Shown: positions 1-64,000, numbered from the stretch's first letter. The stretch: 64,000 nucleotides of DNA from Christensenellaceae bacterium (GCA_963667795.1 OY764017.1:1261329-1325328), one strand, 5' to 3'. Notes: a model not told the origin generated them from the letters alone. A program made the numbers and translations.

Positions 1-673
1 TGAGTAGCGCACCGCTCTCATCCCGTAGTTTGACGCCAGTAGATGCCTCCGCTTCCACCTCGTTAATGATGCAATAGTCCGTGTATTTCAGAGCCGGCGG
101 GACGATCCTTTGAAACCGGTCGCCCGACTCGCTGACAACGTCGATCGAAGTCTGGATACCTTTGCTCTGCGCTGTATGCAGGAGTTTCGCCATCTTGGTG
201 CCGTATGTTTCATCCGGTTCGTCCAATGCGTCCAGCAAAAGTATGTAGCCAATGTGCAGGATGTCAACGTCCAGATTGTCCCAATCGATATCCGCCTCGG
301 AAAAGCGAGCGTTCGCGCCCCGGTAATGGTAAAACGTGCGCTGTTTTCCGATGGTATCGGCCATGACCGCAGTAAACGACGACAACCCTTCGCGCAAAAC
401 ACGCGTGGTATCGATATTGTTCTGCTCGTGCAGCTTTTCGAGTATATAATCGCCTTCTTTGTCCGCTCCAACACGGCCTATCGCTTTGAGCGGCAATGTA
501 TTGTCCAGCTTTGCCAGGTCGATAATAACATTGCAAAGTGCACCGCCGGTTGAGCGGGAAATGCCATCCGTAATGGTCGTCAGTTCACCCGGTTTGGGAT
601 GTCCCATAACAGGATACAGGACGTCTACAATCATATTTCCTGCAACGGCAATTCCTTTTCGATTTCGACTCAT
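1..673 (-). CDS. PfkB-family carbohydrate kinase (ribokinase-like); 3' end runs off the window
   Basis: Absent from the supplied ORF track because it is open to the window edge. My translation of the minus strand from ATG 673..671 gives MSRNRKGIAVAGNMIVDVLYPVMGHPKPGELTTI...STGGALCNVIIDLAKL...YHYRGANARF..., with no stop down to position 2. RBS AAAGGAGAA lies just upstream. The overlapping track ORFs 88..474, 110..553 and 264..536 are in other frames. Confidence 0.75.
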   Translation of the reverse strand, partial: MSRNRKGIAVAGNMIVDVLYPVMGHPKPGELTTITDGISRSTGGALCNVIIDLAKLDNTLPLKAIGRVGADKEGDYILEKLHEQNNIDTTRVLREGLSSFTAVMADTIGKQRTFYHYRGANARFSEADIDWDNLDVDILHIGYILLLDALDEPDETYGTKMAKLLHTAQSKGIQTSIDVVSESGDRFQRIVPPALKYTDYCIINEVEAEASTGVKLRDESGALL

Positions 674-865
674 AAGTTTCTCCTTTGTATCTGGTCGTGC
701 AGACTAAGCCGCTTTCGCATTGCCTGTTCTCCTGGCGCCGTGAACAACGCGCCTCGCAGTTTTCGAAGATTGCCGCGCCATGATCGGTAAGCAAGCTCCG
801 TTACTTCCAGCAACGTTCGTTCCACCCTCTACTTTTGCCTTGCAACAGGCTATATGAAAATTGAT

Positions 866-2227
866 CTAGCTATTGAATAATTGGTGCAAAAGCGATACGC
901 TTTTTTGAATCAGCAATTCTGCAATTCCCGCCTTAAACTTCGAGCTTCTCGCTTCATAACCGCCTTCGTCATAGGCTTCCTTCATGGGATAATACCCTTC
1001 TGCACCGTTTGTCAGACAGCAAGATAGCGTAATCGCAAACGGCGATTCAGCCTTAATTCCGCGTCCAACCCCTGTAAACGGTTCTCCCGGAATGCCGACA
1101 AATGCGGCCGGCCCGATACGTACCGCCGACAAGTCAAGCGGGATTGTCTCAGGTCCGTTCTTCATCTGCATCATGCGCAACGCTTCTGCAACAACAGTAG
1201 TCAGTTCCATTCCGCTAAACGGAATCTCATCATCGCGCCCGGCCGCATGCAATGCGCAAATCCGCTCAGCGCTCTCAAGTTCTTCAATCGCCGGCACGTT
1301 CGCGCGTGCCTGGACGGTCTCTTGAATATACGCAACCGCATCAACTGATGTAAATGCAACCTTATCGTATACCTGCAATACGCTGCCTGCAATCACCCTG
1401 CCCATATGAATCGTATGTTGATAACCGCGGTCGACGTCGTCAAACATTGGTTTCAGGCCATGCTTGTCCCCGCATTTGGGATGTACATTGACATGGTTAA
1501 CATCGCCTGAAATGCCATTAAAAAACAAGCAACGAACACCCGGCAACGCGCGCTCCACCGTTTCACGCACAAATCGCGGATAGTCTGCGGAAATCGCGTC
1601 CCCGCCAACGGTGTCCGGGTGTACGCCGAAGTTGACTGCGACAATGTCCCCGGCACCCTCGCACACAAAGCGCAAAACATTCACACTCTGATCTGCTTCG
1701 CCGATCGGTGACTCTATTTCAGGATTGTTCACGCCAGGATTTGTGCGGATACTGCCATCGCGCATGCGGAATCGACGGATGAATGAAATATTCGGCGCTT
1801 GACCGACAGCATACCCCATCTTCGCAGGTGCACAGTCGGCAAGCGCAAGTTTTGCCCCGTCAACTAACTTTCGCCCAAGGTATTCGGTATAGAGTTTGTC
1901 GCCCGTTCGGCTCTCGTCCAGCGGGTCCTTGCCCACAAGCGGGCCTGTATGTGTATGCGTGCAAGCGATGAAAACCGCTTCGTACGCTATACCGGTTTCT
2001 TCGGAAATCGCCTTGCGATATTGTTGCATTTGCGTCTGATCAATCATCAAATTGTCCAGCGCAATGAGCACGGCTCTTTGATTTGCAAAGGAAACGGCCA
2101 GAACATTGGCTTCCAGTTCGTCAAGCACATCGCTTGCAAACCGGTCCAAAAAGTACCCCGAAATCGCGATCCCAAGAGGTGGTGTAACATTCACCCTCGA
2201 AAATCCCGCACGAAATTGATTGTTCAT
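866..2227 (-). CDS. neutral/alkaline ceramidase-like amidohydrolase family protein (substrate unknown)
   Basis: Track ORF 866..2251. Start moved to MNNQF (ATG at 2227), which is preceded by GAAAAGGAAA. The N-terminus FRAGFSRVNVTPPLGIAISGY resembles the N-terminal domain of bacterial ceramidase-like proteins; this is recollection and was not searched. Confidence 0.55.
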   Translation of the reverse strand: MNNQFRAGFSRVNVTPPLGIAISGYFLDRFASDVLDELEANVLAVSFANQRAVLIALDNLMIDQTQMQQYRKAISEETGIAYEAVFIACTHTHTGPLVGKDPLDESRTGDKLYTEYLGRKLVDGAKLALADCAPAKMGYAVGQAPNISFIRRFRMRDGSIRTNPGVNNPEIESPIGEADQSVNVLRFVCEGAGDIVAVNFGVHPDTVGGDAISADYPRFVRETVERALPGVRCLFFNGISGDVNHVNVHPKCGDKHGLKPMFDDVDRGYQHTIHMGRVIAGSVLQVYDKVAFTSVDAVAYIQETVQARANVPAIEELESAERICALHAAGRDDEIPFSGMELTTVVAEALRMMQMKNGPETIPLDLSAVRIGPAAFVGIPGEPFTGVGRGIKAESPFAITLSCCLTNGAEGYYPMKEAYDEGGYEARSSKFKAGIAELLIQKSVSLLHQLFNS

Positions 2228-2269
2228 AGCCGTTTCCTTTTCTGTCTCCATTTGTCAGGTATGCATGTC

Positions 2270-3541
2270 TTATTTTACGTGTGCGTTATGAATCTCGATG
2301 AAAGTATCGATCACGCGCTGAATATGTGTCTTTTCCCAGGTTGGGTGCAAGAACAAGTTCACGGTACGCGCGCGCATGGATTTTGCAACTTCGCAAACGA
2401 TGCCCTCATACGTTAGTCCTTCCCGTGTGTATTCCTTCGAGTGGAACGGGAAGCCCGCCGTGCCAAAGCCGTTCATCTCGCGATATGCACGCTCTTCGTA
2501 CGCTTCCGGCCATTGAATGCCATAAGCGGGGATGCCTTTTCCGGCTAAGGTTTTTACAAACTCCGGCGCAGTGATATCGAGTGCGTCGAGATTGAGTGTG
2601 ATCGGATACCACCAATATGCGTTCTCGCGCTCTTTTGTGTTCAATGGCAACGCAGCAACGCCTTTCAGCGCCCCAAACGCCTCATCGTACATTTTAGCGT
2701 ACTCTTTGCGGCGCGCTAAGTTCCAGTCTTCGAAACGTGCCAGCTCATTGATCCCGACAATGGATTGCATTTCAGTCATTCGGAAGTTGAAGCCCACGCG
2801 ATTATGAATATATGGAAGCTTCTCTTCGAGCGCCAGCATGTTCATGCGAGCCCGCACATCATAACCGTGATCGCGGAAAGAACGCGCTTCCCAACCCCAG
2901 TCTTCATTGTTGGTTATAACCATGCCGCCTTCACCGCCGGTTGTAAAGTGCTTTGACTGTGCGAAAGAGAAACAGCCCATATCACCAATCGTACCGACAG
3001 ACTTACCGTCGTATTTGCCTCCAATTGCCTGGGCGCAGTCTTCAATCACATACAGGTTATGCTTTTTCGCGATCTCCATGATGCGTCCCATGTCGCAAAT
3101 GACACCATAGAGATGAACGATGACAATTCCTTTGGTGCGCTTCGTAATGTGCCGTTCAATATCGTCCGGATCAATTGTATGATCCTCCGTCACATCACAA
3201 AAAATCGGAATTGCACCCGCCTGTGCAATCGCAAAGGACGAGGCGATAAAGGAGTAAGACGGTACAATCACTTCATCTCCAGGGCCGATGCCGAGTGTGG
3301 AGATGCCAATTTGCAGCGCTGCCGTGCCGTTGGTGCAGGATACTGCCATTTTTGCGCCGGACCACTTTGCAAAGGCTTCCTCAAATTGCATGCCCTTCGG
3401 TCCCGTCCAATAGCAAACGCGTCCACTGTCAAGGATTTCAGCAATCTCCGCTTTGGATTTTGGGTCGAATTGCGGCCATCCCGGGAAACCAAGCTCCGCG
3501 ACGCCGGTGCCGTTCATAATGATTTCTTTTTTCTGGTCCAT
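2270..3541 (-). CDS. DegT/DnrJ/EryC1/StsC-family PLP aminotransferase (inosose/keto-sugar type)
   Basis: 423 aa. SCTNGTAALQIG, GDEVIVPSYSF, VIEDCAQAIGG and FSFAQSKHFTTGEGG (PLP lysine) match the DegT fold. AGGAG RBS 9 nt upstream of the ATG. Confidence 0.85.
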   Translation of the reverse strand: MDQKKEIIMNGTGVAELGFPGWPQFDPKSKAEIAEILDSGRVCYWTGPKGMQFEEAFAKWSGAKMAVSCTNGTAALQIGISTLGIGPGDEVIVPSYSFIASSFAIAQAGAIPIFCDVTEDHTIDPDDIERHITKRTKGIVIVHLYGVICDMGRIMEIAKKHNLYVIEDCAQAIGGKYDGKSVGTIGDMGCFSFAQSKHFTTGGEGGMVITNNEDWGWEARSFRDHGYDVRARMNMLALEEKLPYIHNRVGFNFRMTEMQSIVGINELARFEDWNLARRKEYAKMYDEAFGALKGVAALPLNTKERENAYWWYPITLNLDALDITAPEFVKTLAGKGIPAYGIQWPEAYEERAYREMNGFGTAGFPFHSKEYTREGLTYEGIVCEVAKSMRARTVNLFLHPTWEKTHIQRVIDTFIEIHNAHVK

Positions 3542-3562
3542 AATTATTCGCTCCTGTTATTT

Positions 3563-4873
3563 TTATGTTTCTTGTTGCATCTCACGGATCGTTTCAAGTA
3601 TTGAGTTCGCCATGAAATCCAATTGTTCTTTAGAAAGTCCATAAATTGGGAAGTGCGTAAAGCGGTTGTTAAATACTTCCTCGCATACCGGGCATGTTTG
3701 CGCAATTGCATCTGCGTCGTATCCATATGGCTCCAATACGCGGAAGCGATACAGCGGCCCGAAATGCGGAATGTTTGTAACCCCTTTTTCGTTCATCTTT
3801 TTCTTGAATGTCTGAACGTTTCCTTTTGCTTTCACCGGATCGATCAGCAACCGGTACAGGTGGAAGGTCGGTACGATATCTGCATTACCGGTATCTTGCG
3901 GAATCAAAGCGTCGCAGGCGGAAATACGTTGGGTAAGATATTCCACTGCTGCACGACGCGCAGCTAGCACTTCGTCAATTCTCTTGACCTGCTGCTGCAA
4001 GCCCAACCCTTGTATCTCCGTTGTTGAGAAATTGGTTGCAACAAACGGTCCGTCTTTCCCCTCGATTGCAGAGACGTCATACAGCCAGTTTTTAATTGCG
4101 TGGCTAAAATCCGTGCCAAGAAAACGTGCGCGGCGCATCTCGCTTTTAAAGCTTTCGATGCTTGTGCAGAGGATTCCGCCTTCGCCAAATGACGTAATGT
4201 TCTTAACCTCATGGAAGGAGAATGCGCCAAAGTGACCAATCGTTCCAAGTTTTCGGCCTTTGTACTCGCCGCCAAACGCGTGCGCCGCATCCTCAAGAAC
4301 AATGATATCGTGCGCTTTTGCAAGTTCCATGATGGGATCCATATCGACCGGATAGCCACCAATATGCACGGGTATGATCATTTTCGTTTTTGAGGTTATC
4401 TTGCGTGCAACGTCCGCGGGGTCCATGTTGAGCGTAACGGGATCAACGTCGGCAAACACCAACTTGCAACCAATGGAAAGCGGATAAGCCATCGTTGCGA
4501 TAAATGTGATCGCCGGAACAATGACCTCGTCCCCGGCTTTAAGCCCGGTATATTTGCAGGCGATTTCAAAACCCGCAGTGCAGCTCGTAACAAAAACACT
4601 GCCCGTTGTGCCGAGGTATTCATCCACCATCTGCTCGGCCTTGTTAACCTGAATATCCAAAGAGAGTTTTGCAGGCGGATCTGAAACGCCGTCCAGCGCA
4701 AATATATCGCTTTCCACATTCTTCATCACGGCTTCATACGATTCGCCCTCGCCCTGCATCATAAAGCGGATAAACGCCATAACATCCTGTGCGTTATAGT
4801 TTTCGCCTACAGCAGCCCAGGGAACTTTTGTTTCCCCAGTGTTGTATCTAAAATCTGAATCCTTTTTTGCCAT
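3563..4873 (-). CDS. DegT/DnrJ/EryC1-family PLP aminotransferase, divergent paralogue
   Basis: Track ORF 3563..4960. Likely start is MAKKDSDF (ATG 4873). Motifs: VTSCTAGFEIA, GDEVIVPAITF, VLEDAAHAFGG and FSFHEVKNITSFGEGG (PLP lysine). Confidence 0.8.
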   Translation of the reverse strand: MAKKDSDFRYNTGETKVPWAAVGENYNAQDVMAFIRFMMQGEGESYEAVMKNVESDIFALDGVSDPPAKLSLDIQVNKAEQMVDEYLGTTGSVFVTSCTAGFEIACKYTGLKAGDEVIVPAITFIATMAYPLSIGCKLVFADVDPVTLNMDPADVARKITSKTKMIIPVHIGGYPVDMDPIMELAKAHDIIVLEDAAHAFGGEYKGRKLGTIGHFGAFSFHEVKNITSFGEGGILCTSIESFKSEMRRARFLGTDFSHAIKNWLYDVSAIEGKDGPFVATNFSTTEIQGLGLQQQVKRIDEVLAARRAAVEYLTQRISACDALIPQDTGNADIVPTFHLYRLLIDPVKAKGNVQTFKKKMNEKGVTNIPHFGPLYRFRVLEPYGYDADAIAQTCPVCEEVFNNRFTHFPIYGLSKEQLDFMANSILETIREMQQET

Positions 4874-4971
4874 AATAATTCTATTCCTTTCGCCCGTGTC
4901 ACCCGTCGTACCAACGTGCGTTGCGTTTAACGTGCGTTGCATTTCAGGTACGGCCGGCAACTTTGTTCATG

Positions 4972-5031
4972 ATTACCAAATTATTTGCCGCATTCTTCTT
5001 GATTTTTATGCGGCGGTAATCCTTTGGTAAT
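4972..5031 (-). repeat. compound inverted repeat / intercistronic stem-loop
   Basis: ATTACCAAA (4972..4980) pairs perfectly with TTTGGTAAT (5023..5031). The inner arms GCCGCAT/ATGCGGC also pair. No convincing U-tract follows on either strand. Confidence 0.5.
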
Positions 5032-5120
5032 TATGGGTCGCGGCAACAATTAAACAAACCAACCGGTTCGTCGTGAAATAAAATCATACGGTTTTTCCTA
5101 CAGATTTATTTGCTCTTTCA

Positions 5121-6164
5121 TTACAAATCGATTACACACTTTTCATCATTCGAACGATATGCCGCTTCCAAAACCCGTTGTACCTGTACTGCTTCAGTTG
5201 CAGGTACTTCAAGCGGAAGCCCGTTTAAAATCGAGTTGCCGAATGATTCAATCTCGCGTGTGTACATGTTGCCAAATTCAACCGAAATTTCTTCGCCCGC
5301 AACTTCTTGAACGTTTTGTTGCGCGTCATATCCGCCAACTTCTCCGCAAAAGAGTGCGTCGAGTTTTCCGCCGTCAATCTGGCCGATCACATTTTCTCCG
5401 GCGAGACGTCCCTGATCGCCAAAAAATTCCAACCGCCACTTTGCGGCCTGATCAGGAATATTAAAGTTTGACTGTACGATGCATTGTGCACCGTTTTCCA
5501 GCCGCAGCATCACCATTGAGGAATCCTCTACCTCATAGTGGAATGTTAATGTATCGTGGAATGCGGCAACCTGTTTTACCATAGAACCTGTCACATATTG
5601 CATCAAGTCGATACAATGAACGCCCATATCCATCATGGCGCCACCGCCGCCGTTTTTCTTATTCTGCCGCCAATTGCCAGGCATGTCCGGATACCAGCAT
5701 GTAAATTGCGAATATCCGGAGACGAGGTTTCCGATTTTCCCTTCCGATATTGCTTGTTTCATTGCCTGAACATAAGCCCCGAATCGCATCATTAATCCCG
5801 CGGCAATTTGAACATTCTTGCTTTTGCAGTATTCAATCACTTCTGCACCCTCTCGAGCGCTCATAGCCAGCGGTTTCTCAATTAGTATATGTTTCCCGGC
5901 GTCTGCCGCCGCTTTTGCCTGCTCAGCATGCATCACCACCGGTGATGCGATGTAGACTGCATCGATCTCAGGATCAGCAAGTAAGGCTTCCGCCGAAACA
6001 TATGCACGCTTTGCGTTCCATTTGGCTCTAAGTTGTTCCGCCAATTCAGAATGAATCTCCATTACAGAGACAAGCTCGGCGTTGTTGGCCAACATCATAC
6101 CAGGAATGGTACGACGGTCTGCTATTCCGCCTGCTCCAATGACGCCCCAGCGTAATTTTTCCAT
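5121..6164 (-). CDS. Gfo/Idh/MocA-family NAD(P)-dependent oxidoreductase
   Basis: 347 aa. N-terminal Rossmann motif LRWGVIGAGGIADRR and a family-typical EKP motif (ILIEKPLA). RBS AAGGAGAG. Confidence 0.85.
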   Translation of the reverse strand: MEKLRWGVIGAGGIADRRTIPGMMLANNAELVSVMEIHSELAEQLRAKWNAKRAYVSAEALLADPEIDAVYIASPVVMHAEQAKAAADAGKHILIEKPLAMSAREGAEVIEYCKSKNVQIAAGLMMRFGAYVQAMKQAISEGKIGNLVSGYSQFTCWYPDMPGNWRQNKKNGGGGAMMDMGVHCIDLMQYVTGSMVKQVAAFHDTLTFHYEVEDSSMVMLRLENGAQCIVQSNFNIPDQAAKWRLEFFGDQGRLAGENVIGQIDGGKLDALFCGEVGGYDAQQNVQEVAGEEISVEFGNMYTREIESFGNSILNGLPLEVPATEAVQVQRVLEAAYRSNDEKCVIDL

Positions 6165-6298
6165 AATTGAGTCTCTCCTTTTACTACAAAATTCCGGCTA
6201 TTATAGATACCGCGGGGTACCAAACGGACACCCCGCGGATTCTATTTCGTTCTCACATGGAGAATACCGGTTTTAATCCAATATTCCCCAATTAATGT

Positions 6299-7393
6299 TT
6301 AGTCAAAGTTCCAGAAGTTCTCAACATTGCTGGAATCCACAACGAACAGTTCGATGTTGGTCTGTGTCGGTACTTCTTCGCCTGCAAAGTGAGCGATCGC
6401 GCCGTCAAAGATGAACTGTGCCAGAACCCATGCGTCAACGTTCAGGCAAGCAGCATAGTTGACGTCTTCATCATGGAGCATGCCAAACGGTTCTTCACCA
6501 TACGCGCCCATGGAAAACACCTTGATATCTGTTTTGCCGGACGCCTGCAGTGCGGCGACCGCACCCTGTGCACCATTGTCAACATCCGAGATGATGTAAT
6601 CATACGGCTCAACGATTGCAGAAATAGCATTGTATGCTGTTTCGCGATTGCCTTGTGAATCGTATTTATTCAAAATCTCGATTTCGCAGCCGTCTACATT
6701 GGCAGCGTCGATTACCGCATGCAAGCCAACAAAACGCTCCTGGCAGTGCGTGGAAACAGCATTGGTCAGTTCAATAACACGTGCTTTTCCATCGTTATTG
6801 GCTTTTACATATTCTACGAAATATTCGCCAACCAGTGTTCCCGTCATTTCCTGGTTCCATGTGACGGTTGTAACGGCCTTTTCTGCGCCTTCAGACCAGT
6901 AGCCATCGTAAATGACGATCGGAATGCTCGCTCCAACAGCCTTGTTCAATGCCTCGGTCGAACCATCCGGGGTGATCGGATCGATCATCATAACGTCAAC
7001 ATTGTTGGCAATCATGTTTTCAATCTGCTTCGTCTGCGTCTCATCGTTGAGGTCGCCATCTTCGCAAGCGATGTCAGCATTGTAGTATGCGCCAAGTGAC
7101 TCTAGCGCGGACGCCAGCGTTGCACACCATTCATCACCCTTGTAGCAAATGGAGCAGCCGATCTTCTTGCCATCAAGCAGATCGGTCTCTTGCAACACGA
7201 CAGCGGCGGGAATACCAAGGGCAGCTGCTTTTTCGTCGTTCGAAACCTCGATGCCGGCAACTTCAGTGGACGCAGTTTCGGCTTCTGTGGCTTCCTCCGC
7301 GGCTGCTGCAGTCTCATCCGCAGCAGGCGCTGCACACGCCATCATGGAGAAAATCAGTGTAAGTACTAGGAAAAACGCGATCAGTTTCTTCAT
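6299..7393 (-). CDS. CUT2 (ribose-type, PBP1) sugar ABC transporter substrate-binding lipoprotein
   Basis: Track ORF 6299..7489. Start moved to MKKLIAFFLVLTLIFSMMAC (ATG 7393), which has AAGGAGG upstream. Lipobox MMAC followed by an Ala/Glu/Thr-rich linker. Confidence 0.8.
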   Translation of the reverse strand: MKKLIAFFLVLTLIFSMMACAAPAADETAAAAEEATEAETASTEVAGIEVSNDEKAAALGIPAAVVLQETDLLDGKKIGCSICYKGDEWCATLASALESLGAYYNADIACEDGDLNDETQTKQIENMIANNVDVMMIDPITPDGSTEALNKAVGASIPIVIYDGYWSEGAEKAVTTVTWNQEMTGTLVGEYFVEYVKANNDGKARVIELTNAVSTHCQERFVGLHAVIDAANVDGCEIEILNKYDSQGNRETAYNAISAIVEPYDYIISDVDNGAQGAVAALQASGKTDIKVFSMGAYGEEPFGMLHDEDVNYAACLNVDAWVLAQFIFDGAIAHFAGEEVPTQTNIELFVVDSSNVENFWNFD

Positions 7394-7442
7394 TGTGTAA
7401 TCTTCCTCCTTTATTTTTCTAAACAGGTCTCCCTGTTTTAGA

Positions 7443-8960
7443 CTAAACACACAGCGCCATGATCTTTTCTTGCGACGCTTCTTCCGCAATCAATTCGCCA
7501 ACTTTGCGGCCTTCGTGCATAACCATTATCCGGTCACACATGCCGAGTATCTCCGGCATTTCAGATGAAATCATGATAACGGTCGCACCTCCTTTGACCA
7601 ATTGATTGATCAGGCGGTAAATCTCAGCTTTTGCACCAACATCAATGCCACGCGTCGGTTCATCCAGGAAAAGTATCTCGGAGTTGCGGAACAGCCACTT
7701 TGCAATGACAACCTTTTGCTGGTTGCCGCCGGAAAGATACTGCACTTCCGTTTCCATGGATGGAGTGACCACGCGGAGCTTGTCGGCGTATTCCTTGCTT
7801 AATGTGCTCTCCAGTGTTTTATTGATAACACCATGCTTTATGACTCGTTTTAAATTGACAAGTGTCGTGTTCTTTTTAACGGGCATCGTTTGTACAAGGC
7901 CCTGCAGCTTTCGGTCTTCAGGAATCAGACCAAGCCCGTCTGTGATAGCGTCCGAAAAGCAGCGATAGTTTACTCGCTTGCCGCGAACGTAGACTTCGCC
8001 CGAATCCGGCTTGTCAATTCCCAGAACAGCGCGCGCCAGCTCGGTACGTCCTGCTCCCACAAGGCCCGAAATCCCAAAGACTTCACCCGCCTTGACTGAA
8101 AAGTTGATATCTTTTAATATTCCCCGGTTTAAATTCTTTACCTCTAGAATCGTATCCCCGATGGTGCCTTTGACCTTTGGATACTCCTGTCCCATTTCAC
8201 GGCCAACCATCATGTTAATCAGGTCGCACTTGGTTACTTGATCAATGGGCGTTGTTGCGATATGCTTGCCGTCGCGCAGAATACTCACGTTGTCACAAAG
8301 GTTAAACACCTCGTCCAACCGATGTGATATATATATGATAGTAATCCCGTCTTCACGCAACTTCCGAACGATTCCGAACATGACCGCCAGTTCGCGATCG
8401 GTCAAAACCGCCGAAGGCTCGTCCATGATCAGCACCCTGGAATTGTTGTTTATGGCGTGCATGATTTCTACAATTTGTTTTCTTGCCACCGTTAAAGTGG
8501 ATACCTGCGCGTTAACATCAATGTCCATGCCCAGATCTGCTACAATTTGTCTGGCACGTTGGCGCATGCCCTTCCAGTCGACCAGCCTATTTTTTACCAT
8601 GATATTGCCAAGGAACATATTCTCCGCAACAGATAATGTTTCTGCAAGCTTGATCTCCTGGTGCACAACACTAATGCCTGCTCTGCGAGCTTCTATAGGA
8701 GATGAGAATTGCCTTGCCTTGTTTTCCAGAGTAACTTCGCCGGTGTTGGGCTGGTAGATCCCGGCCAATACTTTGATTAACGTGGATTTACCGGCACCAT
8801 TCTCTCCGACCAAACCGTGTATCGTGCCCCGTTCCACACTGATGGTAACGTTATCGAGCGCTCTTACACCGGGAAACTCTTTTGTAATATTTTTTAGTGT
8901 CAGGATATAGTCTTTATCCATTTCCTTACCATGCCTTTCAAAATAGTCACCACTAGACAC
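7443..8960 (-). CDS. sugar ABC transporter ATP-binding protein (duplicated ATPase)
   Basis: 505 aa. Walker A GENGAGKSTLIKVLAG, signature LSGGNQQK, and two ABC halves. Start uncertain: GTG at 8960 or ATG at 8921. Confidence 0.85.
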   Translation of the reverse strand: MSSGDYFERHGKEMDKDYILTLKNITKEFPGVRALDNVTISVERGTIHGLVGENGAGKSTLIKVLAGIYQPNTGEVTLENKARQFSSPIEARRAGISVVHQEIKLAETLSVAENMFLGNIMVKNRLVDWKGMRQRARQIVADLGMDIDVNAQVSTLTVARKQIVEIMHAINNNSRVLIMDEPSAVLTDRELAVMFGIVRKLREDGITIIYISHRLDEVFNLCDNVSILRDGKHIATTPIDQVTKCDLINMMVGREMGQEYPKVKGTIGDTILEVKNLNRGILKDINFSVKAGEVFGISGLVGAGRTELARAVLGIDKPDSGEVYVRGKRVNYRCFSDAITDGLGLIPEDRKLQGLVQTMPVKKNTTLVNLKRVIKHGVINKTLESTLSKEYADKLRVVTPSMETEVQYLSGGNQQKVVIAKWLFRNSEILFLDEPTRGIDVGAKAEIYRLINQLVKGGATVIMISSEMPEILGMCDRIMVMHEGRKVGELIAEEASQEKIMALCV

Positions 8961-8971
8961 AGTTTGGTCTA

Positions 8972-9976
8972 TCAGGCTTTTTTACGGTTACTCACAACAT
9001 CCAGCGTAATGGCAGCTACCAGAACGACTCCCTTTAGCACGTCTTGAACAAACGGATCGACGCCCATCTGCGAAAAGCCGTTAAACAATGTGTTAAGGAA
9101 AATGCAACCAAACATCGTGCCGATAACACGACCTTTGCCGCCCGCTAGAGATACACCACCGATGATGGAACCGATAACCGCGTCAAACTCGTAGTTCTGG
9201 CCGTTGGTTACGGCAACAGAGTTGAGTCGAGACATGAGCACAAGTCCGCCGAATGTTGCAAGAACGCCGGCCAGCACGAACGTGCCAAAGTAATAGAGCT
9301 TGACGTTGATGCCCGAGAAGAACGCAGCTTCCCGCGAACCGCCTACGGCGTAAAGGTTACGACCGACCCTGGTTTTCGAGGTTATAAACTGGACAATCAC
9401 ATATAGCGCAATCATAAGGATTACACATACCGGAATCGTGTTGTTGAAAATGTATCCACGACCAAGCCATGCAATTTCAGGCGGCATCTTTGGTATCGGA
9501 ACGGCTTGCGTAATGAGCTTTGCCACACCATAACAGATATATTGCGTACCGAGGGTTGCAATAAAGGCCGGTACACCAACATAGGAAGTCAGCGCGCCAT
9601 TGATAGCGCCAACCGTAATGCCGATTGCAAACATGATGACAATAGCCAGCCCCGTTGCCATGCCGGCCTGCTTCATCAGCACCGCGCCTACGCAACTCGT
9701 CAAGCAGACCATGCGCCCCAGCGAAAGATCAAAATTTCCTGTCAACAATATGACCGACTGGCCAAGGGCTACTATCGCAACTGTAGAGCTTTGAAGTAAA
9801 ATAGTCTTCCAGTTTTCCCAAGTTAAAAAGTACTGTTCCCCGAATTTAGCGCGGGAGATAATGGAAAAAACAATGATCAGTAATCCGATACCAACAATGG
9901 ACATCCAGTCCTTTACCAGTATACCGAAGTTTTTTTGTGCGTCCCTGCCGGACATCTTCAATGTGTTTGTGCCCAT
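8972..9976 (-). CDS. sugar ABC transporter permease (RbsC-like)
   Basis: 334 aa, polytopic and hydrophobic. GGAGGA RBS. Adjacent to the ATPase. Confidence 0.8.
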   Translation of the reverse strand: MGTNTLKMSGRDAQKNFGILVKDWMSIVGIGLLIIVFSIISRAKFGEQYFLTWENWKTILLQSSTVAIVALGQSVILLTGNFDLSLGRMVCLTSCVGAVLMKQAGMATGLAIVIMFAIGITVGAINGALTSYVGVPAFIATLGTQYICYGVAKLITQAVPIPKMPPEIAWLGRGYIFNNTIPVCVILMIALYVIVQFITSKTRVGRNLYAVGGSREAAFFSGINVKLYYFGTFVLAGVLATFGGLVLMSRLNSVAVTNGQNYEFDAVIGSIIGGVSLAGGKGRVIGTMFGCIFLNTLFNGFSQMGVDPFVQDVLKGVVLVAAITLDVVSNRKKA

Positions 9977-10074
9977 AACTTAATGTTCCTCCAAGATATT
10001 GCTTAACCTGCATACTAGACAGGTCGCGATGTTTGCGTGACGATTATTTCCTATCCTTCTTCCTTTGTTACGTG

Positions 10075-10782
10075 TTACGGAAGGAGGTGTTTCGTGCTGT
10101 GCCGGGGATAGACGTTATAAGGGCGGAACCCCTCGGCGTAAGCAACGCCGCATTGATACCCGCGATATCTGGAACAAGTTCGGATCATGTCGACAAAATC
10201 GATATCGTCATGTTCAAGCATCCATTTCACCTGGGATTCATGCATGCTCAGTGCTTTAAGCTTATAATCAATTTGGTTGGAGATATCGACATAATGTGTC
10301 GGGTTAAAATTGACGCCAGCCAATGTATCCATGAAAAATGTCGGAATAAAGCTCATAAATGACGGTGCGTTCGTTGCACAATGCGGCAATCCCGACATAA
10401 ACGACGCATTCGTTGCTAAATGACTTGTTTCAACATGATCCTGCATGTAGTCATCATCGCTATGGGTGATAATGACATCCGGCCGGGTTGTATTGATAAC
10501 ATCCGCAATTGCACTGATGGCTGCTTGATCATGCCGATTGATTTGCATGTCGTGTACATCGATGTTGAAGACTTGCTTGGCTCCGATAAAAGCGCCTGCC
10601 TTTTCAGCTTCCCCTGCCCGCAATTTAGCCAGAGGTTCCGGTTCAATGATCACATGTCCCTGGTCGCCATTGGCAACATGACACATGTATACGTCGGCTC
10701 CTTGCTCAACATATTTGCGTAACGTTCCTGAACAGGCGATTTCTAAATCATCCGGGTGACAACCGATTCCTAATACTCTCAT
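10075..10782 (-). CDS. PIG-L/LmbE-family N-acetylglucosaminyl-glycoside deacetylase
   Basis: 235 aa. The N-terminal MRVLGIGCHPDDLEIACSGT contains the family HPDD zinc motif. A later HSDDDYMQDH region is also present. Confidence 0.8.
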   Translation of the reverse strand: MRVLGIGCHPDDLEIACSGTLRKYVEQGADVYMCHVANGDQGHVIIEPEPLAKLRAGEAEKAGAFIGAKQVFNIDVHDMQINRHDQAAISAIADVINTTRPDVIITHSDDDYMQDHVETSHLATNASFMSGLPHCATNAPSFMSFIPTFFMDTLAGVNFNPTHYVDISNQIDYKLKALSMHESQVKWMLEHDDIDFVDMIRTCSRYRGYQCGVAYAEGFRPYNVYPRHSTKHLLP

Positions 10783-10903
10783 AATTGATATTTCTCTTCT
10801 AACTTTCGTGGCTTTATTTCTTAAAATTAAATGGTGTATTCTTGGTATTCTTGTTTTCTATAACGCGCTATAAATTCAGATCGGATGTGTTTTGCTAGAA
10901 ATA

Positions 10904-10932
10904 AGCATAGCGGGTCGAAAGGTGTTTGTCAA
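10904..10932 (-). promoter_or_regulatory. sigma-A-type promoter for the LmbE-ABC-dehydrogenase-aminotransferase unit
   Basis: On the minus strand: TTGACA (10932..10927), a 17-nt spacer, then TATGCT (10909..10904). It lies about 120 nt upstream of the LmbE ATG. Confidence 0.55.
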
Positions 10933-11059
10933 CACTATTATTAAATCAATTTTACTAAATCGCCATCATTTTTCTTTATTTTTGATGTTTGCGAGCTTTC
11001 ATTCGCTCATTTCTTCTGTTTTTCGCCTTGTTTCTACAACTATTTTATTATTCGAATAT

Positions 11060-11085
11060 GCCCCCGCTATGTACCGTGCGGGGGC
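11060..11085 (-). terminator. GC-rich hairpin after the upstream dehydrogenase gene (terminator-like, weak U-tract)
   Basis: GCCCCCGC (11060..11067) pairs with GCGGGGGC (11078..11085), 30 nt past the stop at 11115. The following sequence is A/T-rich but is not a clean T-run. Confidence 0.4.
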
Positions 11086-11114
11086 TATGCATTCCAAAAA
11101 CCCAGTATCGTATT

Positions 11115-12155
11115 TTACAGCACAATAAGCCCGCCGGCAGAGATAATCTCTTGCTTGACCAGCCGCACGGAAGCAATCGCCTCTTCCAGTGTCGCAACGA
11201 TTAAATCGTTTTCCCCATGCAATCCTTCCACAAAATACTTGATTTCATTATAGTATCCGCCTAGTGAAGACACGTTTCCGCCAATATCATTCGTTCCTTC
11301 AAACGCCGGCTCCAGCACCGGATGAAACGGATCGCCCTCGTTCGGATAAACGGTGATTCCATCCACGTCAAAAATCACGGCCGCTTTCTCCAATTTAACG
11401 CGATAACGAGCGGTAAAGGGGTAAGATGCAGGGTAATTCCATCCGGCTTCCACTGCTACCGCCACGTTATTCCCGTATGTAAAGACGGAGTGTATTTGCT
11501 GAATGACGCCATTCGAGTCCCTATATACCCCGGATTTTACTTCATCAGGATCGCCTAGTAAATATCGCACAAAGTCTACATCATGCACGTGCATATCCAC
11601 CGCTACGCTGCCTGAGCGAAGCGGGTTGTGAAGCCAGTTATCGCTCGCCCACTCCGGGCGTGCCGATAGTCGCATGAATTCCGCGGTCTGCACGCGGCCA
11701 TATTCACCGCCGTCAACGATGCCCTTTAGCCACGCATACTCCGGCCAAAGACGGATGACTTGTCCGACCATGATATTCACGCCGGTCTGCGCTTGTGTAT
11801 CCAATAATAGCTGCATCTCATCCTCGTGGATACAGATTGGTTTCTCACAGAAAACGCTATGTCCCTTCTTCATTGCCGCGACAGAATGCGCTGTGTGTAA
11901 ATCCGTTGGAAGACAAACGTCTATAATGTCAACATCAGCCTGCTCGATTAGTTCCATACCGTTGGCGTAGCCCGTCGCGCCTAATTGATTCTGCATTTTT
12001 TCGCGCCGTTCGGCAATCACATCCGCAACAGCTGTAACCTTGACGCCTGAGCTTTCCAGTGCCTGATAACAAGCCGCGTGCATCCCGCCCATAAAACCGG
12101 CGCCGATCAGTCCCACGCGTAAGATTTTCTTCTTGCCTAATCCTTCTTGAATCAT
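11115..12155 (-). CDS. Gfo/Idh/MocA-family oxidoreductase
   Basis: 346 aa. Rossmann motif LRVGLIGAGFMGGMHA and FCEKP motif. RBS AAGGAGGAA. Confidence 0.85.
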   Translation of the reverse strand: MIQEGLGKKKILRVGLIGAGFMGGMHAACYQALESSGVKVTAVADVIAERREKMQNQLGATGYANGMELIEQADVDIIDVCLPTDLHTAHSVAAMKKGHSVFCEKPICIHEDEMQLLLDTQAQTGVNIMVGQVIRLWPEYAWLKGIVDGGEYGRVQTAEFMRLSARPEWASDNWLHNPLRSGSVAVDMHVHDVDFVRYLLGDPDEVKSGVYRDSNGVIQQIHSVFTYGNNVAVAVEAGWNYPASYPFTARYRVKLEKAAVIFDVDGITVYPNEGDPFHPVLEPAFEGTNDIGGNVSSLGGYYNEIKYFVEGLHGENDLIVATLEEAIASVRLVKQEIISAGGLIVL

Positions 12156-12167
12156 GTTGTTTCCTCC

Positions 12168-13016
12168 TTAAAACGCTTTGCGTATGATTCTGTCCATTGA
12201 TGCCGATGTATTGATAACGATTTGATCCGCCGCATGCGTGTATACGGGAATCATCTCTCCCGTTACCCAATCATCGTATCCAATGTCTTCAAATGCCTGC
12301 ATTACTGCAGGCCAGTTTACATCACCGGATAGCAGGTCGGTAAAACAATTAAGCCCGCCGGGATTACAGCGATAATCTTTAAAATGCACTTTCTTTATAC
12401 GGTCGCCCAGAATTCGAATCCATTGTTCCGGATAGCCACTGAAAACAACATTGCCCACGTCGAAATATGCGCCGACATAGTCACTGCCAATCGCATCAAT
12501 AAATGCGCGCATCTCCAATGGTGAGAGCAGGAATTTGTTCCATACGTTCTCAACGCCAATGTGTACCCCGGCCTGTTCTGCAATAGGCGCAAGACGTTTA
12601 AACGCATCAAGCGCGCGATCCCAGCATACGTCATAGGACACCACAGGACGTTCCGGCACGAACTCAACGGCAACGCTTCCGGGAACGATCAATACGGTAT
12701 CCGCTCCAAGCGCCTTTGCTATGTTGATTTGGGTAACCGCCGTTTTAAAGGCGTTTTCTCGTTCTGCTTCATCATCTGATGTAAAAGAATACGTCCAGTA
12801 CAGACTGCTCGCAACGCTTGGCAAGCAGATCCCCAAATCATCCGCCGCTTTACGGATCGCTGCGAGTTCGTTGTCTGTCGTCTCCGGCGTAAGTCCCGGA
12901 GCCCCTTTTGCATCCAGCGTCAGTTCAATGCCATCGAATCCTGCATCTTTCGCCTGCTGCATGGCTTGGTACGCGTCCTTTCCAACAAAGGACCAAAAGC
13001 TGATTGATTTTTTCAT
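12168..13016 (-). CDS. xylose-isomerase-like TIM-barrel protein (sugar phosphate isomerase/epimerase family)
   Basis: 282 aa. FDGIELTLD and HIGVENVWN are typical of the AP_endonuc_2 / IolE / MocC-type fold. RBS AAAGGAGAG. Confidence 0.75.
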   Translation of the reverse strand: MKKSISFWSFVGKDAYQAMQQAKDAGFDGIELTLDAKGAPGLTPETTDNELAAIRKAADDLGICLPSVASSLYWTYSFTSDDEAERENAFKTAVTQINIAKALGADTVLIVPGSVAVEFVPERPVVSYDVCWDRALDAFKRLAPIAEQAGVHIGVENVWNKFLLSPLEMRAFIDAIGSDYVGAYFDVGNVVFSGYPEQWIRILGDRIKKVHFKDYRCNPGGLNCFTDLLSGDVNWPAVMQAFEDIGYDDWVTGEMIPVYTHAADQIVINTSASMDRIIRKAF

Positions 13017-13099
13017 GATTACATCTCTCCTTTGGCTAATTTTGAATGTGTATGATCGGATCGTCGTTCTGATTTTATTGATATGTCATTTACAAATAA

Positions 13100-13128
13100 T
13101 TGCAAATCAGCCATACTGAGTCTATATT
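13100..13128 (+). promoter_or_regulatory. candidate promoter of the AraC-family regulator gene
   Basis: TTGCAA (13100..13105), 17 nt, then TATATT (13123..13128). The spacer contains copy 1 of the ATCAGCCATA box. Confidence 0.45.
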
Positions 13129-13195
13129 TTATTATATCTAAACGGTTCGCCCCTTCCTTACAAAACCCGATTCGAAATTTAAGCTATCAGCCATA
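13106..13195. repeat. 10-bp direct repeat ATCAGCCATA x2 (candidate regulator boxes)
   Basis: Identical 10-mers at 13106..13115 and 13186..13195, inside the 197-bp divergent intergenic region. Confidence 0.6.
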
Positions 13196-13213
13196 TTTTG
13201 AGAGGTATCCTCC

Positions 13214-14086
13214 ATGATTTACGTAAAAACGCCCTTATGTCCGACGTTCAATGTGACTGATATTATAAACATCTCATACTATAAACTGAACGCAGGCTAT
13301 GTGTTTTGGGGCGAGCAGCACGCCTTCTGGGAATTTCTGTATGTAGATCGCGGAGACCTTTTTGTAACCGCGGACGAAAGCAAGTTTCACCTGCGTGCCG
13401 GTGAAATCGTTTTTCATTGTCCCGGGGAATTTCATGCCTTTCGTTCGGATTGCGACAGCGATGTGATTGTTGTATCCTTTCTGTGCAGTGGTCCCATGGA
13501 GCGATTCTTGCACAAGGTAGCCACCGTGAACCAGCAGTGCCGCCAGTGTCTTGGGGCGCTGGTTTCCGAAGCCGCGCTTGCTTACCAATACTTTGAAAAC
13601 GATCCCGCACGTGTCAATTTGCACAAGAAGGATACCGCACCTTTTGGCTGTGATCATATGATTAAAAGCTATATCGAGCAGCTGTTCGTCATGATCTGCC
13701 GTTCAGAATCGGTGAACCTATCCACCAGACCGTATGCTGTTTTGCCGACGCAACTACATCGGCATAAGCAAATTGTGTGGAATGCAAAGGAATATATCGG
13801 GGCGCACTATTCCGAAAAAATCACGCTTTCCCTGCTTGCTGAGAAGTTACACATTAGTACATCGCTGCTAAAAAAGGGATTTCGCGAGCAGACCGGCACA
13901 ACAGTCATCGCCTACTTAACTGCTCTGCGCATTGGAGAAGCCAAGCGCCTTGTGCGCGCAGGAAAACTGAATTTTACACAAATCGCCGAATGTGTCGGCT
14001 TTGACAGCATTTACTATTTCTCCAGTCTGTTTAAAAAGCACACCGGCATGAGCCTGACGGAATACGCTAAATCATTGAAAGAGTGA
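13214..14086 (+). CDS. AraC/XylS-family transcriptional regulator (cupin sensor + HTH)
   Basis: 290 aa. Cupin-like GEIVFHCPGEFHAF. C-terminal dual HTH: LAEKLHISTSLLKKGFREQTG ... IAECVGFDSIYYFSSLFKKHTGMSLTEY. Confidence 0.85.
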   Translation: MIYVKTPLCPTFNVTDIINISYYKLNAGYVFWGEQHAFWEFLYVDRGDLFVTADESKFHLRAGEIVFHCPGEFHAFRSDCDSDVIVVSFLCSGPMERFLHKVATVNQQCRQCLGALVSEAALAYQYFENDPARVNLHKKDTAPFGCDHMIKSYIEQLFVMICRSESVNLSTRPYAVLPTQLHRHKQIVWNAKEYIGAHYSEKITLSLLAEKLHISTSLLKKGFREQTGTTVIAYLTALRIGEAKRLVRAGKLNFTQIAECVGFDSIYYFSSLFKKHTGMSLTEYAKSLKE

Positions 14087-14095
14087 GGAGCCATC

Positions 14096-14701
14096 ATGAA
14101 ACATTACACCGTTGCCTACTGCCACGGAATGCCCGACTGGGGTTCTGTCGAGTCACTTGAGATCAACAATTTACAATGGTCACCAATTGATGTTGATATT
14201 CGTTCTGAAGCACGGTTGTGTTGGGACGAAAGTGCTATCTATGTTTATCTGCGCGCTTTCGAGCAAAACATCCGCGCAGTACATGTTGGCGCAACCGATA
14301 TGGTCTGTGAAGATAGCTGTCTGGAGTTTTTTCTCAGGCCGCTGCCTGACGATACACGCTACTTTAACTTTGAATTTAACCCGAATTGCGCACTTTATCT
14401 GGGGTTTGGCAGCGGTATGCATGATTTGGTCAGGCTTCTTGTCGCAGAACCAGCAGCATTGTTTACTCCAAACGTGACCCGCGGCTCCGATGAATGGGCA
14501 ATACAATACCGCATACCAGCGGAGTTTATCGCGCGTTTCTTCCTGGGCTTTTCGTTAACACGCGGGCAAAAGCTGCGCGCCAATTGCTATAAGTGTGGTG
14601 ATTTGACTCAAACGCCGCATTATCTTTCCTGGAATCCAATACAATGCGATACCCCCGCTTTCCATCGTCCAAACGACTTCGGCCTGTTGATCTTGGGTTG
14701 A
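14096..14701 (+). CDS. carbohydrate-binding family 9 / DOMON-like protein, no signal peptide
   Basis: 201 aa. DSCLEFFLRP, YFNFEFNPN and RANCYKCGDLTQTPHYLSWNP fit my recollection of cytoplasmic CBM9-like proteins. GAGGAG RBS. Confidence 0.55.
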   Translation: MKHYTVAYCHGMPDWGSVESLEINNLQWSPIDVDIRSEARLCWDESAIYVYLRAFEQNIRAVHVGATDMVCEDSCLEFFLRPLPDDTRYFNFEFNPNCALYLGFGSGMHDLVRLLVAEPAALFTPNVTRGSDEWAIQYRIPAEFIARFFLGFSLTRGQKLRANCYKCGDLTQTPHYLSWNPIQCDTPAFHRPNDFGLLILG

Positions 14702-14869
14702 AGCAGCGCATTTTGAAAACCGGCGTGCATTTTTAAAAACATTGTAAAAATAACGTCCCGTTTGATTGACACCCCTGCAAGGCATGTGTTAATGTGATAA
14801 AAGCAAGTCAGAACCGCGGTGACACTGCTTCAAAAAACGTTTGAAAATTTAATTTTGGAGAGATGCATT

Positions 14870-15820
14870 ATGAATATGCTCGACACCCTGAATAACTCGT
14901 ATTTTAGCGAAATTCTTCCCGAAGGATGGGATATCGCTAAGATTATGGAGTGCGTTTCCAACGCCCCTGAAACTGTAGCCGACCGTCAAGACTTCTGGAG
15001 CAAGGACTTTTCGCCCTATGCCTGTGAGAATCTGGAAGAGTTCGGCGCGTATGTCGGTCATGAAATTGCGATGCAGATAAAGGCAACCCGTGACGAGGGT
15101 CGTAAACTCATACTCATTCTTCCTGTCGGACCAATGGGAATGTACAAATGGGTCGTCTATTTCCTTAAGCAGTGGAATGTAGACTGCAAGCACGTCTACG
15201 GCTTCAACATGGACGAGTGGGCTGATAAAGACGGAAACACCCTGCCTGCATCGGATCCGGCTGCGTTTCAAAACGCCATGGTAGATGCATTCTATGGTCC
15301 GCTTGGCGAACTGACTGTCCCTGAAAGCCAGCGCAATTTTGCCACCAAAGACAATCTGCCGACCTATATTGAGAAAATTCAAAAATTAAAGTCGGAAGGC
15401 GCAAAACAGGTGCTCGTATATGGCATTGGCCGCATGTGTCACATTGCATTTTGGGAGCCGCATTTTGCTCAGGACTATGCTACAGTTGAAGAATGGAAAG
15501 GCGCCCCCTATCGTCTTGGTGCCAGATTGCACCCCTTCACCATTGAACAGAACGCCATCACATCCTTTCGTTCTTCATGGCCGCTCATCCCGTGCTATGC
15601 CAATACCATTGGTCCGGCAATTATTTTCGGCTCTGACTACGCTATCGGCGGTGCTGACGGCATACTCTCACGTGGTATGCAATGGCAGGGAATGAGCTTC
15701 TGGATGACGTTGCGCTACGGCCCAACCAAACACGTTACATCAAGCTGGATCCCCACCCTTCCAGGGAAGCTATTCTTCATGAAAGAGTTGGCAGGCCCGC
15801 TTTGTGCAGATACCAACTGA
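14870..15820 (+). CDS. glucosamine-6-phosphate deaminase/isomerase (NagB)-like family protein
   Basis: Track ORF 14819..15820. Start moved to MNMLDT (ATG 14870), preceded by TGGAGAG. LILPVGPMGMY, GFNMDEW and GIGRMCHIAFWEP parallel the NagB motifs (GLPTGxTP, FNLDEY, GIGxDGHIAFNEP). Confidence 0.6.
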   Translation: MNMLDTLNNSYFSEILPEGWDIAKIMECVSNAPETVADRQDFWSKDFSPYACENLEEFGAYVGHEIAMQIKATRDEGRKLILILPVGPMGMYKWVVYFLKQWNVDCKHVYGFNMDEWADKDGNTLPASDPAAFQNAMVDAFYGPLGELTVPESQRNFATKDNLPTYIEKIQKLKSEGAKQVLVYGIGRMCHIAFWEPHFAQDYATVEEWKGAPYRLGARLHPFTIEQNAITSFRSSWPLIPCYANTIGPAIIFGSDYAIGGADGILSRGMQWQGMSFWMTLRYGPTKHVTSSWIPTLPGKLFFMKELAGPLCADTN

Positions 15821-15849
15821 TTGGCTAACCACAACGAAAGACAAAAAAC

Positions 15850-15880
15850 CGGGCGGCATACACTGCCCGTGTTTTATGTT
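15850..15880 (+). terminator. intrinsic terminator
   Basis: Seven-bp stem CGGGCGG/CTGCCCG (one G-U pair) with a 6-nt loop, followed by GTTTTATGTTT. Confidence 0.6.
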
Positions 15881-15948
15881 TAGAGTGTTTTTTAATTTAT
15901 ATAAAGTGTATACTTTAAAGTAAATACATGCCTCGAACAGGAGATAAA

Positions 15949-17142
15949 ATGAGGAAAAGCGGAATTAATTCAATCGGAATTAAAAAGAATAATCGTGCGC
16001 TGATTTTACAGCTCATCTGCACGGCAAAGACCATTACGCGCAGTGAGTTGTCGGAGCAGTCCAATCTTTCACAGATGACGGTTACAAACATCATAAACGA
16101 GTTTCTTCAACAGAAAATCATCGATGTCACTTCCCCGTCAGATGGCGTCAAGGTGCCCGGGCGCACCCCTGCTATCCTGCGCCTTTCCGCACGTTCTCCT
16201 GTAATTGTAGGCGTTTTTGTCGAAAAAACTTACATTTTCGGCATCGTCGGTGATATGTCCATGAACCTGCTCACAAGTCAGCGCGTTGACTTTAGCGAAC
16301 GGGAAACCGGCGATTCTGTCTTAGATAAAATTCGTCAATTAGTCGAAGGTTTATTGAGTTTGACCGATCGACCAATACTGGGTGCAGGCATCTCGACCGT
16401 CGGAATTGTTGACAGCAAAAACGGTATCCTTCGATATGTCACGGGTTTTTTCAATATACGTGATTTGCCGATCCGCGACTATCTCGCTTCGCATTTCTCT
16501 TTTCCAATCTATGTTAATAACGATATGCACGCCGCCGGTTTGTGCGAACAGTATTTTGGCGTAGGAAAAGAGGTTTCCAGTTTTCTGTATGTGGGTGTTT
16601 GCAACGGCATTGGTGCGGCTGTCATCTCGCACAACGAGTTGCTCGATGCCTGCGGCGAGCTTGGTCATATGTCTATTGATTCCTATGGTCCTCCCTGTCC
16701 TTGCGGAAGCTATGGGTGTTTGGAGCTATATGTCAGTACACCAAATATTTTGCGTCGAATCGAGGCTGACTGCGGGCAGAAGCTTAGATCGATGCAGGAA
16801 GCGGTACAGTTCTGCGCATTTGATCGTACTGCTTATACAATTCTTTACAATGCGGTGCATCAATTAGCGTTTGGACTCAATAACTATTTGAATCTTATCA
16901 ATGTTCCGGTAGTCGTTTTGGGGCACGACGCATACTATTTCCCGGACGAAATGATTCACAATCTTCAAAATTGGATTGCAGGTATGAACGTTTCCATGTA
17001 TAAGGAAGGCACTCCTCCACGGTTGCAAAAATCTGCATTTGGCGAAAACGCACCTGTTTTTGGTTCACTGTGTATCGTTCTTGAGCAGGTCTTTCATAAT
17101 AACTATCCGCTGGAACTCAACGCCTGCAGTGTGGAGAAGTGA
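15949..17142 (+). CDS. ROK-family transcriptional regulator (NagC/XylR type)
   Basis: Track ORF 15928..17142. ATG 15949 has an AGGAGA RBS. N-terminal wHTH ITRSELSEQSNLSQMTVTNIINEF. ROK zinc motif GHMSIDSYGPPCPCGSYGCLELY. Confidence 0.85.
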   Translation: MRKSGINSIGIKKNNRALILQLICTAKTITRSELSEQSNLSQMTVTNIINEFLQQKIIDVTSPSDGVKVPGRTPAILRLSARSPVIVGVFVEKTYIFGIVGDMSMNLLTSQRVDFSERETGDSVLDKIRQLVEGLLSLTDRPILGAGISTVGIVDSKNGILRYVTGFFNIRDLPIRDYLASHFSFPIYVNNDMHAAGLCEQYFGVGKEVSSFLYVGVCNGIGAAVISHNELLDACGELGHMSIDSYGPPCPCGSYGCLELYVSTPNILRRIEADCGQKLRSMQEAVQFCAFDRTAYTILYNAVHQLAFGLNNYLNLINVPVVVLGHDAYYFPDEMIHNLQNWIAGMNVSMYKEGTPPRLQKSAFGENAPVFGSLCIVLEQVFHNNYPLELNACSVEK

Positions 17143-17333
17143 ACCTGAATCGATACGTGCGTATGTTAGCATAACAGGCAATCTGCCAAGATGGAAGAAT
17201 TAAGAAGATTCCAAGCTGCAAGTGTGTTTAAATCCATGTAAAACATCTCACGTGCGTCAATAACGCAAAACACCCCTGCGCGTAGGCCGCGGGGTGACGG
17301 ACATCGAGTCCAGCAACAGGAGCCAATCAAAGA

Positions 17334-17366
17334 CGGCCACCTTTTCCGGTGGTCGCTTTTGTTGTT
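17334..17366 (+). terminator. intrinsic terminator about 190 nt downstream of the ROK gene
   Basis: Eight-bp stem CGGCCACC/GGTGGTCG (one G-U pair), loop TTTTCC, then CTTTTGTTGTT. A second stable hairpin lies at 17271..17296. Confidence 0.6.
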
Positions 17367-17377
17367 CCTCCTATATA

Positions 17378-17406
17378 TTGAAAGCCCGCTTGCCCTTTGA
17401 TAAGAT
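17378..17406 (+). promoter_or_regulatory. sigma-A-type promoter of the membrane-protein gene
   Basis: TTGAAA (17378..17383), 17 nt, then TAAGAT (17401..17406). RBS ACGGAGG lies before ATG 17439. Confidence 0.55.
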
Positions 17407-17438
17407 AGAGATAACGAACTTAACGGAGGTATCGTCGA

Positions 17439-18473
17439 ATGAACGGGAAACAGGACTACAGCCTGAAAAACGCGCTTCGGTTCGTCTTTGGCTTTTCATT
17501 TTTAATGGTTTTGGCAACATGGCTCGTATCCCCGCTGTTGGAGCCGTTTCGCAGTACACTGCTTCCTGACACCGGCGCGGCCTGGTATTACTGGAAACTG
17601 CCGCACCCGGAACTTTGGGCGAGCATCAGCATGTGGGTGTTGTATTTGGCACACCAAATCACCGTTTGGGTGCTGATTGCGCGGCTGAAAAACGCACAAC
17701 GTCCGGCCACGGGTCGCATCGGCAAGTATAACATGCTCCTGCTGGTTGTAAACGCGGCGTTCATCGCGCTGCACCTGTTACAAACGACGTTGTTCTACGA
17801 CGCCCTCGCGCAGTTCACGCCCGTCATGAGCTCGCAGGGTTCCGTCATCGTCATGCTTGTGATGATGCTGATCCTTCTGAATAACCGCCGGGGTCTGTTC
17901 TTCGGCCGTCGCGTTTCGCTTCCGCAGTCCGGCGTTAACCTGACACAGCGGGTGCATGGTTTTTACATCGCGTGGGCGGTCGTCTTTACCTTTTGGTTTC
18001 ATCCCATGGAAGGCACGCTCGGACACCTGCTTGGTTTCCTCTATCTCTTTTTGCTGATGGGACAACTCTCGCTTGCACGGACGAACTGGCATACAAAAAT
18101 CGGCTGGCTGACATTTCTGGAGGCGTTCGTCGCACTGCACGGCGCGGTGGTCGCCATTGTCGCCGGAAACGGTATGTGGCCGATGTTTTTCTTTGGATTT
18201 ATGATGATGTTTATCGTAACGCAGGTGTACGGCATCCTCAAAAGTCGCATCGCCATTGCGGGCGTCATCGCAAGCTATGTTGCGCTCGTGCTCGTAACAT
18301 ACAGTGGTGCGCTGGCAAACCTCTTTACAGGGACGCCCGTCGGCTGGGCGGATATTCACCAGATCACCTGGATTCCGGTCATCCTTTACGGACTGGTGTT
18401 TGTTCTCGTCTGGCTGTTTGCGGGCGTAGCCGCTCTCATTCAGCGCAAATCGAAACCGGCAAACCGCAATTAA
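17439..18473 (+). CDS. polytopic membrane protein of unknown function
   Basis: 344 aa with about 8-9 hydrophobic segments. It has its own promoter and a strong terminator. I recognise no family. Confidence 0.65.
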   Translation: MNGKQDYSLKNALRFVFGFSFLMVLATWLVSPLLEPFRSTLLPDTGAAWYYWKLPHPELWASISMWVLYLAHQITVWVLIARLKNAQRPATGRIGKYNMLLLVVNAAFIALHLLQTTLFYDALAQFTPVMSSQGSVIVMLVMMLILLNNRRGLFFGRRVSLPQSGVNLTQRVHGFYIAWAVVFTFWFHPMEGTLGHLLGFLYLFLLMGQLSLARTNWHTKIGWLTFLEAFVALHGAVVAIVAGNGMWPMFFFGFMMMFIVTQVYGILKSRIAIAGVIASYVALVLVTYSGALANLFTGTPVGWADIHQITWIPVILYGLVFVLVWLFAGVAALIQRKSKPANRN

Positions 18474-18487
18474 ACCTTTACCGTGCG

Positions 18488-18523
18488 AAAACGGCCGTCG
18501 TGTTTGACGGCCGTTTTCGTTTT
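18488..18523. terminator. bidirectional intrinsic terminator
   Basis: AAAACGGCCGTC / GACGGCCGTTTT perfect stem with a 6-nt loop, an A-run upstream and TTTTCGTTTT downstream. It lies between convergent genes. Confidence 0.8.
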
Positions 18524-18716
18524 GCAGCTCTGCTTTGTAGCTTGAGGTGGGCAAAAGAAGTCAAAGACAAGATCAATGTGCTCAAACGCATTGTTTCTGG
18601 TTGCTGCAACTTTTGTAATTATCGCACTTGCATCCACTCCACCAGCAGCATTTAGGAAGCTGTTGTTTATGTGCCATATCCTGCAAAATACACATCTATT
18701 CTGATGCGTCGTGTTT

Positions 18717-20792
18717 CTATTTCTGACGAATCAAAATATCGTCCACCATCATCGTTCCGTAATCAACGCGAAATCCCGCGCCACCCGAAGGATACCGGGC
18801 GGACGTATCAACGGCCGTCAGCTCCGTATCGCCAACATACGCCTCCAGACAATTGCCGCACGCAGTCAGCGTCATTGTCAGCGGCTCGTACGCCGTGTAT
18901 GATAACGCAGTTTGTGCAAGAATCGTGTCGCCGTTTGCATCCCGCAAAATGATTGTCAGCGTGTCCCCTCCTGTCAGCAGCGCGGCATAATACTGCCGGT
19001 GCCCGCGCGCACGGACGACAAGCCCGCACAGTCGGTGCATCTGCGGAAGGAGGCGGGCAGAAATGGAGTAATCGACAAAATCCCGCGTACCGAATGTGAC
19101 GACCCCGTTTTCATCCGGATGCGACACACAGAGCGTATGCGTTAAGTTCAAGCCAAAGTTTTTTGCACTCGAAACGAATTGCCGGAACAGAAACGGCGCG
19201 GGGTCCGTAATGTTCTTTTGCAGCGCACCGGTCAGCGCATACCGTTTCGGTGCACCGGACCAATCCAGTGAGCGAAGTTTTACGTTGGGCGCTCCTCCCG
19301 TCGAATTGCGCAACGACACGCCCACCCGTATGATCGGCATTCCCTTCAGCGAAGGAATCGTCCAATCGACTCGCGTCTCTCCCGTTTGCAATGAACAATC
19401 AGAACCGAATTTTGTTTCGACTTCACCATCTATTGACACATAGCAAACGTACAGCCGCGCCGTCATTGATTCGCGTTCAAAGTACTCGATCAACGCGGAA
19501 ACCGTCTGCCCTTCGTACAATGCCGGGGACGCAATGGCGTCGTATCCCTGCCACTGCACATTTGGATCAAAGAATGTCGATGTACTAATGCTTGCGCTCT
19601 CTCCCGTCATCGTTATTGTCAAGCCGCATCCATTCTCGTTGGTCAGCCGAACAGTGCCACACGATGAAACGATCGGGCAAGGCTCAAATCCTTGCATACT
19701 CCCCCGGTATTCGAAGGAAAATCGCTCCGGTCGGAGATTCGCTTTTTCATTGTTGGCGGCCGCAATCGCGCGGACAATCTTCTTCGTCTCACGCACCGCG
19801 TCGGAAATCCCCTCCCCACCATCGGCAGTCACAACAAACAGCCTGTCGCGCACGGGCGTCCGGAAGTCATTCTCCTGCGTAATCGCATCCAGTCCAAGCC
19901 GAATGCCGTTGAAGCAGCCGACATTCCCGGCATTGCAGTCCGTGTCCCATCCCGAAGACGCGGCGATCATCAAGGAGCGCGCAAAGTTATCCTCTCCAAG
20001 CAGGATGGACGCGAGCGTGAGCGCATGATTCGGCACAATGTGACAGCCACCGCCAAAGCGGTCGTACCCATAGTTTTTTTCGAGGAAATCACGCACCACG
20101 CGCCAGTCGTCGGTCTTTGCGCAAACGTTTCGAACACTGCACACAAGGCCGCGCATGAAGTCACTCGTTAAAAATCGCTCGTTTTCATCAAAAAGCCGGT
20201 CGAGATCGCGCTCTTCAAATGCTGCCGCTTCCAGCGCGCCGAGAAACGCCGCCGCTTCGACCGCAAAGCCATCGTGCGAAACGCTTGCCGCGGCGCGCAC
20301 ATTGCTTGCTGCTCGCTCGGGATCTCCCGGGCAACACATGGCAAACGCATCTATGAATATCTGTGCGCCGATCTGCTCCGAAAGCGTACGTCCGTTCTTC
20401 GTAGCGCTACCGCTTTCCGGCGCGTGAATGCCGCGCTTTAGGTTTAGATACGCCGTGTGCTCTGTGGAGTTGCCCATGCCGCCCCACCAAAGAATGGTTT
20501 TGTCCTCAATGATGTAGTTCAGCCAGGCTTCGCCAACTCGTTTCGCCGTGATGACAGAGTTGAATTCGCCATCCTCCACCGCACGAAAAAAGCCAAACGT
20601 GCCGGAAAGATCGTCGTCCGTTACGATCAGCGGCAGATTCAGCTCTTCATGAATATAATCGTTGATTTCGTCAAAGCGGGAGCGGATGGCCTCATATGCC
20701 CAGCCCTCGACCGGTCGGCCGAGGTAGACGCCCGCCATCTTGCCAAGAACGCCCGCGTAGATGTGCTCCTCAATGTCGCGTGACAGCCGCAA
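18717..20792 (-). CDS. ADP-ribosylglycohydrolase (ARH/DraG)-family domain fused to a C-terminal region of about 380 aa, predicted beta-sandwich / LamG-like
   Basis: 691 aa. TTG start at 20792 with GGAGGG 7 nt upstream. N-terminal half: VTDDDLSGTF and SSGWDTDCNAGNVGCFNG (ARH metal-binding signatures). The C-terminal end ...GGAGFRVDYGTMMVDDILIRQK resembles concanavalin/LamG (DUF1080-like) domains; this is recollection. Confidence 0.7.
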   Translation of the reverse strand: MRLSRDIEEHIYAGVLGKMAGVYLGRPVEGWAYEAIRSRFDEINDYIHEELNLPLIVTDDDLSGTFGFFRAVEDGEFNSVITAKRVGEAWLNYIIEDKTILWWGGMGNSTEHTAYLNLKRGIHAPESGSATKNGRTLSEQIGAQIFIDAFAMCCPGDPERAASNVRAAASVSHDGFAVEAAAFLGALEAAAFEERDLDRLFDENERFLTSDFMRGLVCSVRNVCAKTDDWRVVRDFLEKNYGYDRFGGGCHIVPNHALTLASILLGEDNFARSLMIAASSGWDTDCNAGNVGCFNGIRLGLDAITQENDFRTPVRDRLFVVTADGGEGISDAVRETKKIVRAIAAANNEKANLRPERFSFEYRGSMQGFEPCPIVSSCGTVRLTNENGCGLTITMTGESASISTSTFFDPNVQWQGYDAIASPALYEGQTVSALIEYFERESMTARLYVCYVSIDGEVETKFGSDCSLQTGETRVDWTIPSLKGMPIIRVGVSLRNSTGGAPNVKLRSLDWSGAPKRYALTGALQKNITDPAPFLFRQFVSSAKNFGLNLTHTLCVSHPDENGVVTFGTRDFVDYSISARLLPQMHRLCGLVVRARGHRQYYAALLTGGDTLTIILRDANGDTILAQTALSYTAYEPLTMTLTACGNCLEAYVGDTELTAVDTSARYPSGGAGFRVDYGTMMVDDILIRQK

Positions 20793-20817
20793 AGCGTTTC
20801 CCTCCTAAAAATAGATG

Positions 20818-21702
20818 TTACTTCAAATGTCGGTTAAGAAAATCCAGTATCAGTTTCTGCACGTCCGGTTGTGAAAACGCCTGGTCGCAATGTCCCGCGC
20901 CTTCAAGCAGATACAATTCGGCAGGGATTCCCGCACACGATAATGCGTCATAATAACGCTCACTCTCCCGAACGTCGACCATCTCATCCGCCGTGCCGTG
21001 TAAAATCAGATGCGGCGGCGTTTTTTCTGATAAATATCGTTCAGGACTCATTGACTCCAGTCGTTCGCGGTTGTCGTCCGTAATCGGACAGCCCGCAAAC
21101 AGCCGGAAAAGCAATGCGTCTTCGGCGCCTGATTCGGGATTTTGCTCCAGCTCGTCCATACGCATCCGCAGTAGGTCGATCGGTCCGTACCAGTCCACAA
21201 CTGCTTTCACGGCGCTGGAGTGTCCGGCCCATTCGTCTGTTTCAAACGCTTTGCTTGCGCCAGCCGTGCCAAGCATTGCGGCAAGATAACCGCCCGCAGA
21301 ATCACCCATAACGCCGATTCTGTCCGCATCCACGCCGTAGCGGTCCGCGTTTGCGCGCAGAAAGCGCACCGCGGTTTTCACGTCCTCCACCTGCGCCGGG
21401 AAGGTCGCCTCGTTGATCGTTCGGTAATCGATCGCCGCAACCTGATACCCCGCATAGGCCAGATAGGAAAACTCCGCCATCCTCCAGGAAGGAAACGTCT
21501 GCTGCCATGCGCCGCCGACGATCCAGAGTATCGTCGGGAGTTTCGGCAGTTTTGTCTGTCCCCACCAGTCGATAGGACGAAGCAGCATCATTTTTAAGGG
21601 CCTCGGTTTCCTTCCGAAATATGCCAGAGGCTGTGAATAATAGACGTCGTCCATAAGAACGATGTCGCTTCGTTCAATTTTCGGTCGAATCGTTGTTTTC
21701 AT
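20818..21702 (-). CDS. alpha/beta hydrolase (carbohydrate/acetyl esterase-like)
   Basis: Track ORF 20818..21729. ATG 21702 (MKTTIRP) has AAGGTGAG upstream. Nucleophile elbow GDSAGG and HGTADEMV. Confidence 0.75.
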   Translation of the reverse strand: MKTTIRPKIERSDIVLMDDVYYSQPLAYFGRKPRPLKMMLLRPIDWWGQTKLPKLPTILWIVGGAWQQTFPSWRMAEFSYLAYAGYQVAAIDYRTINEATFPAQVEDVKTAVRFLRANADRYGVDADRIGVMGDSAGGYLAAMLGTAGASKAFETDEWAGHSSAVKAVVDWYGPIDLLRMRMDELEQNPESGAEDALLFRLFAGCPITDDNRERLESMSPERYLSEKTPPHLILHGTADEMVDVRESERYYDALSCAGIPAELYLLEGAGHCDQAFSQPDVQKLILDFLNRHLK

Positions 21703-21738
21703 GTTGCTCACCTTTTGTGCCTGTAACATTGCGGCACC

Positions 21739-22923
21739 CTATAGCAGTGTAAAGAACTCCCTGATTTCTTCCGTACAATCACCGGTGCAAACCATATGAT
21801 GGTTTTGAATCGGGTCGGTTAAAAAATATGTCATGTCGTCCAGCGAAACTTGTATCTGCGTCCGGCAAAGCGATGCTTCTTGCATGTTTTTCTCAATCTC
21901 TCCCGCTTTGGCATAGTAGCGCGACAGATCGGCGCCCGCCTTAAATACCGTGCACGTTCCCAGTGGAATCGATCCCGCGATCGCCACGCCAATACCGGAT
22001 TCAAAGTGTGTGGTCAGCGACATCTGCCGCGGCATATTGATCGGCAGCGTGCAGTGCGCAAGCACCATATGTCCCGCCTTGGTGTCTATGCGGCTTGGGT
22101 TGCACATAAACACAGGCTGTCCGCTGAGTTCGCCAAGGATCGCCATGGAAAGCGTAGCCGGCACATCTCCCTCGCATCCGGCGTAAATACCTTCCGCGTT
22201 AAGAATCGCCAGCGCAAGGCATCCTGTGGTACAGACGCTGTCGAGCAGGTCAAAGCAGCGCACCGTCACCGCACCGAGGTCGTGACGAGAGATCAAATAC
22301 TTCAGTGCGTCGTAAATACGCAGCGCTTTGTCCATCTCAGAGCGATCATACCCCATGGACAGTAATTTTTCCGTCCATTCGTTGCGTACCTTTGGCGCTG
22401 TCGCGCTTGCATCCAACAGCTCCTTCATCGGAATATCGACAACCTCGACGCCGAGTTTTTTTGCGCAGGCCGGACGGTCGAGTTCGCTTGCAATCAGCCA
22501 ATCCGACGGCTTGCCGACAACGCCGATGCGCAAGCCGGTCAGCTGTTTCTTTGCACGCGCTGCACGCGAAAGCGTGCGAATGCGCCGGACGATCGAATCC
22601 ACATCCCCGTGCAATATCTCACCTTTACGACCGTGCTGACGAAGATACGCCAAAATTTCCATTGATGCGGCAAGCGAATTGCTATCCCCGCTGGTCAAAA
22701 GATAACATGGCTTATCATAGCAGGAAAATTGCTGTAAAAACAACCCTTCACTACCGCCAGAAGAAACATAAATGAGTCCAAACGGTTCTTTTTGAAATTC
22801 CTCCAGCGAAACAGCCGTCAGCGAATCGCCCAACGCCGCCTCAACAGCGTTTAAAAAAGCAACGGAACCCTCCCGCGGCAACTGCGAAAGACTGCTTCTA
22901 ATCTCATATACGGAAATCGCCAT
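21739..22923 (-). CDS. L-fucose/L-arabinose isomerase-family protein (short form, substrate unknown)
   Basis: 394 aa. GCEGDVPATLSMAILGELSG and HHMVCTGD resemble the FucI/AraA C-terminal catalytic region; this is recollection. AGGAGGA RBS. Confidence 0.5.
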   Translation of the reverse strand: MAISVYEIRSSLSQLPREGSVAFLNAVEAALGDSLTAVSLEEFQKEPFGLIYVSSGGSEGLFLQQFSCYDKPCYLLTSGDSNSLAASMEILAYLRQHGRKGEILHGDVDSIVRRIRTLSRAARAKKQLTGLRIGVVGKPSDWLIASELDRPACAKKLGVEVVDIPMKELLDASATAPKVRNEWTEKLLSMGYDRSEMDKALRIYDALKYLISRHDLGAVTVRCFDLLDSVCTTGCLALAILNAEGIYAGCEGDVPATLSMAILGELSGQPVFMCNPSRIDTKAGHMVLAHCTLPINMPRQMSLTTHFESGIGVAIAGSIPLGTCTVFKAGADLSRYYAKAGEIEKNMQEASLCRTQIQVSLDDMTYFLTDPIQNHHMVCTGDCTEEIREFFTLL

Positions 22924-22964
22924 GTCTGTCCTCCTGTTTTTACTTGATTCGTCCGGTTCTTTGC

Positions 22965-23900
22965 TCAGTCCGGTTGAGATGCATCCAAAATACGCAGGGC
23001 ATCCAGCATCAGCGCAGAAAACCGCTTACCATCCGCATGTTCCAGCACAGTGACACAATGCTCCAGCGAATTGCTTTCGCACGGTTGGGCAACCGTCATT
23101 CCGCGACAAAGGTCGCCTTCCGTTTCAATGTCTACACGATACTTTGACCCGGAGAATAATTCCGGCGCAATCATCTGCGCAACGGGCACCGCGTCAAATA
23201 CATTGGTATAGTCCCACCCGCGCTCACGCGCATATTCACTATAATAGTCCATGAGCGCATACGCAAGTCGCGAAACGCGGCCGCCAAGCTTCAACGGTTC
23301 AAAATCGTTCAGCATCGTCTTTGCCTCGGCGCATACTTCCAGTCCGCTCATTATGATGGGAACGCCACTGCCAAACACGATTTTAGCCGCCTCGGGATCA
23401 TGGTAAATGTTGAATTCCGATCGTGGAAGGATATTGCCGCCGTGCAAACTGCCGCCCATCATGCAAATGCACGCAATGTGCGCCTTTATGTCGGGATAGG
23501 TTTCAAGCAGGATCGCCAGATTGGTCATCGGTGCAAGTGAAACAATCGTCACCGGCTCGCGCTGTTTCAAAATTTCTTCATACAGAAATACGACGGCGTG
23601 CCGCGTGTCGGCCTTCGTTTTCGCCGCGGGCAAAACGGGACCGTCCATGCCGCTGTCGCCGTGCGCCATTGGCTGTGGTTCCGGTTCCCGCCGGATGGGA
23701 TGCGCGCACCCCATCGCCACAGGGATGGAAACGCCGATGTGATCGAGCACTTTTCGTATGTTGTCGGTCACGTGTTGTACCGTGCTGTTTCCCGCAACGG
23801 TCGTGATCCCCTGAATTGTAAGCTTTTCCGGGTGCGCCAGTGCAAGCAATATCGCGAGCACATCGTCATGCCCCGGGTCGCAATCTATAAAAATCTGCAC
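22965..23900 (-). CDS. nucleoside hydrolase (IUNH family)
   Basis: 311 aa. The hallmark N-terminal motif IFIDCDPGHDD is present. GTG start. Confidence 0.85.
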   Translation of the reverse strand: MQIFIDCDPGHDDVLAILLALAHPEKLTIQGITTVAGNSTVQHVTDNIRKVLDHIGVSIPVAMGCAHPIRREPEPQPMAHGDSGMDGPVLPAAKTKADTRHAVVFLYEEILKQREPVTIVSLAPMTNLAILLETYPDIKAHIACICMMGGSLHGGNILPRSEFNIYHDPEAAKIVFGSGVPIIMSGLEVCAEAKTMLNDFEPLKLGGRVSRLAYALMDYYSEYARERGWDYTNVFDAVPVAQMIAPELFSGSKYRVDIETEGDLCRGMTVAQPCESNSLEHCVTVLEHADGKRFSALMLDALRILDASQPD

Positions 23901-23909
23901 GTCTAGACG

Positions 23910-24827
23910 TTATCCTTTCTTACTGCTGCGATACTTGGATACCGAGAACAGAATGATGCCGAGGAGGACGCCCACGTATGGAATGATGTTGATGAGTTCG
24001 CTCGGCAGGTCGTAGAGTGAAAACACATTCGTAAACGCCTGGAACAGCGAAAAAATAAATGTCGTAATCGCAACGCCGAGCATATTTGTGCCTCCCATTG
24101 CCTGTGCGGCAATGCCGATCCAGCCGCGTCCTGCAATCATGTTTTTCGTGAAGATCGAAAGATACCCTGTGGTCATGTATGCACCGCCAAGCGCAGCAAG
24201 CAGTCCGGAAATCAGCACTGCAATAATGCGCACATGGTTTACGTCGATTCCCGCAGTCTTCGCCGCACGCTCGTCCAGTCCCGCCGCCTTCATACGCATG
24301 CCAAGCGGTGTATGATACACCAGCAGTGCAAGCAGGATCATACAAAGAATACACAGGTACGTAATGGTATACTGGCCCGACAAAACTGCACGCAGCACGG
24401 GAATTTTCTCTATGATCGGAATGTTAACAATCGGCAGAACGATCGAGGCAAGCGATGCGCTTGTGCCTTTGTTCTGTGTAAACATATACAATAGGAACAC
24501 CGTAAACGATGCGGCAAACGTATTGAGCGCAATGCCGACGAGTATCGGGTTCGTTCCCATGTTGATCGTACAGACAATCAGTATGACCGCCATAACAAGG
24601 CCTGCGCCGATTGATATGAGCAACCCGAGCCAGGAGGACTGCGTCCAATAACTGCCAAGCACGGCAAAGAGCGCGCTCATAAGCATGATGCCCTCAACGG
24701 CAATGTTGGGTACTCCCGCCAGCGCCGCGATATACGCGCTCATGCTCGCAAACAACAGCGGCACAAGCACGCGCACGACCGTTGAAAGAAACGCTTCGCT
24801 GAAAATGACGCTCCAAAACTCAGACAT
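23910..24827 (-). CDS. BMP-type (nucleoside/simple sugar) ABC transporter permease
   Basis: 305 aa, polytopic. Overlaps the upstream permease by 8 nt. Confidence 0.8.
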   Translation of the reverse strand: MSEFWSVIFSEAFLSTVVRVLVPLLFASMSAYIAALAGVPNIAVEGIMLMSALFAVLGSYWTQSSWLGLLISIGAGLVMAVILIVCTINMGTNPILVGIALNTFAASFTVFLLYMFTQNKGTSASLASIVLPIVNIPIIEKIPVLRAVLSGQYTITYLCILCMILLALLVYHTPLGMRMKAAGLDERAAKTAGIDVNHVRIIAVLISGLLAALGGAYMTTGYLSIFTKNMIAGRGWIGIAAQAMGGTNMLGVAITTFIFSLFQAFTNVFSLYDLPSELINIIPYVGVLLGIILFSVSKYRSSKKG

Positions 24828-25905
24828 GCAGCAATCCCTCCTTCAGCAGTTTTTTCTCACGCCAACCGCGCAGGAAATACTGCGCCGAGATGAGCAGCAC
24901 AAGCGTAGCGGTAACGATTGAGATGACCTCGACCGGCACGGTCGTACTGCGGCTCATAATCTCCGCGCCGATCTGTAGATAGCTGATGCCAAACGCGACA
25001 AACAGTACGCCAATCGGATGATTTTTCCCCATCATGGCCATCAGCGCGCCGTTAAAGCCCAGCCCCGGCAGTGCCACCCAACTAAAGCGGGAATAGATAC
25101 TCAATAGTTCCACCGAAGTCCCAACGCCGCCTAAAAAACCGGAGATGAAATGCACGAGTAAAAACAGGCTCATTGCATTCATGCCGGAGTAGCGCGCAAA
25201 ACTCGGATTCAAACCCGTCATACGGATTTGATAGCCCAGCCGCGTTTTAAAAAGCAGGACATAAATCAAGACCGCCGCCGCAACTGCAAGGACGATGCCG
25301 ATGGTTACGCGTGTGCCGGGTATGATGTACGGCAGCTTCGCCGATTCCTCAAAGAGCGGAGACGCGGTGGATGAATAATCCGTTGCACGCAGATACGTTT
25401 TAATAAACCAGAGTCCTACGCCCAGGTAGATGGAGTTGAGCATAAGCGAAGTGACCAGTTCGTTTGCGTTAAATTTCGCCTTCAGGTAACCCGGAATCAG
25501 CATTAAAACGCCGCCGATGAGCGCCGGTACCAGAATTGCCACCAGCGGGTGTGTAAAGCTGTTGCCGAACGCCTGACAGGCAATGTAGGAGCAAATCACA
25601 CCGCCGATGTAATAGATACCCTCGATACCAAGGTTAAACAACCCCGTTCGAAACAACAGCGAACAGGCCAGACCGGAAAAGACCAGCGGCACCATCGCCT
25701 CAAGCACATTGCCGAAATATCGAAGTTTCGTCAGCGGCCCCGTGAGTAGTGTTACGAATGACGCCACAGGATCTTCGCACGTGAGCATGAGCACACAGAA
25801 CGTGATTGCAAGCGCAATAAAAATCGCAATGATCGTCTTTACGGTTTCAAACGCGGTATCTCCGGTAAATGAAATTTTCCATTTTTTCTTAGTCATGGAG
25901 TGCAC
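24820..25905 (-). CDS. BMP-type ABC transporter permease
   Basis: 361 aa, polytopic. Overlaps the ATPase gene end. Confidence 0.8.
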   Translation of the reverse strand: MHSMTKKKWKISFTGDTAFETVKTIIAIFIALAITFCVLMLTCEDPVASFVTLLTGPLTKLRYFGNVLEAMVPLVFSGLACSLLFRTGLFNLGIEGIYYIGGVICSYIACQAFGNSFTHPLVAILVPALIGGVLMLIPGYLKAKFNANELVTSLMLNSIYLGVGLWFIKTYLRATDYSSTASPLFEESAKLPYIIPGTRVTIGIVLAVAAAVLIYVLLFKTRLGYQIRMTGLNPSFARYSGMNAMSLFLLVHFISGFLGGVGTSVELLSIYSRFSWVALPGLGFNGALMAMMGKNHPIGVLFVAFGISYLQIGAEIMSRSTTVPVEVISIVTATLVLLISAQYFLRGWREKKLLKEGLLHV

Positions 25906-27544
25906 CTCCGATCTCTTCGGGTGTTTGCTGCTTCACACCGAGCATATAGTAGCCCAGCTCGCTGCGCGTCAATCCCTTCGTAGAGGGGAAATATGCGGCA
26001 ATCTTTCCGTCATACATCACGATGAGCCGGTCGGAAAGCCCCATGACCTCATCAAGGTCGGCGCTGACCAGCAAAAGACCCGCACCGTGATTGCGCATCT
26101 CGATCAGCTGCAGATGAATAAACTCCGCGCTGCCAATATCGATGCCGTGCGTTGGTTGTTCGGCAAGCATGCACTTCGGATTCGTGTTGTGTTCACGGGC
26201 AACGACAACTTTCTGGATGTTGCCGCCCGACAGGCTCTGTATCTTTTGTGCAGGAGACTCCGCCTTGATCGAAAATTCTTTGATCAGCCGCCGCGCCTCG
26301 GCGCCGATACGCCTTCCTTTCATGAAAAGCGGGCCGTTGAGTGACGGTCGGTCAAAGTATGTTGAGATGATATTATCACCCAGTGAGGCTTCCCCCGCCG
26401 TACCGTCGATCATGCGGTCTTCCGGCACATAGGCAATTCCTGCTTCGCGCCGCTTTTTGATAGACAGCTTTGAAACTTCCTTACCGTCAAGCGTGATTGT
26501 CCCGTCCGTGTGGCCGGACATGCCCGCTATGGCGCGGATTAATTCGTCCTGTCCGTTTCCCTGCACACCGGCAATGCCGAAAATTTCGCCACGCTTCACG
26601 GCAAAGGAAATATCCTTGAGGCTTGTTTGTCCTTTTTGCGACAAGTTCAGTCCTTCTACTGTCAGCACGCGCGTCTGCTCCGGCCAGTCGCGCTTCTTTT
26701 CATCATAAGAGCTGATCAATTCGCGTCCAATGATGCGCGCGGTAAGTTCTTCTACCGAAATCTCCGCATTTTCGAATGTGCCGCGGCTTTCGCCGTTTCG
26801 CATGATCGTGATGCGGTCGGAAATCTGCTTAACCTCGCCGAGTTTGTGGGATATAAAAAGAATCGTGTGTCCCAGCTTGCGAAATTTCTCCAGCTCGCCG
26901 AAAAGAATCTCCGTCTCCTGCGGCGTCAGCACCGATGTCGGTTCGTCAAGGATGATAATCTCGGCGTTCCGATAAAGCGTTTTTAGGATTTCGACTTTTT
27001 GTTTGGCGCCGACGGAAAGTTCGGATATCTTTTTCGTTACGTCAATATCAAAATTGTATTGCTCTGCAATCGCGTGCGTTTTTTCCACCGCCGCTTTTTT
27101 ATTGAGAAAAAGCCGGCTTTTGCGCGGCTCCATGCCAAGCACAATGCTCTCGGCAATTGTAAACGTCGGGATCAACATAAAATGCTGGTGTACCATGCCA
27201 ATGCCCGCGTCGATGGCCTCCAGCGAATTGTGGAATTGCAGCTCTTTTCCCCGCAGGTAGAGCTTGCCTGCGGACGGCTGCTCGATGCCAAAGAGGATTT
27301 TCATGAGCGTGGATTTCCCCGCGCCGTTTTCGCCGACGATCGAATGAATCTCGCCCTTGCGAAAGTCAACGGAGATGTCCTTGTTTGCCACAACGCCGTT
27401 GGAATATACCTTTGTTATGTTTTCCAGGCGTAAAATCGAGTCTTCCAGAGGAATCCCTCCCTTTGCTGACCAAACTGTGTGAATCCTTACGCTGTGTCTG
27501 TAAAATGTTATCGTCTTTTGAAAAGGGCGGAGTGCAGACGACAT
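25889..27544 (-). CDS. BMP-type ABC transporter ATP-binding protein (duplicated ATPase); start uncertain
   Basis: Walker A GENGAGKSTLMKILFG, signature LSVGAKQKVEI and a second signature LSGGNIQK. The first 33 residues from ATG 27544 look non-protein-like. A strong AAGGGAGGG RBS lies 6 nt before an in-frame CTG (LEDSILRLENITK). Confidence 0.8.
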   Translation of the reverse strand: MSSALRPFQKTITFYRHSVRIHTVWSAKGGIPLEDSILRLENITKVYSNGVVANKDISVDFRKGEIHSIVGENGAGKSTLMKILFGIEQPSAGKLYLRGKELQFHNSLEAIDAGIGMVHQHFMLIPTFTIAESIVLGMEPRKSRLFLNKKAAVEKTHAIAEQYNFDIDVTKKISELSVGAKQKVEILKTLYRNAEIIILDEPTSVLTPQETEILFGELEKFRKLGHTILFISHKLGEVKQISDRITIMRNGESRGTFENAEISVEELTARIIGRELISSYDEKKRDWPEQTRVLTVEGLNLSQKGQTSLKDISFAVKRGEIFGIAGVQGNGQDELIRAIAGMSGHTDGTITLDGKEVSKLSIKKRREAGIAYVPEDRMIDGTAGEASLGDNIISTYFDRPSLNGPLFMKGRRIGAEARRLIKEFSIKAESPAQKIQSLSGGNIQKVVVAREHNTNPKCMLAEQPTHGIDIGSAEFIHLQLIEMRNHGAGLLLVSADLDEVMGLSDRLIVMYDGKIAAYFPSTKGLTRSELGYYMLGVKQQTPEEIGGALHD

Positions 27545-27557
27545 ATCCCCGCCCTTT

Positions 27558-27607
27558 TCAAAAAAAGCAGGAGAGCCGCTCTATTGAGCATAAAGCGTCG
27601 CTCCTGC
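27558..27607 (-). terminator. intercistronic terminator/attenuator after the binding-protein gene
   Basis: On the minus strand, GCAGGAG...CTCCTGC forms a stem followed by TTTTTTT, between the SBP stop (27623) and the ATPase start. Confidence 0.6.
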
Positions 27608-27622
27608 AATTTCCAGTATTTT

Positions 27623-28750
27623 TTAGTCCGAAAGGGCTGTGGCTTTGGCCTTGATGTCCTGCCATGCCTCGTCATCAGCAAGCGCGCTGATAACTGTAAC
27701 TTCGCCTGCGGCAACTTTGGCAACCTGTGCGTCGATCTGGTCGCGGATATCCTGCGGTACCATTTCGATGTACTGATCGTTCTGGATGAGGCCAACGGCG
27801 CCTTCCTTGATGCCGAGGGTCTGCGCACCGGTCGGGTACGCACCGGCAACCAGCATATCCACCGCGTACTTAACGGATGCGCCGCAATCCTTATAGAAGG
27901 ACGTGACGATCGTCGCGGCAAGATTCGGCTGACCGCTGAGCGCAATTGTCTGGTCGCTGTCCACGCCGAAAGCATACTTGTCCACTTCTGCGGCGGCTTC
28001 AAATACGCCAAGTCCTGCGCCGCCCGCAACCTGCCAAACAACGTCCGCACCCTGCGAATACATGTTCAGGGCGATTTCTTTTGCCTTGGCGGAATCGGAG
28101 AAGCTTTCCGGATAGCCGATGAGTACCTGCACGCCGTTTTCATAGCAAATCTGGCAGAAGCCGCCGATGAAATCGTTCATCGCGGGGAAATCCATGCCGA
28201 CCACGACGCCGACGATCTTATCGGCATTCGCCTTGGGCATACTGCTCTGCGTAATCAGAGAAGCCGCGGCACCGGCAACATAGCCCAGTTCCGGCGTGTT
28301 GTAGGTTACCGCAAAAACATTCGGCAGATCTACATGGTTGACATAGTCAAAGTTGAAAAACAGCTGATCCGGATACTGCTCTGCCGCGGCATAGAAGTAT
28401 TCTTCCGCGTCATTGTTGCCACCGATGATGAGGTCGTAACCTCCATCACAGGCATCCAGATAATAGCTCTCCCACTTGCTTTTGTCCTCACCCATCTCGA
28501 TAAGTGTGGCATCAACATTCGGGTATTCATCAATTACGAGTCGTCCTGCATTGACAGAGTCGAAATAGGACTGATCGCCGATAAACGGAAGCAACACGGC
28601 AACTTTGTAGACCGTTTCAGTCGTCTCCGCTGTGGCTTCACTCTGCTCGGTAGCCGCCGTTGTGTCTGCAGCGGGTGTGGTCGTCTTGACGCAGGCCACC
28701 AGCCCGAATACCGTCAAGAGCGCGAGGATAACAGCAAAAATCTTCTTCAT
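27623..28750 (-). CDS. BMP-family (PnrA/Med-like) ABC transporter substrate-binding lipoprotein
   Basis: 375 aa. Signal peptide plus lipobox ALLTVFGLVAC, then a Thr/Ala/Glu linker. AAGGAGAGGG RBS. Confidence 0.8.
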   Translation of the reverse strand: MKKIFAVILALLTVFGLVACVKTTTPAADTTAATEQSEATAETTETVYKVAVLLPFIGDQSYFDSVNAGRLVIDEYPNVDATLIEMGEDKSKWESYYLDACDGGYDLIIGGNNDAEEYFYAAAEQYPDQLFFNFDYVNHVDLPNVFAVTYNTPELGYVAGAAASLITQSSMPKANADKIVGVVVGMDFPAMNDFIGGFCQICYENGVQVLIGYPESFSDSAKAKEIALNMYSQGADVVWQVAGGAGLGVFEAAAEVDKYAFGVDSDQTIALSGQPNLAATIVTSFYKDCGASVKYAVDMLVAGAYPTGAQTLGIKEGAVGLIQNDQYIEMVPQDIRDQIDAQVAKVAAGEVTVISALADDEAWQDIKAKATALSD

Positions 28751-28964
28751 TGTTCCTTTTCCCTCTCCTTATTTTTGTTTGCGTGGGTAACCGACACCTT
28801 TGGCGTATATCTCCAGTATTGATAACAGGATTATACTTGCCTTTTGATTGCTAAAATTATATATTGTAATCAAAACATCAAAAAGGACATCTGTCCACAT
28901 TCAAAATATATTTATTCAGTCGCTGTTAAAGACCATTCAGCTGCAGGAAGAGAGGGACACCGCC

Positions 28965-29666
28965 TTGACGCAAAAGCTTGAAAATATCTGGAATCAATTT
29001 GACGTTTCTTGCGGCATCGCGCTGGACCTTTTGCCGGTCGAGCTTTTCGCACGCGCAACGCGCAAAAAATACGCTCCCGGTGACGTCATCATTCATGAGG
29101 GAGATTCGCTGGAATATGTTTTCTTCATCGAATCCGGTACTGTGGACGGCATGAAGTGCTTTGAAAGCGGCAAAGATTATCAATATTTCAAGCTGGACCG
29201 CTTCAATGGTGCGGTTGGCCTGCTTGAGCTTTTTTCTCGTAAAAGCGAAATCATCGCAACAATTATTGCAAAGACGAATGTTGTCATCCTGCGAATTGCC
29301 GCGGACGAACTGTATGCGTTCGCTATGAAAGACCTGCCTTTGTTGCGCAAAATCAGCTATCACATCGCGAACGATCTGTATGTTGATTCCAGCCTGAGCG
29401 GTAAACTTTTTTATCTAAGCGGATTGGAGCGCGTTTGTTTCTACCTGGCGGATTATTTTCAGAAAAACGCATATCCGCAGTCGTTTGTTGTCGTTGCACA
29501 AAATTACCAGACCATCGCCAATCACATCGGCGTCAGTCAACGCACAGTCGTGCGCGCAATACGCGACTTGCGGCAAAAAGGACTCTGCTCCATGGATGGC
29601 AAACAAATCCGTATTTCCCGGGAGCAGGCGGAACAGATTCGACGGTGGGACCCCTCCGCCGAATAG
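28965..29666 (+). CDS. Crp/Fnr-family transcriptional regulator
   Basis: Track ORF 28848..29666. I prefer the TTG at 28965 (GAGAGGG 8 nt upstream), which gives a family-typical 233 aa. cNMP-binding fold PGDVIIHEGDSLEYVFFIESGTV. HTH QTIANHIGVSQRTVVRAIRDLRQKGL. Confidence 0.75.
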   Translation: MTQKLENIWNQFDVSCGIALDLLPVELFARATRKKYAPGDVIIHEGDSLEYVFFIESGTVDGMKCFESGKDYQYFKLDRFNGAVGLLELFSRKSEIIATIIAKTNVVILRIAADELYAFAMKDLPLLRKISYHIANDLYVDSSLSGKLFYLSGLERVCFYLADYFQKNAYPQSFVVVAQNYQTIANHIGVSQRTVVRAIRDLRQKGLCSMDGKQIRISREQAEQIRRWDPSAE

Positions 29667-29710
29667 AAAGTATTCGGCTCGACGTAATGTTTCTAAGCAA
29701 GCAATGTCTG

Positions 29711-29740
29711 TTGACAAATAATATATCGTTCATGTATGAT
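29711..29740 (+). promoter_or_regulatory. sigma-A-type promoter of the glycine riboswitch-lpd transcript
   Basis: TTGACA (29711..29716), 18 nt, then TATGAT (29735..29740). Confidence 0.6.
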
Positions 29741-29768
29741 TTCTGAAAAGGAATAATTGGATGAAGGT

Positions 29769-29947
29769 ATCGGGAGAGACTGCATGATTGCAGCGCCGAA
29801 GGTGAATGCGCAAAAAACTCTCAGGTAAACGGACCGATGCCCGACAAAGCTTTGGAAAGCCGACTGATCGGTCGGCACCGACGAGGCAATTCTGCGTAAG
29901 TGCAATCATGGCTGCGCGGAAGAATCTTTCAGGTTGAAATACAGGGC
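29769..29947 (+). promoter_or_regulatory. tandem glycine riboswitch (two aptamers)
   Basis: Aptamer 1: ATCGGGAGAG...CGCCGAAGG...CTCTCAGGTAAACGGACCGAT. Aptamer 2: GGAAAG...CACCGACGAGGCAA...CTTTCAGGTTGAAATACAGGGC. Both carry the GGAGAG / ACCGAAGG / CTCAGG..GGAC consensus blocks. Confidence 0.9.
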
Positions 29948-29975
29948 GTGCGACTTGGTTTGCACGTCCTTTTTC
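29944..29975 (+). terminator. riboswitch expression-platform terminator
   Basis: GGGCGTGC (29944..29951) pairs with GCACGTCC (29962..29969), followed by TTTTT. The 5' arm overlaps the 3' strand of the aptamer-2 P1 helix, which implies an ON switch. Confidence 0.75.
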
Positions 29976-30039
29976 GCGTCCTTTTGAGGATGAATCTCGG
30001 TTTACTTTAAAAAAGACGATTTACAGGGAGGAATTCATC

Positions 30040-31413
30040 ATGGTATTTGACTTAATCGTACTCGGCGGTGGACCGGCCGGTTATCTTGCCGGTGAGCGGG
30101 CAGGCCAGGCCGGATTTTCGGTTTGTTGCATGGAAGAGCGCTGCGTCGGCGGCGTGTGTCTCAATGAAGGGTGCATTCCCACAAAGACACTCCTTTATTC
30201 CGCAAAAATCTTTGATAACGCTTCGTTGGGTGCTAAATATGGCGTAACGGCGGAAAGCCTTGCAATCGACCATGCAAAGGTGATCGCCCGCAAAAACAAA
30301 GTTGTAAGAACGCTTGTTGCCGGTGTTAAATCTGCGCTGAAGGCCAACCACGTCACCATCGTAGAAGCACGCGGCGTCATCGCGGGGCGCGTCGACGGCG
30401 GCTATACGGTGAAAGCCGACGGCGAAACATATGTTGGCAAACGCTTGTTGATTGCAACGGGATCGTCTCCTGCGATCCCGCCGATCCCCGGGCTTAAGGA
30501 CGGTCTTGAAAGCGGATTTGTCTGCACCAACCGCGAAATCCTCGCGTTAACTGAAAAGCCGGAAAGTCTCGTGGTGATCGGCGGCGGCGTGATCGGGCTT
30601 GAGCTTGCCGGTTACTTTGCGTCAATCGGTACAAAGGTGACCATAATCGAAATGCTTGACCATGTTGGCGGAGCCAATGACCCGGAACTTGTCGATATCC
30701 TAAAAAAACACTTTGAAAAACGCGGCGTAACGTTCCATCTTTCCGCTAAGGTCACGGAGTTGACGGCAAACGCCATAAAATATGAACAAGATGGAGTGAT
30801 CAGCGAAGTTACCTGCGACAAGGTGCTGCTTTCCATCGGGCGCCGTGCCAATACGCATGACATAGGCCTTAAAAACATCGGTGTATTGACGGAGCGAGGC
30901 GCTGTCATCACCGATGAACATATGAAAACAAACCAACCGGACGTATACGCGGCCGGAGACGTTAACGGAAAGTCTATGCTTGCCCACACGGCGTACCGCG
31001 AGGCGGAAGTTGCCGTCAACACAATGCTCGGCAAGCAGGACATGATGCGTTACAATGCGGTTCCCGGCGTAATCTATACGAATCCCGAGCTGTCCTCCGT
31101 CGGTGAAACGGAACAATCCGCAAAACAAAACGGACTGGACGTGTCCGTCGTAAAACTGCCGATGCGGTTTTCCGGTCGCTACCTTGCCGAGAACGAAGGC
31201 GGCAACGGCATCATGAAACTCGTCGTCGAAAACGGTACAAAAAAAGTGCTCGGCGCGCAGGTGCTCAGCAACTACTCCAGTGAATTCATCGTAACCGTCG
31301 GCACGTTCATTGAACTCGGCCTGACGGTAGACGCGATCAAAAAGATCATATTCCCGCATCCGACGGTTGGCGAAATCATTCGCGAGGCAGCGTTTGTGGG
31401 GTCGGAAATATAA
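30040..31413 (+). CDS. lpd: dihydrolipoyl dehydrogenase (E3 / glycine-cleavage L-protein)
   Basis: 457 aa. FAD motif VLGGGPAGY, redox disulfide CLNEGCIPTK and C-terminal HPTVGE. GGGAGGAA RBS. Confidence 0.9.
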   Translation: MVFDLIVLGGGPAGYLAGERAGQAGFSVCCMEERCVGGVCLNEGCIPTKTLLYSAKIFDNASLGAKYGVTAESLAIDHAKVIARKNKVVRTLVAGVKSALKANHVTIVEARGVIAGRVDGGYTVKADGETYVGKRLLIATGSSPAIPPIPGLKDGLESGFVCTNREILALTEKPESLVVIGGGVIGLELAGYFASIGTKVTIIEMLDHVGGANDPELVDILKKHFEKRGVTFHLSAKVTELTANAIKYEQDGVISEVTCDKVLLSIGRRANTHDIGLKNIGVLTERGAVITDEHMKTNQPDVYAAGDVNGKSMLAHTAYREAEVAVNTMLGKQDMMRYNAVPGVIYTNPELSSVGETEQSAKQNGLDVSVVKLPMRFSGRYLAENEGGNGIMKLVVENGTKKVLGAQVLSNYSSEFIVTVGTFIELGLTVDAIKKIIFPHPTVGEIIREAAFVGSEI

Positions 31414-31630
31414 TCTACCTATCCAGTTAAGCTCGTTTATTCAGTGTTGACATGCTCCCCCTTGCTCTCAAGTAACAATCGCGGGATTACCCGAAATATG
31501 TTAAGATAGTCCTTAAAGATTTAGCGCTTCACCGTAGTTACGGGATTTGCGAACGGACATTGCCACGGGCTGAAGCAAAGCCGACCCGGAGGTTGATGTT
31601 GGGATTGACGACCGAAAGGAGCTTTAACAT

Positions 31631-32551
31631 ATGAAAATTGAGAACATCGCGATTGTGGGTATGGGTGCGCTGGGCGTCATGTACGGTGATTTTTTGACCG
31701 AAAAACTGGGCAAAGCGCACGTGGAATTCATCGCCGATCAAACCAGAATCGACCGGTTCAAGCAGGACGGCATGTTTTGTAACGGCCGACCGTGCGATTT
31801 TTCGATTGCCAGCGAAACGGAAACGGGCAAGCCCGCGGATTTAGTGATCTTTGCGGTTAAAGCGACCGGTCTGGAAGCCGCTATCCACACGGTGCGTAAC
31901 AAAGTGTCCGAACGCACGATCATCCTCTCGCTGCTCAACGGAATCACAAGTGAGGAAATCATTGGTAAAACGTTCGGGATGGATGGGATCATTCATTGCA
32001 TCGTTCAGGGCATGGATCCGATCAAAGAAAACAATCAAGTGACATACACGCACTTCGGACAGGTCTGTCTTGGCATAACCGACAAAAGCGAAGCCAAAAA
32101 ACAGAAGCTGCAGGACGTGTTGGATCTGTTTGACCGCATCAGCATGCCTTACGCGCTGGAAGACGACATCCTCCAAAGAATGTGGTGCAAGCTCATGCTT
32201 AACGTCGGTGTAAATCAGGCCGTTATGTTATATGAAGGAACGTATGCAACGGTGCAAAAGCCCGGTGAAGCGCGCGAACTCATGCAGAACGCCATGCAGG
32301 AAGTCATCCCCCTTGCGCAAAAAGAGAATATTCAAATCACACAGACGGATTTTGACGCATACGTAAAGCTCGTCGATACACTCAGCCCCGCCGGAATGCC
32401 GTCCATGCGGCAGGACGGTTTGGCGCATAGAAAGTCGGAGGTCGACTTGTTCGCGGGTACAATCGTCGGCCTTGCTGACAAGCATGGCGTCGACGCACCG
32501 GTGAACCGGCAAATCTACGAAACGGTTCGAAAAATAGAAAGCACATATTGA
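31631..32551 (+). CDS. panE: 2-dehydropantoate 2-reductase (ApbA/PanE family)
   Basis: 306 aa. N-terminal IAIVGMGALG Rossmann motif with ApbA-type length and layout. AAGGAG RBS. Confidence 0.6.
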   Translation: MKIENIAIVGMGALGVMYGDFLTEKLGKAHVEFIADQTRIDRFKQDGMFCNGRPCDFSIASETETGKPADLVIFAVKATGLEAAIHTVRNKVSERTIILSLLNGITSEEIIGKTFGMDGIIHCIVQGMDPIKENNQVTYTHFGQVCLGITDKSEAKKQKLQDVLDLFDRISMPYALEDDILQRMWCKLMLNVGVNQAVMLYEGTYATVQKPGEARELMQNAMQEVIPLAQKENIQITQTDFDAYVKLVDTLSPAGMPSMRQDGLAHRKSEVDLFAGTIVGLADKHGVDAPVNRQIYETVRKIESTY

Positions 32552-32701
32552 ACATTGCGCAATCCGCCGAATTACGGGCAGGTATAGTATAATTTTATTG
32601 TAACAGCAACTTTTATAAGAAAGCGATATATCATTACCAACTACAATAAAAACGCAACACAAGAGCCAACGAACACGTGTGCGAAAGAAGGATAACGTTG
32701 C

Positions 32702-34237
32702 ATGGAGACGAGTATATCCATTGGTATTGACCTTGGCACAATAAACAGCGTTGCGGCAATGATGGACAACGACAATCAAACCTTGCTTTGCCCTGCGGGC
32801 AAAGCCGGTAACAAGCTGTTCCCGTCCGTTATCGCTTATGATCCGGGAAAAAAAGCCATCATAGCGGGGCGACTCGCGTTTAACAGGCGCGGCACTTCGC
32901 CGGAGCCGGTCATGTCGATTAAGCCCCACATGGCAGACGCAGCCTTTAAAGCAACCTGCGGCCCGTACAGCTTATCACCGGCAGAAGTTTCCGCTGAAAT
33001 CCTGCGTGCAATAAAAGAACGCATGCAGGCCTATCTCAATCACTTTCCGGAATATTCCGGTTGTGTCGTCGATCGCGCGGTAATCACGGTTCCGGCATAT
33101 TTTACGCCGGTTGCCCGTGAAGCAACGGTACAGGCAGCCGAGATGGCCGGGCTGGAAGTGGAATCCCTGCTCGCAGAGCCTGTCGCGGCAATGTTGTATC
33201 ATTGCTTTCAAAGCAAGATCGACGATGGAATCTTTATGGTTTATGACCTTGGTTTAAGCAGTTTTGACTTTTCCATCGTGTCCTTGCGCGAAGGTGCTCC
33301 ACGTGTGCTCGGTATCGCCAGACAATCGTGTCTCGGCAGCGATAGCTTCGACGATGTACTGGCGCACCATCTGCTGGAACTCCTCCGAGACCCATGCGAA
33401 GGATATGATCTGGAACCAAGTGTCAGTCACACAAAAGAAGACCGGCTTCGCTTTGAGCGGTTGAAACTTACGGCTGAATCCATTCGAAAAGAGCTGGCAA
33501 ACAAAGATGAGTTCTATATTAATTTAGAAAGCATTTTCAAAGACAATAGCGGCGCTTGGGTCAATCTTTCTGCAAACATCACGCGCGCTGAATTTGAAGA
33601 AATGATCCAACCGCTGCTGATGATTACGATTGAAGAATGCTATCTTGCGCTGGATGAAGTCGAGAAAAATCATGGTGTTACGCTGGATATGATAGACGGC
33701 GTGCTTTTGGTCGGCGCAGGTGTCGGTTTTCCTGCCATATCAAAGATCATCGAAGAAACATTTACCGATCCAGGCATTCCGGTACATACAAAGATGCCAA
33801 AACCGGTGAACGATGAGCCGGAGCTGGCTGTCGCTTACGGTGCGGCAATCGTCGCCACGTCGTGCAGTATCGTATCAAGCGACATCCGTAATGAACAATC
33901 ACAACCGCTGTTAAGTCTTTGCTTAAGCGAATCCGCCAAGCTCGCGAAAAACATTCGGGAGCAGAATGCTCGAAAGCCAAAGTGCATCACTACAGAAACG
34001 ATTCCTCTGCAAAGCATTCTCACGCTGAAGCCGCATCGGCAATCTTTCGATACGCTGGCTGAAGAAGTAAAACTGCTGAATGAAACCTCAAAAAGAGGCA
34101 AAGCGGCGTATGCCTCCGACATTGCCTATGCGATTTCACTGGGAAATCAAGCATACGAGAATAGCGATCAGATACTGCTCACAAAGACGTTTAAAAATCT
34201 GGAAGCGATTAAACGCTTGCTCAATCCAGACGTTTAA
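32702..34237 (+). CDS. atypical Hsp70-family ATPase (actin-fold NBD, no canonical substrate-binding domain)
   Basis: 511 aa. Motifs GIDLGTINS, VITVPAYF and AEPVAAMLY. The phosphate-2 motif is DLGLSSFD rather than DLGGGTFD. The last roughly 125 aa look helical and are unrelated to the DnaK beta-SBD. Confidence 0.75.
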   Translation: METSISIGIDLGTINSVAAMMDNDNQTLLCPAGKAGNKLFPSVIAYDPGKKAIIAGRLAFNRRGTSPEPVMSIKPHMADAAFKATCGPYSLSPAEVSAEILRAIKERMQAYLNHFPEYSGCVVDRAVITVPAYFTPVAREATVQAAEMAGLEVESLLAEPVAAMLYHCFQSKIDDGIFMVYDLGLSSFDFSIVSLREGAPRVLGIARQSCLGSDSFDDVLAHHLLELLRDPCEGYDLEPSVSHTKEDRLRFERLKLTAESIRKELANKDEFYINLESIFKDNSGAWVNLSANITRAEFEEMIQPLLMITIEECYLALDEVEKNHGVTLDMIDGVLLVGAGVGFPAISKIIEETFTDPGIPVHTKMPKPVNDEPELAVAYGAAIVATSCSIVSSDIRNEQSQPLLSLCLSESAKLAKNIREQNARKPKCITTETIPLQSILTLKPHRQSFDTLAEEVKLLNETSKRGKAAYASDIAYAISLGNQAYENSDQILLTKTFKNLEAIKRLLNPDV

Positions 34238-34313
34238 GCTTTCGGTTCATCGATCTCAGAAAATAGTGGCCGGTTTTCGTTTGCGTCCTAAATTACTGCA
34301 CTTTCTTAAAGTT

Positions 34314-34343
34314 AAAAACGACCACCTTCCGGTGGTCGTTTTT
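34314..34343. terminator. bidirectional intrinsic terminator
   Basis: Perfect 9-bp stem ACGACCACC/GGTGGTCGT with loop TTCC, flanked by AAAAA and TTTTT. It lies between convergent genes. Confidence 0.8.
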
Positions 34344-34363
34344 GTCGTCGTTACGTTCTTGTT

Positions 34364-35023
34364 TTACTTCCAGGACATGTTGCCGGAGACTTTGTCGCGC
34401 TCACTTCTTTCCAATATCTCGATGAAGCGCTGCGTCACTCTGCGGGGTTCCGCGCTGTGCCAAACCGCGCCGCCGACACAAACGATATCCGGCTTTAGTT
34501 CGACAACAGGAAAAATATTGTCCAGGGTGAACCCGCCGTATGTCATCAGCTTCGTATGGTTCGTTGCGAGTTTTGCAATTTTCAGTTGGAGAGCGTCGCC
34601 AACGGGATAACGATTATGGTAAATATTTGGATTAAAGCCGATTACGTCGACGCCCAGTCGCTCAAGGCGAATCATCTGCGCAGAGCCATCCGTTTCGGCA
34701 TTCATCTTTGCAACGATCTTGCAGTTCAGCTTGTGTGCATATTCAATTTGCAATGTGAGCTCTTCGTCCGACGATTCGGCGTCCACCGTCACGTAGTTAG
34801 CACCCATATTGATCGGCGGGATGTTTCCGCTCAAATACATTGCGTTTTGATCCCAGAGGATCTCAAGGTCGGGATAGCGCTCGCGCACCTTGGGGATCAA
34901 CTGTGCGCCGAGATACCCACCGATATATCCAATTTCAACAATGTCGATCAGATCGTGCGTCTTATACAGCACGTCCCAGAACAGTTCCTCGTTTGTCATA
35001 TCCATACCAAGTTGAAATTTCAT
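34364..35023 (-). CDS. OMP-decarboxylase/HUMPS-fold protein (3-hexulose-6-P synthase / KGPDC-like), divergent active site
   Basis: 219 aa. MKFQLGMDM..., DIVEIG and VCVGGAV follow the HPS/KGPDC layout. The position of the DxKxxD signature reads DQNAMY. Confidence 0.45.
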   Translation of the reverse strand: MKFQLGMDMTNEELFWDVLYKTHDLIDIVEIGYIGGYLGAQLIPKVRERYPDLEILWDQNAMYLSGNIPPINMGANYVTVDAESSDEELTLQIEYAHKLNCKIVAKMNAETDGSAQMIRLERLGVDVIGFNPNIYHNRYPVGDALQLKIAKLATNHTKLMTYGGFTLDNIFPVVELKPDIVCVGGAVWHSAEPRRVTQRFIEILERSERDKVSGNMSWK

Positions 35024-35356
35024 AATTGCCTCCTAACTACATTAAGATATTCGAATTGCCCGCATCGTGTGGTAAGAGAGCGTTTAAATGCGTGATTTGA
35101 CTGTGTTGATCTTTATGCAGCATTCTTTATATATATTATAATATCAGAATATAGTAAATCCGGCTACAATAAACGCAATTTAAAACGTTTGATAAAAAAA
35201 CAACACGCTTGTTGATATCTGTTAAACGTCAAGCAAGATTTTTGCAGGAAGAATACTCCATGCCTTCTGTCCATATCATGTTAAGACAGTGTAAGAGCCT
35301 TGCCTTTTACATGCTGTTGTTATGAAGCATCGTCGCAGGAGTTTTTGAGGACCGCC

Positions 35357-35632
35357 ATGAAAACATTAGCTGTCTTTGACGACGAAAACTGTGATCCAAG
35401 TTGGAAAAAAATCGAACGTCGTGCCGCAAGAGCCGTTATTGTCCGTAACGGCGTCGTCGCTCTGGATGCTTGTGAGGCGGAGTTGAAATTCGCGCTGAAG
35501 TGGGTCGATGTGCAAGCCGCATATGACACCAACACGTGGTTTTGCGATCGCTATGAAACGAAATTTGTTTTGCGGGAAGCGCGCGTGCTGGGTTTGCTGC
35601 TGGGAATTTCCAAGTTGCCCGGCAAACGGTAG
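35357..35632 (+). pseudogene. Nudix hydrolase remnant (internal deletion of the Nudix box)
   Basis: 91 aa from ATG 35357. The N-terminus MKTLAVFDDENCDPSWKKIERRAARAVIVRNGVVAL and the C-terminus ELKFALKWVDVQAAYDTN...REARVL look like the two ends of a Nudix protein of about 170 aa. No GX5EX7REUXEEXGU box is present. Confidence 0.45.
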
Positions 35633-35718
35633 AACTCTCCCGTATTTCTCTTGTCAAAAAGAGCAGTCGCCACTTCCGGCAACCGCTCTTTTACACATTT
35701 TTCGATCTTGTTTGTTAT

Positions 35719-36708
35719 TTAAGCGTGGGCAGACAAAAACTGCACCAGCCGCTTCATGGCTTCGCTTGCTTCATCCAGCTTAAAGTTGCGCTGGTATTCA
35801 TGCCAGAGTTTTGCTTGATCGGACGTTGGCAGATAGTCTGTCACATCGATCCCGTTTGCATGCAACACGTCCAGCATTTCATTTGCCTGTGTGATAAACG
35901 GGTCTTCGTCTCCGCAGGTGATGAACACCGCAGGATAGTCCCTTGTCACGAACGCAACTGTGTTCAAGCGCTGTGCCGCGGGCGTGCCTTCATAATGCTT
36001 TTCGCCGGTCATCATCCAAACCGAATCCGCAATCAGCGGAAATCCGGTAGCGCGGAGCGTGTCTATATTATAGTATCCGCAGAGCAGGACCACTCCGCGG
36101 AGCTGTTCGGCAGTCATGGCGGGTTCGTCGCCGATTCCGGCACAAAATTCCGTGTTTGTGTAGTATAGTCCCATCTGCGATGCAAGATGTCCGCCCGCGC
36201 TGTCCCCCGCAATGAACACGTTTGCCGGGTCGATCCCATACTCGTCCGCACGTGCAAGCAGATACGAAATCGCCTCGTTCACTTGTATCATCTGCGTGGG
36301 ATATCGTCCCTCCGGTGCAAGCTCATAATTGATGCTGGCAACGACGAACCCGTATGACGCGAGCTTTTGGCAATAGTACGTGAAGTCTTCCTTGTCGTCG
36401 CCCACGTAATACCCGCCGTGTGCATACAAAACAAGCGGCTGCACTTCTTCGGATTGTTTTGCGTAAACGTCCATCACGCCATTGTCAAACCGGCTTTCAT
36501 AGGAAACGTCCGTGTCCAGCGTGTCGACAATGGCCAGCACGTCCGCATAGTCCTCCGGCTGAATGCCCGCATTACCCGCACAGATGATTCGTATGATCGT
36601 CTTCTGCAAAATCGTCGTGCTCGACCAGGTAACGGCCGCGCCCGCCGCCAGCACAAGCACCACGGCAAGAATGATGAACCAAACACGTTTATAAACCGGT
36701 TTTTTCAT
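35719..36708 (-). CDS. membrane-anchored alpha/beta hydrolase (esterase/lipase)
   Basis: Track ORF 35719..36717. Start at ATG 36708 (MKKPVYKR). N-terminal TM helix, oxyanion motif YAHGGYY and nucleophile GDSAGGH. Confidence 0.75.
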   Translation of the reverse strand: MKKPVYKRVWFIILAVVLVLAAGAAVTWSSTTILQKTIIRIICAGNAGIQPEDYADVLAIVDTLDTDVSYESRFDNGVMDVYAKQSEEVQPLVLYAHGGYYVGDDKEDFTYYCQKLASYGFVVASINYELAPEGRYPTQMIQVNEAISYLLARADEYGIDPANVFIAGDSAGGHLASQMGLYYTNTEFCAGIGDEPAMTAEQLRGVVLLCGYYNIDTLRATGFPLIADSVWMMTGEKHYEGTPAAQRLNTVAFVTRDYPAVFITCGDEDPFITQANEMLDVLHANGIDVTDYLPTSDQAKLWHEYQRNFKLDEASEAMKRLVQFLSAHA

Positions 36709-36923
36709 TGTGTACACTCCGTTGTTCTATATTTTTATGAAATTGTTTTAACGGGATTTTTTGTATCGCTTTCATTCCATCCACTTCCCTTTCATCATAA
36801 AAGCGAATCCGTCCAAAGTCAACGTACCGTAATTGTGTTTCTCCACTGCGTTTGATATACTGCGCTCATAATTGCAATTCGGTCGTTTCCGGGTTTCCCG
36901 GCGGCCGTGGGAGGGATTTTGCG

Positions 36924-38045
36924 ATGAAAGTTGTTTCGGTCCGCGGTAAAAAAAAGATGCGTGATTTTGTGCACGTACCCGAGATCATCCACGGGGATCA
37001 TCCCTGCTATGTCCCGCCCATTTGGATGGACGAACGGTCGGCTTATACGGGTAAAAAGAACCCAATCTTAAAAAATTCCGATTTCGAGCTCTTCCTTGTG
37101 CTAAACGACGCGGGCAAACCGGTCGGCCGGACCATTGCATATATCGATTTTACGTTTAACCGTTTTTACGGTACGCACATCGGCTTTTTCGGCGCGTTCG
37201 AATGCATTGACAACGCCGAGGCGGCGCAAATGCTGATCGATTCGGCGGAAGGTTGGCTGCGTGCGCGCGGCATGCGCGCTGTGCGCGGGCCGATTCATCC
37301 CGTTGCGGAAAACTGGGGTTTCGTTTTAAAGGGATACGACACTCCGCCCATCTACATGTCGCCATGGAACCCGCCATACTATCATGCGTTTTTCACCGGG
37401 TCTGGCTACGAAAAGGTGAAGGATTTGCTTGTTTACGAGGCGGATATGGCAAACGGTTATGTGCTGCCGTCGCGATACGACGACTTTGAGCAGCGTTTTT
37501 TGGCGCGCTATCCCGGCATGTCAATTCGCCGGATCGACATGCGCCACATTCGCGACGACGCCCGTGCCATCTGGGAAATATCAAATCTTTCACTTGCAGA
37601 TAACTGGGGGTTTGTTCCGCTTGAACTGCCCGTTATGGAAGACATGCTGAAAAAACTCAGGCTGGTCGTCGATCCCGACGCGGTTTGGATGGTGGAAAAC
37701 GAAGGCAAGCCGGTCGGTTTCTGCCTCGGCTTTCCGGACGTCAACATCTTGCTGCGCCGCATCCATGGTCGCCTGCTGCCATTCGGTTGGGTGCGATTGC
37801 TGCTTGGCGTAAGAAAGCTGCGCGATTATCGGCTGTTCGGTCTTGCCGTGCATCCGGACTGGCGCGGGCGTGCGCTCGACGCGCTGATGTATATCCACCT
37901 GTATCAAAATCTAAAGAAAAAACGGGTGCGCATGGAAGCCAACTATATTTTGGAAGACAATCCGTATATCAAAAATGCGCTGGAGCGACTCGGCATGCAG
38001 CACTGTAAAACGTATCGCATCTATGAAAAACCGCTGAACGCATAA
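36924..38045 (+). CDS. GNAT-like N-acyltransferase family protein (uncharacterised family of about 375 aa)
   Basis: Track ORF 36852..38045. ATG 36924 has a GGGAGGG RBS. DFVHVPEIIHGDHPCYVPPIWMDE matches my recollection of this family. Confidence 0.5.
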   Translation: MKVVSVRGKKKMRDFVHVPEIIHGDHPCYVPPIWMDERSAYTGKKNPILKNSDFELFLVLNDAGKPVGRTIAYIDFTFNRFYGTHIGFFGAFECIDNAEAAQMLIDSAEGWLRARGMRAVRGPIHPVAENWGFVLKGYDTPPIYMSPWNPPYYHAFFTGSGYEKVKDLLVYEADMANGYVLPSRYDDFEQRFLARYPGMSIRRIDMRHIRDDARAIWEISNLSLADNWGFVPLELPVMEDMLKKLRLVVDPDAVWMVENEGKPVGFCLGFPDVNILLRRIHGRLLPFGWVRLLLGVRKLRDYRLFGLAVHPDWRGRALDALMYIHLYQNLKKKRVRMEANYILEDNPYIKNALERLGMQHCKTYRIYEKPLNA

Positions 38046-38159
38046 AGAGTAAAAGACGGTCGCCAAAGCACGCGGCCGCTTCTTGTCTCTCAAAAAGAAA
38101 CCGAATGTGTTAAACTAGAGTGTGCGTCTGAAAGCACACATACGGAACGAGGTTCATAG

Positions 38160-39350
38160 ATGGAGCGCACGATACTGCATTGCGATTGTAATTCCTATTT
38201 TGCTTCGGTGGAGTCGATCGACCATCCGGAGCTGAAAAGCGTGCCGATGGCGGTCTGCGGTGATCCGGACAGCCGCCACGGGATCATCCTTGCAAAAAAT
38301 GAGCTTGCCAAACACTATGGTATCAAGACCGCTGAAACCATTTGGCAGGCAAAGAAAAAATGTCCGCATTTAACGCTCGTCAGCTCGCATCACCACAAGT
38401 ATCAGGAATACTCCGAACTGATCAATCAAATCTATGAACAATACACAGACCTGGTGGAGCCGTTCAGCATCGACGAATCCTGGCTGGACGTCACGGGGAC
38501 GCTGCACAAGTTTGGCACCGGAAAGGAAATCGCCGACACACTGCGCCGCCGCGTTCACGAGGAGATCGGCGTCACAATCTCCGTTGGCGTTTCGTTCAAC
38601 AAAATCTTCGCAAAGCTGGGCAGCGACTATAAAAAGCCGGATGCGACAACCGTGATCACGCGGGAAAATTTCCAGTCGATCCTTTGGCCACTCCCGGCAA
38701 CGGACATGCTGTTTGTCGGCAGCGCGTCCGCAGAGCGGCTGGCAAACGTCGGTATAGAGACCATCGGCGCAATCGCAAATGCCGGACGCGAACAGATGAA
38801 AGCGATCCTCGGACGCAGTGGCGAAATCATCTGGGATTATTCCATGGGTCTGGACGCAAGCCCGGTCAAAAGCCGCCGCGACATGGAGCAGCCCAAGAGT
38901 ATCGGGCACAGCATCACCTTTCCGCATGATTTACAAGGACGACAGGAAATCTGCGCGGGCTTGCTTGCGCTTTGTGATCAGGTCGGCTCCCGTCTTCGCA
39001 AGCACGGGTTGTATTGCTCCACCGTTCAAATTCAGATTCGGGACCCATATCTGCGCACGATCTCACGCCAACAAAAACTTGCAGCGCCCACAAACGTTAC
39101 AAAGGTGATCTACGACGCGGCGGTCGCCATTGCGGAAAAATCCTGGGCAATGTCCGCGCCGGTGCGGTTGCTGTCGGTTACCGGAACAAGCCTGACCGAA
39201 AACTGTGCCGAGCAGATGACGCTGATTGGCGACACCACGGAAGAAAAGCTGAAAGGTGCAAAGCTGGATCACGCCATGGACAGCATCCGCTCACGCTTTG
39301 GTAAAGATGCAATTTCCTACGGCAGACTGATGAAAAAACCAAAGGACTGA
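38160..39350 (+). CDS. dinB: DNA polymerase IV (Y-family)
   Basis: 396 aa. ILHCDCNSYFASVE, SIDESWLDVTG and SVGVSFNKIFAKLGSDYKKPD. Confidence 0.9.
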   Translation: MERTILHCDCNSYFASVESIDHPELKSVPMAVCGDPDSRHGIILAKNELAKHYGIKTAETIWQAKKKCPHLTLVSSHHHKYQEYSELINQIYEQYTDLVEPFSIDESWLDVTGTLHKFGTGKEIADTLRRRVHEEIGVTISVGVSFNKIFAKLGSDYKKPDATTVITRENFQSILWPLPATDMLFVGSASAERLANVGIETIGAIANAGREQMKAILGRSGEIIWDYSMGLDASPVKSRRDMEQPKSIGHSITFPHDLQGRQEICAGLLALCDQVGSRLRKHGLYCSTVQIQIRDPYLRTISRQQKLAAPTNVTKVIYDAAVAIAEKSWAMSAPVRLLSVTGTSLTENCAEQMTLIGDTTEEKLKGAKLDHAMDSIRSRFGKDAISYGRLMKKPKD

Positions 39351-39524
39351 TGTGAGCGGATCAAAACTGAATTGCAAAGCCAAAATTTGCATGTTATATT
39401 TGTTTTCATCAAGCATATCGTTCATATGGCAACACAAACGAACCATATCGCCGCCTTTTTCGCCGAGCCGAATTTCGGCGGTTTATGCAATACATCGCAA
39501 TATAAATCAATTCGAATCAGGGGG

Positions 39525-40148
39525 GTGCTGACCATACTAGAATTTTTATTACCGTTCATTCTCGGCTATCTCGTCGGTTGTTTCAACCCCGCGTGGATTT
39601 TTTCAAAACTGAAAAAGGTGGAGCTGCGCCGTAAGGGCACCAATAATCTTGGCGCCACCAACGTGTTTTTAACGCTTGGCAAACGCATCGGCATTTTCGT
39701 TATGATTATCGATATCGGCAAGGCGTTTTTCGTCATACGTGTAGCATCCACGCTGTTTCCGGATGTGGCGCTTGCGGGCGCGATTGCCGGAAGCGCTGCC
39801 ATCCTTGGACATATGTTCCCCTTTTATCTCAAGTTCCGTGGTGGAAAAGGCTCCGCCTGTTTGGGCGGTGCGGTGCTGGGTCTGGACTGGCGGCTGTTTC
39901 TCGCGCTGTTGCTGGCCGGTATCCTCATTGCGATCATCAGCGATTATGCGTGGGCAGTTCCGGTTTCCGCGGCGGGGCTTTTCCCGTTCGCATACGGCGT
40001 CAGCACGCAAAGCTACCTGAATTTTGCCCTCTTTCTTTTCTGCGGCGCCTGCATCATATTCAAGCACAAGGAAAACTTTCGCCGCGCACGCAACGGCACA
40101 GAACCAACGCTCCGCGAATATTTAGCAAAACAACGAGGCAAGGCTTGA
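39525..40148 (+). CDS. plsY: glycerol-3-phosphate acyltransferase PlsY; start uncertain
   Basis: Track ORF 39372..40148. A hairpin (CGCCGA...TCGGCG, about 39461..39482) lies inside the 5' extension, so the true start is later. GTG 39525 is the nearest candidate. Motifs GTNNLGATNV and GHMFPFYLKFRGGKG. Confidence 0.75.
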   Translation: MLTILEFLLPFILGYLVGCFNPAWIFSKLKKVELRRKGTNNLGATNVFLTLGKRIGIFVMIIDIGKAFFVIRVASTLFPDVALAGAIAGSAAILGHMFPFYLKFRGGKGSACLGGAVLGLDWRLFLALLLAGILIAIISDYAWAVPVSAAGLFPFAYGVSTQSYLNFALFLFCGACIIFKHKENFRRARNGTEPTLREYLAKQRGKA

Positions 40149-40265
40149 CGTTCACCATTTTCGTCCGCATACACTTGAAAAATCTTGCCAAGTAAAGAAA
40201 GCGCCACCGAACGAACTATAAAAGTTCCGTCCGTGTGGCGTTATTTTTTATACCTGTTGCGAGAC

Positions 40266-41576
40266 TTATAAACGCTCGGATGCTCTGCGGTCATGCGGTT
40301 GCCAAGGGCGATCGATTTGCCGCGCAAACTTGGCGGCAACGACCGGCGGAGTCATGTCCGAATACAGTCTGCGCACCTCTTCAAAATCGACCGAATCTTC
40401 CTTGTGTTTCAGGGAGAATTCCACAAACCGTTGTGTATCGTCCGGATCGGGCGTTTCTTTTTCGCGTATGTTGAGCGTCAGCGGATACGGACCCAGATAG
40501 CGTTTCGCCGTGTCGTTTTCCAGCGGATGGACATTAACAATCGGCCTGCCCGCGGAAATATAGTCGAAAATCTTGCTCGGCGTTTGGTTGGTGCAGCGAT
40601 TGCCGAGGTTGATCAGCACGTCCGCCCAACACATCATGTTGAGGCACTCTCCCAAAGGCGCGCCGTCATACCAGTGAATATTCGGGTTCGTGTCCACATA
40701 TTGCTGCTTCAGCGCACGGTTTGCGCCATCGATATAGTTACAGACGATGTGAAACTGAAACCGGTCATCACATGCTTGTATCATTTGATAAAAATATGCC
40801 GGGTTGCGCACCGTGCTGCTAAAAAGGCTGCCGGTATAAACGCAGTTCATCTTTCCCTCTATGAAGCACGCCGGACGTTCTCCCTGAGGAAGCGGACGGA
40901 GGTTGGCAAACGCCACGGGGATCGTCTTTTTCCGGTACTTATCCAGTGGATGGCTCATATTGTCTTCATACAACTCCGGCGGCAAAAAGACGGCGTCCGC
41001 CATGCGGTAAATATCCATCTCCTTTTCCATCAGCGCTTCATATTGATCTGTGAGGCCGATGAACGTCGCGTGCGGATCGGTAAAATATGCAAACCAGGAC
41101 AATTCGTTCAGCAGTCCGGCTTCCGCCAGCGCAAGTGCGTCCCGCTGCGGTATGATGGGCGCAGAAGCCGTTATTAGTGCCTTGTAGCGCTCGCCCGCAA
41201 GGCGCTGCACCAGCGCTTCTCGAACCGGGTATTCCGTCAAAATCCGTTCCAGTCGAGACCTTGTAAACAGCGCATGCATCAATCGCCAAACGGTTCGTTT
41301 CAGCGGCGCAAGCGGCGCTTTGACGTTTTCGATACTGTTGTCCATAATGCCAAACATTTTTCGGACAAAACGTTCCAACAGTTTACGCCTAAACCGATAC
41401 ACCCGCATGCCTTCATAACATTCCATCGCGGGCAGGTTCCGCTGGTAATCACATGTGAAAACATCTACGTCGTATGTCTTGCACAACTCCTTCAAAACGG
41501 GCTTTAACACATTTGTGTTGGCATTTTCATGGGGGTGAAAAAAATACGAATATACCAGTATTTTTTCTTTATTCAT
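40266..41576 (-). CDS. GT-B-fold glycosyltransferase-like protein
   Basis: Track ORF 40266..41684. Start at MMNKEKILVYSYF (ATG 41579/41576) after AGGAGA. The C-terminal SKIFDYISAGRPIVNV resembles the GT1/GT4 donor-binding region. Confidence 0.5.
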   Translation of the reverse strand: MNKEKILVYSYFFHPHENANTNVLKPVLKELCKTYDVDVFTCDYQRNLPAMECYEGMRVYRFRRKLLERFVRKMFGIMDNSIENVKAPLAPLKRTVWRLMHALFTRSRLERILTEYPVREALVQRLAGERYKALITASAPIIPQRDALALAEAGLLNELSWFAYFTDPHATFIGLTDQYEALMEKEMDIYRMADAVFLPPELYEDNMSHPLDKYRKKTIPVAFANLRPLPQGERPACFIEGKMNCVYTGSLFSSTVRNPAYFYQMIQACDDRFQFHIVCNYIDGANRALKQQYVDTNPNIHWYDGAPLGECLNMMCWADVLINLGNRCTNQTPSKIFDYISAGRPIVNVHPLENDTAKRYLGPYPLTLNIREKETPDPDDTQRFVEFSLKHKEDSVDFEEVRRLYSDMTPPVVAAKFARQIDRPWQPHDRRASERL

Positions 41577-41814
41577 CATTTCTCCTGTTGCTCCAGGTCT
41601 GATTACAAGACAACGCGTCCATGGTCCGGAGCACGATTTGAACGGATATTCAACATACTCTCTCCGCGCAGTTACGCTTGTCATACGAGAAATCCATGCC
41701 GATTATCAAGGTTTAGTATATCGATCATAATAAGAAAATGCAACAATGCATGATGCATGCGCCTTTGTAAGGTTAATTGTGTGTGCTGCAAAACAAAACG
41801 CTGTATCGGGGGAA

Positions 41815-41852
41815 TTTAAAAAGACCGGCGAACATATCGCGTTCACCGGCCT
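41815..41852 (-). terminator. intrinsic terminator of the ABC-araA operon
   Basis: On the minus strand, the GGCCGGTGAAC...GTTCGCCGGTC stem is followed by TTTTTAAATT. Confidence 0.7.
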
Positions 41853-41913
41853 TCTTTTACTTATATTCTTCTTTTGGTGTTTTGTTGTCGTAAGAAACGA
41901 ACAATGCTAGACG

Positions 41914-43350
41914 TCAGTTTTTCAGTTCTGCCTGCAGTTTGTTCAAATCCGTCGAGTCGTCAATGGCGACCATCTCCGTTCCCGTCAGCTTTGCAAACAG
42001 GCGGATGTCATCCATGCTCAGCGCCGTGCTCACAACGGTGTGGTGTCCGCCGCCGGCATAGAGCCAAGCCGCAGCGCCGGTCTTAAAGTCCGGTTTCAGC
42101 TTCCACATAATACGTGCGACCGGCAGATTCGGCATAGGCCTGGGCTGCGCAACCAGCTCGATAGCCGCCGCGATCAGTCGGAAGTGGTCTCCCAAATCCG
42201 TCATGCATACGGCAATTCCTTCGCCCTGCACGCCATCGAACACCAGCCGCGCCGGTGCTTCTTTACCGCCGATGCCAAGTGGATGTACCTCTACCTTCGG
42301 TTTCGATGCGGCAAACGCAGGCGACACCTCAAGCATGTGTGCGCCAAGCACGAGTCCGTCTGTGAAATCGTAGGTGTAGTCCTCCATAAATCCGGTCGCG
42401 CCGTTGCGTCCTTCGGCCATCCTGTTGAGCACCGCGTTGAGTGCCGCGGTCTTATAGTCGCCTTCCGCGCCAAAGCCGTACTGTTTTGCCATCATGCGCT
42501 GGGTTGCAAGCCCCGGAAGTTGTTTCAGCCCGTGCAGATCCTGAAAAGTGTCCGTGTACGCGCCGAATCCGCCGTCGACCAAAAACTGTTCCAACGCGAT
42601 TTCATAGGCCGCCTGCTCACGTATCGCCTGCGGCGCGCTCATGTCCATTTCATACGCCGCGGCATATTCCGCCATCTTTGCGTCAATCTCACTGTCGTTC
42701 ATCGCTTTAATGCGCGCGGCAAGGTCGCCAATGCCGTAATAGTTTACTTCCCAACCGTAACGAATCTGGCTTTCTACGCGGTCGCCGTCCGTCACCGCTA
42801 CCTCACGCATATTGCTGCCAAACATCGCTACCTTCAGTTTTTTTGAAAATGCGATGGCTTTTGCAACCTGTGCAAACCGGCGAATCCGGGACAGTACGTC
42901 CGCATCCTGATAGAACCCGACTGCTACCTCGTGCGGAATACCGAGTCGCGATACGATGAACCCGAACTCGCGGTCGCCGTGCGCACTCTGGTTGAGGTTC
43001 ATAAAGTCCATATCGATCGTATCGTAGGGCAAACGCTCGTTAGCCTGTGTATGCAAGTGCAGCATGGGCTTGGTCAGCAGCTGCAGTCCTTTGATCCACA
43101 TCTTCGCGGGCGAAAACGTATGCATCCATGTGACCACGCCTACACATGCGTCGTCCGAGGACGCCTCGCGGCAAACGCGGATGATCTCCTCGGAATTCCG
43201 CACCGTCGGCTTCCATTCGATGGCTATCGTGCCCTGTAACTTTTTGTCCAGATAGGCGGCAATTTCTTTGCTGTCCAGCGCAACCTGTTCCAGGGTCTTC
43301 TCGCCGTACAGGTCCTGACTGCCCGTAATGAAATACAGTTTTTCCATCAT
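41914..43350 (-). CDS. araA: L-arabinose isomerase
   Basis: 478 aa. N-terminal LYFITGSQDLYGEKTL and overall AraA layout. Confidence 0.85.
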   Translation of the reverse strand: MMEKLYFITGSQDLYGEKTLEQVALDSKEIAAYLDKKLQGTIAIEWKPTVRNSEEIIRVCREASSDDACVGVVTWMHTFSPAKMWIKGLQLLTKPMLHLHTQANERLPYDTIDMDFMNLNQSAHGDREFGFIVSRLGIPHEVAVGFYQDADVLSRIRRFAQVAKAIAFSKKLKVAMFGSNMREVAVTDGDRVESQIRYGWEVNYYGIGDLAARIKAMNDSEIDAKMAEYAAAYEMDMSAPQAIREQAAYEIALEQFLVDGGFGAYTDTFQDLHGLKQLPGLATQRMMAKQYGFGAEGDYKTAALNAVLNRMAEGRNGATGFMEDYTYDFTDGLVLGAHMLEVSPAFAASKPKVEVHPLGIGGKEAPARLVFDGVQGEGIAVCMTDLGDHFRLIAAAIELVAQPRPMPNLPVARIMWKLKPDFKTGAAAWLYAGGGHHTVVSTALSMDDIRLFAKLTGTEMVAIDDSTDLNKLQAELKN

Positions 43351-43386
43351 CGTTTTTCTCCTGCCATGATTATTTGAAAGGATTGC

Positions 43387-44496
43387 TTAATCCGTTCCGT
43401 CCTTTTTGTCCTTCATTTTCAGCCATCTCGGCAGGCGAATTTTAAAGTCGCCTTTCTCGCGGATGGATAGAATGATGCTCTGCAACAGAATGAAGAAGCA
43501 CAACATCAATCCGGTTGTAATGCTCTGCCAGTACGGCTCGCGCAGGCCGGACGCAATGACGATATTGCTGATGGTCTTGAGTGAAAGCACCCCGAAAAGC
43601 GTTCCGACCACGTTACCGACGCCACCGGTCAACAGCGTGCCACCGATGATTGACGACGCGATCGCCTGCATCTCCGATGCGGAAGCGTTGGACGCATTGC
43701 CCGCCCCCGTGTGCAGCAGGTAGACATAACCTCCGATGCCGGAGAGCACCCCGCAGAGCAGATAGGCGTAGAATTTTGTGCGCTTCACGTTGATGCCAAG
43801 CATCAGTGCGCTCTGGTGATTTCCGCCAATGGCGTAGAGGTTTCGGCCAAAGCGCGTCCACCGCAGCACCACGAATATCACAAGCACTACCGCCAGCGCA
43901 ACGGCAACGCCACCCTCGATTTTTGCCGGAATAAAGTTGCCCGCCTTTCCGTAAGAACCGATATTTTGCAAAACGAAGCGGAACTGCTTAAGCGCTAGGA
44001 AGGACGCTTGCTGCGCCGTCCGCGGCGCGGCGCTGACAATGGTCGTCATGCCTTTTCCAAAGAACATGCCCGCCAGCGTAACGATGAACGGCTGAATTTC
44101 CAAATAGGAGATCAAAAATCCCTGAATCAGGCCAAACGCCGTGCCGATGCCAAGCGCAAGCAAGATCGAGCCGAGTAGCGTCCCGTTTTGTCCGTCCAGA
44201 TATACGACGCAGGCCATCGTCACCAGCACCGTAATGCCGCCGACCGAGATATCAATACCGCCTGCGATCATAACGATGGTCAATCCGCAGGAGAGCACGA
44301 TGAGATACGCGTTGTTGTTGAATATATCCAGAAACTGCTGCGGATTTAAAAAGCCACCGCCCCAAACAAGCATGGCAAGAATATACATGCCAAAGAAGGT
44401 GATAATTGTAATAGCGAGGAGCAAATTGGTGTTGGAAATCGGCTCCCTGCGTTTTTTCTCCGGTGTCCCGGCAATCATATCTTTTTTACGTGTCAT
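43387..44496 (-). CDS. sugar ABC transporter permease (CUT2, YjfF/AraH-like)
   Basis: 369 aa, polytopic. Confidence 0.8.
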   Translation of the reverse strand: MTRKKDMIAGTPEKKRREPISNTNLLLAITIITFFGMYILAMLVWGGGFLNPQQFLDIFNNNAYLIVLSCGLTIVMIAGGIDISVGGITVLVTMACVVYLDGQNGTLLGSILLALGIGTAFGLIQGFLISYLEIQPFIVTLAGMFFGKGMTTIVSAAPRTAQQASFLALKQFRFVLQNIGSYGKAGNFIPAKIEGGVAVALAVVLVIFVVLRWTRFGRNLYAIGGNHQSALMLGINVKRTKFYAYLLCGVLSGIGGYVYLLHTGAGNASNASASEMQAIASSIIGGTLLTGGVGNVVGTLFGVLSLKTISNIVIASGLREPYWQSITTGLMLCFFILLQSIILSIREKGDFKIRLPRWLKMKDKKDGTD

Positions 44497-44497
44497 A

Positions 44498-45559
44498 TTA
44501 CTGATTCTCCGTTACTGCCGCCGGTTTTTTAAAGAGCCTGTCGCGCAGCTGCAAGGCGTATTTTTTCACAATCGGCGAACCCAGCACAACGATGGCGATA
44601 ATGACAATCGCCTTATAGGCTTTCACCGCCGTGGAAGAGACCTTCATTGCGTACAGGGTGATAGTCAACGCCTGAATGATGTATGCGCCGATGACCGAAC
44701 CGGCCAGGCTGAATTTTCCGCCGCTGAGCGAATTTCCGCCGATGGCGACCGCCAGGATCGCGTCCATTTCAATGTCCAGCAGTATGGTTTCGTGGTTGAT
44801 TAACCCAATTCTGCTGACGCCAATGCACCCCGCGATGGAAACGCAGACGCCAAGCATCATAAACGACAGCATCTTCATTGCAACGGAATTGATTCCGTTC
44901 AACCGGGCGGATTTTTCATTGATCCCGACCGCCTGCGTGTACAGGCCGAGGTTGGTAAAACGCAAGATCAGCGCGACCAGCACCCCGAAAACAATAACGA
45001 TTAAAATAGGCGTCGGTATGGGGATGCCTGGAATAAAGCTTCCGATATAAGTCAGCAGCGGGCTGTCCACCGTCGGCGTCGCGCCGCCGTTGATCCAGTA
45101 TGCAATCGGACGTCCGGCTGTAAACAGGATCAACGTCGCAATCATCGGTTGTATTTTAAATACGGAGACAAGCGTCCCGTTAAACGCACCGAACAGGATT
45201 GCAACGATGCAGCTTGCAAGAAACGCGACCAGGATGATCGGCCACGTAACCTCATGTTCGCGCAGCACGCGCACAAACACACTGCCTGCAATTGCCGAAG
45301 CTGCGCCGACGCTGATATCCTGCCCTTTCGTACATGACGTAACAAGCGTCATACCGATTGCCAGGACCGCCAGTTCGGAGGCACCGTTTAAAATGCTGAT
45401 AACGTTACCCGAAAGAACGGTGTTTCCCGCGTTGTTCGTCGTCACCGTCAGCGTAAAGAACCCTGCGTCCCGAATTAGATTGAAAATGATGATCAATAGC
45501 AGCGCAAATAGCGGGACAATCAGCTGGGACTTTGCTAATTTTTTCCAAAACTTAGCCAT
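44498..45559 (-). CDS. sugar ABC transporter permease (CUT2, YtfT/AraH-like)
   Basis: 353 aa, polytopic. Overlaps the ATPase gene by 8 nt. Confidence 0.8.
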   Translation of the reverse strand: MAKFWKKLAKSQLIVPLFALLLIIIFNLIRDAGFFTLTVTTNNAGNTVLSGNVISILNGASELAVLAIGMTLVTSCTKGQDISVGAASAIAGSVFVRVLREHEVTWPIILVAFLASCIVAILFGAFNGTLVSVFKIQPMIATLILFTAGRPIAYWINGGATPTVDSPLLTYIGSFIPGIPIPTPILIVIVFGVLVALILRFTNLGLYTQAVGINEKSARLNGINSVAMKMLSFMMLGVCVSIAGCIGVSRIGLINHETILLDIEMDAILAVAIGGNSLSGGKFSLAGSVIGAYIIQALTITLYAMKVSSTAVKAYKAIVIIAIVVLGSPIVKKYALQLRDRLFKKPAAVTENQ

Positions 45560-47072
45560 TTTGTGCCGTCCCTCCCGCTATCGTGTGCATGATTTTTGCC
45601 TGCGTCATATCCTCGTCCCTCAATTCACCTACTATATTTCGATCGCGCATAACAATGAGCCGCGAACATGTGCGCAGCATTTCTTCTATTTCGGATGAAA
45701 TAAACGTGACGCTGACGCCTTCTTCGGCAAGTTTGAGCACGAGCTTTTGTATTTCCACTTTGGTTCCGACGTCGATGCCGCGCGTCGGTTCGTCCAGTAT
45801 CAGATACTGCGGTTTTGTTAAAAGCCACCGCGCGAGGATCGCCTTTTGCTGGTTTCCGCCGGAAAGAGAGCCGATCGGCGTGTCTGTAGACGCAGTCTTG
45901 ATGCCGAGCAGATCGATGTATTCGTCGGCAAAGGCTTCCGCCTCCGTTCTGGAGAACGGGTGGAAAAACCCGCGCATGACCTGTAAGGCAAGAATAATGT
46001 TTTCGCGCACGGACAAGTCTTCAATGATGCCATCCTGCTTTCTGTCCTCGGGCAAATATCCAATTCCCTGGCGCATGGCGTCTTTGGGTTTTGTAATTCG
46101 AACGGACTTTCCGTTTATCTTTGTGTTGCCGCCGGTTATCTTGTCCGCGCCGAAAATCGCGCGCACACTTTCGCTGCGGCCGGAACCGAGGAGTCCTGTA
46201 AATCCGTTGACTTCTCCTTTACGGATTTCAAAGTCAAACGGCTTTGTCCCGTTCGCGCTGGACAGGCTGTGCGTTTCAAATACGGGTGTTTCGTCCGCGC
46301 CGGGCTCCACCGGCGTGCGATTGCGTATTGAAGAAATGTCATCGAGTTCTTTTCCCATCATCTTGGAAATCAGCTGAACGCGCGGCAAATCCTTCACATC
46401 GTATGCGCCGACAAGCTCGCCGTTGCGTAAAACGGTGATCCGATCGCATACTTCATAAACTTGTTCCAAAAAGTGTGTGATGAAAATGATGCCGACGCCG
46501 TGGGCTTTCAGCTCACGCATCAACGAAAACAGTTTTTCAACCTCGCGCTCATCCAGCGAGGATGTCGGTTCGTCCAGAATCAACACCCTGCAGTCCATAT
46601 CCATGGCGCGGGCAATGGCAACCATCTGCTGTACCGCCAGCGAGCAGGTACCGAGTTGCTGTGTTGCTCTCGCCGGAATATTCAATTTTGCAAGGATTTC
46701 GTCCGTCGTCTTTTCAATCGCGCGCCAGTTTACAAAGCGGTAGTTGCCCCGACCTATGTACATGTTTTCGGCAACCGTGAGGTTCGGACAAAGCGTAATC
46801 TCCTGATAAACAGTGCTGATGCCCATATTTTGCGCTTCCTGCGGCGATTTTATCGTAATCTCTTTTTCGGTGCCGGCAAGGTGGATATGGCCCGAATCTT
46901 TCGGATATACGCCTGTTAAAACTTTTACCAGAGTTGACTTCCCGGCTCCGTTTTCTCCCATCAGGGCGTGTATCTCGCCTTTGTTCAGTGTGAAATCCAC
47001 CTGATGCAAAGCCCGCACGCCCGGAAACGTCTTGCTAATGTTGCGCATTGACAACACGATGTCGTTTGCCAT
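45552..47072 (-). CDS. sugar ABC transporter ATP-binding protein (duplicated ATPase)
   Basis: 506 aa. Walker A GENGAGKSTLVKVLTG and signature LSGGNQQK. Confidence 0.85.
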   Translation of the reverse strand: MANDIVLSMRNISKTFPGVRALHQVDFTLNKGEIHALMGENGAGKSTLVKVLTGVYPKDSGHIHLAGTEKEITIKSPQEAQNMGISTVYQEITLCPNLTVAENMYIGRGNYRFVNWRAIEKTTDEILAKLNIPARATQQLGTCSLAVQQMVAIARAMDMDCRVLILDEPTSSLDEREVEKLFSLMRELKAHGVGIIFITHFLEQVYEVCDRITVLRNGELVGAYDVKDLPRVQLISKMMGKELDDISSIRNRTPVEPGADETPVFETHSLSSANGTKPFDFEIRKGEVNGFTGLLGSGRSESVRAIFGADKITGGNTKINGKSVRITKPKDAMRQGIGYLPEDRKQDGIIEDLSVRENIILALQVMRGFFHPFSRTEAEAFADEYIDLLGIKTASTDTPIGSLSGGNQQKAILARWLLTKPQYLILDEPTRGIDVGTKVEIQKLVLKLAEEGVSVTFISSEIEEMLRTCSRLIVMRDRNIVGELRDEDMTQAKIMHTIAGGTAQNG

Positions 47073-47117
47073 AGGGGTACCATCCTTTTAATGTGTCAAA
47101 ATCTTCCCAAATATGGC

Positions 47118-47155
47118 GGTGCGAGTATGTGGAACACATCCACATACTCTGCACC
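47118..47155 (-). other. intercistronic stem-loop after the binding-protein gene
   Basis: Stem of about 16 bp, GGTGC(A)GAGTATGTGGA / TCCACATACTC-GCACC, with one bulge and no clear U-tract. Position and form fit an mRNA-stabilising hairpin that would raise SBP:ATPase stoichiometry. Confidence 0.55.
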
Positions 47156-47204
47156 GACATACCTGATTTGAAGTCTAGGTTATTGTTTGAATGGAGTCGA
47201 TTGC

Positions 47205-48257
47205 TTAATCGCCGAGGCCGTAGGTGTCAATGTCGGCCTGTGTGATCGTCGTTGCATCAAAGCCGCGCTCTTCGGAAATAACGGTCTTCTCGGCAAGCGT
47301 TCCGCCGGATTCCAGCGTCTGGATCATCTCGTCGATTACGGAAGCCTGGAACGGGCTGCACTGGCCGTCATAGTTCCAGTTGCCGTCAAGCAGCTCTCTG
47401 AGTGCCCATTTGTTGCAGTCAAAGCCCATGATGATGACGTCTTTACCAACGCCATGGGTGATGCCCGCTTCGTCCAGGGCTGCAACGGCGCCCTTGGCCA
47501 TGCCGTCGTTCTCAGCATAGATTACGTTGAACGCTTCGTTGGAGTTGATGACGGCTTCCACGATCTTCTTGGCTTCCGCTTCGTCCCATGTTGCCGTCTG
47601 CTGTACGACCTTGGTCATGGTGCCGGCTTCAAACTCGGCGTCCAGTGCGGCGGTACGGCCGATTTGCGCATCGGAACCCATAGCGCCCTGAATGTGAATG
47701 ACGTTATACGCTTCAAGGCCCTGTGCCTTCAGCCATTCAACAGCCGTGATGCCTTCCTGAGACATGTCGGAAACGACGGCAGCTTCATACAGGCTCGCGT
47801 CTGCGTTGAGCATGCGGTCAAAGAGGAATACTTTGATGCCGGCTTCCTGTGCGTTGGCCAGTACGGAATCCCAGCCGTCGGTCGCTGCTGCAGAGATGAG
47901 TATGTAGTCCACGCCGTCGGTGATGAACTGCGCGGCTGCGTTGAGCTGCTCGTCATTCTTCAGGCTATAGAAGGTCGATACTTCATATCCGTTTTCTTCC
48001 GTGAAAACTTTTTCAAAGTCCGCGACATTCGCCGCACGGTAGCCGGACTCAGAGGGCGGGTTGTTGACGATGCCAACTTTGATCATTGCAGCCGCTTCAG
48101 GCTCTTCAGCTTCCGGTTCCGTTACGGCAACTTCGGTTTGCGTCGTCGTGTCCTCCGCTTCCGTTGTCGTATCGGTCGTTGCCGGTGTCTTCTGTGCGCA
48201 GGCCGCAAGGCTCAGCACCATCATGACGATAAGGAATACTGTAATTAACTTTTTCAT
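47205..48257 (-). CDS. CUT2 sugar ABC transporter substrate-binding lipoprotein (probable L-arabinose)
   Basis: 350 aa. Lipobox VLSLAAC followed by a Thr/Glu-rich linker. PBP1 fold by composition and context. Confidence 0.75.
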   Translation of the reverse strand: MKKLITVFLIVMMVLSLAACAQKTPATTDTTTEAEDTTTQTEVAVTEPEAEEPEAAAMIKVGIVNNPPSESGYRAANVADFEKVFTEENGYEVSTFYSLKNDEQLNAAAQFITDGVDYILISAAATDGWDSVLANAQEAGIKVFLFDRMLNADASLYEAAVVSDMSQEGITAVEWLKAQGLEAYNVIHIQGAMGSDAQIGRTAALDAEFEAGTMTKVVQQTATWDEAEAKKIVEAVINSNEAFNVIYAENDGMAKGAVAALDEAGITHGVGKDVIIMGFDCNKWALRELLDGNWNYDGQCSPFQASVIDEMIQTLESGGTLAEKTVISEERGFDATTITQADIDTYGLGD

Positions 48258-48512
48258 GTTTCCGATTTCCTTTCCCTTTTCAAGATATGATGTGAATGGT
48301 AGATTTGCAGTCGCATGTGCGACCCATCATTTTTCTTATAGCATACGAAAAGTTATAAACCAACAACTTCGAGCCAAGCGCATAAGAATGTCAACCATCT
48401 CAATTAGATAACATACCGTCCTGAATTTTCGCGTTTCTCCGGCGTTTCGGCGATCGTAATTTTTCCAACGTCCATAGTAAAAAAACTACCGTTAAATGTG
48501 GATCTGGAATAT

Positions 48513-48552
48513 AAAAAGTGCGGGTTTCGCCGGAGCGGAACCCGCACTTTTT
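48513..48552 (-). terminator. strong intrinsic terminator of the sensor operon (bidirectional form)
   Basis: AGTGCGGGTT...AACCCGCACT stem of at least 10 bp, flanked by AAAAA and TTTTT. Confidence 0.8.
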
Positions 48553-48567
48553 CGTTTTTGTGTCATA

Positions 48568-49578
48568 TCAATATCCCCGGTCGTCGATCACTTCCTGTGT
48601 AATGGTACGGCTATCGAACCACTTTTCGTCAATATAACGTTCCAGCTCGACCGATTCACCGTGCTCCAGCCGCTGGATGATTTCCGCAACATACGGTCCC
48701 TGGAGCGGATTGCACTCTACATTCAGTGCAATCTTGCCCTGCATGCAATACGTAAGTCCAAGCTTTGTCGCGTCAAACGAGATGACGAGTACGCCACCGT
48801 CCACATTGCAGTATAGGCCGGCTTCTTCCATTGCGTCGATCGCGCCAAGTGCCTCTCCGTCGTTTTCGCAGTAAACAACGTCGATGTCCGTGGTTTCTTC
48901 CAGAATGGCGTTCATCACCTCATAGGTCTTTGCCCGCGTAAAGTCGCCGCATTCCTGAGCAACGATCTGCCAATTCACGTTGCGCTTGATCGCCTGCTCC
49001 AGCGCGGCGGTACGTCCAATCTGCGCAGACGACGCAAGTGTGCCCTGAATATGAACGATATGGATCGGGTTCTGCGTCCGTCCCATGTCCGAAAGGAAGT
49101 TTTCCAGCCAGGTGATAGCCGTTTCCCCTTCTTCATAGAAGTCGGAGCCGATATATGCCGTATATAAGCTGCGGTCTTCCACCTCAATGTCGCGGTCAAT
49201 GACAATCACCGGTATTTCCGCGTCCCGCGCTTCTTCCAAAATCGAAGTCCATCCGGTTTCCACACGCGGCGAGAACACGATGTAATCTACATCCTGCTGA
49301 ATAAAGGTGCGGATCGCGCGGATCTGGTTCGCCTGTTCGTTGCGGGCGTCGTCGTAGATCAATTCATACCCGTTTTCCTCATTCAGTGCGGCTTTCACAC
49401 TTTCGGTGTTTGCAACGCGCCATTCGGACTCCGCGCCGAGCTGTGAAAAACCGACCACAATCAGGTTGCCCAGACTCTCTTCCGACTCGTCTTCCACAGA
49501 TGAAGCATCATATACGCAGCCGCAAAGCAAGCCCGCAAGCAATGGCAGGATACATATGGCGGCGAGGATTTTTTTCAT
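48568..49578 (-). CDS. sensor-associated periplasmic sugar-binding lipoprotein (PBP1)
   Basis: 336 aa. Lipobox AGLLCGC. Its ATG overlaps the kinase stop (ATGA). Confidence 0.75.
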   Translation of the reverse strand: MKKILAAICILPLLAGLLCGCVYDASSVEDESEESLGNLIVVGFSQLGAESEWRVANTESVKAALNEENGYELIYDDARNEQANQIRAIRTFIQQDVDYIVFSPRVETGWTSILEEARDAEIPVIVIDRDIEVEDRSLYTAYIGSDFYEEGETAITWLENFLSDMGRTQNPIHIVHIQGTLASSAQIGRTAALEQAIKRNVNWQIVAQECGDFTRAKTYEVMNAILEETTDIDVVYCENDGEALGAIDAMEEAGLYCNVDGGVLVISFDATKLGLTYCMQGKIALNVECNPLQGPYVAEIIQRLEHGESVELERYIDEKWFDSRTITQEVIDDRGY

Positions 49579-51026
49579 GTACTCATCTCCCTTTCTTCAT
49601 GTGTCTGCATGGGTATGATGACGGAAATCTTTGTTCCAACGTCCGGCGTGCTCTCGATGCTCAGCCCGTATTCCGCGCCAAAGAGAATCTGAATGCGCTG
49701 GTGCACCGTCCGCAGACCGAATCCCTCACGTCGGTCGTCGACAAGCGACGCATGAACTTCCTCCAGCCGCTCGGCCGGCATGCCGCAGCCGTCGTCCGCC
49801 ACCTCCAGAATGATGTGTTCGCCCTGCGCGCGTCCGCTCACACGGATCAATCCTTTGCGCCGCCGGATTTTTATGCCGTGGTACAACGCGTTTTCCACCA
49901 GCGGCTGTAATGTGAGTTTCGGCAGTATGTAAACCTCAAGCTCTTCGGGAAGGTCGATTTCATACTCCATCAAATCACGGTAACGCATCCGCTGGATTTC
50001 CAGATAACTTCGTATATGCTGCTGTTCTTCCTTTAGCGTGATGACGTTCTGTCCACGACTCAATGAAAAGCGGAAATAATTAGACAAACTGCTGACCATG
50101 GTGACCGCTTCGTTGATTTCACTGGATTCGATCAGCCAGACGATGGTGTCCAGTGTGTTATATAAGAAGTGCGGGTTGATCTGCGCCTGCAGTAGTGCAA
50201 GCTCCGTGCGGCGCCGCTGCTTTTCCTGCTCGGCGTTGCGGTCGATCTGACGTTTCAGATGCACAACCATGCTCTCGATGCCGTCGGAAAGCAACTGTAC
50301 TTCTTCAACATCCGCCTGAATCGGCTCGCAGACAAGCAGGCCGCCATGGCCGATTGCAACCAATCGGTCACAAAGCATGTCCACCGGATCGACGATACGG
50401 CGGCTGAGCTTGCGTGAATAGCTGAGCAAAAAGTACAGCAGCACCATAGCGAGAATGACGATGAAAACCAGCAGCACGATCATGTTTGTAGTCATTGTGG
50501 ATTGGAGCACGTCCAGATGCACTGCCTCATAGTATAAGTAGGTGTACATATATTCCTGGATCAGGTCGGCCATGACGTAGATGTTGTCGTTCAGCTGGCT
50601 CATACGGGAATCGTAACCGTCGGTCTCTGCGATTTCCTGCATCTTGTCTTCAAGATTGTGACAAAGGTTCAGCACGCTGTTGATGGCGCGCAGGCTGTCT
50701 TTTTCGGACGTGGTGTCGATCAGCTTCAGCGCAATCGTCTCCGCGGACTTGACCTCTTCGGTCGGCAGTCCTTCCGAATACTGGCTGTCGATTACGTAAT
50801 AGTACATCTTGGTTTTGATGTTGTCGGTAAACTCACGGTTAAAGTCGGAAGCCGTGGTCACGTTGTTTAAAATCGCATTGTATTGCAGGCCGTATCCGAT
50901 CCCGATGCCCACCACAAGGATGATGATCAGCATCAGCGGGATGGTGACGACCAGTATCATCTTCCACAGTTTTTTCTGCATAGTGGTTTTTTCACTTTTG
51001 CCTGTCTGCCTGAGCTCTTCGATCAC
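49575..51026 (-). CDS. sensor histidine kinase (LytS/YesM type)
   Basis: Track ORF 49575..51062. I prefer GTG 51026: GAGGAG lies 7 nt upstream and the start forms a GTGA overlap with the regulator stop. Two TM segments, His-kinase box LLQAQINPHFLYNTL and ATPase motif ADDGCGMP. Confidence 0.85.
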   Translation of the reverse strand: MIEELRQTGKSEKTTMQKKLWKMILVVTIPLMLIIILVVGIGIGYGLQYNAILNNVTTASDFNREFTDNIKTKMYYYVIDSQYSEGLPTEEVKSAETIALKLIDTTSEKDSLRAINSVLNLCHNLEDKMQEIAETDGYDSRMSQLNDNIYVMADLIQEYMYTYLYYEAVHLDVLQSTMTTNMIVLLVFIVILAMVLLYFLLSYSRKLSRRIVDPVDMLCDRLVAIGHGGLLVCEPIQADVEEVQLLSDGIESMVVHLKRQIDRNAEQEKQRRRTELALLQAQINPHFLYNTLDTIVWLIESSEINEAVTMVSSLSNYFRFSLSRGQNVITLKEEQQHIRSYLEIQRMRYRDLMEYEIDLPEELEVYILPKLTLQPLVENALYHGIKIRRRKGLIRVSGRAQGEHIILEVADDGCGMPAERLEEVHASLVDDRREGFGLRTVHQRIQILFGAEYGLSIESTPDVGTKISVIIPMQTHEEREMST

Positions 51027-52639
51027 CGTTTGTCTCCTCTGCGGTACTCGCTTGGCGTGCATCCCGAAACCTTTTTAAACACAAAACTAAAGTAATGCGA
51101 ATCCCGAAAGCCTACGGCAAACGCAATCTCGCTGGAGCGCATCTCCGTGTGACGCAGCATGCGCTTTGCCTCGGCGATACGCTTTCCCGTCAGGTATTCG
51201 ATAAACGTCTGCCCGACTTCTTGGCTGAACATTGCGGAAAAATAATTGGGGCTTATGTTCACCTTTTGGGCTACTTTGTCAAGCGAAATCGTCTCGTCCT
51301 GATAATGCTTGTCGATAAAGCCGATGGCCTGCACCAACAAGTCTCTCTGCTGTTTTTTGCTTTCATTGTCGCGCAGCTCCATCACGTGCTGCATCACACT
51401 GCGCAAATATGCGCGTGTTTCGTCCGGTTTGGATATATCGTCCGTCGGCCGGAGTTCCGACGGCCAGAAGCTGTCCGCATGGCAGCCGATCGAGTCGAGA
51501 TACTCCATCGCCGCAAAAAACACCGTCATAGTCAAAAACCGGCAGAACATAGGCATTAGCGCGGTTTCTTCGCCCGCGCTTTGCATCAGCTGCTCAATAA
51601 ACTGATCGATTTCTTCCGTTGTACCGCCGCTTAAAAAGCAGCGTACCAGTTGCTGGTCAATATCCCGCGTTCCTTTGTCCGCCGCGTTGCCGCCGATTTT
51701 ACGCATGTTTTGAATGCTTGTTTCGGAAAGGATGTGCTCCTCCGGGCAGATATAGCGATAGGACAGGATGCGGTTTGCTTCCGCAAAACATACGGGCAGC
51801 GCGCTGAGCCGTAAAACCGGCGTACCATAGGAAATGTGCCAGTTTGCCTCGCGGCCTGCGAGCTCGCAGAGTTGCTGAATGCTTGCAACGCATTCCAGCG
51901 TACGTTTCCCGACGTCCTCCCGTCCGCCTTTGATGAGCGCCGCGTGCGTCGTGATGTTCCAGCGGAACAGGATCAATTCCGGCTGGCTGACGAAAAACTG
52001 CGTCACCTTGTCCTGCGTTGCGGCAAGCGAGTCGGTGTATCCTTCCGGCGCACTGCCGTTGTATGCGGCGCTGTTGATTGAAAACAGCAGGATATTATAG
52101 GACGGCGCGTTCAGGTCAATGTCCATCGCTTTTGCGGTTTCGGATATCTCCGAAACACTCATGCCGCCGGTGACGACCTGCTCAAAAAAGCGCCTGCGGG
52201 AAAATACTTCATATTCCTGCGCCTCGCGCTGAAACATTGCAAGATAGTCGCGCTGCCGTTGCTCGGCTCCCATCTTTTTTTGCAGCGTGATGAGCAAATC
52301 CACCATCTTTTCCTTTATGATGGGCTTGAGCAGGTATTGTTCCACACCCATGCGGATTGCGCGCTGCGCAAACGCAAAATCATCGTAACCGCTGATAATA
52401 ACGATCTTTGTGCGCGGCAATTCCTTGCGGACCAGTTCGCTCAGCGCAAGTCCGTCCATAAACGGCATTTTGATGTCGGTAATCAACAAGTCGGGTTGAA
52501 TTTGGCGGATCAGCGGCAGCGCAAGTTCACCGTCGGGCGCGTCCCCGGCGTATAAAAAGCCGTATTGCTCCCAACTGATGTTTTTGCGTATACCTTCTCG
52601 TACTACGATCTCGTCTTCGACAAGAAAGACCTTGAACAT
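51023..52639 (-). CDS. response regulator with AraC-type HTH output (YesN type)
   Basis: Track ORF 51023..52663. Start at MFKVFLVEDE (ATG 52639) after GAAAGGAAG. REC domain ...DIKMPFMDG. C-terminal HTH IAFAVGFRDSHYFSFVFKKVSGCTPSEY. Confidence 0.85.
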   Translation of the reverse strand: MFKVFLVEDEIVVREGIRKNISWEQYGFLYAGDAPDGELALPLIRQIQPDLLITDIKMPFMDGLALSELVRKELPRTKIVIISGYDDFAFAQRAIRMGVEQYLLKPIIKEKMVDLLITLQKKMGAEQRQRDYLAMFQREAQEYEVFSRRRFFEQVVTGGMSVSEISETAKAMDIDLNAPSYNILLFSINSAAYNGSAPEGYTDSLAATQDKVTQFFVSQPELILFRWNITTHAALIKGGREDVGKRTLECVASIQQLCELAGREANWHISYGTPVLRLSALPVCFAEANRILSYRYICPEEHILSETSIQNMRKIGGNAADKGTRDIDQQLVRCFLSGGTTEEIDQFIEQLMQSAGEETALMPMFCRFLTMTVFFAAMEYLDSIGCHADSFWPSELRPTDDISKPDETRAYLRSVMQHVMELRDNESKKQQRDLLVQAIGFIDKHYQDETISLDKVAQKVNISPNYFSAMFSQEVGQTFIEYLTGKRIAEAKRMLRHTEMRSSEIAFAVGFRDSHYFSFVFKKVSGCTPSEYRRGDKR

Positions 52640-52977
52640 TGGATCTTCCTTTCTAAAGGACATGTCAATTTTATCATAAAAAGTACATGTTCATATTAAA
52701 TTAAGATGTGTAAACTTCTCCAGTTAAACTCTATTGTGTCCTATTATACGATAATATCCAATAGGTTTTCTTTCGTTTTTGGTTTGATTTTTTATTCAAC
52801 TGCAAACCCGCTTCGTTTTATTACGGCAAAAGACCCGTTCCCGCAGGAGCGATGAGCGTGCGTCGTTTCTGTCGCGTTTTCCGGCGCGGCGTACAAAACA
52901 GGCCGAAACATGCGTTTTTTGCCGACCATGCGCGAAATAATCCAACAAAAAACATAAGAATTCACACTGTTTTTATG

Positions 52978-53007
52978 TTGATGCATCCGCCTTTTTTGAA
53001 ATATGAT
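52978..53007 (+). promoter_or_regulatory. candidate araB-araD promoter
   Basis: TTGATG (52978..52983), 18 nt, then TATGAT (53002..53007). Confidence 0.4.
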
Positions 53008-53101
53008 ACATATATCAAATCAACTCTTTTGCCTGGCGCGCAGCAAAGCATGCGCGCTGCACGGCAAGAATCCAAGAATCAACGAACTTCGAGGGCTTGT
53101 T

Positions 53102-54706
53102 ATGATGCAAAACACCACCGGCGCCGCCGCGATCCGTGACGGCAAAACCTATCTCGGCATTGAGTTCGGCTCCACACGCATTAAGGCCGTGCTGATCGAC
53201 GAATCGCATGCCGTGCTCGCCTCCGGCAGCCACAACTGGGAAAACCGCCTGGAAGACGGCGTATGGACCTATTCGCTGGATGATATCTTCTCCGGTTTGC
53301 AGGACGCTTATCAAAAACTTTCCGCAAACGTAATGGATCAATACGGCGAAACGCTTACCCGGGTCGGCGCAATGGGCATTTCCGCCATGATGCACGGTTA
53401 TATGGCCTTTGATGCGGCGGGCAATCTGCTTGTGCCGTTTCGCACATGGCGAAACACCATGACGGGCCGGGCGGCAAAAGAGCTCTCTTCCTTCTTCGGC
53501 TTCAATATTCCGCAGCGCTGGAGCATTGCGCACCTGTATCAGGCCATGCTCAATAAAGAACCGCACGTAACGTCCGTTTCGTTTCTCACAACGCTTGCCG
53601 GCTATATCCACTGGCGGCTTACGGGTGAAAAGCTGATCGGCGTCGGCGACGGCTCCGGCATGTTCCCTGTTGACAGCGCGGCGCTTTGCTACGACGGGAC
53701 CATGGCCGCGACGTTCCAACAGCTTGCGGACAAATACGGCTGCGGCTGGAAACTTCTGGACATCCTTCCGCGGCTATTACCCGCGGGTGCGCAGGCCGGT
53801 CGGCTGACGCCGGAAGGCGCGGCGCTTCTCGATCCCGAGGGTAAACTGCAGCCCGGCATTCCCATGTGCCCGCCGGAAGGCGACGCGGGTACGGGGATGG
53901 TCGCGACCAACAGCGTCCGCAAGCGCACGGGTAACGTCAGCGCGGGTACGAGCGTATTCGCCATGCTGGTGATGGAGCGTCCGCTCTCGCGTTCGTATCC
54001 GGAGGTAGACTTGGTAACCACGCCGTCGGGCGATCCTGTCGCAATGGTGCACTGCAACAATTGCACAAGCGACGTCGACGCGTGGATTCGTCTCTTTGGC
54101 GAGGCAGCGAGTGTACTCGGCGCATCGTTCGACGAACGCACGCTGTATCGAACCCTCTACAAACAGGCACTGCTAGGCGTGCCGGACTGTGGCGGGCTCA
54201 TCACATACAACTATCTTTCCGGCGAACACGTCACCGGGCTGGACGAAGGCCGCCCGTTGATGCTGCGCAGGCCGGACACAGCGTTTACGCTTGCAAACGT
54301 CATGCGCGCGCATCTGACCTCCGCCTGCGCTTCGCTGCGCATCGGCATGGATATACTTGCCGCCGAACAGGTGGAGCTGGATGCAATGACAGGACATGGC
54401 GGCTTCTTCAAGGTTGAAGGCGTCGGTCAAACCATCATGTCCGCTGCGCTCGGTACCCCGATCACCGTTATGGAAACCGCGGGCGAAGGCGGCCCCTGGG
54501 GCATGGCTGTCCTCGCGGCCTATATGCAAAACCGTGCTGCAGACGAATCACTTTCGGATTATCTGGAACAGCGCGTCTTCATGGACGCAAAATGTACAAC
54601 CGTCTCCGCCACCGATGCGGATTCGGCGGGCTATGCGTCATTTATGGAAGATTACAAGCGCTGCCTCGCGCTGGAGCGGTCGGCGGTACAGTTAACGAAA
54701 GACTAG
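53102..54706 (+). CDS. araB: FGGY-family pentulose kinase, probable L-ribulokinase
   Basis: Track ORF 53003..54706. Start at MMQNTTG (ATG 53102) after GAGGG. N-terminal [17 protein letters not shown]. The function is inferred from its position next to araD and divergent from the araA operon. Confidence 0.7.
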
Positions 54707-54719
54707 AGAGGATGGACCG

Positions 54720-55415
54720 ATGCTTGAAGCGCTCAAACAGCAGGTTCTCGAAGCGAACCTAAAATTGCCACAGCTGAATCTTGTTGCGTTCACGTGGGGA
54801 AACGTCAGTGGAATCGACCGCGGAAGCGGTGTCATGGTCATAAAGCCCTCCGGCGTTGCCTATGCGGATATGAGCGCGGATCAGATGGTCTGCGTCGATC
54901 TTCAAAGCGGCGCGGTCGTGGAGGGCGACTACCGCCCATCTTCGGACACGCCGACGCATATCGCACTCTACCGTGCGTTTCCGCAAATCGGCGGAGTCGT
55001 TCACACACACTCCCGCTGGGCAACCATCTTCGCGCAGGCTGGCCGCGCCATCCCGGCGCTCGGCACCACGCATGCGGATTATTTTTACGGCGATGTTCCC
55101 GTTACGCGCCCGCTGACAAACGAAGAAATTGCAGGCGCATACGAAATGGAGACCGGCAATGTCATCGTGGAGACTATGAACAACGTCGATCCCGTCGCAA
55201 TGCCCGCCATTTTGGTACGGGAGCACGGCCCGTTTACCTGGGGCAAAGACCCGGCCGAGGCAGTCTATCATGCCGCCGTGCTGGAGGAAGCCGCCATGAT
55301 GGCCTGGCACACAATCGGGCTTGTTGCGGACGTGCAGCTCAATCCCGCACTGCTGGACAAGCATTATTTGCGCAAGCACGGCAAAAACGCCTATTATGGG
55401 CAGGACAAGCATTAA
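54720..55415 (+). CDS. araD: L-ribulose-5-phosphate 4-epimerase
   Basis: 231 aa. [30 protein letters not shown] and [11 protein letters not shown] (class II aldolase/epimerase signatures). Confidence 0.9.
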
Positions 55416-55691
55416 GCATATCGCTCTACTCCATTCCCATTGGTCCTTACCGGAGAAACCGAAGTTGGTGGCTTACTGGTGTCTCCAGATAATCGCGATA
55501 GAGTATCCTCTCCTCTTCCTCAAGCGCCGCCGATCAAAGCCTGAAAACAACCTGAAAGATTCCTTTCGGGCAAAATTCAGCAAAAGGCGGTATCCTCCAG
55601 TTGTTGAAACCAAGCAAGCCAACCGGGTGGTGGCCGGAGCGGCAAGCGGTATCAGCAACAGCATTTTTTCATTTTTTCCTTCCTTTGATGA

Positions 55692-55722
55692 AACGCCGCG
55701 CTAGAGCACGCGGCGTTTTGTC
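55692..55722 (+). terminator. intrinsic terminator about 280 nt downstream of araD
   Basis: Nine-bp stem AACGCCGCG/CGCGGCGTT with an 8-nt loop, followed by TTGTCTG. Confidence 0.55.
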
Positions 55723-55847
55723 TGTCGAAAAATATCCGAGGATGTTAAAATCGTAATCCGTAACGTAAAAACCCCCGGCTATATCGGCTCATCCGGCGTA
55801 ACGCTCTCGCTCGTTTCAGTCGGTTCGACGCCGCAGTTTCGGAATTC

Positions 55848-55856
55848 TGCTATAAT
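55848..55856 (+). promoter_or_regulatory. extended -10 promoter element (TGcTATAAT)
   Basis: TGCTATAAT at 55848..55856. No good -35 element. About 40 nt upstream of the metallophosphoesterase start. Confidence 0.45.
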
Positions 55857-55895
55857 AGCCACAAACACGGCGATTACGCCGCAAGGAGGTTTTTG

Positions 55896-57029
55896 GTGCA
55901 CGATAAACGAACCCGCAACGTCATGTTGATTGCAATAACGCTGATCGGCCTTACCTTCGGCTGCTGGCTGTATGCCTGGCTGTCCGGCGTTTTATCCTAT
56001 TGGGGTGCAGGCATGACCACGTCCCGCTGGATTGCCGTGGCGGGTGCAATTCTCGCGCTCAGCACATTCTTTATTCGCCCCATACCAATCAAGGTTACGA
56101 CAATCGCCGCAATCTATCTCATTATCTTCAGCTTTTTTGCATGGTTGGTACAAAAGATACTGACCGGCGTTTGGCCATCCATGGCGGCATCCGGCTGGTT
56201 CTGGCAAGGCGGAATAGCGGCGCTTGTATGCTCCGCCGGTATGCTGATCTACGGTGTGGTTCACGGCAGGCGCATGATCGTCAAGCGCTACACGCTGTGT
56301 ACGTCCTTGCCCGTTCCCGGCGGCGAGTTGCGCATTGCGTTGATTTCGGACGTCCATATGGGACTGACGATCGATGCAAACCGGCTCCGGCAACAGATGG
56401 ATCGTTTGGCGGAAGAAAAGCCGGATTTGCTCGTCATCGCGGGCGATTTGGTGGACGATCAAACAACACCCGAACAGATGTGCGCCGCCTGTACCGTCGT
56501 CGGCAGTCTATCGACTAAATATGGCGTCTACTTTGCATATGGCAATCACGATTTGGCAAGCCACGGACCAACGCCGCCTTATACGAAGGCGGAGCTTGAC
56601 GAAGCCCTGACAAACGCAAATGTTCACATTCTGGACGATGCACATATCATCGCCGCAGGCATAACCCTCGTCGGTCGTCACGATGCCGCTTTTGCACGAC
56701 ATGCAGACCGTGCTCCACTCGACCGGCTGCTAGACGGAGTTGATATGACCAAACCGGTCATACTGATCGACCATCAGCCGCGTGAATTGAAAGAAGCCGC
56801 TGCCGCAGGCGTAACCTTGCAGCTCAGCGGGCACACGCATGCAGGACAGGTCTGGCCGATGAGTCGGCTCAGTCGGTTGTTTGGCTTTGCCTACGGACAC
56901 AAACGTATCGGCGGCATGGACGCGATCGTAACCTCCGGCATGGGCAATCGCGGCTCCGTGCTACGCAGTGGCTGCACAGCGGAAATGGTGCTGATCAGCC
57001 TGCGCGACACTGCGTCCGATATGGAGTAA
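55896..57029 (+). CDS. membrane-anchored metallophosphoesterase (calcineurin-like)
   Basis: Track ORF starts at TTG 55893. GTG 55896 is better spaced from AAGGAGG. N-terminal TM segments. Motifs LISDVHMG, GDLVDD, GNHD and GHTHAGQ. Confidence 0.8.
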   Translation: MHDKRTRNVMLIAITLIGLTFGCWLYAWLSGVLSYWGAGMTTSRWIAVAGAILALSTFFIRPIPIKVTTIAAIYLIIFSFFAWLVQKILTGVWPSMAASGWFWQGGIAALVCSAGMLIYGVVHGRRMIVKRYTLCTSLPVPGGELRIALISDVHMGLTIDANRLRQQMDRLAEEKPDLLVIAGDLVDDQTTPEQMCAACTVVGSLSTKYGVYFAYGNHDLASHGPTPPYTKAELDEALTNANVHILDDAHIIAAGITLVGRHDAAFARHADRAPLDRLLDGVDMTKPVILIDHQPRELKEAAAAGVTLQLSGHTHAGQVWPMSRLSRLFGFAYGHKRIGGMDAIVTSGMGNRGSVLRSGCTAEMVLISLRDTASDME

Positions 57030-57055
57030 CCGCATCTAGCACGATACACGCATAT

Positions 57056-57083
57056 AAAAAACGGCCTTTCAGCCGTTTTTTTT
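57056..57083. terminator. bidirectional terminator between convergent genes
   Basis: AAAAAACGGC-CTTTCA-GCCGTTTTTTTT. Confidence 0.6.
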
Positions 57084-57096
57084 ATATTGTATTGAT

Positions 57097-58446
57097 TTAG
57101 TGGATCGTCGTCCTGTCTCTGCCGGATTTTTTTGAACGGTACATCGCCTCGTCCGCGTTTTTGATCAGCTCCCCTTCTTCCTTGATCGACGTCTCAGGGA
57201 ACGCATCGCACCCAGAGCTGATCGTTATGCGGATACAGTTATTGCCATACGCCGTATGGTTCTCCGACACAATGTGCCGGATACGCTCCGCAATTGAGAA
57301 CGTATCTTCTTTTGCCGCACCCGGCAGGATCAAAACGAATTCCTCTCCTCCGAATCGCATCAGCACGTCGCCGTCCCGCATGCCCTGTCGGATCTGACAC
57401 GCCAAATTTTTCAGCACCCGGTCGCCGACGACATGCCCGTAGGTATCGTTGATGCGCTTAAAATGATCGATATCCAGCATAATGACACCGAGCGGGATGT
57501 CTTTGCGAACCGATCGCACGTACTCTTCGTGCAGGCGTACCATACCGAAACGACGATTGAGCACCCCCGTCAGCGGATCCAGTGCCGCCAGCTTTTGCAG
57601 CTGTTCGTGGTCAAATGCGTTATGCAGCGCAACCGCAAGACTCTGCGTAAAAATCGGCATCTTCTTGAGGTTTTCCGCGCCGAACGGATCCGCCTTTGCC
57701 AGCAGGATGACCGCAATCGGAACATTTTTGTACAGTATGGGTTCAATTAACACTTCGGACGGCAAAAACTGCGTCAGCGCACTGTTTACAACCACGTTTT
57801 TGGGGTAGCAGGTGTAGATACGCTCGCCCTTTGCAAATGCAGTAAGGATGTTCTCGTTGGTTTCGAGGCCTTTTGCCTCACGGATTCCCGCCGATTGCAA
57901 CAGCCGGATCTCGCCGTCCTGATCGGCGAGGATCGCGCCCGCGTCCGCATGCGTACTGCTGCGTGCCAGATTCAGCGCCTGTTCGGCAAGGGACTGTAAA
58001 TCCAGTTGACAGGAAAACGTTGCAGTGAACGACTTGATCTCGTCCAGCGTCCGCAGCGAGCTTGCAAACGCCGCAATCAGCTCGTTAAACGCCTGTGCGC
58101 TGCTGCCGAATTCATCACATGTCTCCACGGGTACCGCACAGTGCTCCGGATTGCAGTCGGCAATGCTGCCGCTGTCCGAAACCGAGATGATCGTATCCTT
58201 TACTTCTTTCATCTTTGATGTGACGGCATGCAGTTTGTACTTTACGACCACGCGCGATATCGCGATATTGACAAAACCGACAAGGACGCCAGCTATCATG
58301 CACGATGCAATAAACCAGCTGCTCAACGCAATCTGCTGTGATACGCCGAGTAAAACCACAAAAAAAGGAAACACCATGCCGATCAGCAGCCCGAATCCCA
58401 TCATGTAGACAGCCAATCTTACAAATGTGTTTTTCTGACGTTTCAT
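57097..58446 (-). CDS. membrane-bound diguanylate cyclase (TM-linker-GAF-like-GGDEF)
   Basis: Track ORF 57097..58488. Start at MKRQKNTF (ATG 58446) after AAGGAG. Active site RFGGEEF, with I-site RDGD five residues upstream. Confidence 0.85.
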   Translation of the reverse strand: MKRQKNTFVRLAVYMMGFGLLIGMVFPFFVVLLGVSQQIALSSWFIASCMIAGVLVGFVNIAISRVVVKYKLHAVTSKMKEVKDTIISVSDSGSIADCNPEHCAVPVETCDEFGSSAQAFNELIAAFASSLRTLDEIKSFTATFSCQLDLQSLAEQALNLARSSTHADAGAILADQDGEIRLLQSAGIREAKGLETNENILTAFAKGERIYTCYPKNVVVNSALTQFLPSEVLIEPILYKNVPIAVILLAKADPFGAENLKKMPIFTQSLAVALHNAFDHEQLQKLAALDPLTGVLNRRFGMVRLHEEYVRSVRKDIPLGVIMLDIDHFKRINDTYGHVVGDRVLKNLACQIRQGMRDGDVLMRFGGEEFVLILPGAAKEDTFSIAERIRHIVSENHTAYGNNCIRITISSGCDAFPETSIKEEGELIKNADEAMYRSKKSGRDRTTIH

Positions 58447-58718
58447 GCTTGCTCCTTGTAAAAACAAATAATTTATATATATTATCACGCCGCCGTGTCA
58501 CATGCTAACAATCCATACTCGTAATACTGTGATTGGTTTTATTCAAAACGTCCTTTGTACGGCTTGTCTGTCGACACACTGCAAAAATTTTACATTGTTC
58601 GCTATATGGGAACGCATATGTCATATTTGGGAACATTTTGGTTGATATCCCTTGCCGCACAATGCTATGATTGTTTCGTAAAGAGCAAGTACTTCTCGTC
58701 CGAATTCGGTGATTGACA

Positions 58719-59495
58719 ATGACAAAAGACAACACGGCCCATGTGAAATCCATTGAGCGGGCACTTCTGCTGGTAGACGCTCTGGCTGAAGAACCGCGCG
58801 AGCATTCGCTGACCGAGCTCTCAAAAAAACTCGGTTGGCCAAAGAGCACCGTCCATGGCGTTCTGTCCACCCTGGTTCAGTACCGCTATGCGGAACAGTC
58901 CGATGAAACGGGCCGTTACCGTCTTGGCATCCGCTTTTTCGAGCTTGGGATCAAAGTCGGCAAAATGTGGGACATCCGCTCAATCGCCATTCCATACATG
59001 CAAAAGCTCAACACGGAACTTGGCGAAATGGTACAGCTCGGCACGGAAGACCGCGGTGAAATGCTGTATCTTGAAAAGCTGGATTCCACGCACCTGATCC
59101 GTATCGTATCCGAAATTGGCGGTCGGCTTCCGATTCACTGTACTGGTCTCGGCAAAGCTATTCTGGCATATATGCCGCCGCTCAAAGTCAAGCAGATCAT
59201 CCGTGAGCACGGGTTGACGTCCTATACCGCAAACACCATTACACACCCGGCCGCGCTGGAACGGGAACTGCAAAAAATCCGCGAACAGGGTTATGCGATC
59301 GACGATGGCGAAATTATGCTTGGCCTGCGTTGCGTCGCGGCGCCGATTTTCGATGGCAAGGGTCAGGTCAAGTATGCTTTAAGCATCTCCGGCATACAGA
59401 ACAATCTTGAAGGCGCGAGGCTGGAGCGCATTAAAAACCGCGTGGTCGAAACCGCTGCCGCAATCACAAAAACCCTCAAACGTACTAGTATTTAA
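58719..59495 (+). CDS. IclR-family transcriptional regulator
   Basis: Track ORF starts at TTG 58713. The first ATG is at 58719. HTH SLTELSKKLGWPKSTVHGVLSTL and a C-terminal IclR effector domain. Confidence 0.85.
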   Translation: MTKDNTAHVKSIERALLLVDALAEEPREHSLTELSKKLGWPKSTVHGVLSTLVQYRYAEQSDETGRYRLGIRFFELGIKVGKMWDIRSIAIPYMQKLNTELGEMVQLGTEDRGEMLYLEKLDSTHLIRIVSEIGGRLPIHCTGLGKAILAYMPPLKVKQIIREHGLTSYTANTITHPAALERELQKIREQGYAIDDGEIMLGLRCVAAPIFDGKGQVKYALSISGIQNNLEGARLERIKNRVVETAAAITKTLKRTSI

Positions 59496-59584
59496 CGCCG
59501 CATCTACACAAAAACAAGCGGCTTGAAATTGGAATCTCCATCTATGGATTTTAAATATATCGCTTAAAAGGAGGCTTATAACAA

Positions 59585-60427
59585 ATGGAAAAAAGACCTG
59601 AAATTGCAAAATCGATTTTGACCGGCAGTTTTCAAACGAACTATCATGATGTTGGCAGTGGCTTCCCGCTGATCATGCTGCATGGTTCCGGCCCGGGCGT
59701 CTCTGCATGGGCAAACTGGAACCGGCTGTTCCCGCTGATGTCAAACGAGCATCATATCTATGCGCCGGACCTCGTGGGCTTCGGTTATACGGACCGTCCC
59801 GAAGGCATGAACTATAATATGGACGTCTGGGTCAAGCAGACGATCGATTTCATGGATGCGCTGAACATTGAACAGGCTGATATCATCGGCAATTCGTTCG
59901 GCGGCGCGCTGGCGATGGCACTGGCGATTCTCAAGCCGGAGCGCGTGCGCAAGCTCGTCCTTATGGGCAGCATGGGCGTTACTTTCCCGCTGACTTACGG
60001 GCTGGATCGCGTTTGGGGTTATCAGCCGTCGCTGACCAATATGCAGGAACTCATCGGCATCTTTGCCTATAATCGCAAAATGATGCCGCCGGAACTTGCA
60101 CAGGGTCGCTATGAAGGCAGCATCCAGCCGGGATTTCAGGAGAGCTTTTCATCCATGTTCCCGGAACCGCGTCAGGACGGCGTGGAAGCCATGGCGCAAT
60201 TTGAAATCTATCTCAAAGAGATTCGGCATCAAACGCTGATCGTACACGGACGTGAAGACCGCGTCATCCCGTTGTCAACTTCCATGAAGCTGATCGAGTC
60301 GATTGAAAACGCGCAGCTGCATGTGTTCGGCAAATGCGGGCATTGGACGCAGATCGAGCGCACACAAGAGTTTGCGGAAATCGTGCATACCTTCCTAACC
60401 ATCGACCCGCCGTATTCAAAGTCATGA
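59585..60427 (+). CDS. meta-cleavage product hydrolase (2-hydroxymuconate semialdehyde hydrolase, XylF/DmpD/MhpC type)
   Basis: 280 aa. MLHGSGPGVSAWANW, nucleophile GNSFGG, GREDRVIP and GKCGHWTQIE. Confidence 0.8.
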   Translation: MEKRPEIAKSILTGSFQTNYHDVGSGFPLIMLHGSGPGVSAWANWNRLFPLMSNEHHIYAPDLVGFGYTDRPEGMNYNMDVWVKQTIDFMDALNIEQADIIGNSFGGALAMALAILKPERVRKLVLMGSMGVTFPLTYGLDRVWGYQPSLTNMQELIGIFAYNRKMMPPELAQGRYEGSIQPGFQESFSSMFPEPRQDGVEAMAQFEIYLKEIRHQTLIVHGREDRVIPLSTSMKLIESIENAQLHVFGKCGHWTQIERTQEFAEIVHTFLTIDPPYSKS

Positions 60428-61215
60428 ACACAAGAGAGTTAAAGGCGACCATTCAGCTCTGCGCAGAAAGGCTGGAAAACGCCGAACGGCTTCGCATTCC
60501 AGTTTCGCCGTTGTCAAAAGACTTCCCCGCGCTGACGGTGGACGACGCATACGCCATTCAGGCACATAATGTCGACAGGCTCATTTCGCATGGCGCGACG
60601 ATCTCCGGTAAAAAGATTGGGCTGACCTCTCCGGGGATGCAGCAGCTCCTCGGTGTGAATGAGCCGGACTACGGCCATCTGTTCAGTTCTATGGAGTGCG
60701 ATTGCGAAGTATCTTCGGCGGAGTTGATTCAACCGAAGATTGAAGCGGAAATCGCGTTTGTGTTAAAGGAAGATCTGCCGGATCGCGAAGTGACGGTTGA
60801 GGACGTAAAAAACGCAACGGCATACGTCGTCGCCGCGTTTGAAATCGTCGACAGCCGTGTTGCGGACTGGAAGATCAAGCTCGTGGATACCATTGCGGAC
60901 AACGCTTCGTCCGCGCGGTATGTATTGGGCGATACTAGGCTCCCCATCGACGGGGTGGATTTGTCCGCCGTTACGATGACAATGGAAAAAGACGGCGAAG
61001 GATTGGTGAGCAAAGGCAGCGGCTCAGCCGTTATGGGCGATCCCGTAATCGCGGTCGCCTGGCTGGCAAACTGCATGCGCCGTTACGGTGTGCCGCTCAA
61101 AAAGGATGAGGTCTTATTGTCCGGCGCGTTCTGCGCCGCGTTGCCCGCAAACAAGGGCGATGTGTTCAAAGCAACTTTCTCGCAGCTTGGCACGGTAACG
61201 GCTCGTTTCGTGTAA
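60424..61215 (+). CDS. 2-oxopent-4-enoate (2-keto-4-pentenoate) hydratase (XylJ/DmpE/MhpD type)
   Basis: Track ORF 60334..61215. ATG 60424 overlaps the hydrolase stop (ATGA). Motifs GKKIGLTSPGMQQLLGVNEPDYGHLF and EAEIAFVL. Confidence 0.8.
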   Translation: MNTRELKATIQLCAERLENAERLRIPVSPLSKDFPALTVDDAYAIQAHNVDRLISHGATISGKKIGLTSPGMQQLLGVNEPDYGHLFSSMECDCEVSSAELIQPKIEAEIAFVLKEDLPDREVTVEDVKNATAYVVAAFEIVDSRVADWKIKLVDTIADNASSARYVLGDTRLPIDGVDLSAVTMTMEKDGEGLVSKGSGSAVMGDPVIAVAWLANCMRRYGVPLKKDEVLLSGAFCAALPANKGDVFKATFSQLGTVTARFV

Positions 61216-61309
61216 AGCAACTTCAACCACAACAAACCTCGCTTCCCCTCAAGTGCCGTAAAACACATGCGGCAGGCAGGTTTGTTTTCTATACCTTAAA
61301 ACAAGGCAG

Positions 61310-62203
61310 GTGACGAAATTGAGCAAGATCAAAGTAGCCGTAATCGGTCCGGGTAACATCGGCAGTGATTTAATGTATAAAATCATGCGGAGTGATTATC
61401 TGGAGATGGCGATGATGGCAGGAATTGTGGAATCCGAAGGTATACGCCGTGCGGCGGGCCTCGGCGTTCCGGTTTCCATTCAGGGCGTTTCGGCGGTCGT
61501 GCAAAACCCCGAAATCAAGATAGCCTTTGACGCAACCAGTGCAACCGCACACGAAAAGATCAACGGCCCCGCGCTGAAACAGGCCGGTATTATAGCGGTG
61601 GACCTTACCCCCGCCGCAGTCGGACCGTACTGCGTACCCAGCGTCAATCTTGAAGAACTCAAAACTGCAGACAATATCAACATGGTAACCTGCGGCGGAC
61701 AGGCAACCATTCCCATCGTCAATGCGATCCATCGCGTTGCGGGTGTGGAATATGCCGAAATCGTTGCGGCGATCGCTTCCAAGAGCGCCGGGCCGGGTAC
61801 ACGTGCCAATATGGACGAATTTACCGAAACAACAAGCCGTGCGCTGGAAGTCGTCGGTATGGCAAAAAAAGGGAAAGCAATCATCGTCCTGAACCCTGCC
61901 GAGCCGCCGATCAATATGACGGATACCGTTTTGGTACGCGTTGCAGACAAAACCGTACCGTTTGAAACGATTCGCGACTCCATTTTGCAGATGGTCGAGC
62001 AAGTGCAAACCTACGTTCCAGGTTATCGCCTGCGCGTACCGCCGCAGATGGACGGTGATAAGGTGTCCGCCGTCGTGCAGGTGCAAGGACAGGGTGACTT
62101 CCTTCCCACCTTTGCGGGCAATCTCGATATTATAAATGCCGCGGCAATTGCGGTAGCGGAAAAAATAGCACAGGAACTGCTGAAAGGAGGCGATGCACAA
62201 TGA
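61310..62203 (+). CDS. acetaldehyde dehydrogenase (acylating; DmpF/MhpF/XylQ type)
   Basis: [17 protein letters not shown], with catalytic Cys in [12 protein letters not shown]. Start is GTG 61310 or TTG 61319. Confidence 0.85.
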
Positions 62204-63204
62204 AGCTGCAAATCGTCGACGCTACCCTGCGGGACGGCAGCCATGCCGTACGCCATTCCTTCACCGCCGAGCAGGCGCGGAGCATTTCGGAGCGGCTGGA
62301 CCGCTGCAATGTGCCGATCATCGAAGTCAGCCACGGCGACGGGCTGGGCGGCTCCAGCTATACGTATGGTTTTTCCAAGGAAGATCCGTTTTCACTGATT
62401 GAGGCAGCTGCCGGAGCAGTCAAACAGGCGAAGATCTCCGTTCTGCTGTTGCCGGGCATCGGCACCATTGCGGATCTGGCGCGCGCAAAGGACTGCGGCG
62501 CGTCAATCGTCCGCGTCGCCACCCATGTTACAGAGGCGGACATCAGCGCACAGCATATTCAGGCGGCAAAATCCATGGGACTCATGGCCGTCGGCTTTCT
62601 GATGATGGTACACATGCTTGATCCGGATGGAATTGCCGAACAGGCAAAAAAGATGGAATCCTATGGTGCGGATTACATCAACCTTGCGGATTCTGCGGGC
62701 GCGCTGTTGCCGGAACAGGTGAAAGAGCGGATTGAAGCCGTTCGTGCTTCGGTTAAGATACCGGTCGGCTTCCATGCGCACAACAACCTCAGCCTGGCCG
62801 TTGCCAACTCGCTTGCCGCCGCTGATGCGGGCGCCACATATATCGACGCAACGCTGCGTGGACTGGGCGCCGGGGCGGGCAACACGCAAATCGAAGTGCT
62901 CACAGGTGTTTTACAGCGCAAAGGGATTGACACCGGGCTGGACCTATATGGCCTGCTCGACGCTTCCGAACAAACAGTCGCGCCCATCATGCTGCGTCCG
63001 CAGATCATCGACAGCGGCTCGCTCATGCTCGGTTACGCTGGTGTGTACTCCAGCTTTCTTCTGCACGTCTACAACGCCGCGGAAAAATATAATCTGGAGC
63101 CACGCGACATCCTCATGGAAGTCGGCAAGCGTAAAATGGTCGGCGGTCAGGAGGATCTGATCATCGATGTTGCTTACAGCCTCAAGCAATCGAGGAGCGC
63201 CTGA
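62200..63204 (+). CDS. 4-hydroxy-2-oxovalerate aldolase (DmpG/MhpE/XylK type)
   Basis: 334 aa. [11 protein letters not shown] and [15 protein letters not shown]. The ATG overlaps the dehydrogenase stop (ATGA). Confidence 0.9.
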
Positions 63205-63206
63205 CT

Positions 63207-63500
63207 TTGGGCGCGCGCTATAACATTACCCTCGCTTCAGGGGAAACTTTTCCCTGCGGCACGGAGGACGAAAGCGTACTTGCCGCCATGCGGCGGGCAA
63301 ACGTTGGACCGATCAAAAGCGGTTGCTTCGGCGGTGGCTGCGGCATTTGCAAAATGCGCGTCACGTCCGGCTCCTACCGAAGGTTTAAACCGATGAGCCG
63401 CGCACATGTATCCGAACAGGAACAACAAAACGGCGTCGTATTACTTTGCTGTATTCGCCCGACAAGCGACCTGACGCTGGCCCCCGTTAACGATATGTAA
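63207..63500 (+). CDS. plant-type [2Fe-2S] ferredoxin, XylT/DmpQ-like
   Basis: 97 aa. TTG start 9 nt after GAGGAG. Cys cluster CFGGGCGICK plus a downstream LLCC. Sits immediately upstream of the extradiol dioxygenase, as in xylT-xylE. Confidence 0.65.
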   Translation: MGARYNITLASGETFPCGTEDESVLAAMRRANVGPIKSGCFGGGCGICKMRVTSGSYRRFKPMSRAHVSEQEQQNGVVLLCCIRPTSDLTLAPVNDM

Positions 63501-63572
63501 AGAATAGTCTGTAAGAGCCTGAAAAGTTTGGCCTTCTTGCCGGCCACTAAATAAAAAGGAGAGATAAACACT

Positions 63573-64000
63573 ATGGCACTCAATCAAACCCTGAGACCCG
63601 GCCTGATTCAGCTGCGGGTGCTGGACCTGGACAAAACGTTGGAATTTTACAAAAACATTCTCGGTTTGGACGAGGTCGCCCGTACGGCGGACGGCCGTGT
63701 TTGCCTGAAAACCTACGACGAGTTTGACCACCACTCGGTCACCCTGCGCAAAGCCGATGAGGCGGGCGTGGACTCCGTAGCGTTCAAGGTAGACTCAGAA
63801 GAGACGCTCGATCGTATGGCGAAGGAAACCGAAGCCTTTGGCTATCCGGTTACGGAAGTCCCCGCCAACACGGATCAGCCGGGCTTTGGCCGTCGTTTCC
63901 GTTTCACAATCTCGACCGGTCATGTGTTCGAGCTCTATGCAACGGTCGATCTCGCGCCGAAGCACCCCGGCCTTCTCAATCCGGATATCTGGGAAGAACA
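63573..64000 (+). CDS. catechol 2,3-dioxygenase (type I extradiol, VOC fold); 3' end beyond the window
   Basis: Not in the ORF track because it is open at the window edge. ATG 63573 follows AAAGGAGAG. My translation: MALNQTLRPGLIQLRVLDLDKTLEFYKNILGLDEVART...DEFDHHSVTLRKADEAGVDSVAFKV... Confidence 0.75.
   Translation, partial: MALNQTLRPGLIQLRVLDLDKTLEFYKNILGLDEVARTADGRVCLKTYDEFDHHSVTLRKADEAGVDSVAFKVDSEETLDRMAKETEAFGYPVTEVPANTDQPGFGRRFRFTISTGHVFELYATVDLAPKHPGLLNPDIWEE

Follow-up and report, generated by a model that had tools for sequence, protein, structure and literature searches.

Seven open reading frames lie on the plus strand at positions 58719-64000 of a 64,000-nucleotide stretch of DNA from a Christensenellaceae bacterium, here called the window. 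They encode, in order, an IclR-family regulator, a hydrolase, a hydratase, a dehydrogenase, an aldolase, a ferredoxin and a catechol 2,3-dioxygenase (C23O) that is cut by the window end; an earlier note made from the sequence had listed the same seven genes in the same order. Both ATGA overlaps that it claimed were found again, at 60424-60427 (hydrolase/hydratase) and 62200-62203 (dehydrogenase/aldolase), and the ferredoxin starts 2 nt from the aldolase stop. An independent ENA assembly, L001, is 98.9% identical over window positions 52199-64000, and the cassette junctions, upstream and downstream, are identical in arrangement there. Promoter and terminator scans of the cassette region give weak evidence.

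Gene products

The first gene (58719..59495, +; Pfam HTH_IclR and IclR_C) encodes an IclR-family transcriptional regulator, presumed to act on the operon, which falls below all NCBIfam equivalog cut-offs. Its most likely start is the ATG at 58719, as given earlier and as called on L001; TTG 58713 is a possible alternative. A search around the gene for an operator-like inverted repeat gave nothing convincing.

The second gene (59585..60427, +; Pfam Abhydrolase_1) is assigned to the meta-cleavage-product (2-hydroxymuconate-semialdehyde / 2-hydroxy-6-oxo-dienoate) hydrolases of the alpha/beta fold. It is 58% identical over 266 residues (355 bits) to Pseudomonas CumD (PDB 2d0d/1iun) and conserves the CumD segments GNSFGG, hgreD and cgHW, which we take to hold the Ser/Asp/His triad, while reaching no NCBIfam equivalog cut-off. 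The third (60424..61215, +; Pfam FAA_hydrolase), which begins in the ATGA overlap with the hydrolase stop, is a predicted 2-oxopent-4-enoate hydratase of the XylJ/DmpE/MhpD type. Its best NCBIfam model is dmpE, with 270 bits under a 409-bit cut-off, against 209 bits for the decarboxylase model dmpH, and its best PDB match is 8ih6_A, a 2-oxopent-4-enoate hydratase, with 202 bits against 147 for the decarboxylase NahK; hydratase models and structures outscore those of 4-oxalocrotonate decarboxylase, all of them under equivalog cut-offs.

Curated NCBIfam cut-offs are passed by three enzymes, namely the dehydrogenase, the aldolase and the full-length C23O from L001. The acylating acetaldehyde dehydrogenase of DmpF type (61319..62203, +; Pfam AcetDehyd-dimer) scores 424 bits with TIGR03215 (cut-off 282), matches PDB 7z3s (324 bits) and 1nvm_B (301 bits), and conserves the segment CGGQATIP, which presumably holds the catalytic Cys. 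Its start had been placed at GTG 61310; the L001 gene call and PDB 7z3s make TTG 61319 (MSKIKVAV...) the most likely one. The 4-hydroxy-2-oxovalerate aldolase of DmpG type (62200..63204, +; Pfam HMGL-like and DmpG_comm) includes the DmpG communication domain and starts in the ATGA overlap with the dehydrogenase stop. It reaches 500 bits with TIGR03217 (cut-off 286) and 363 bits with PDB 1nvm_A, with the segments RDGSH, HAH and GVYSSFL conserved. With both proteins above their cut-offs, their genes overlapping and chains A and B of 1nvm as strong matches, the two are classed as a DmpG/DmpF-type pair.

The sixth gene (63207..63500, +; Pfam Fer2) encodes a plant-type [2Fe-2S] ferredoxin with the Cys pattern Cys-x4-Cys-x2-Cys...Cys, presumed to reactivate oxidised C23O. 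Its best plasmid matches, at 43-46% identity, include ferredoxins of pCT14 (43%) and of Burkholderia vietnamiensis G4 pBVIE04 (45%), both small and encoded directly upstream of C23O, the position of the gene in the window. The earlier label of XylT-type is borne out by this homology and position, which make the protein XylT/DmpQ-like.

Of the C23O gene the window holds the N-terminal 142 codons (63573..64000, +; TIGR03211, 138 bits). Completed on L001 (11374-12300), the protein has 308 aa and scores 351 bits with TIGR03211 against an equivalog cut-off of 320, the HpaD and BphC models scoring far lower. The full-length protein is 44% identical to 3hpv, which we take to be the alkylcatechol enzyme LapB, and 41% to XylE (1mpy); with the hypoxia-adapted C23O subfamily I.2.C (low Km for O2) in view, the B. 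vietnamiensis G4 plasmid enzyme was compared as well and is only 40% identical. His154, His215 and Glu266 fall on the ligand positions of XylE and, together with His200, His247 and Tyr256, are invariant across 14 members of the clade. Loss of the 2-His-1-carboxylate ligands beyond the window, named earlier as a finding that would count against the proposal, is not seen, the His/His/Glu set being present on L001.

Flanking sequence and host

Downstream of C23O, L001 carries a terminator-like hairpin followed by Hpt, cold-shock, zinc-finger and DegV genes. Ring-hydroxylating genes, which had been suggested as possibly lying beyond 64000, are absent from this part of L001, where these unrelated genes stand instead. 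XylG/H/I-type genes were found neither in the cassette nor among the window ORFs scanned nor in the downstream gene calls of L001, which supports the earlier assignment to the hydrolytic branch of an xyl/dmp-type meta pathway.

Horizontal acquisition had also been suggested. When GC3, codon-usage distance and tetranucleotide distance were compared, 12 of 41 codon blocks and 10 of 54 tetranucleotide windows were at least as deviant as the cassette, and no mobile-element gene lies nearby. Recent transfer as a detectable compositional signal was rejected, the cassette falling inside the window's own distribution in codon usage and tetranucleotide composition.

The sugar-fermenting, Clostridia-type context described earlier is upheld by CUT2 and Bmp importers, a LytS/YesN pair, AraA/AraD, DinB and PlsY. 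Among the top 120 AraA matches, all those with an organism name are Clostridia/Eubacteriales MAGs, and Bacillus and Paenibacillus do not occur. Judged by these relationships, the host is an uncultured Clostridia lineage and not a relative of Bacillus or Paenibacillus, the hosts in which such a cluster had been said to be ordinary. The labels of relatives and the gene context suggest an anaerobic lifestyle; a Pfam scan of the window ORFs found no oxidase, catalase or respiratory gene. The window also contains two BD-FAE-type esterases, 20-37 kb from the operon and unlinked to it. A glycine riboswitch is the only Rfam match in the window, which has no tRNA genes.

Distribution and selection

The best 80 genome loci belong without exception to lineages known as anaerobes, namely Christensenellaceae, Oscillospiraceae, Lachnospiraceae (including Lacrimispora isolates), Fusibacter, Peptococcaceae, Erysipelotrichaceae, Synergistaceae and termite-gut Treponema. 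The five enzyme genes are compact and colinear in 61 of these 80. In the 61 compact loci the ferredoxin was found by tblastn in 54 and the IclR gene directly upstream in 44, the latter being absent from the Spirochaetota loci; the position of the ferredoxin upstream of C23O is kept in related loci. Cassettes were counted as anaerobe-associated if they had the same gene set and order and a C23O in a clade at least about 66% identical, and the window cassette belongs here by gene set, order and C23O clade.

The cassettes nearest to it come from Christensenellaceae, Oscillospiraceae and Eubacteriales MAGs and from isolates of Lacrimispora and Fusibacter, both of which are anaerobic genera. The closest in the genome-contig scan (L007 and L021) have 81-83% DNA identity, and no species-level match appeared there. 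The cassette also lies inside long contigs and isolate genomes of Clostridia. A full meta pathway had been called unexpected in a Clostridia-type genome, a view that does not stand, since this cassette occurs widely among lineages known as anaerobes and earlier reports of it exist. In the C23O tree the window species is nested inside the anaerobe clade, on a long branch separate from the classical Pseudomonadota C23Os.

Flank synteny with the window was seen in no other locus compared, and recurrent accessory genes (hydroxylase, decarboxylase, transporter) were sought in the flanks of 80 loci and none was found; the commonest flank family there, a generic ABC ATPase, occurs in 7 loci. No linked catechol source or transporter was found in the L001 gene calls or in these flanks.

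All seven genes are under purifying selection, with synonymous divergence near-saturated, and selection is strongest on C23O, whose dN/dS relative to its nearest relatives is about 0.01-0.04. Compared with Christensenellaceae MAGs, C23O has 98% amino-acid identity and about 58% synonymous difference (omega about 0.01). Recent recombination as the cause of this identity was rejected: at synonymous sites, C23O has diverged as far as the genes next to it. The operon is intact and real; as gut and digester 'anaerobes' commonly carry the cassette in strongly conserved form, it is not a one-off oddity.

A wider proposal, which we put forward tentatively and rate somewhat short of an even chance, is that these self-contained cassettes form a distinct anaerobe-specific lineage, which has spread to four or more phyla of 'anaerobes' from guts and digesters (Bacillota, Spirochaetota, Synergistota and Actinomycetota) and is under very strong selection. 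The data point to Clostridia as the source from which termite Treponema acquired the entire cassette with its C23O.

Proposed function and alternatives

We consider it likely that this is a functional, probably IclR-controlled operon with which an uncultured fermentative member of the Clostridia opens catechol or small alkyl-catechols, using traces of O2 as a co-substrate and not as a respiratory acceptor. Microaerobic aromatic catabolism, one of the possibilities raised earlier, would then be the best functional reading. From the genes we infer enzymatic activity, the true substrate, the role of O2, the regulator's ligand and strict anaerobiosis of the host.

The Fe(II) extradiol dioxygenase would cut the ring beside its two hydroxyls, yielding 2-hydroxymuconate semialdehyde or a 6-alkyl ketone analogue, and the XylT-like ferredoxin would re-reduce its iron when oxidised. 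The CumD/XylF-type hydrolase is predicted to release formate (or a short acid) and 2-oxopent-4-enoate, which the hydratase would convert to 4-hydroxy-2-oxovalerate; the DmpG/DmpF-type pair would turn this into pyruvate, acetyl-CoA and NADH for fermentation. The substrate presumably enters the cell already as a catechol, derived for example from plant phenolics, because no ring-hydroxylating enzyme is linked.

The strongest competing view, unlikely but to be taken seriously, is that the substrate is a substituted catechol derived from phenolics of plant or host origin (candidates are a 3-/4-alkylcatechol or possibly 2,3-dihydroxyphenylpropionate or homoprotocatechuate), and that the main value lies in detoxification and O2 removal, not in carbon gain. 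Unsubstituted catechol may indeed not be the main substrate, because the closest solved relative of the hydrolase, CumD at 58% identity, takes alkyl-substituted products and acts on the cleavage product of 3-isopropylcatechol; the best structure match of C23O is 3hpv. The hydrolytic branch alone is present, and in TOL this branch handles the ketone products of 3-substituted catechols; XylT is required chiefly for substituted catechols. Against this view, the full-length dioxygenase passes the cut-off for catechol 2,3-dioxygenase with HpaD and BphC far behind, and pyruvate and acetyl-CoA would be useful whichever catechol enters the lower pathway; the two esterases in the window could be counted in its favour, but their distance of 20-37 kb leaves them unlinked to the operon.

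It is rather improbable that the same pathway serves ordinary aerobic catabolism in a microaerophilic or facultative host. Several Clostridia tolerate O2, and 64 kb is a limited view of a genome; the named AraA relatives among the top 120, the nearest cassettes in Christensenellaceae, Oscillospiraceae, Eubacteriales MAGs, Lacrimispora and Fusibacter, and a Pfam scan of the window ORFs devoid of oxidase, catalase and respiratory genes all speak for an anaerobe. Very improbable is a relic in which the lower-pathway genes alone are used and the dioxygenase decays: hydratase, aldolase and dehydrogenase do serve O2-independent routes in other organisms, but the selection analysis contradicts decay, C23O being the most constrained gene of the cassette (omega about 0.01) with its ligands intact. 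An artefact, by misassembly or contamination, that joined an aerobe cluster to an anaerobe contig, conceivable for a cluster at the window edge of a metagenome-derived genome, has next to no chance given the same junctions on both sides in the independent assembly at 98.9% identity, the matching composition of the cassette and the rest of the window, and the same cassette inside long contigs and Clostridia isolate genomes.

Significance

Extradiol ring cleavage usually counts as a sign that aromatics are degraded aerobically. The genes for it occur, intact and under strong constraint, in fermentative Clostridia and dozens of further anaerobe lineages, which supports the view that 'strict anaerobes' use trace O2 as a reagent, either gaining pyruvate and acetyl-CoA from plant-derived catechols or detoxifying them. 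The finding is relevant to how lignin and polyphenols are turned over in gut and digester systems and to the reading of oxygenase genes in anoxic metagenomes. If an anaerobe-specific lineage exists, O2-dependent, non-respiratory fermentation of catechols where oxic and anoxic zones meet would be a trait that gut and digester communities share generally and that has largely gone unnoticed, and the dioxygenase may be adapted to very low O2. The gain from the window itself is modest, because standard annotation recognises the genes and two related cases of the phenomenon are already on record.

Comparison with known systems

The xyl/dmp pathway of aerobic Pseudomonadota (TOL xylTEFJQK, dmpQBDEFG; pCT14, pBVIE04) comprises the same enzyme families and chemistry, and the window cassette shares with these operons the small ferredoxin directly upstream of C23O and the DmpFG-type aldolase-dehydrogenase. 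Unlike them, it lacks the branch of 2-hydroxymuconate-semialdehyde dehydrogenase, tautomerase and decarboxylase as well as a linked phenol or toluene hydroxylase, and its gene order is reversed, with C23O last. Its regulator is of the IclR type, whereas xyl/dmp operons have XylS/DmpR-type regulators. Its C23O is only 40-44% identical to theirs, on a long separate branch, and the cassette is hosted by Clostridia and further lineages known as anaerobes.

In Treponema primitia, O2-dependent ring cleavage has reportedly been observed. C23O and other meta-cleavage genes of this 'anaerobic' species are the subject of Lucey & Leadbetter 2014 (cited in PMC6486533 and PMC4824777). The case is alike in concept, with a C23O and a lower pathway in an organism cultivated as an anaerobe; unlike T. 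primitia, the host here is a Clostridia bacterium. MAGs of termite-gut Treponema hold this very cassette minus the IclR gene. T. primitia is absent by name from the best 120 matches to a termite Treponema C23O, so its own C23O may belong to another lineage.

Phrase searches of the literature on Clostridia and C23O turned up one paper alone, on single amplified genomes (SAGs) from cockroach (PMC10266427). It reports that Ruminococcaceae A16 of the cockroach hindgut transcribes K00446, K10216, K02554 and K01666 in situ (PMC10266427, 2023); the O2 requirement, the ferredoxin and the distribution of the cassette are not discussed there. The SAG A16 (OttesenSCG-928-A16, our locus L046) belongs to another family-level lineage and another habitat than the host of the window, and it carries the same seven genes, ordered alike; its C23O and that of the window are 73% identical.

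Gene layout of the operon

The catechol meta-cleavage cassette occupies positions 58719-64000 of the window, where the ORF listing and the raw sequence give seven co-directional genes, all on the forward strand. An IclR regulator (58719-59495, with an alternative upstream TTG at 58713) is followed by an alpha/beta hydrolase (59585-60427), a hydratase (60424-61215; best NCBIfam model dmpE), an acylating acetaldehyde dehydrogenase (61319-62203; TIGR03215), an aldolase (62200-63204; TIGR03217 plus the DmpG communication domain), a 97-aa ferredoxin (63207-63500) and a catechol 2,3-dioxygenase (C23O), whose first 142 codons run from 63573 to the window end and which continues past it. The longest dehydrogenase ORF starts from GTG 61310; TTG 61319 gives MSKIKVAV..., in agreement with both PDB 7z3s and the gene call on L001, an independent ENA metagenome contig recovered by exact-protein match of the aldolase. 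The observation in an earlier note is correct: Pfam and NCBIfam agree with its gene labels, and the two ATGA overlaps that it mentioned were located at 60424-60427 and 62200-62203.

Catechol 2,3-dioxygenase

Contig L001 is 98.9% identical to window positions 52199-64000 and is thus of the same species with the same upstream junction. The full-length C23O that it carries has 308 aa and reaches 351 bits on the catechol 2,3-dioxygenase model TIGR03211 (cut-off 320), as against 188 bits on the HpaD model and 72 bits on the biphenyl-diol model. It is 41% identical to XylE (1mpy) and 44% identical to PDB 3hpv, its best structure match, which we take to be an alkylcatechol-type enzyme. The iron ligands of XylE correspond to His154, His215 and Glu266, and its second-sphere residues to His200, His247 and Tyr256; none of the six varies in the clade alignment (n=14). 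The loss of ligands beyond the window end, which the earlier note had considered, is thus not borne out.

Other enzymes and ferredoxin

The enzymes other than C23O look intact. Dehydrogenase and aldolase are above the curated equivalog cut-offs (424 bits vs 282 on TIGR03215 and 500 bits vs 286 on TIGR03217, respectively). Alignment of the aldolase with DmpG (1nvm_A) runs end to end and shows that it keeps the RDGSH, HAH and GVYSSFL segments; that of the dehydrogenase with 7z3s and DmpF (1nvm_B) shows that it keeps CGGQATIP, a segment that presumably holds the catalytic Cys. The best NCBIfam score of the hydratase, 270 bits for dmpE, is under the dmpE cut-off, and its top structure match is the 2-oxopent-4-enoate hydratase 8ih6_A (202 bits vs 147 bits for the decarboxylase NahK). 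The hydrolase is 58% identical to Pseudomonas CumD (PDB 2d0d/1iun) and keeps the segments GNSFGG, hgreD and cgHW, which we assume to hold the Ser/Asp/His triad of CumD. This identity to an enzyme of a Pseudomonas cumene degrader is far above that of C23O to any proteobacterial structure (41-44%).

No specific curated model matched the ferredoxin. Among the plasmids searched by tblastn, its best matches (43-46% identity) are small ferredoxins of pCT14 and Burkholderia vietnamiensis G4 pBVIE04 that sit directly upstream of C23O, the XylT/DmpQ position, in support of the XylT-type assignment made earlier.

Flanking genes and absence of a ring hydroxylase

The earlier interpretation stood in one part and fell in another. 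No XylG/H/I-type genes are present, so only the hydrolytic branch is encoded, as had been proposed. The ring-hydroxylating genes had been suggested as perhaps lying past 64000; on L001, C23O is followed by a terminator-like hairpin and then by Hpt, cold-shock, zinc-finger and DegV genes, with no ring-hydroxylating oxygenase downstream, which refutes that suggestion. None was found in the 58 kb upstream of the cassette in the window either. No flanking genes are common to the window and any other cassette locus, and no accessory gene family recurs beside the cassette, the commonest being a generic ABC ATPase at 7 loci; the cassette is therefore a self-contained module in varying contexts.

Proposed pathway and substrate

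All pathway steps are proposed from homology to characterised xyl/dmp enzymes. C23O, kept reduced by the ferredoxin, would convert catechol or a small alkylcatechol and O2 to a ring-fission semialdehyde or ketone, from which the hydrolase would release formate or a short acid and 2-oxopent-4-enoate. The hydratase would then form 4-hydroxy-2-oxovalerate, which the aldolase and dehydrogenase would convert to pyruvate and acetaldehyde, and the acetaldehyde to acetyl-CoA and NADH. In a fermenter, O2 would serve only as a reagent. Given that the hydrolase resembles CumD, that the best structure match of C23O is of alkylcatechol type and that only the hydrolytic branch is present, the real substrates may be substituted catechols. 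Detoxification or O2 scavenging may be as important as carbon gain.

Host and window context

Outside the cassette, the window carries genes for CUT2 sugar ABC importers, for a Bmp-type importer and for a LytS/AraC-type two-component pair, together with those for AraA, AraD, an FGGY kinase, enzymes of the ROK and GFO/IDH/MocA families, DinB and PlsY. The window ORFs that were scanned include no oxidase or respiratory gene. The named ones of the best 120 AraA homologues are only Clostridiales, Clostridia, Eubacteriales and Saccharofermentanales MAGs, at no more than 75% identity. A Bacillus or Paenibacillus relative, the other host that the earlier note had entertained, does not appear among these 120, and the labels of the named relatives indicate that the host belongs to an uncultured Clostridia lineage. 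It is probably strictly anaerobic.

Two BD-FAE-type alpha/beta hydrolases (20818-21729 and 35719-36717, both on the reverse strand), similar to bifunctional feruloyl/acetyl-xylan esterases, might free phenolic acids from plant cell walls; on present data they are separate from the catechol operon. A glycine riboswitch (29761-29846, forward strand; Rfam RF00504, 60 bits) lies directly 5' of a gene (30040-31413) whose score of 454 bits on TIGR01350 is above the equivalog cut-off for dihydrolipoyl dehydrogenase, and a Crp/Fnr-type regulator gene is found at 28848-29666. The 691-aa protein encoded at 18717-20792 (reverse strand), whose N-terminal 306 residues match ADP-ribosylglycohydrolase and whose C-terminal half has no family assignment, adjoins a nucleoside hydrolase and the Bmp-type ABC importer. 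Five long ORFs (333-472 aa) are without a Pfam match at E <= 1e-5: 866-2251, 21739-22923 and 40266-41684 on the reverse strand, and 14819-15820 and 17439-18473 on the forward strand.

Distribution in other genomes

More than 1,100 C23O homologues were found at E <= 1e-20. The named ones of the best 120 (at least 70% identical) are Fusibacter paucivorans and Oscillospiraceae, Peptococcaceae, Synergistaceae, Clostridiales, Eggerthellaceae, Spirochaetaceae and Ruminococcaceae genomes. When one genome per GTDB species was scanned, 183 relatives were confirmed, and the best 80 loci were taken, which by record label comprise 57 Bacillota, 19 Spirochaetota (termite-gut Treponema and relatives), 3 Synergistota and 1 Actinomycetota. 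Among them are Christensenellaceae MAGs, the isolates Lacrimispora xylanisolvens DSM 3808, L. defluvii and Fusibacter paucivorans DSM 12116, a human-gut Lachnospiraceae genome, and Mediterraneibacter, Solobacterium and Hungatella; no typical aerobe is among these best 80 of 183.

When all seven window proteins were searched by tblastn, the five enzyme genes were compact and in window order at 61 of the 80 loci. IclR was directly upstream in 44 of these 61, never in spirochaetes, and the ferredoxin was detected by tblastn in 54. Outside the 61, the Synergistaceae loci are rearranged and most of the rest are cut by contig ends.

The Synergistaceae order (L032, L041, L055) is IclR, hydrolase, ferredoxin, C23O, hydratase, dehydrogenase, aldolase. 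Every spirochaete locus is without the IclR gene, and at loci L056 and L057 the genes for dehydrogenase and aldolase are out of place. Fusibacter paucivorans DSM 12116 (L011) has only IclR, hydrolase, ferredoxin and C23O together, with hydratase, dehydrogenase and aldolase not found within 10 kb either side. Two termite-gut Clostridiales MAGs (L037, L070) have a lone C23O homologue without the cassette, and the MAG of L037 has the complete cassette as well, on a separate contig (L039). At locus L048 the C23O match (6861-7992) is 1,132 nt long, not 924, with an ORF of 364 aa; the extra length may be an insertion or a MAG assembly error.

Transfer and selection

A neighbour-joining C23O tree of the best 80 loci, rooted on two proteobacterial C23Os and indicative only, gives one clade on a long branch, with Treponema, Synergistaceae and Actinomycetes nested among Clostridia. 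This phylum-level nesting implies probable horizontal spread of the cassette in the past. Nothing indicates a recent arrival in this genome, the sense in which the horizontal acquisition suggested earlier was checked: GC3, codon usage and tetranucleotide composition of the cassette lie inside the spread seen across the window itself (an equal or larger deviation occurs in 12 of 41 codon blocks and 10 of 54 tetranucleotide windows), and no mobile-element gene is near it.

By the Nei-Gojobori method, dN/dS vs the closest relatives lies at ~0.03-0.2 in six genes and ~0.01-0.04 in C23O, at synonymous differences of 0.5-0.75. C23O is 98% identical in amino acids to that of Christensenellaceae MAGs, with only ~60% third-position identity, a combination that marks constraint and not recent exchange. 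This is a strong argument for the dioxygenase being in use.

The nearest relatives differ within the cassette. In comparisons with two Christensenellaceae MAG loci (L002, L047) and the closest cassettes at DNA level (L021, L007), C23O (L001 11374-12300) is closest to the MAGs (98% in amino acids), whereas the other six proteins are nearer L021 and L007 (88-92%, vs 67-90% to the MAGs). Synonymous divergence is similar across these comparisons, and the mismatch is better read as rate heterogeneity or an old mosaic than as recent exchange.

Comparison with known systems

The cassette shares its chemistry and enzyme families with the classical aerobic xyl/dmp pathway, from which it differs in having no dehydrogenase branch and no linked hydroxylase, in its IclR regulator, in placing C23O last and in a C23O only 40-44% identical. 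The idea of meta-cleavage genes in an 'anaerobe', Treponema primitia, is credited to Lucey & Leadbetter 2014 in the passages of PMC6486533 and PMC4824777 that cite that work. The name T. primitia does not occur among the best 120 matches to a termite Treponema C23O, so its enzyme may belong to another lineage. We found no literature on the Clostridia cassette beyond the cockroach-gut Ruminococcaceae paper (PMC10266427), whose A16 genome (locus L046) carries the same cassette as the window and is reported there to transcribe K00446, K10216, K02554 and K01666 in the hindgut. To this the present analysis adds how widely the cassette occurs among anaerobe lineages and that its dioxygenase is under very strong constraint.
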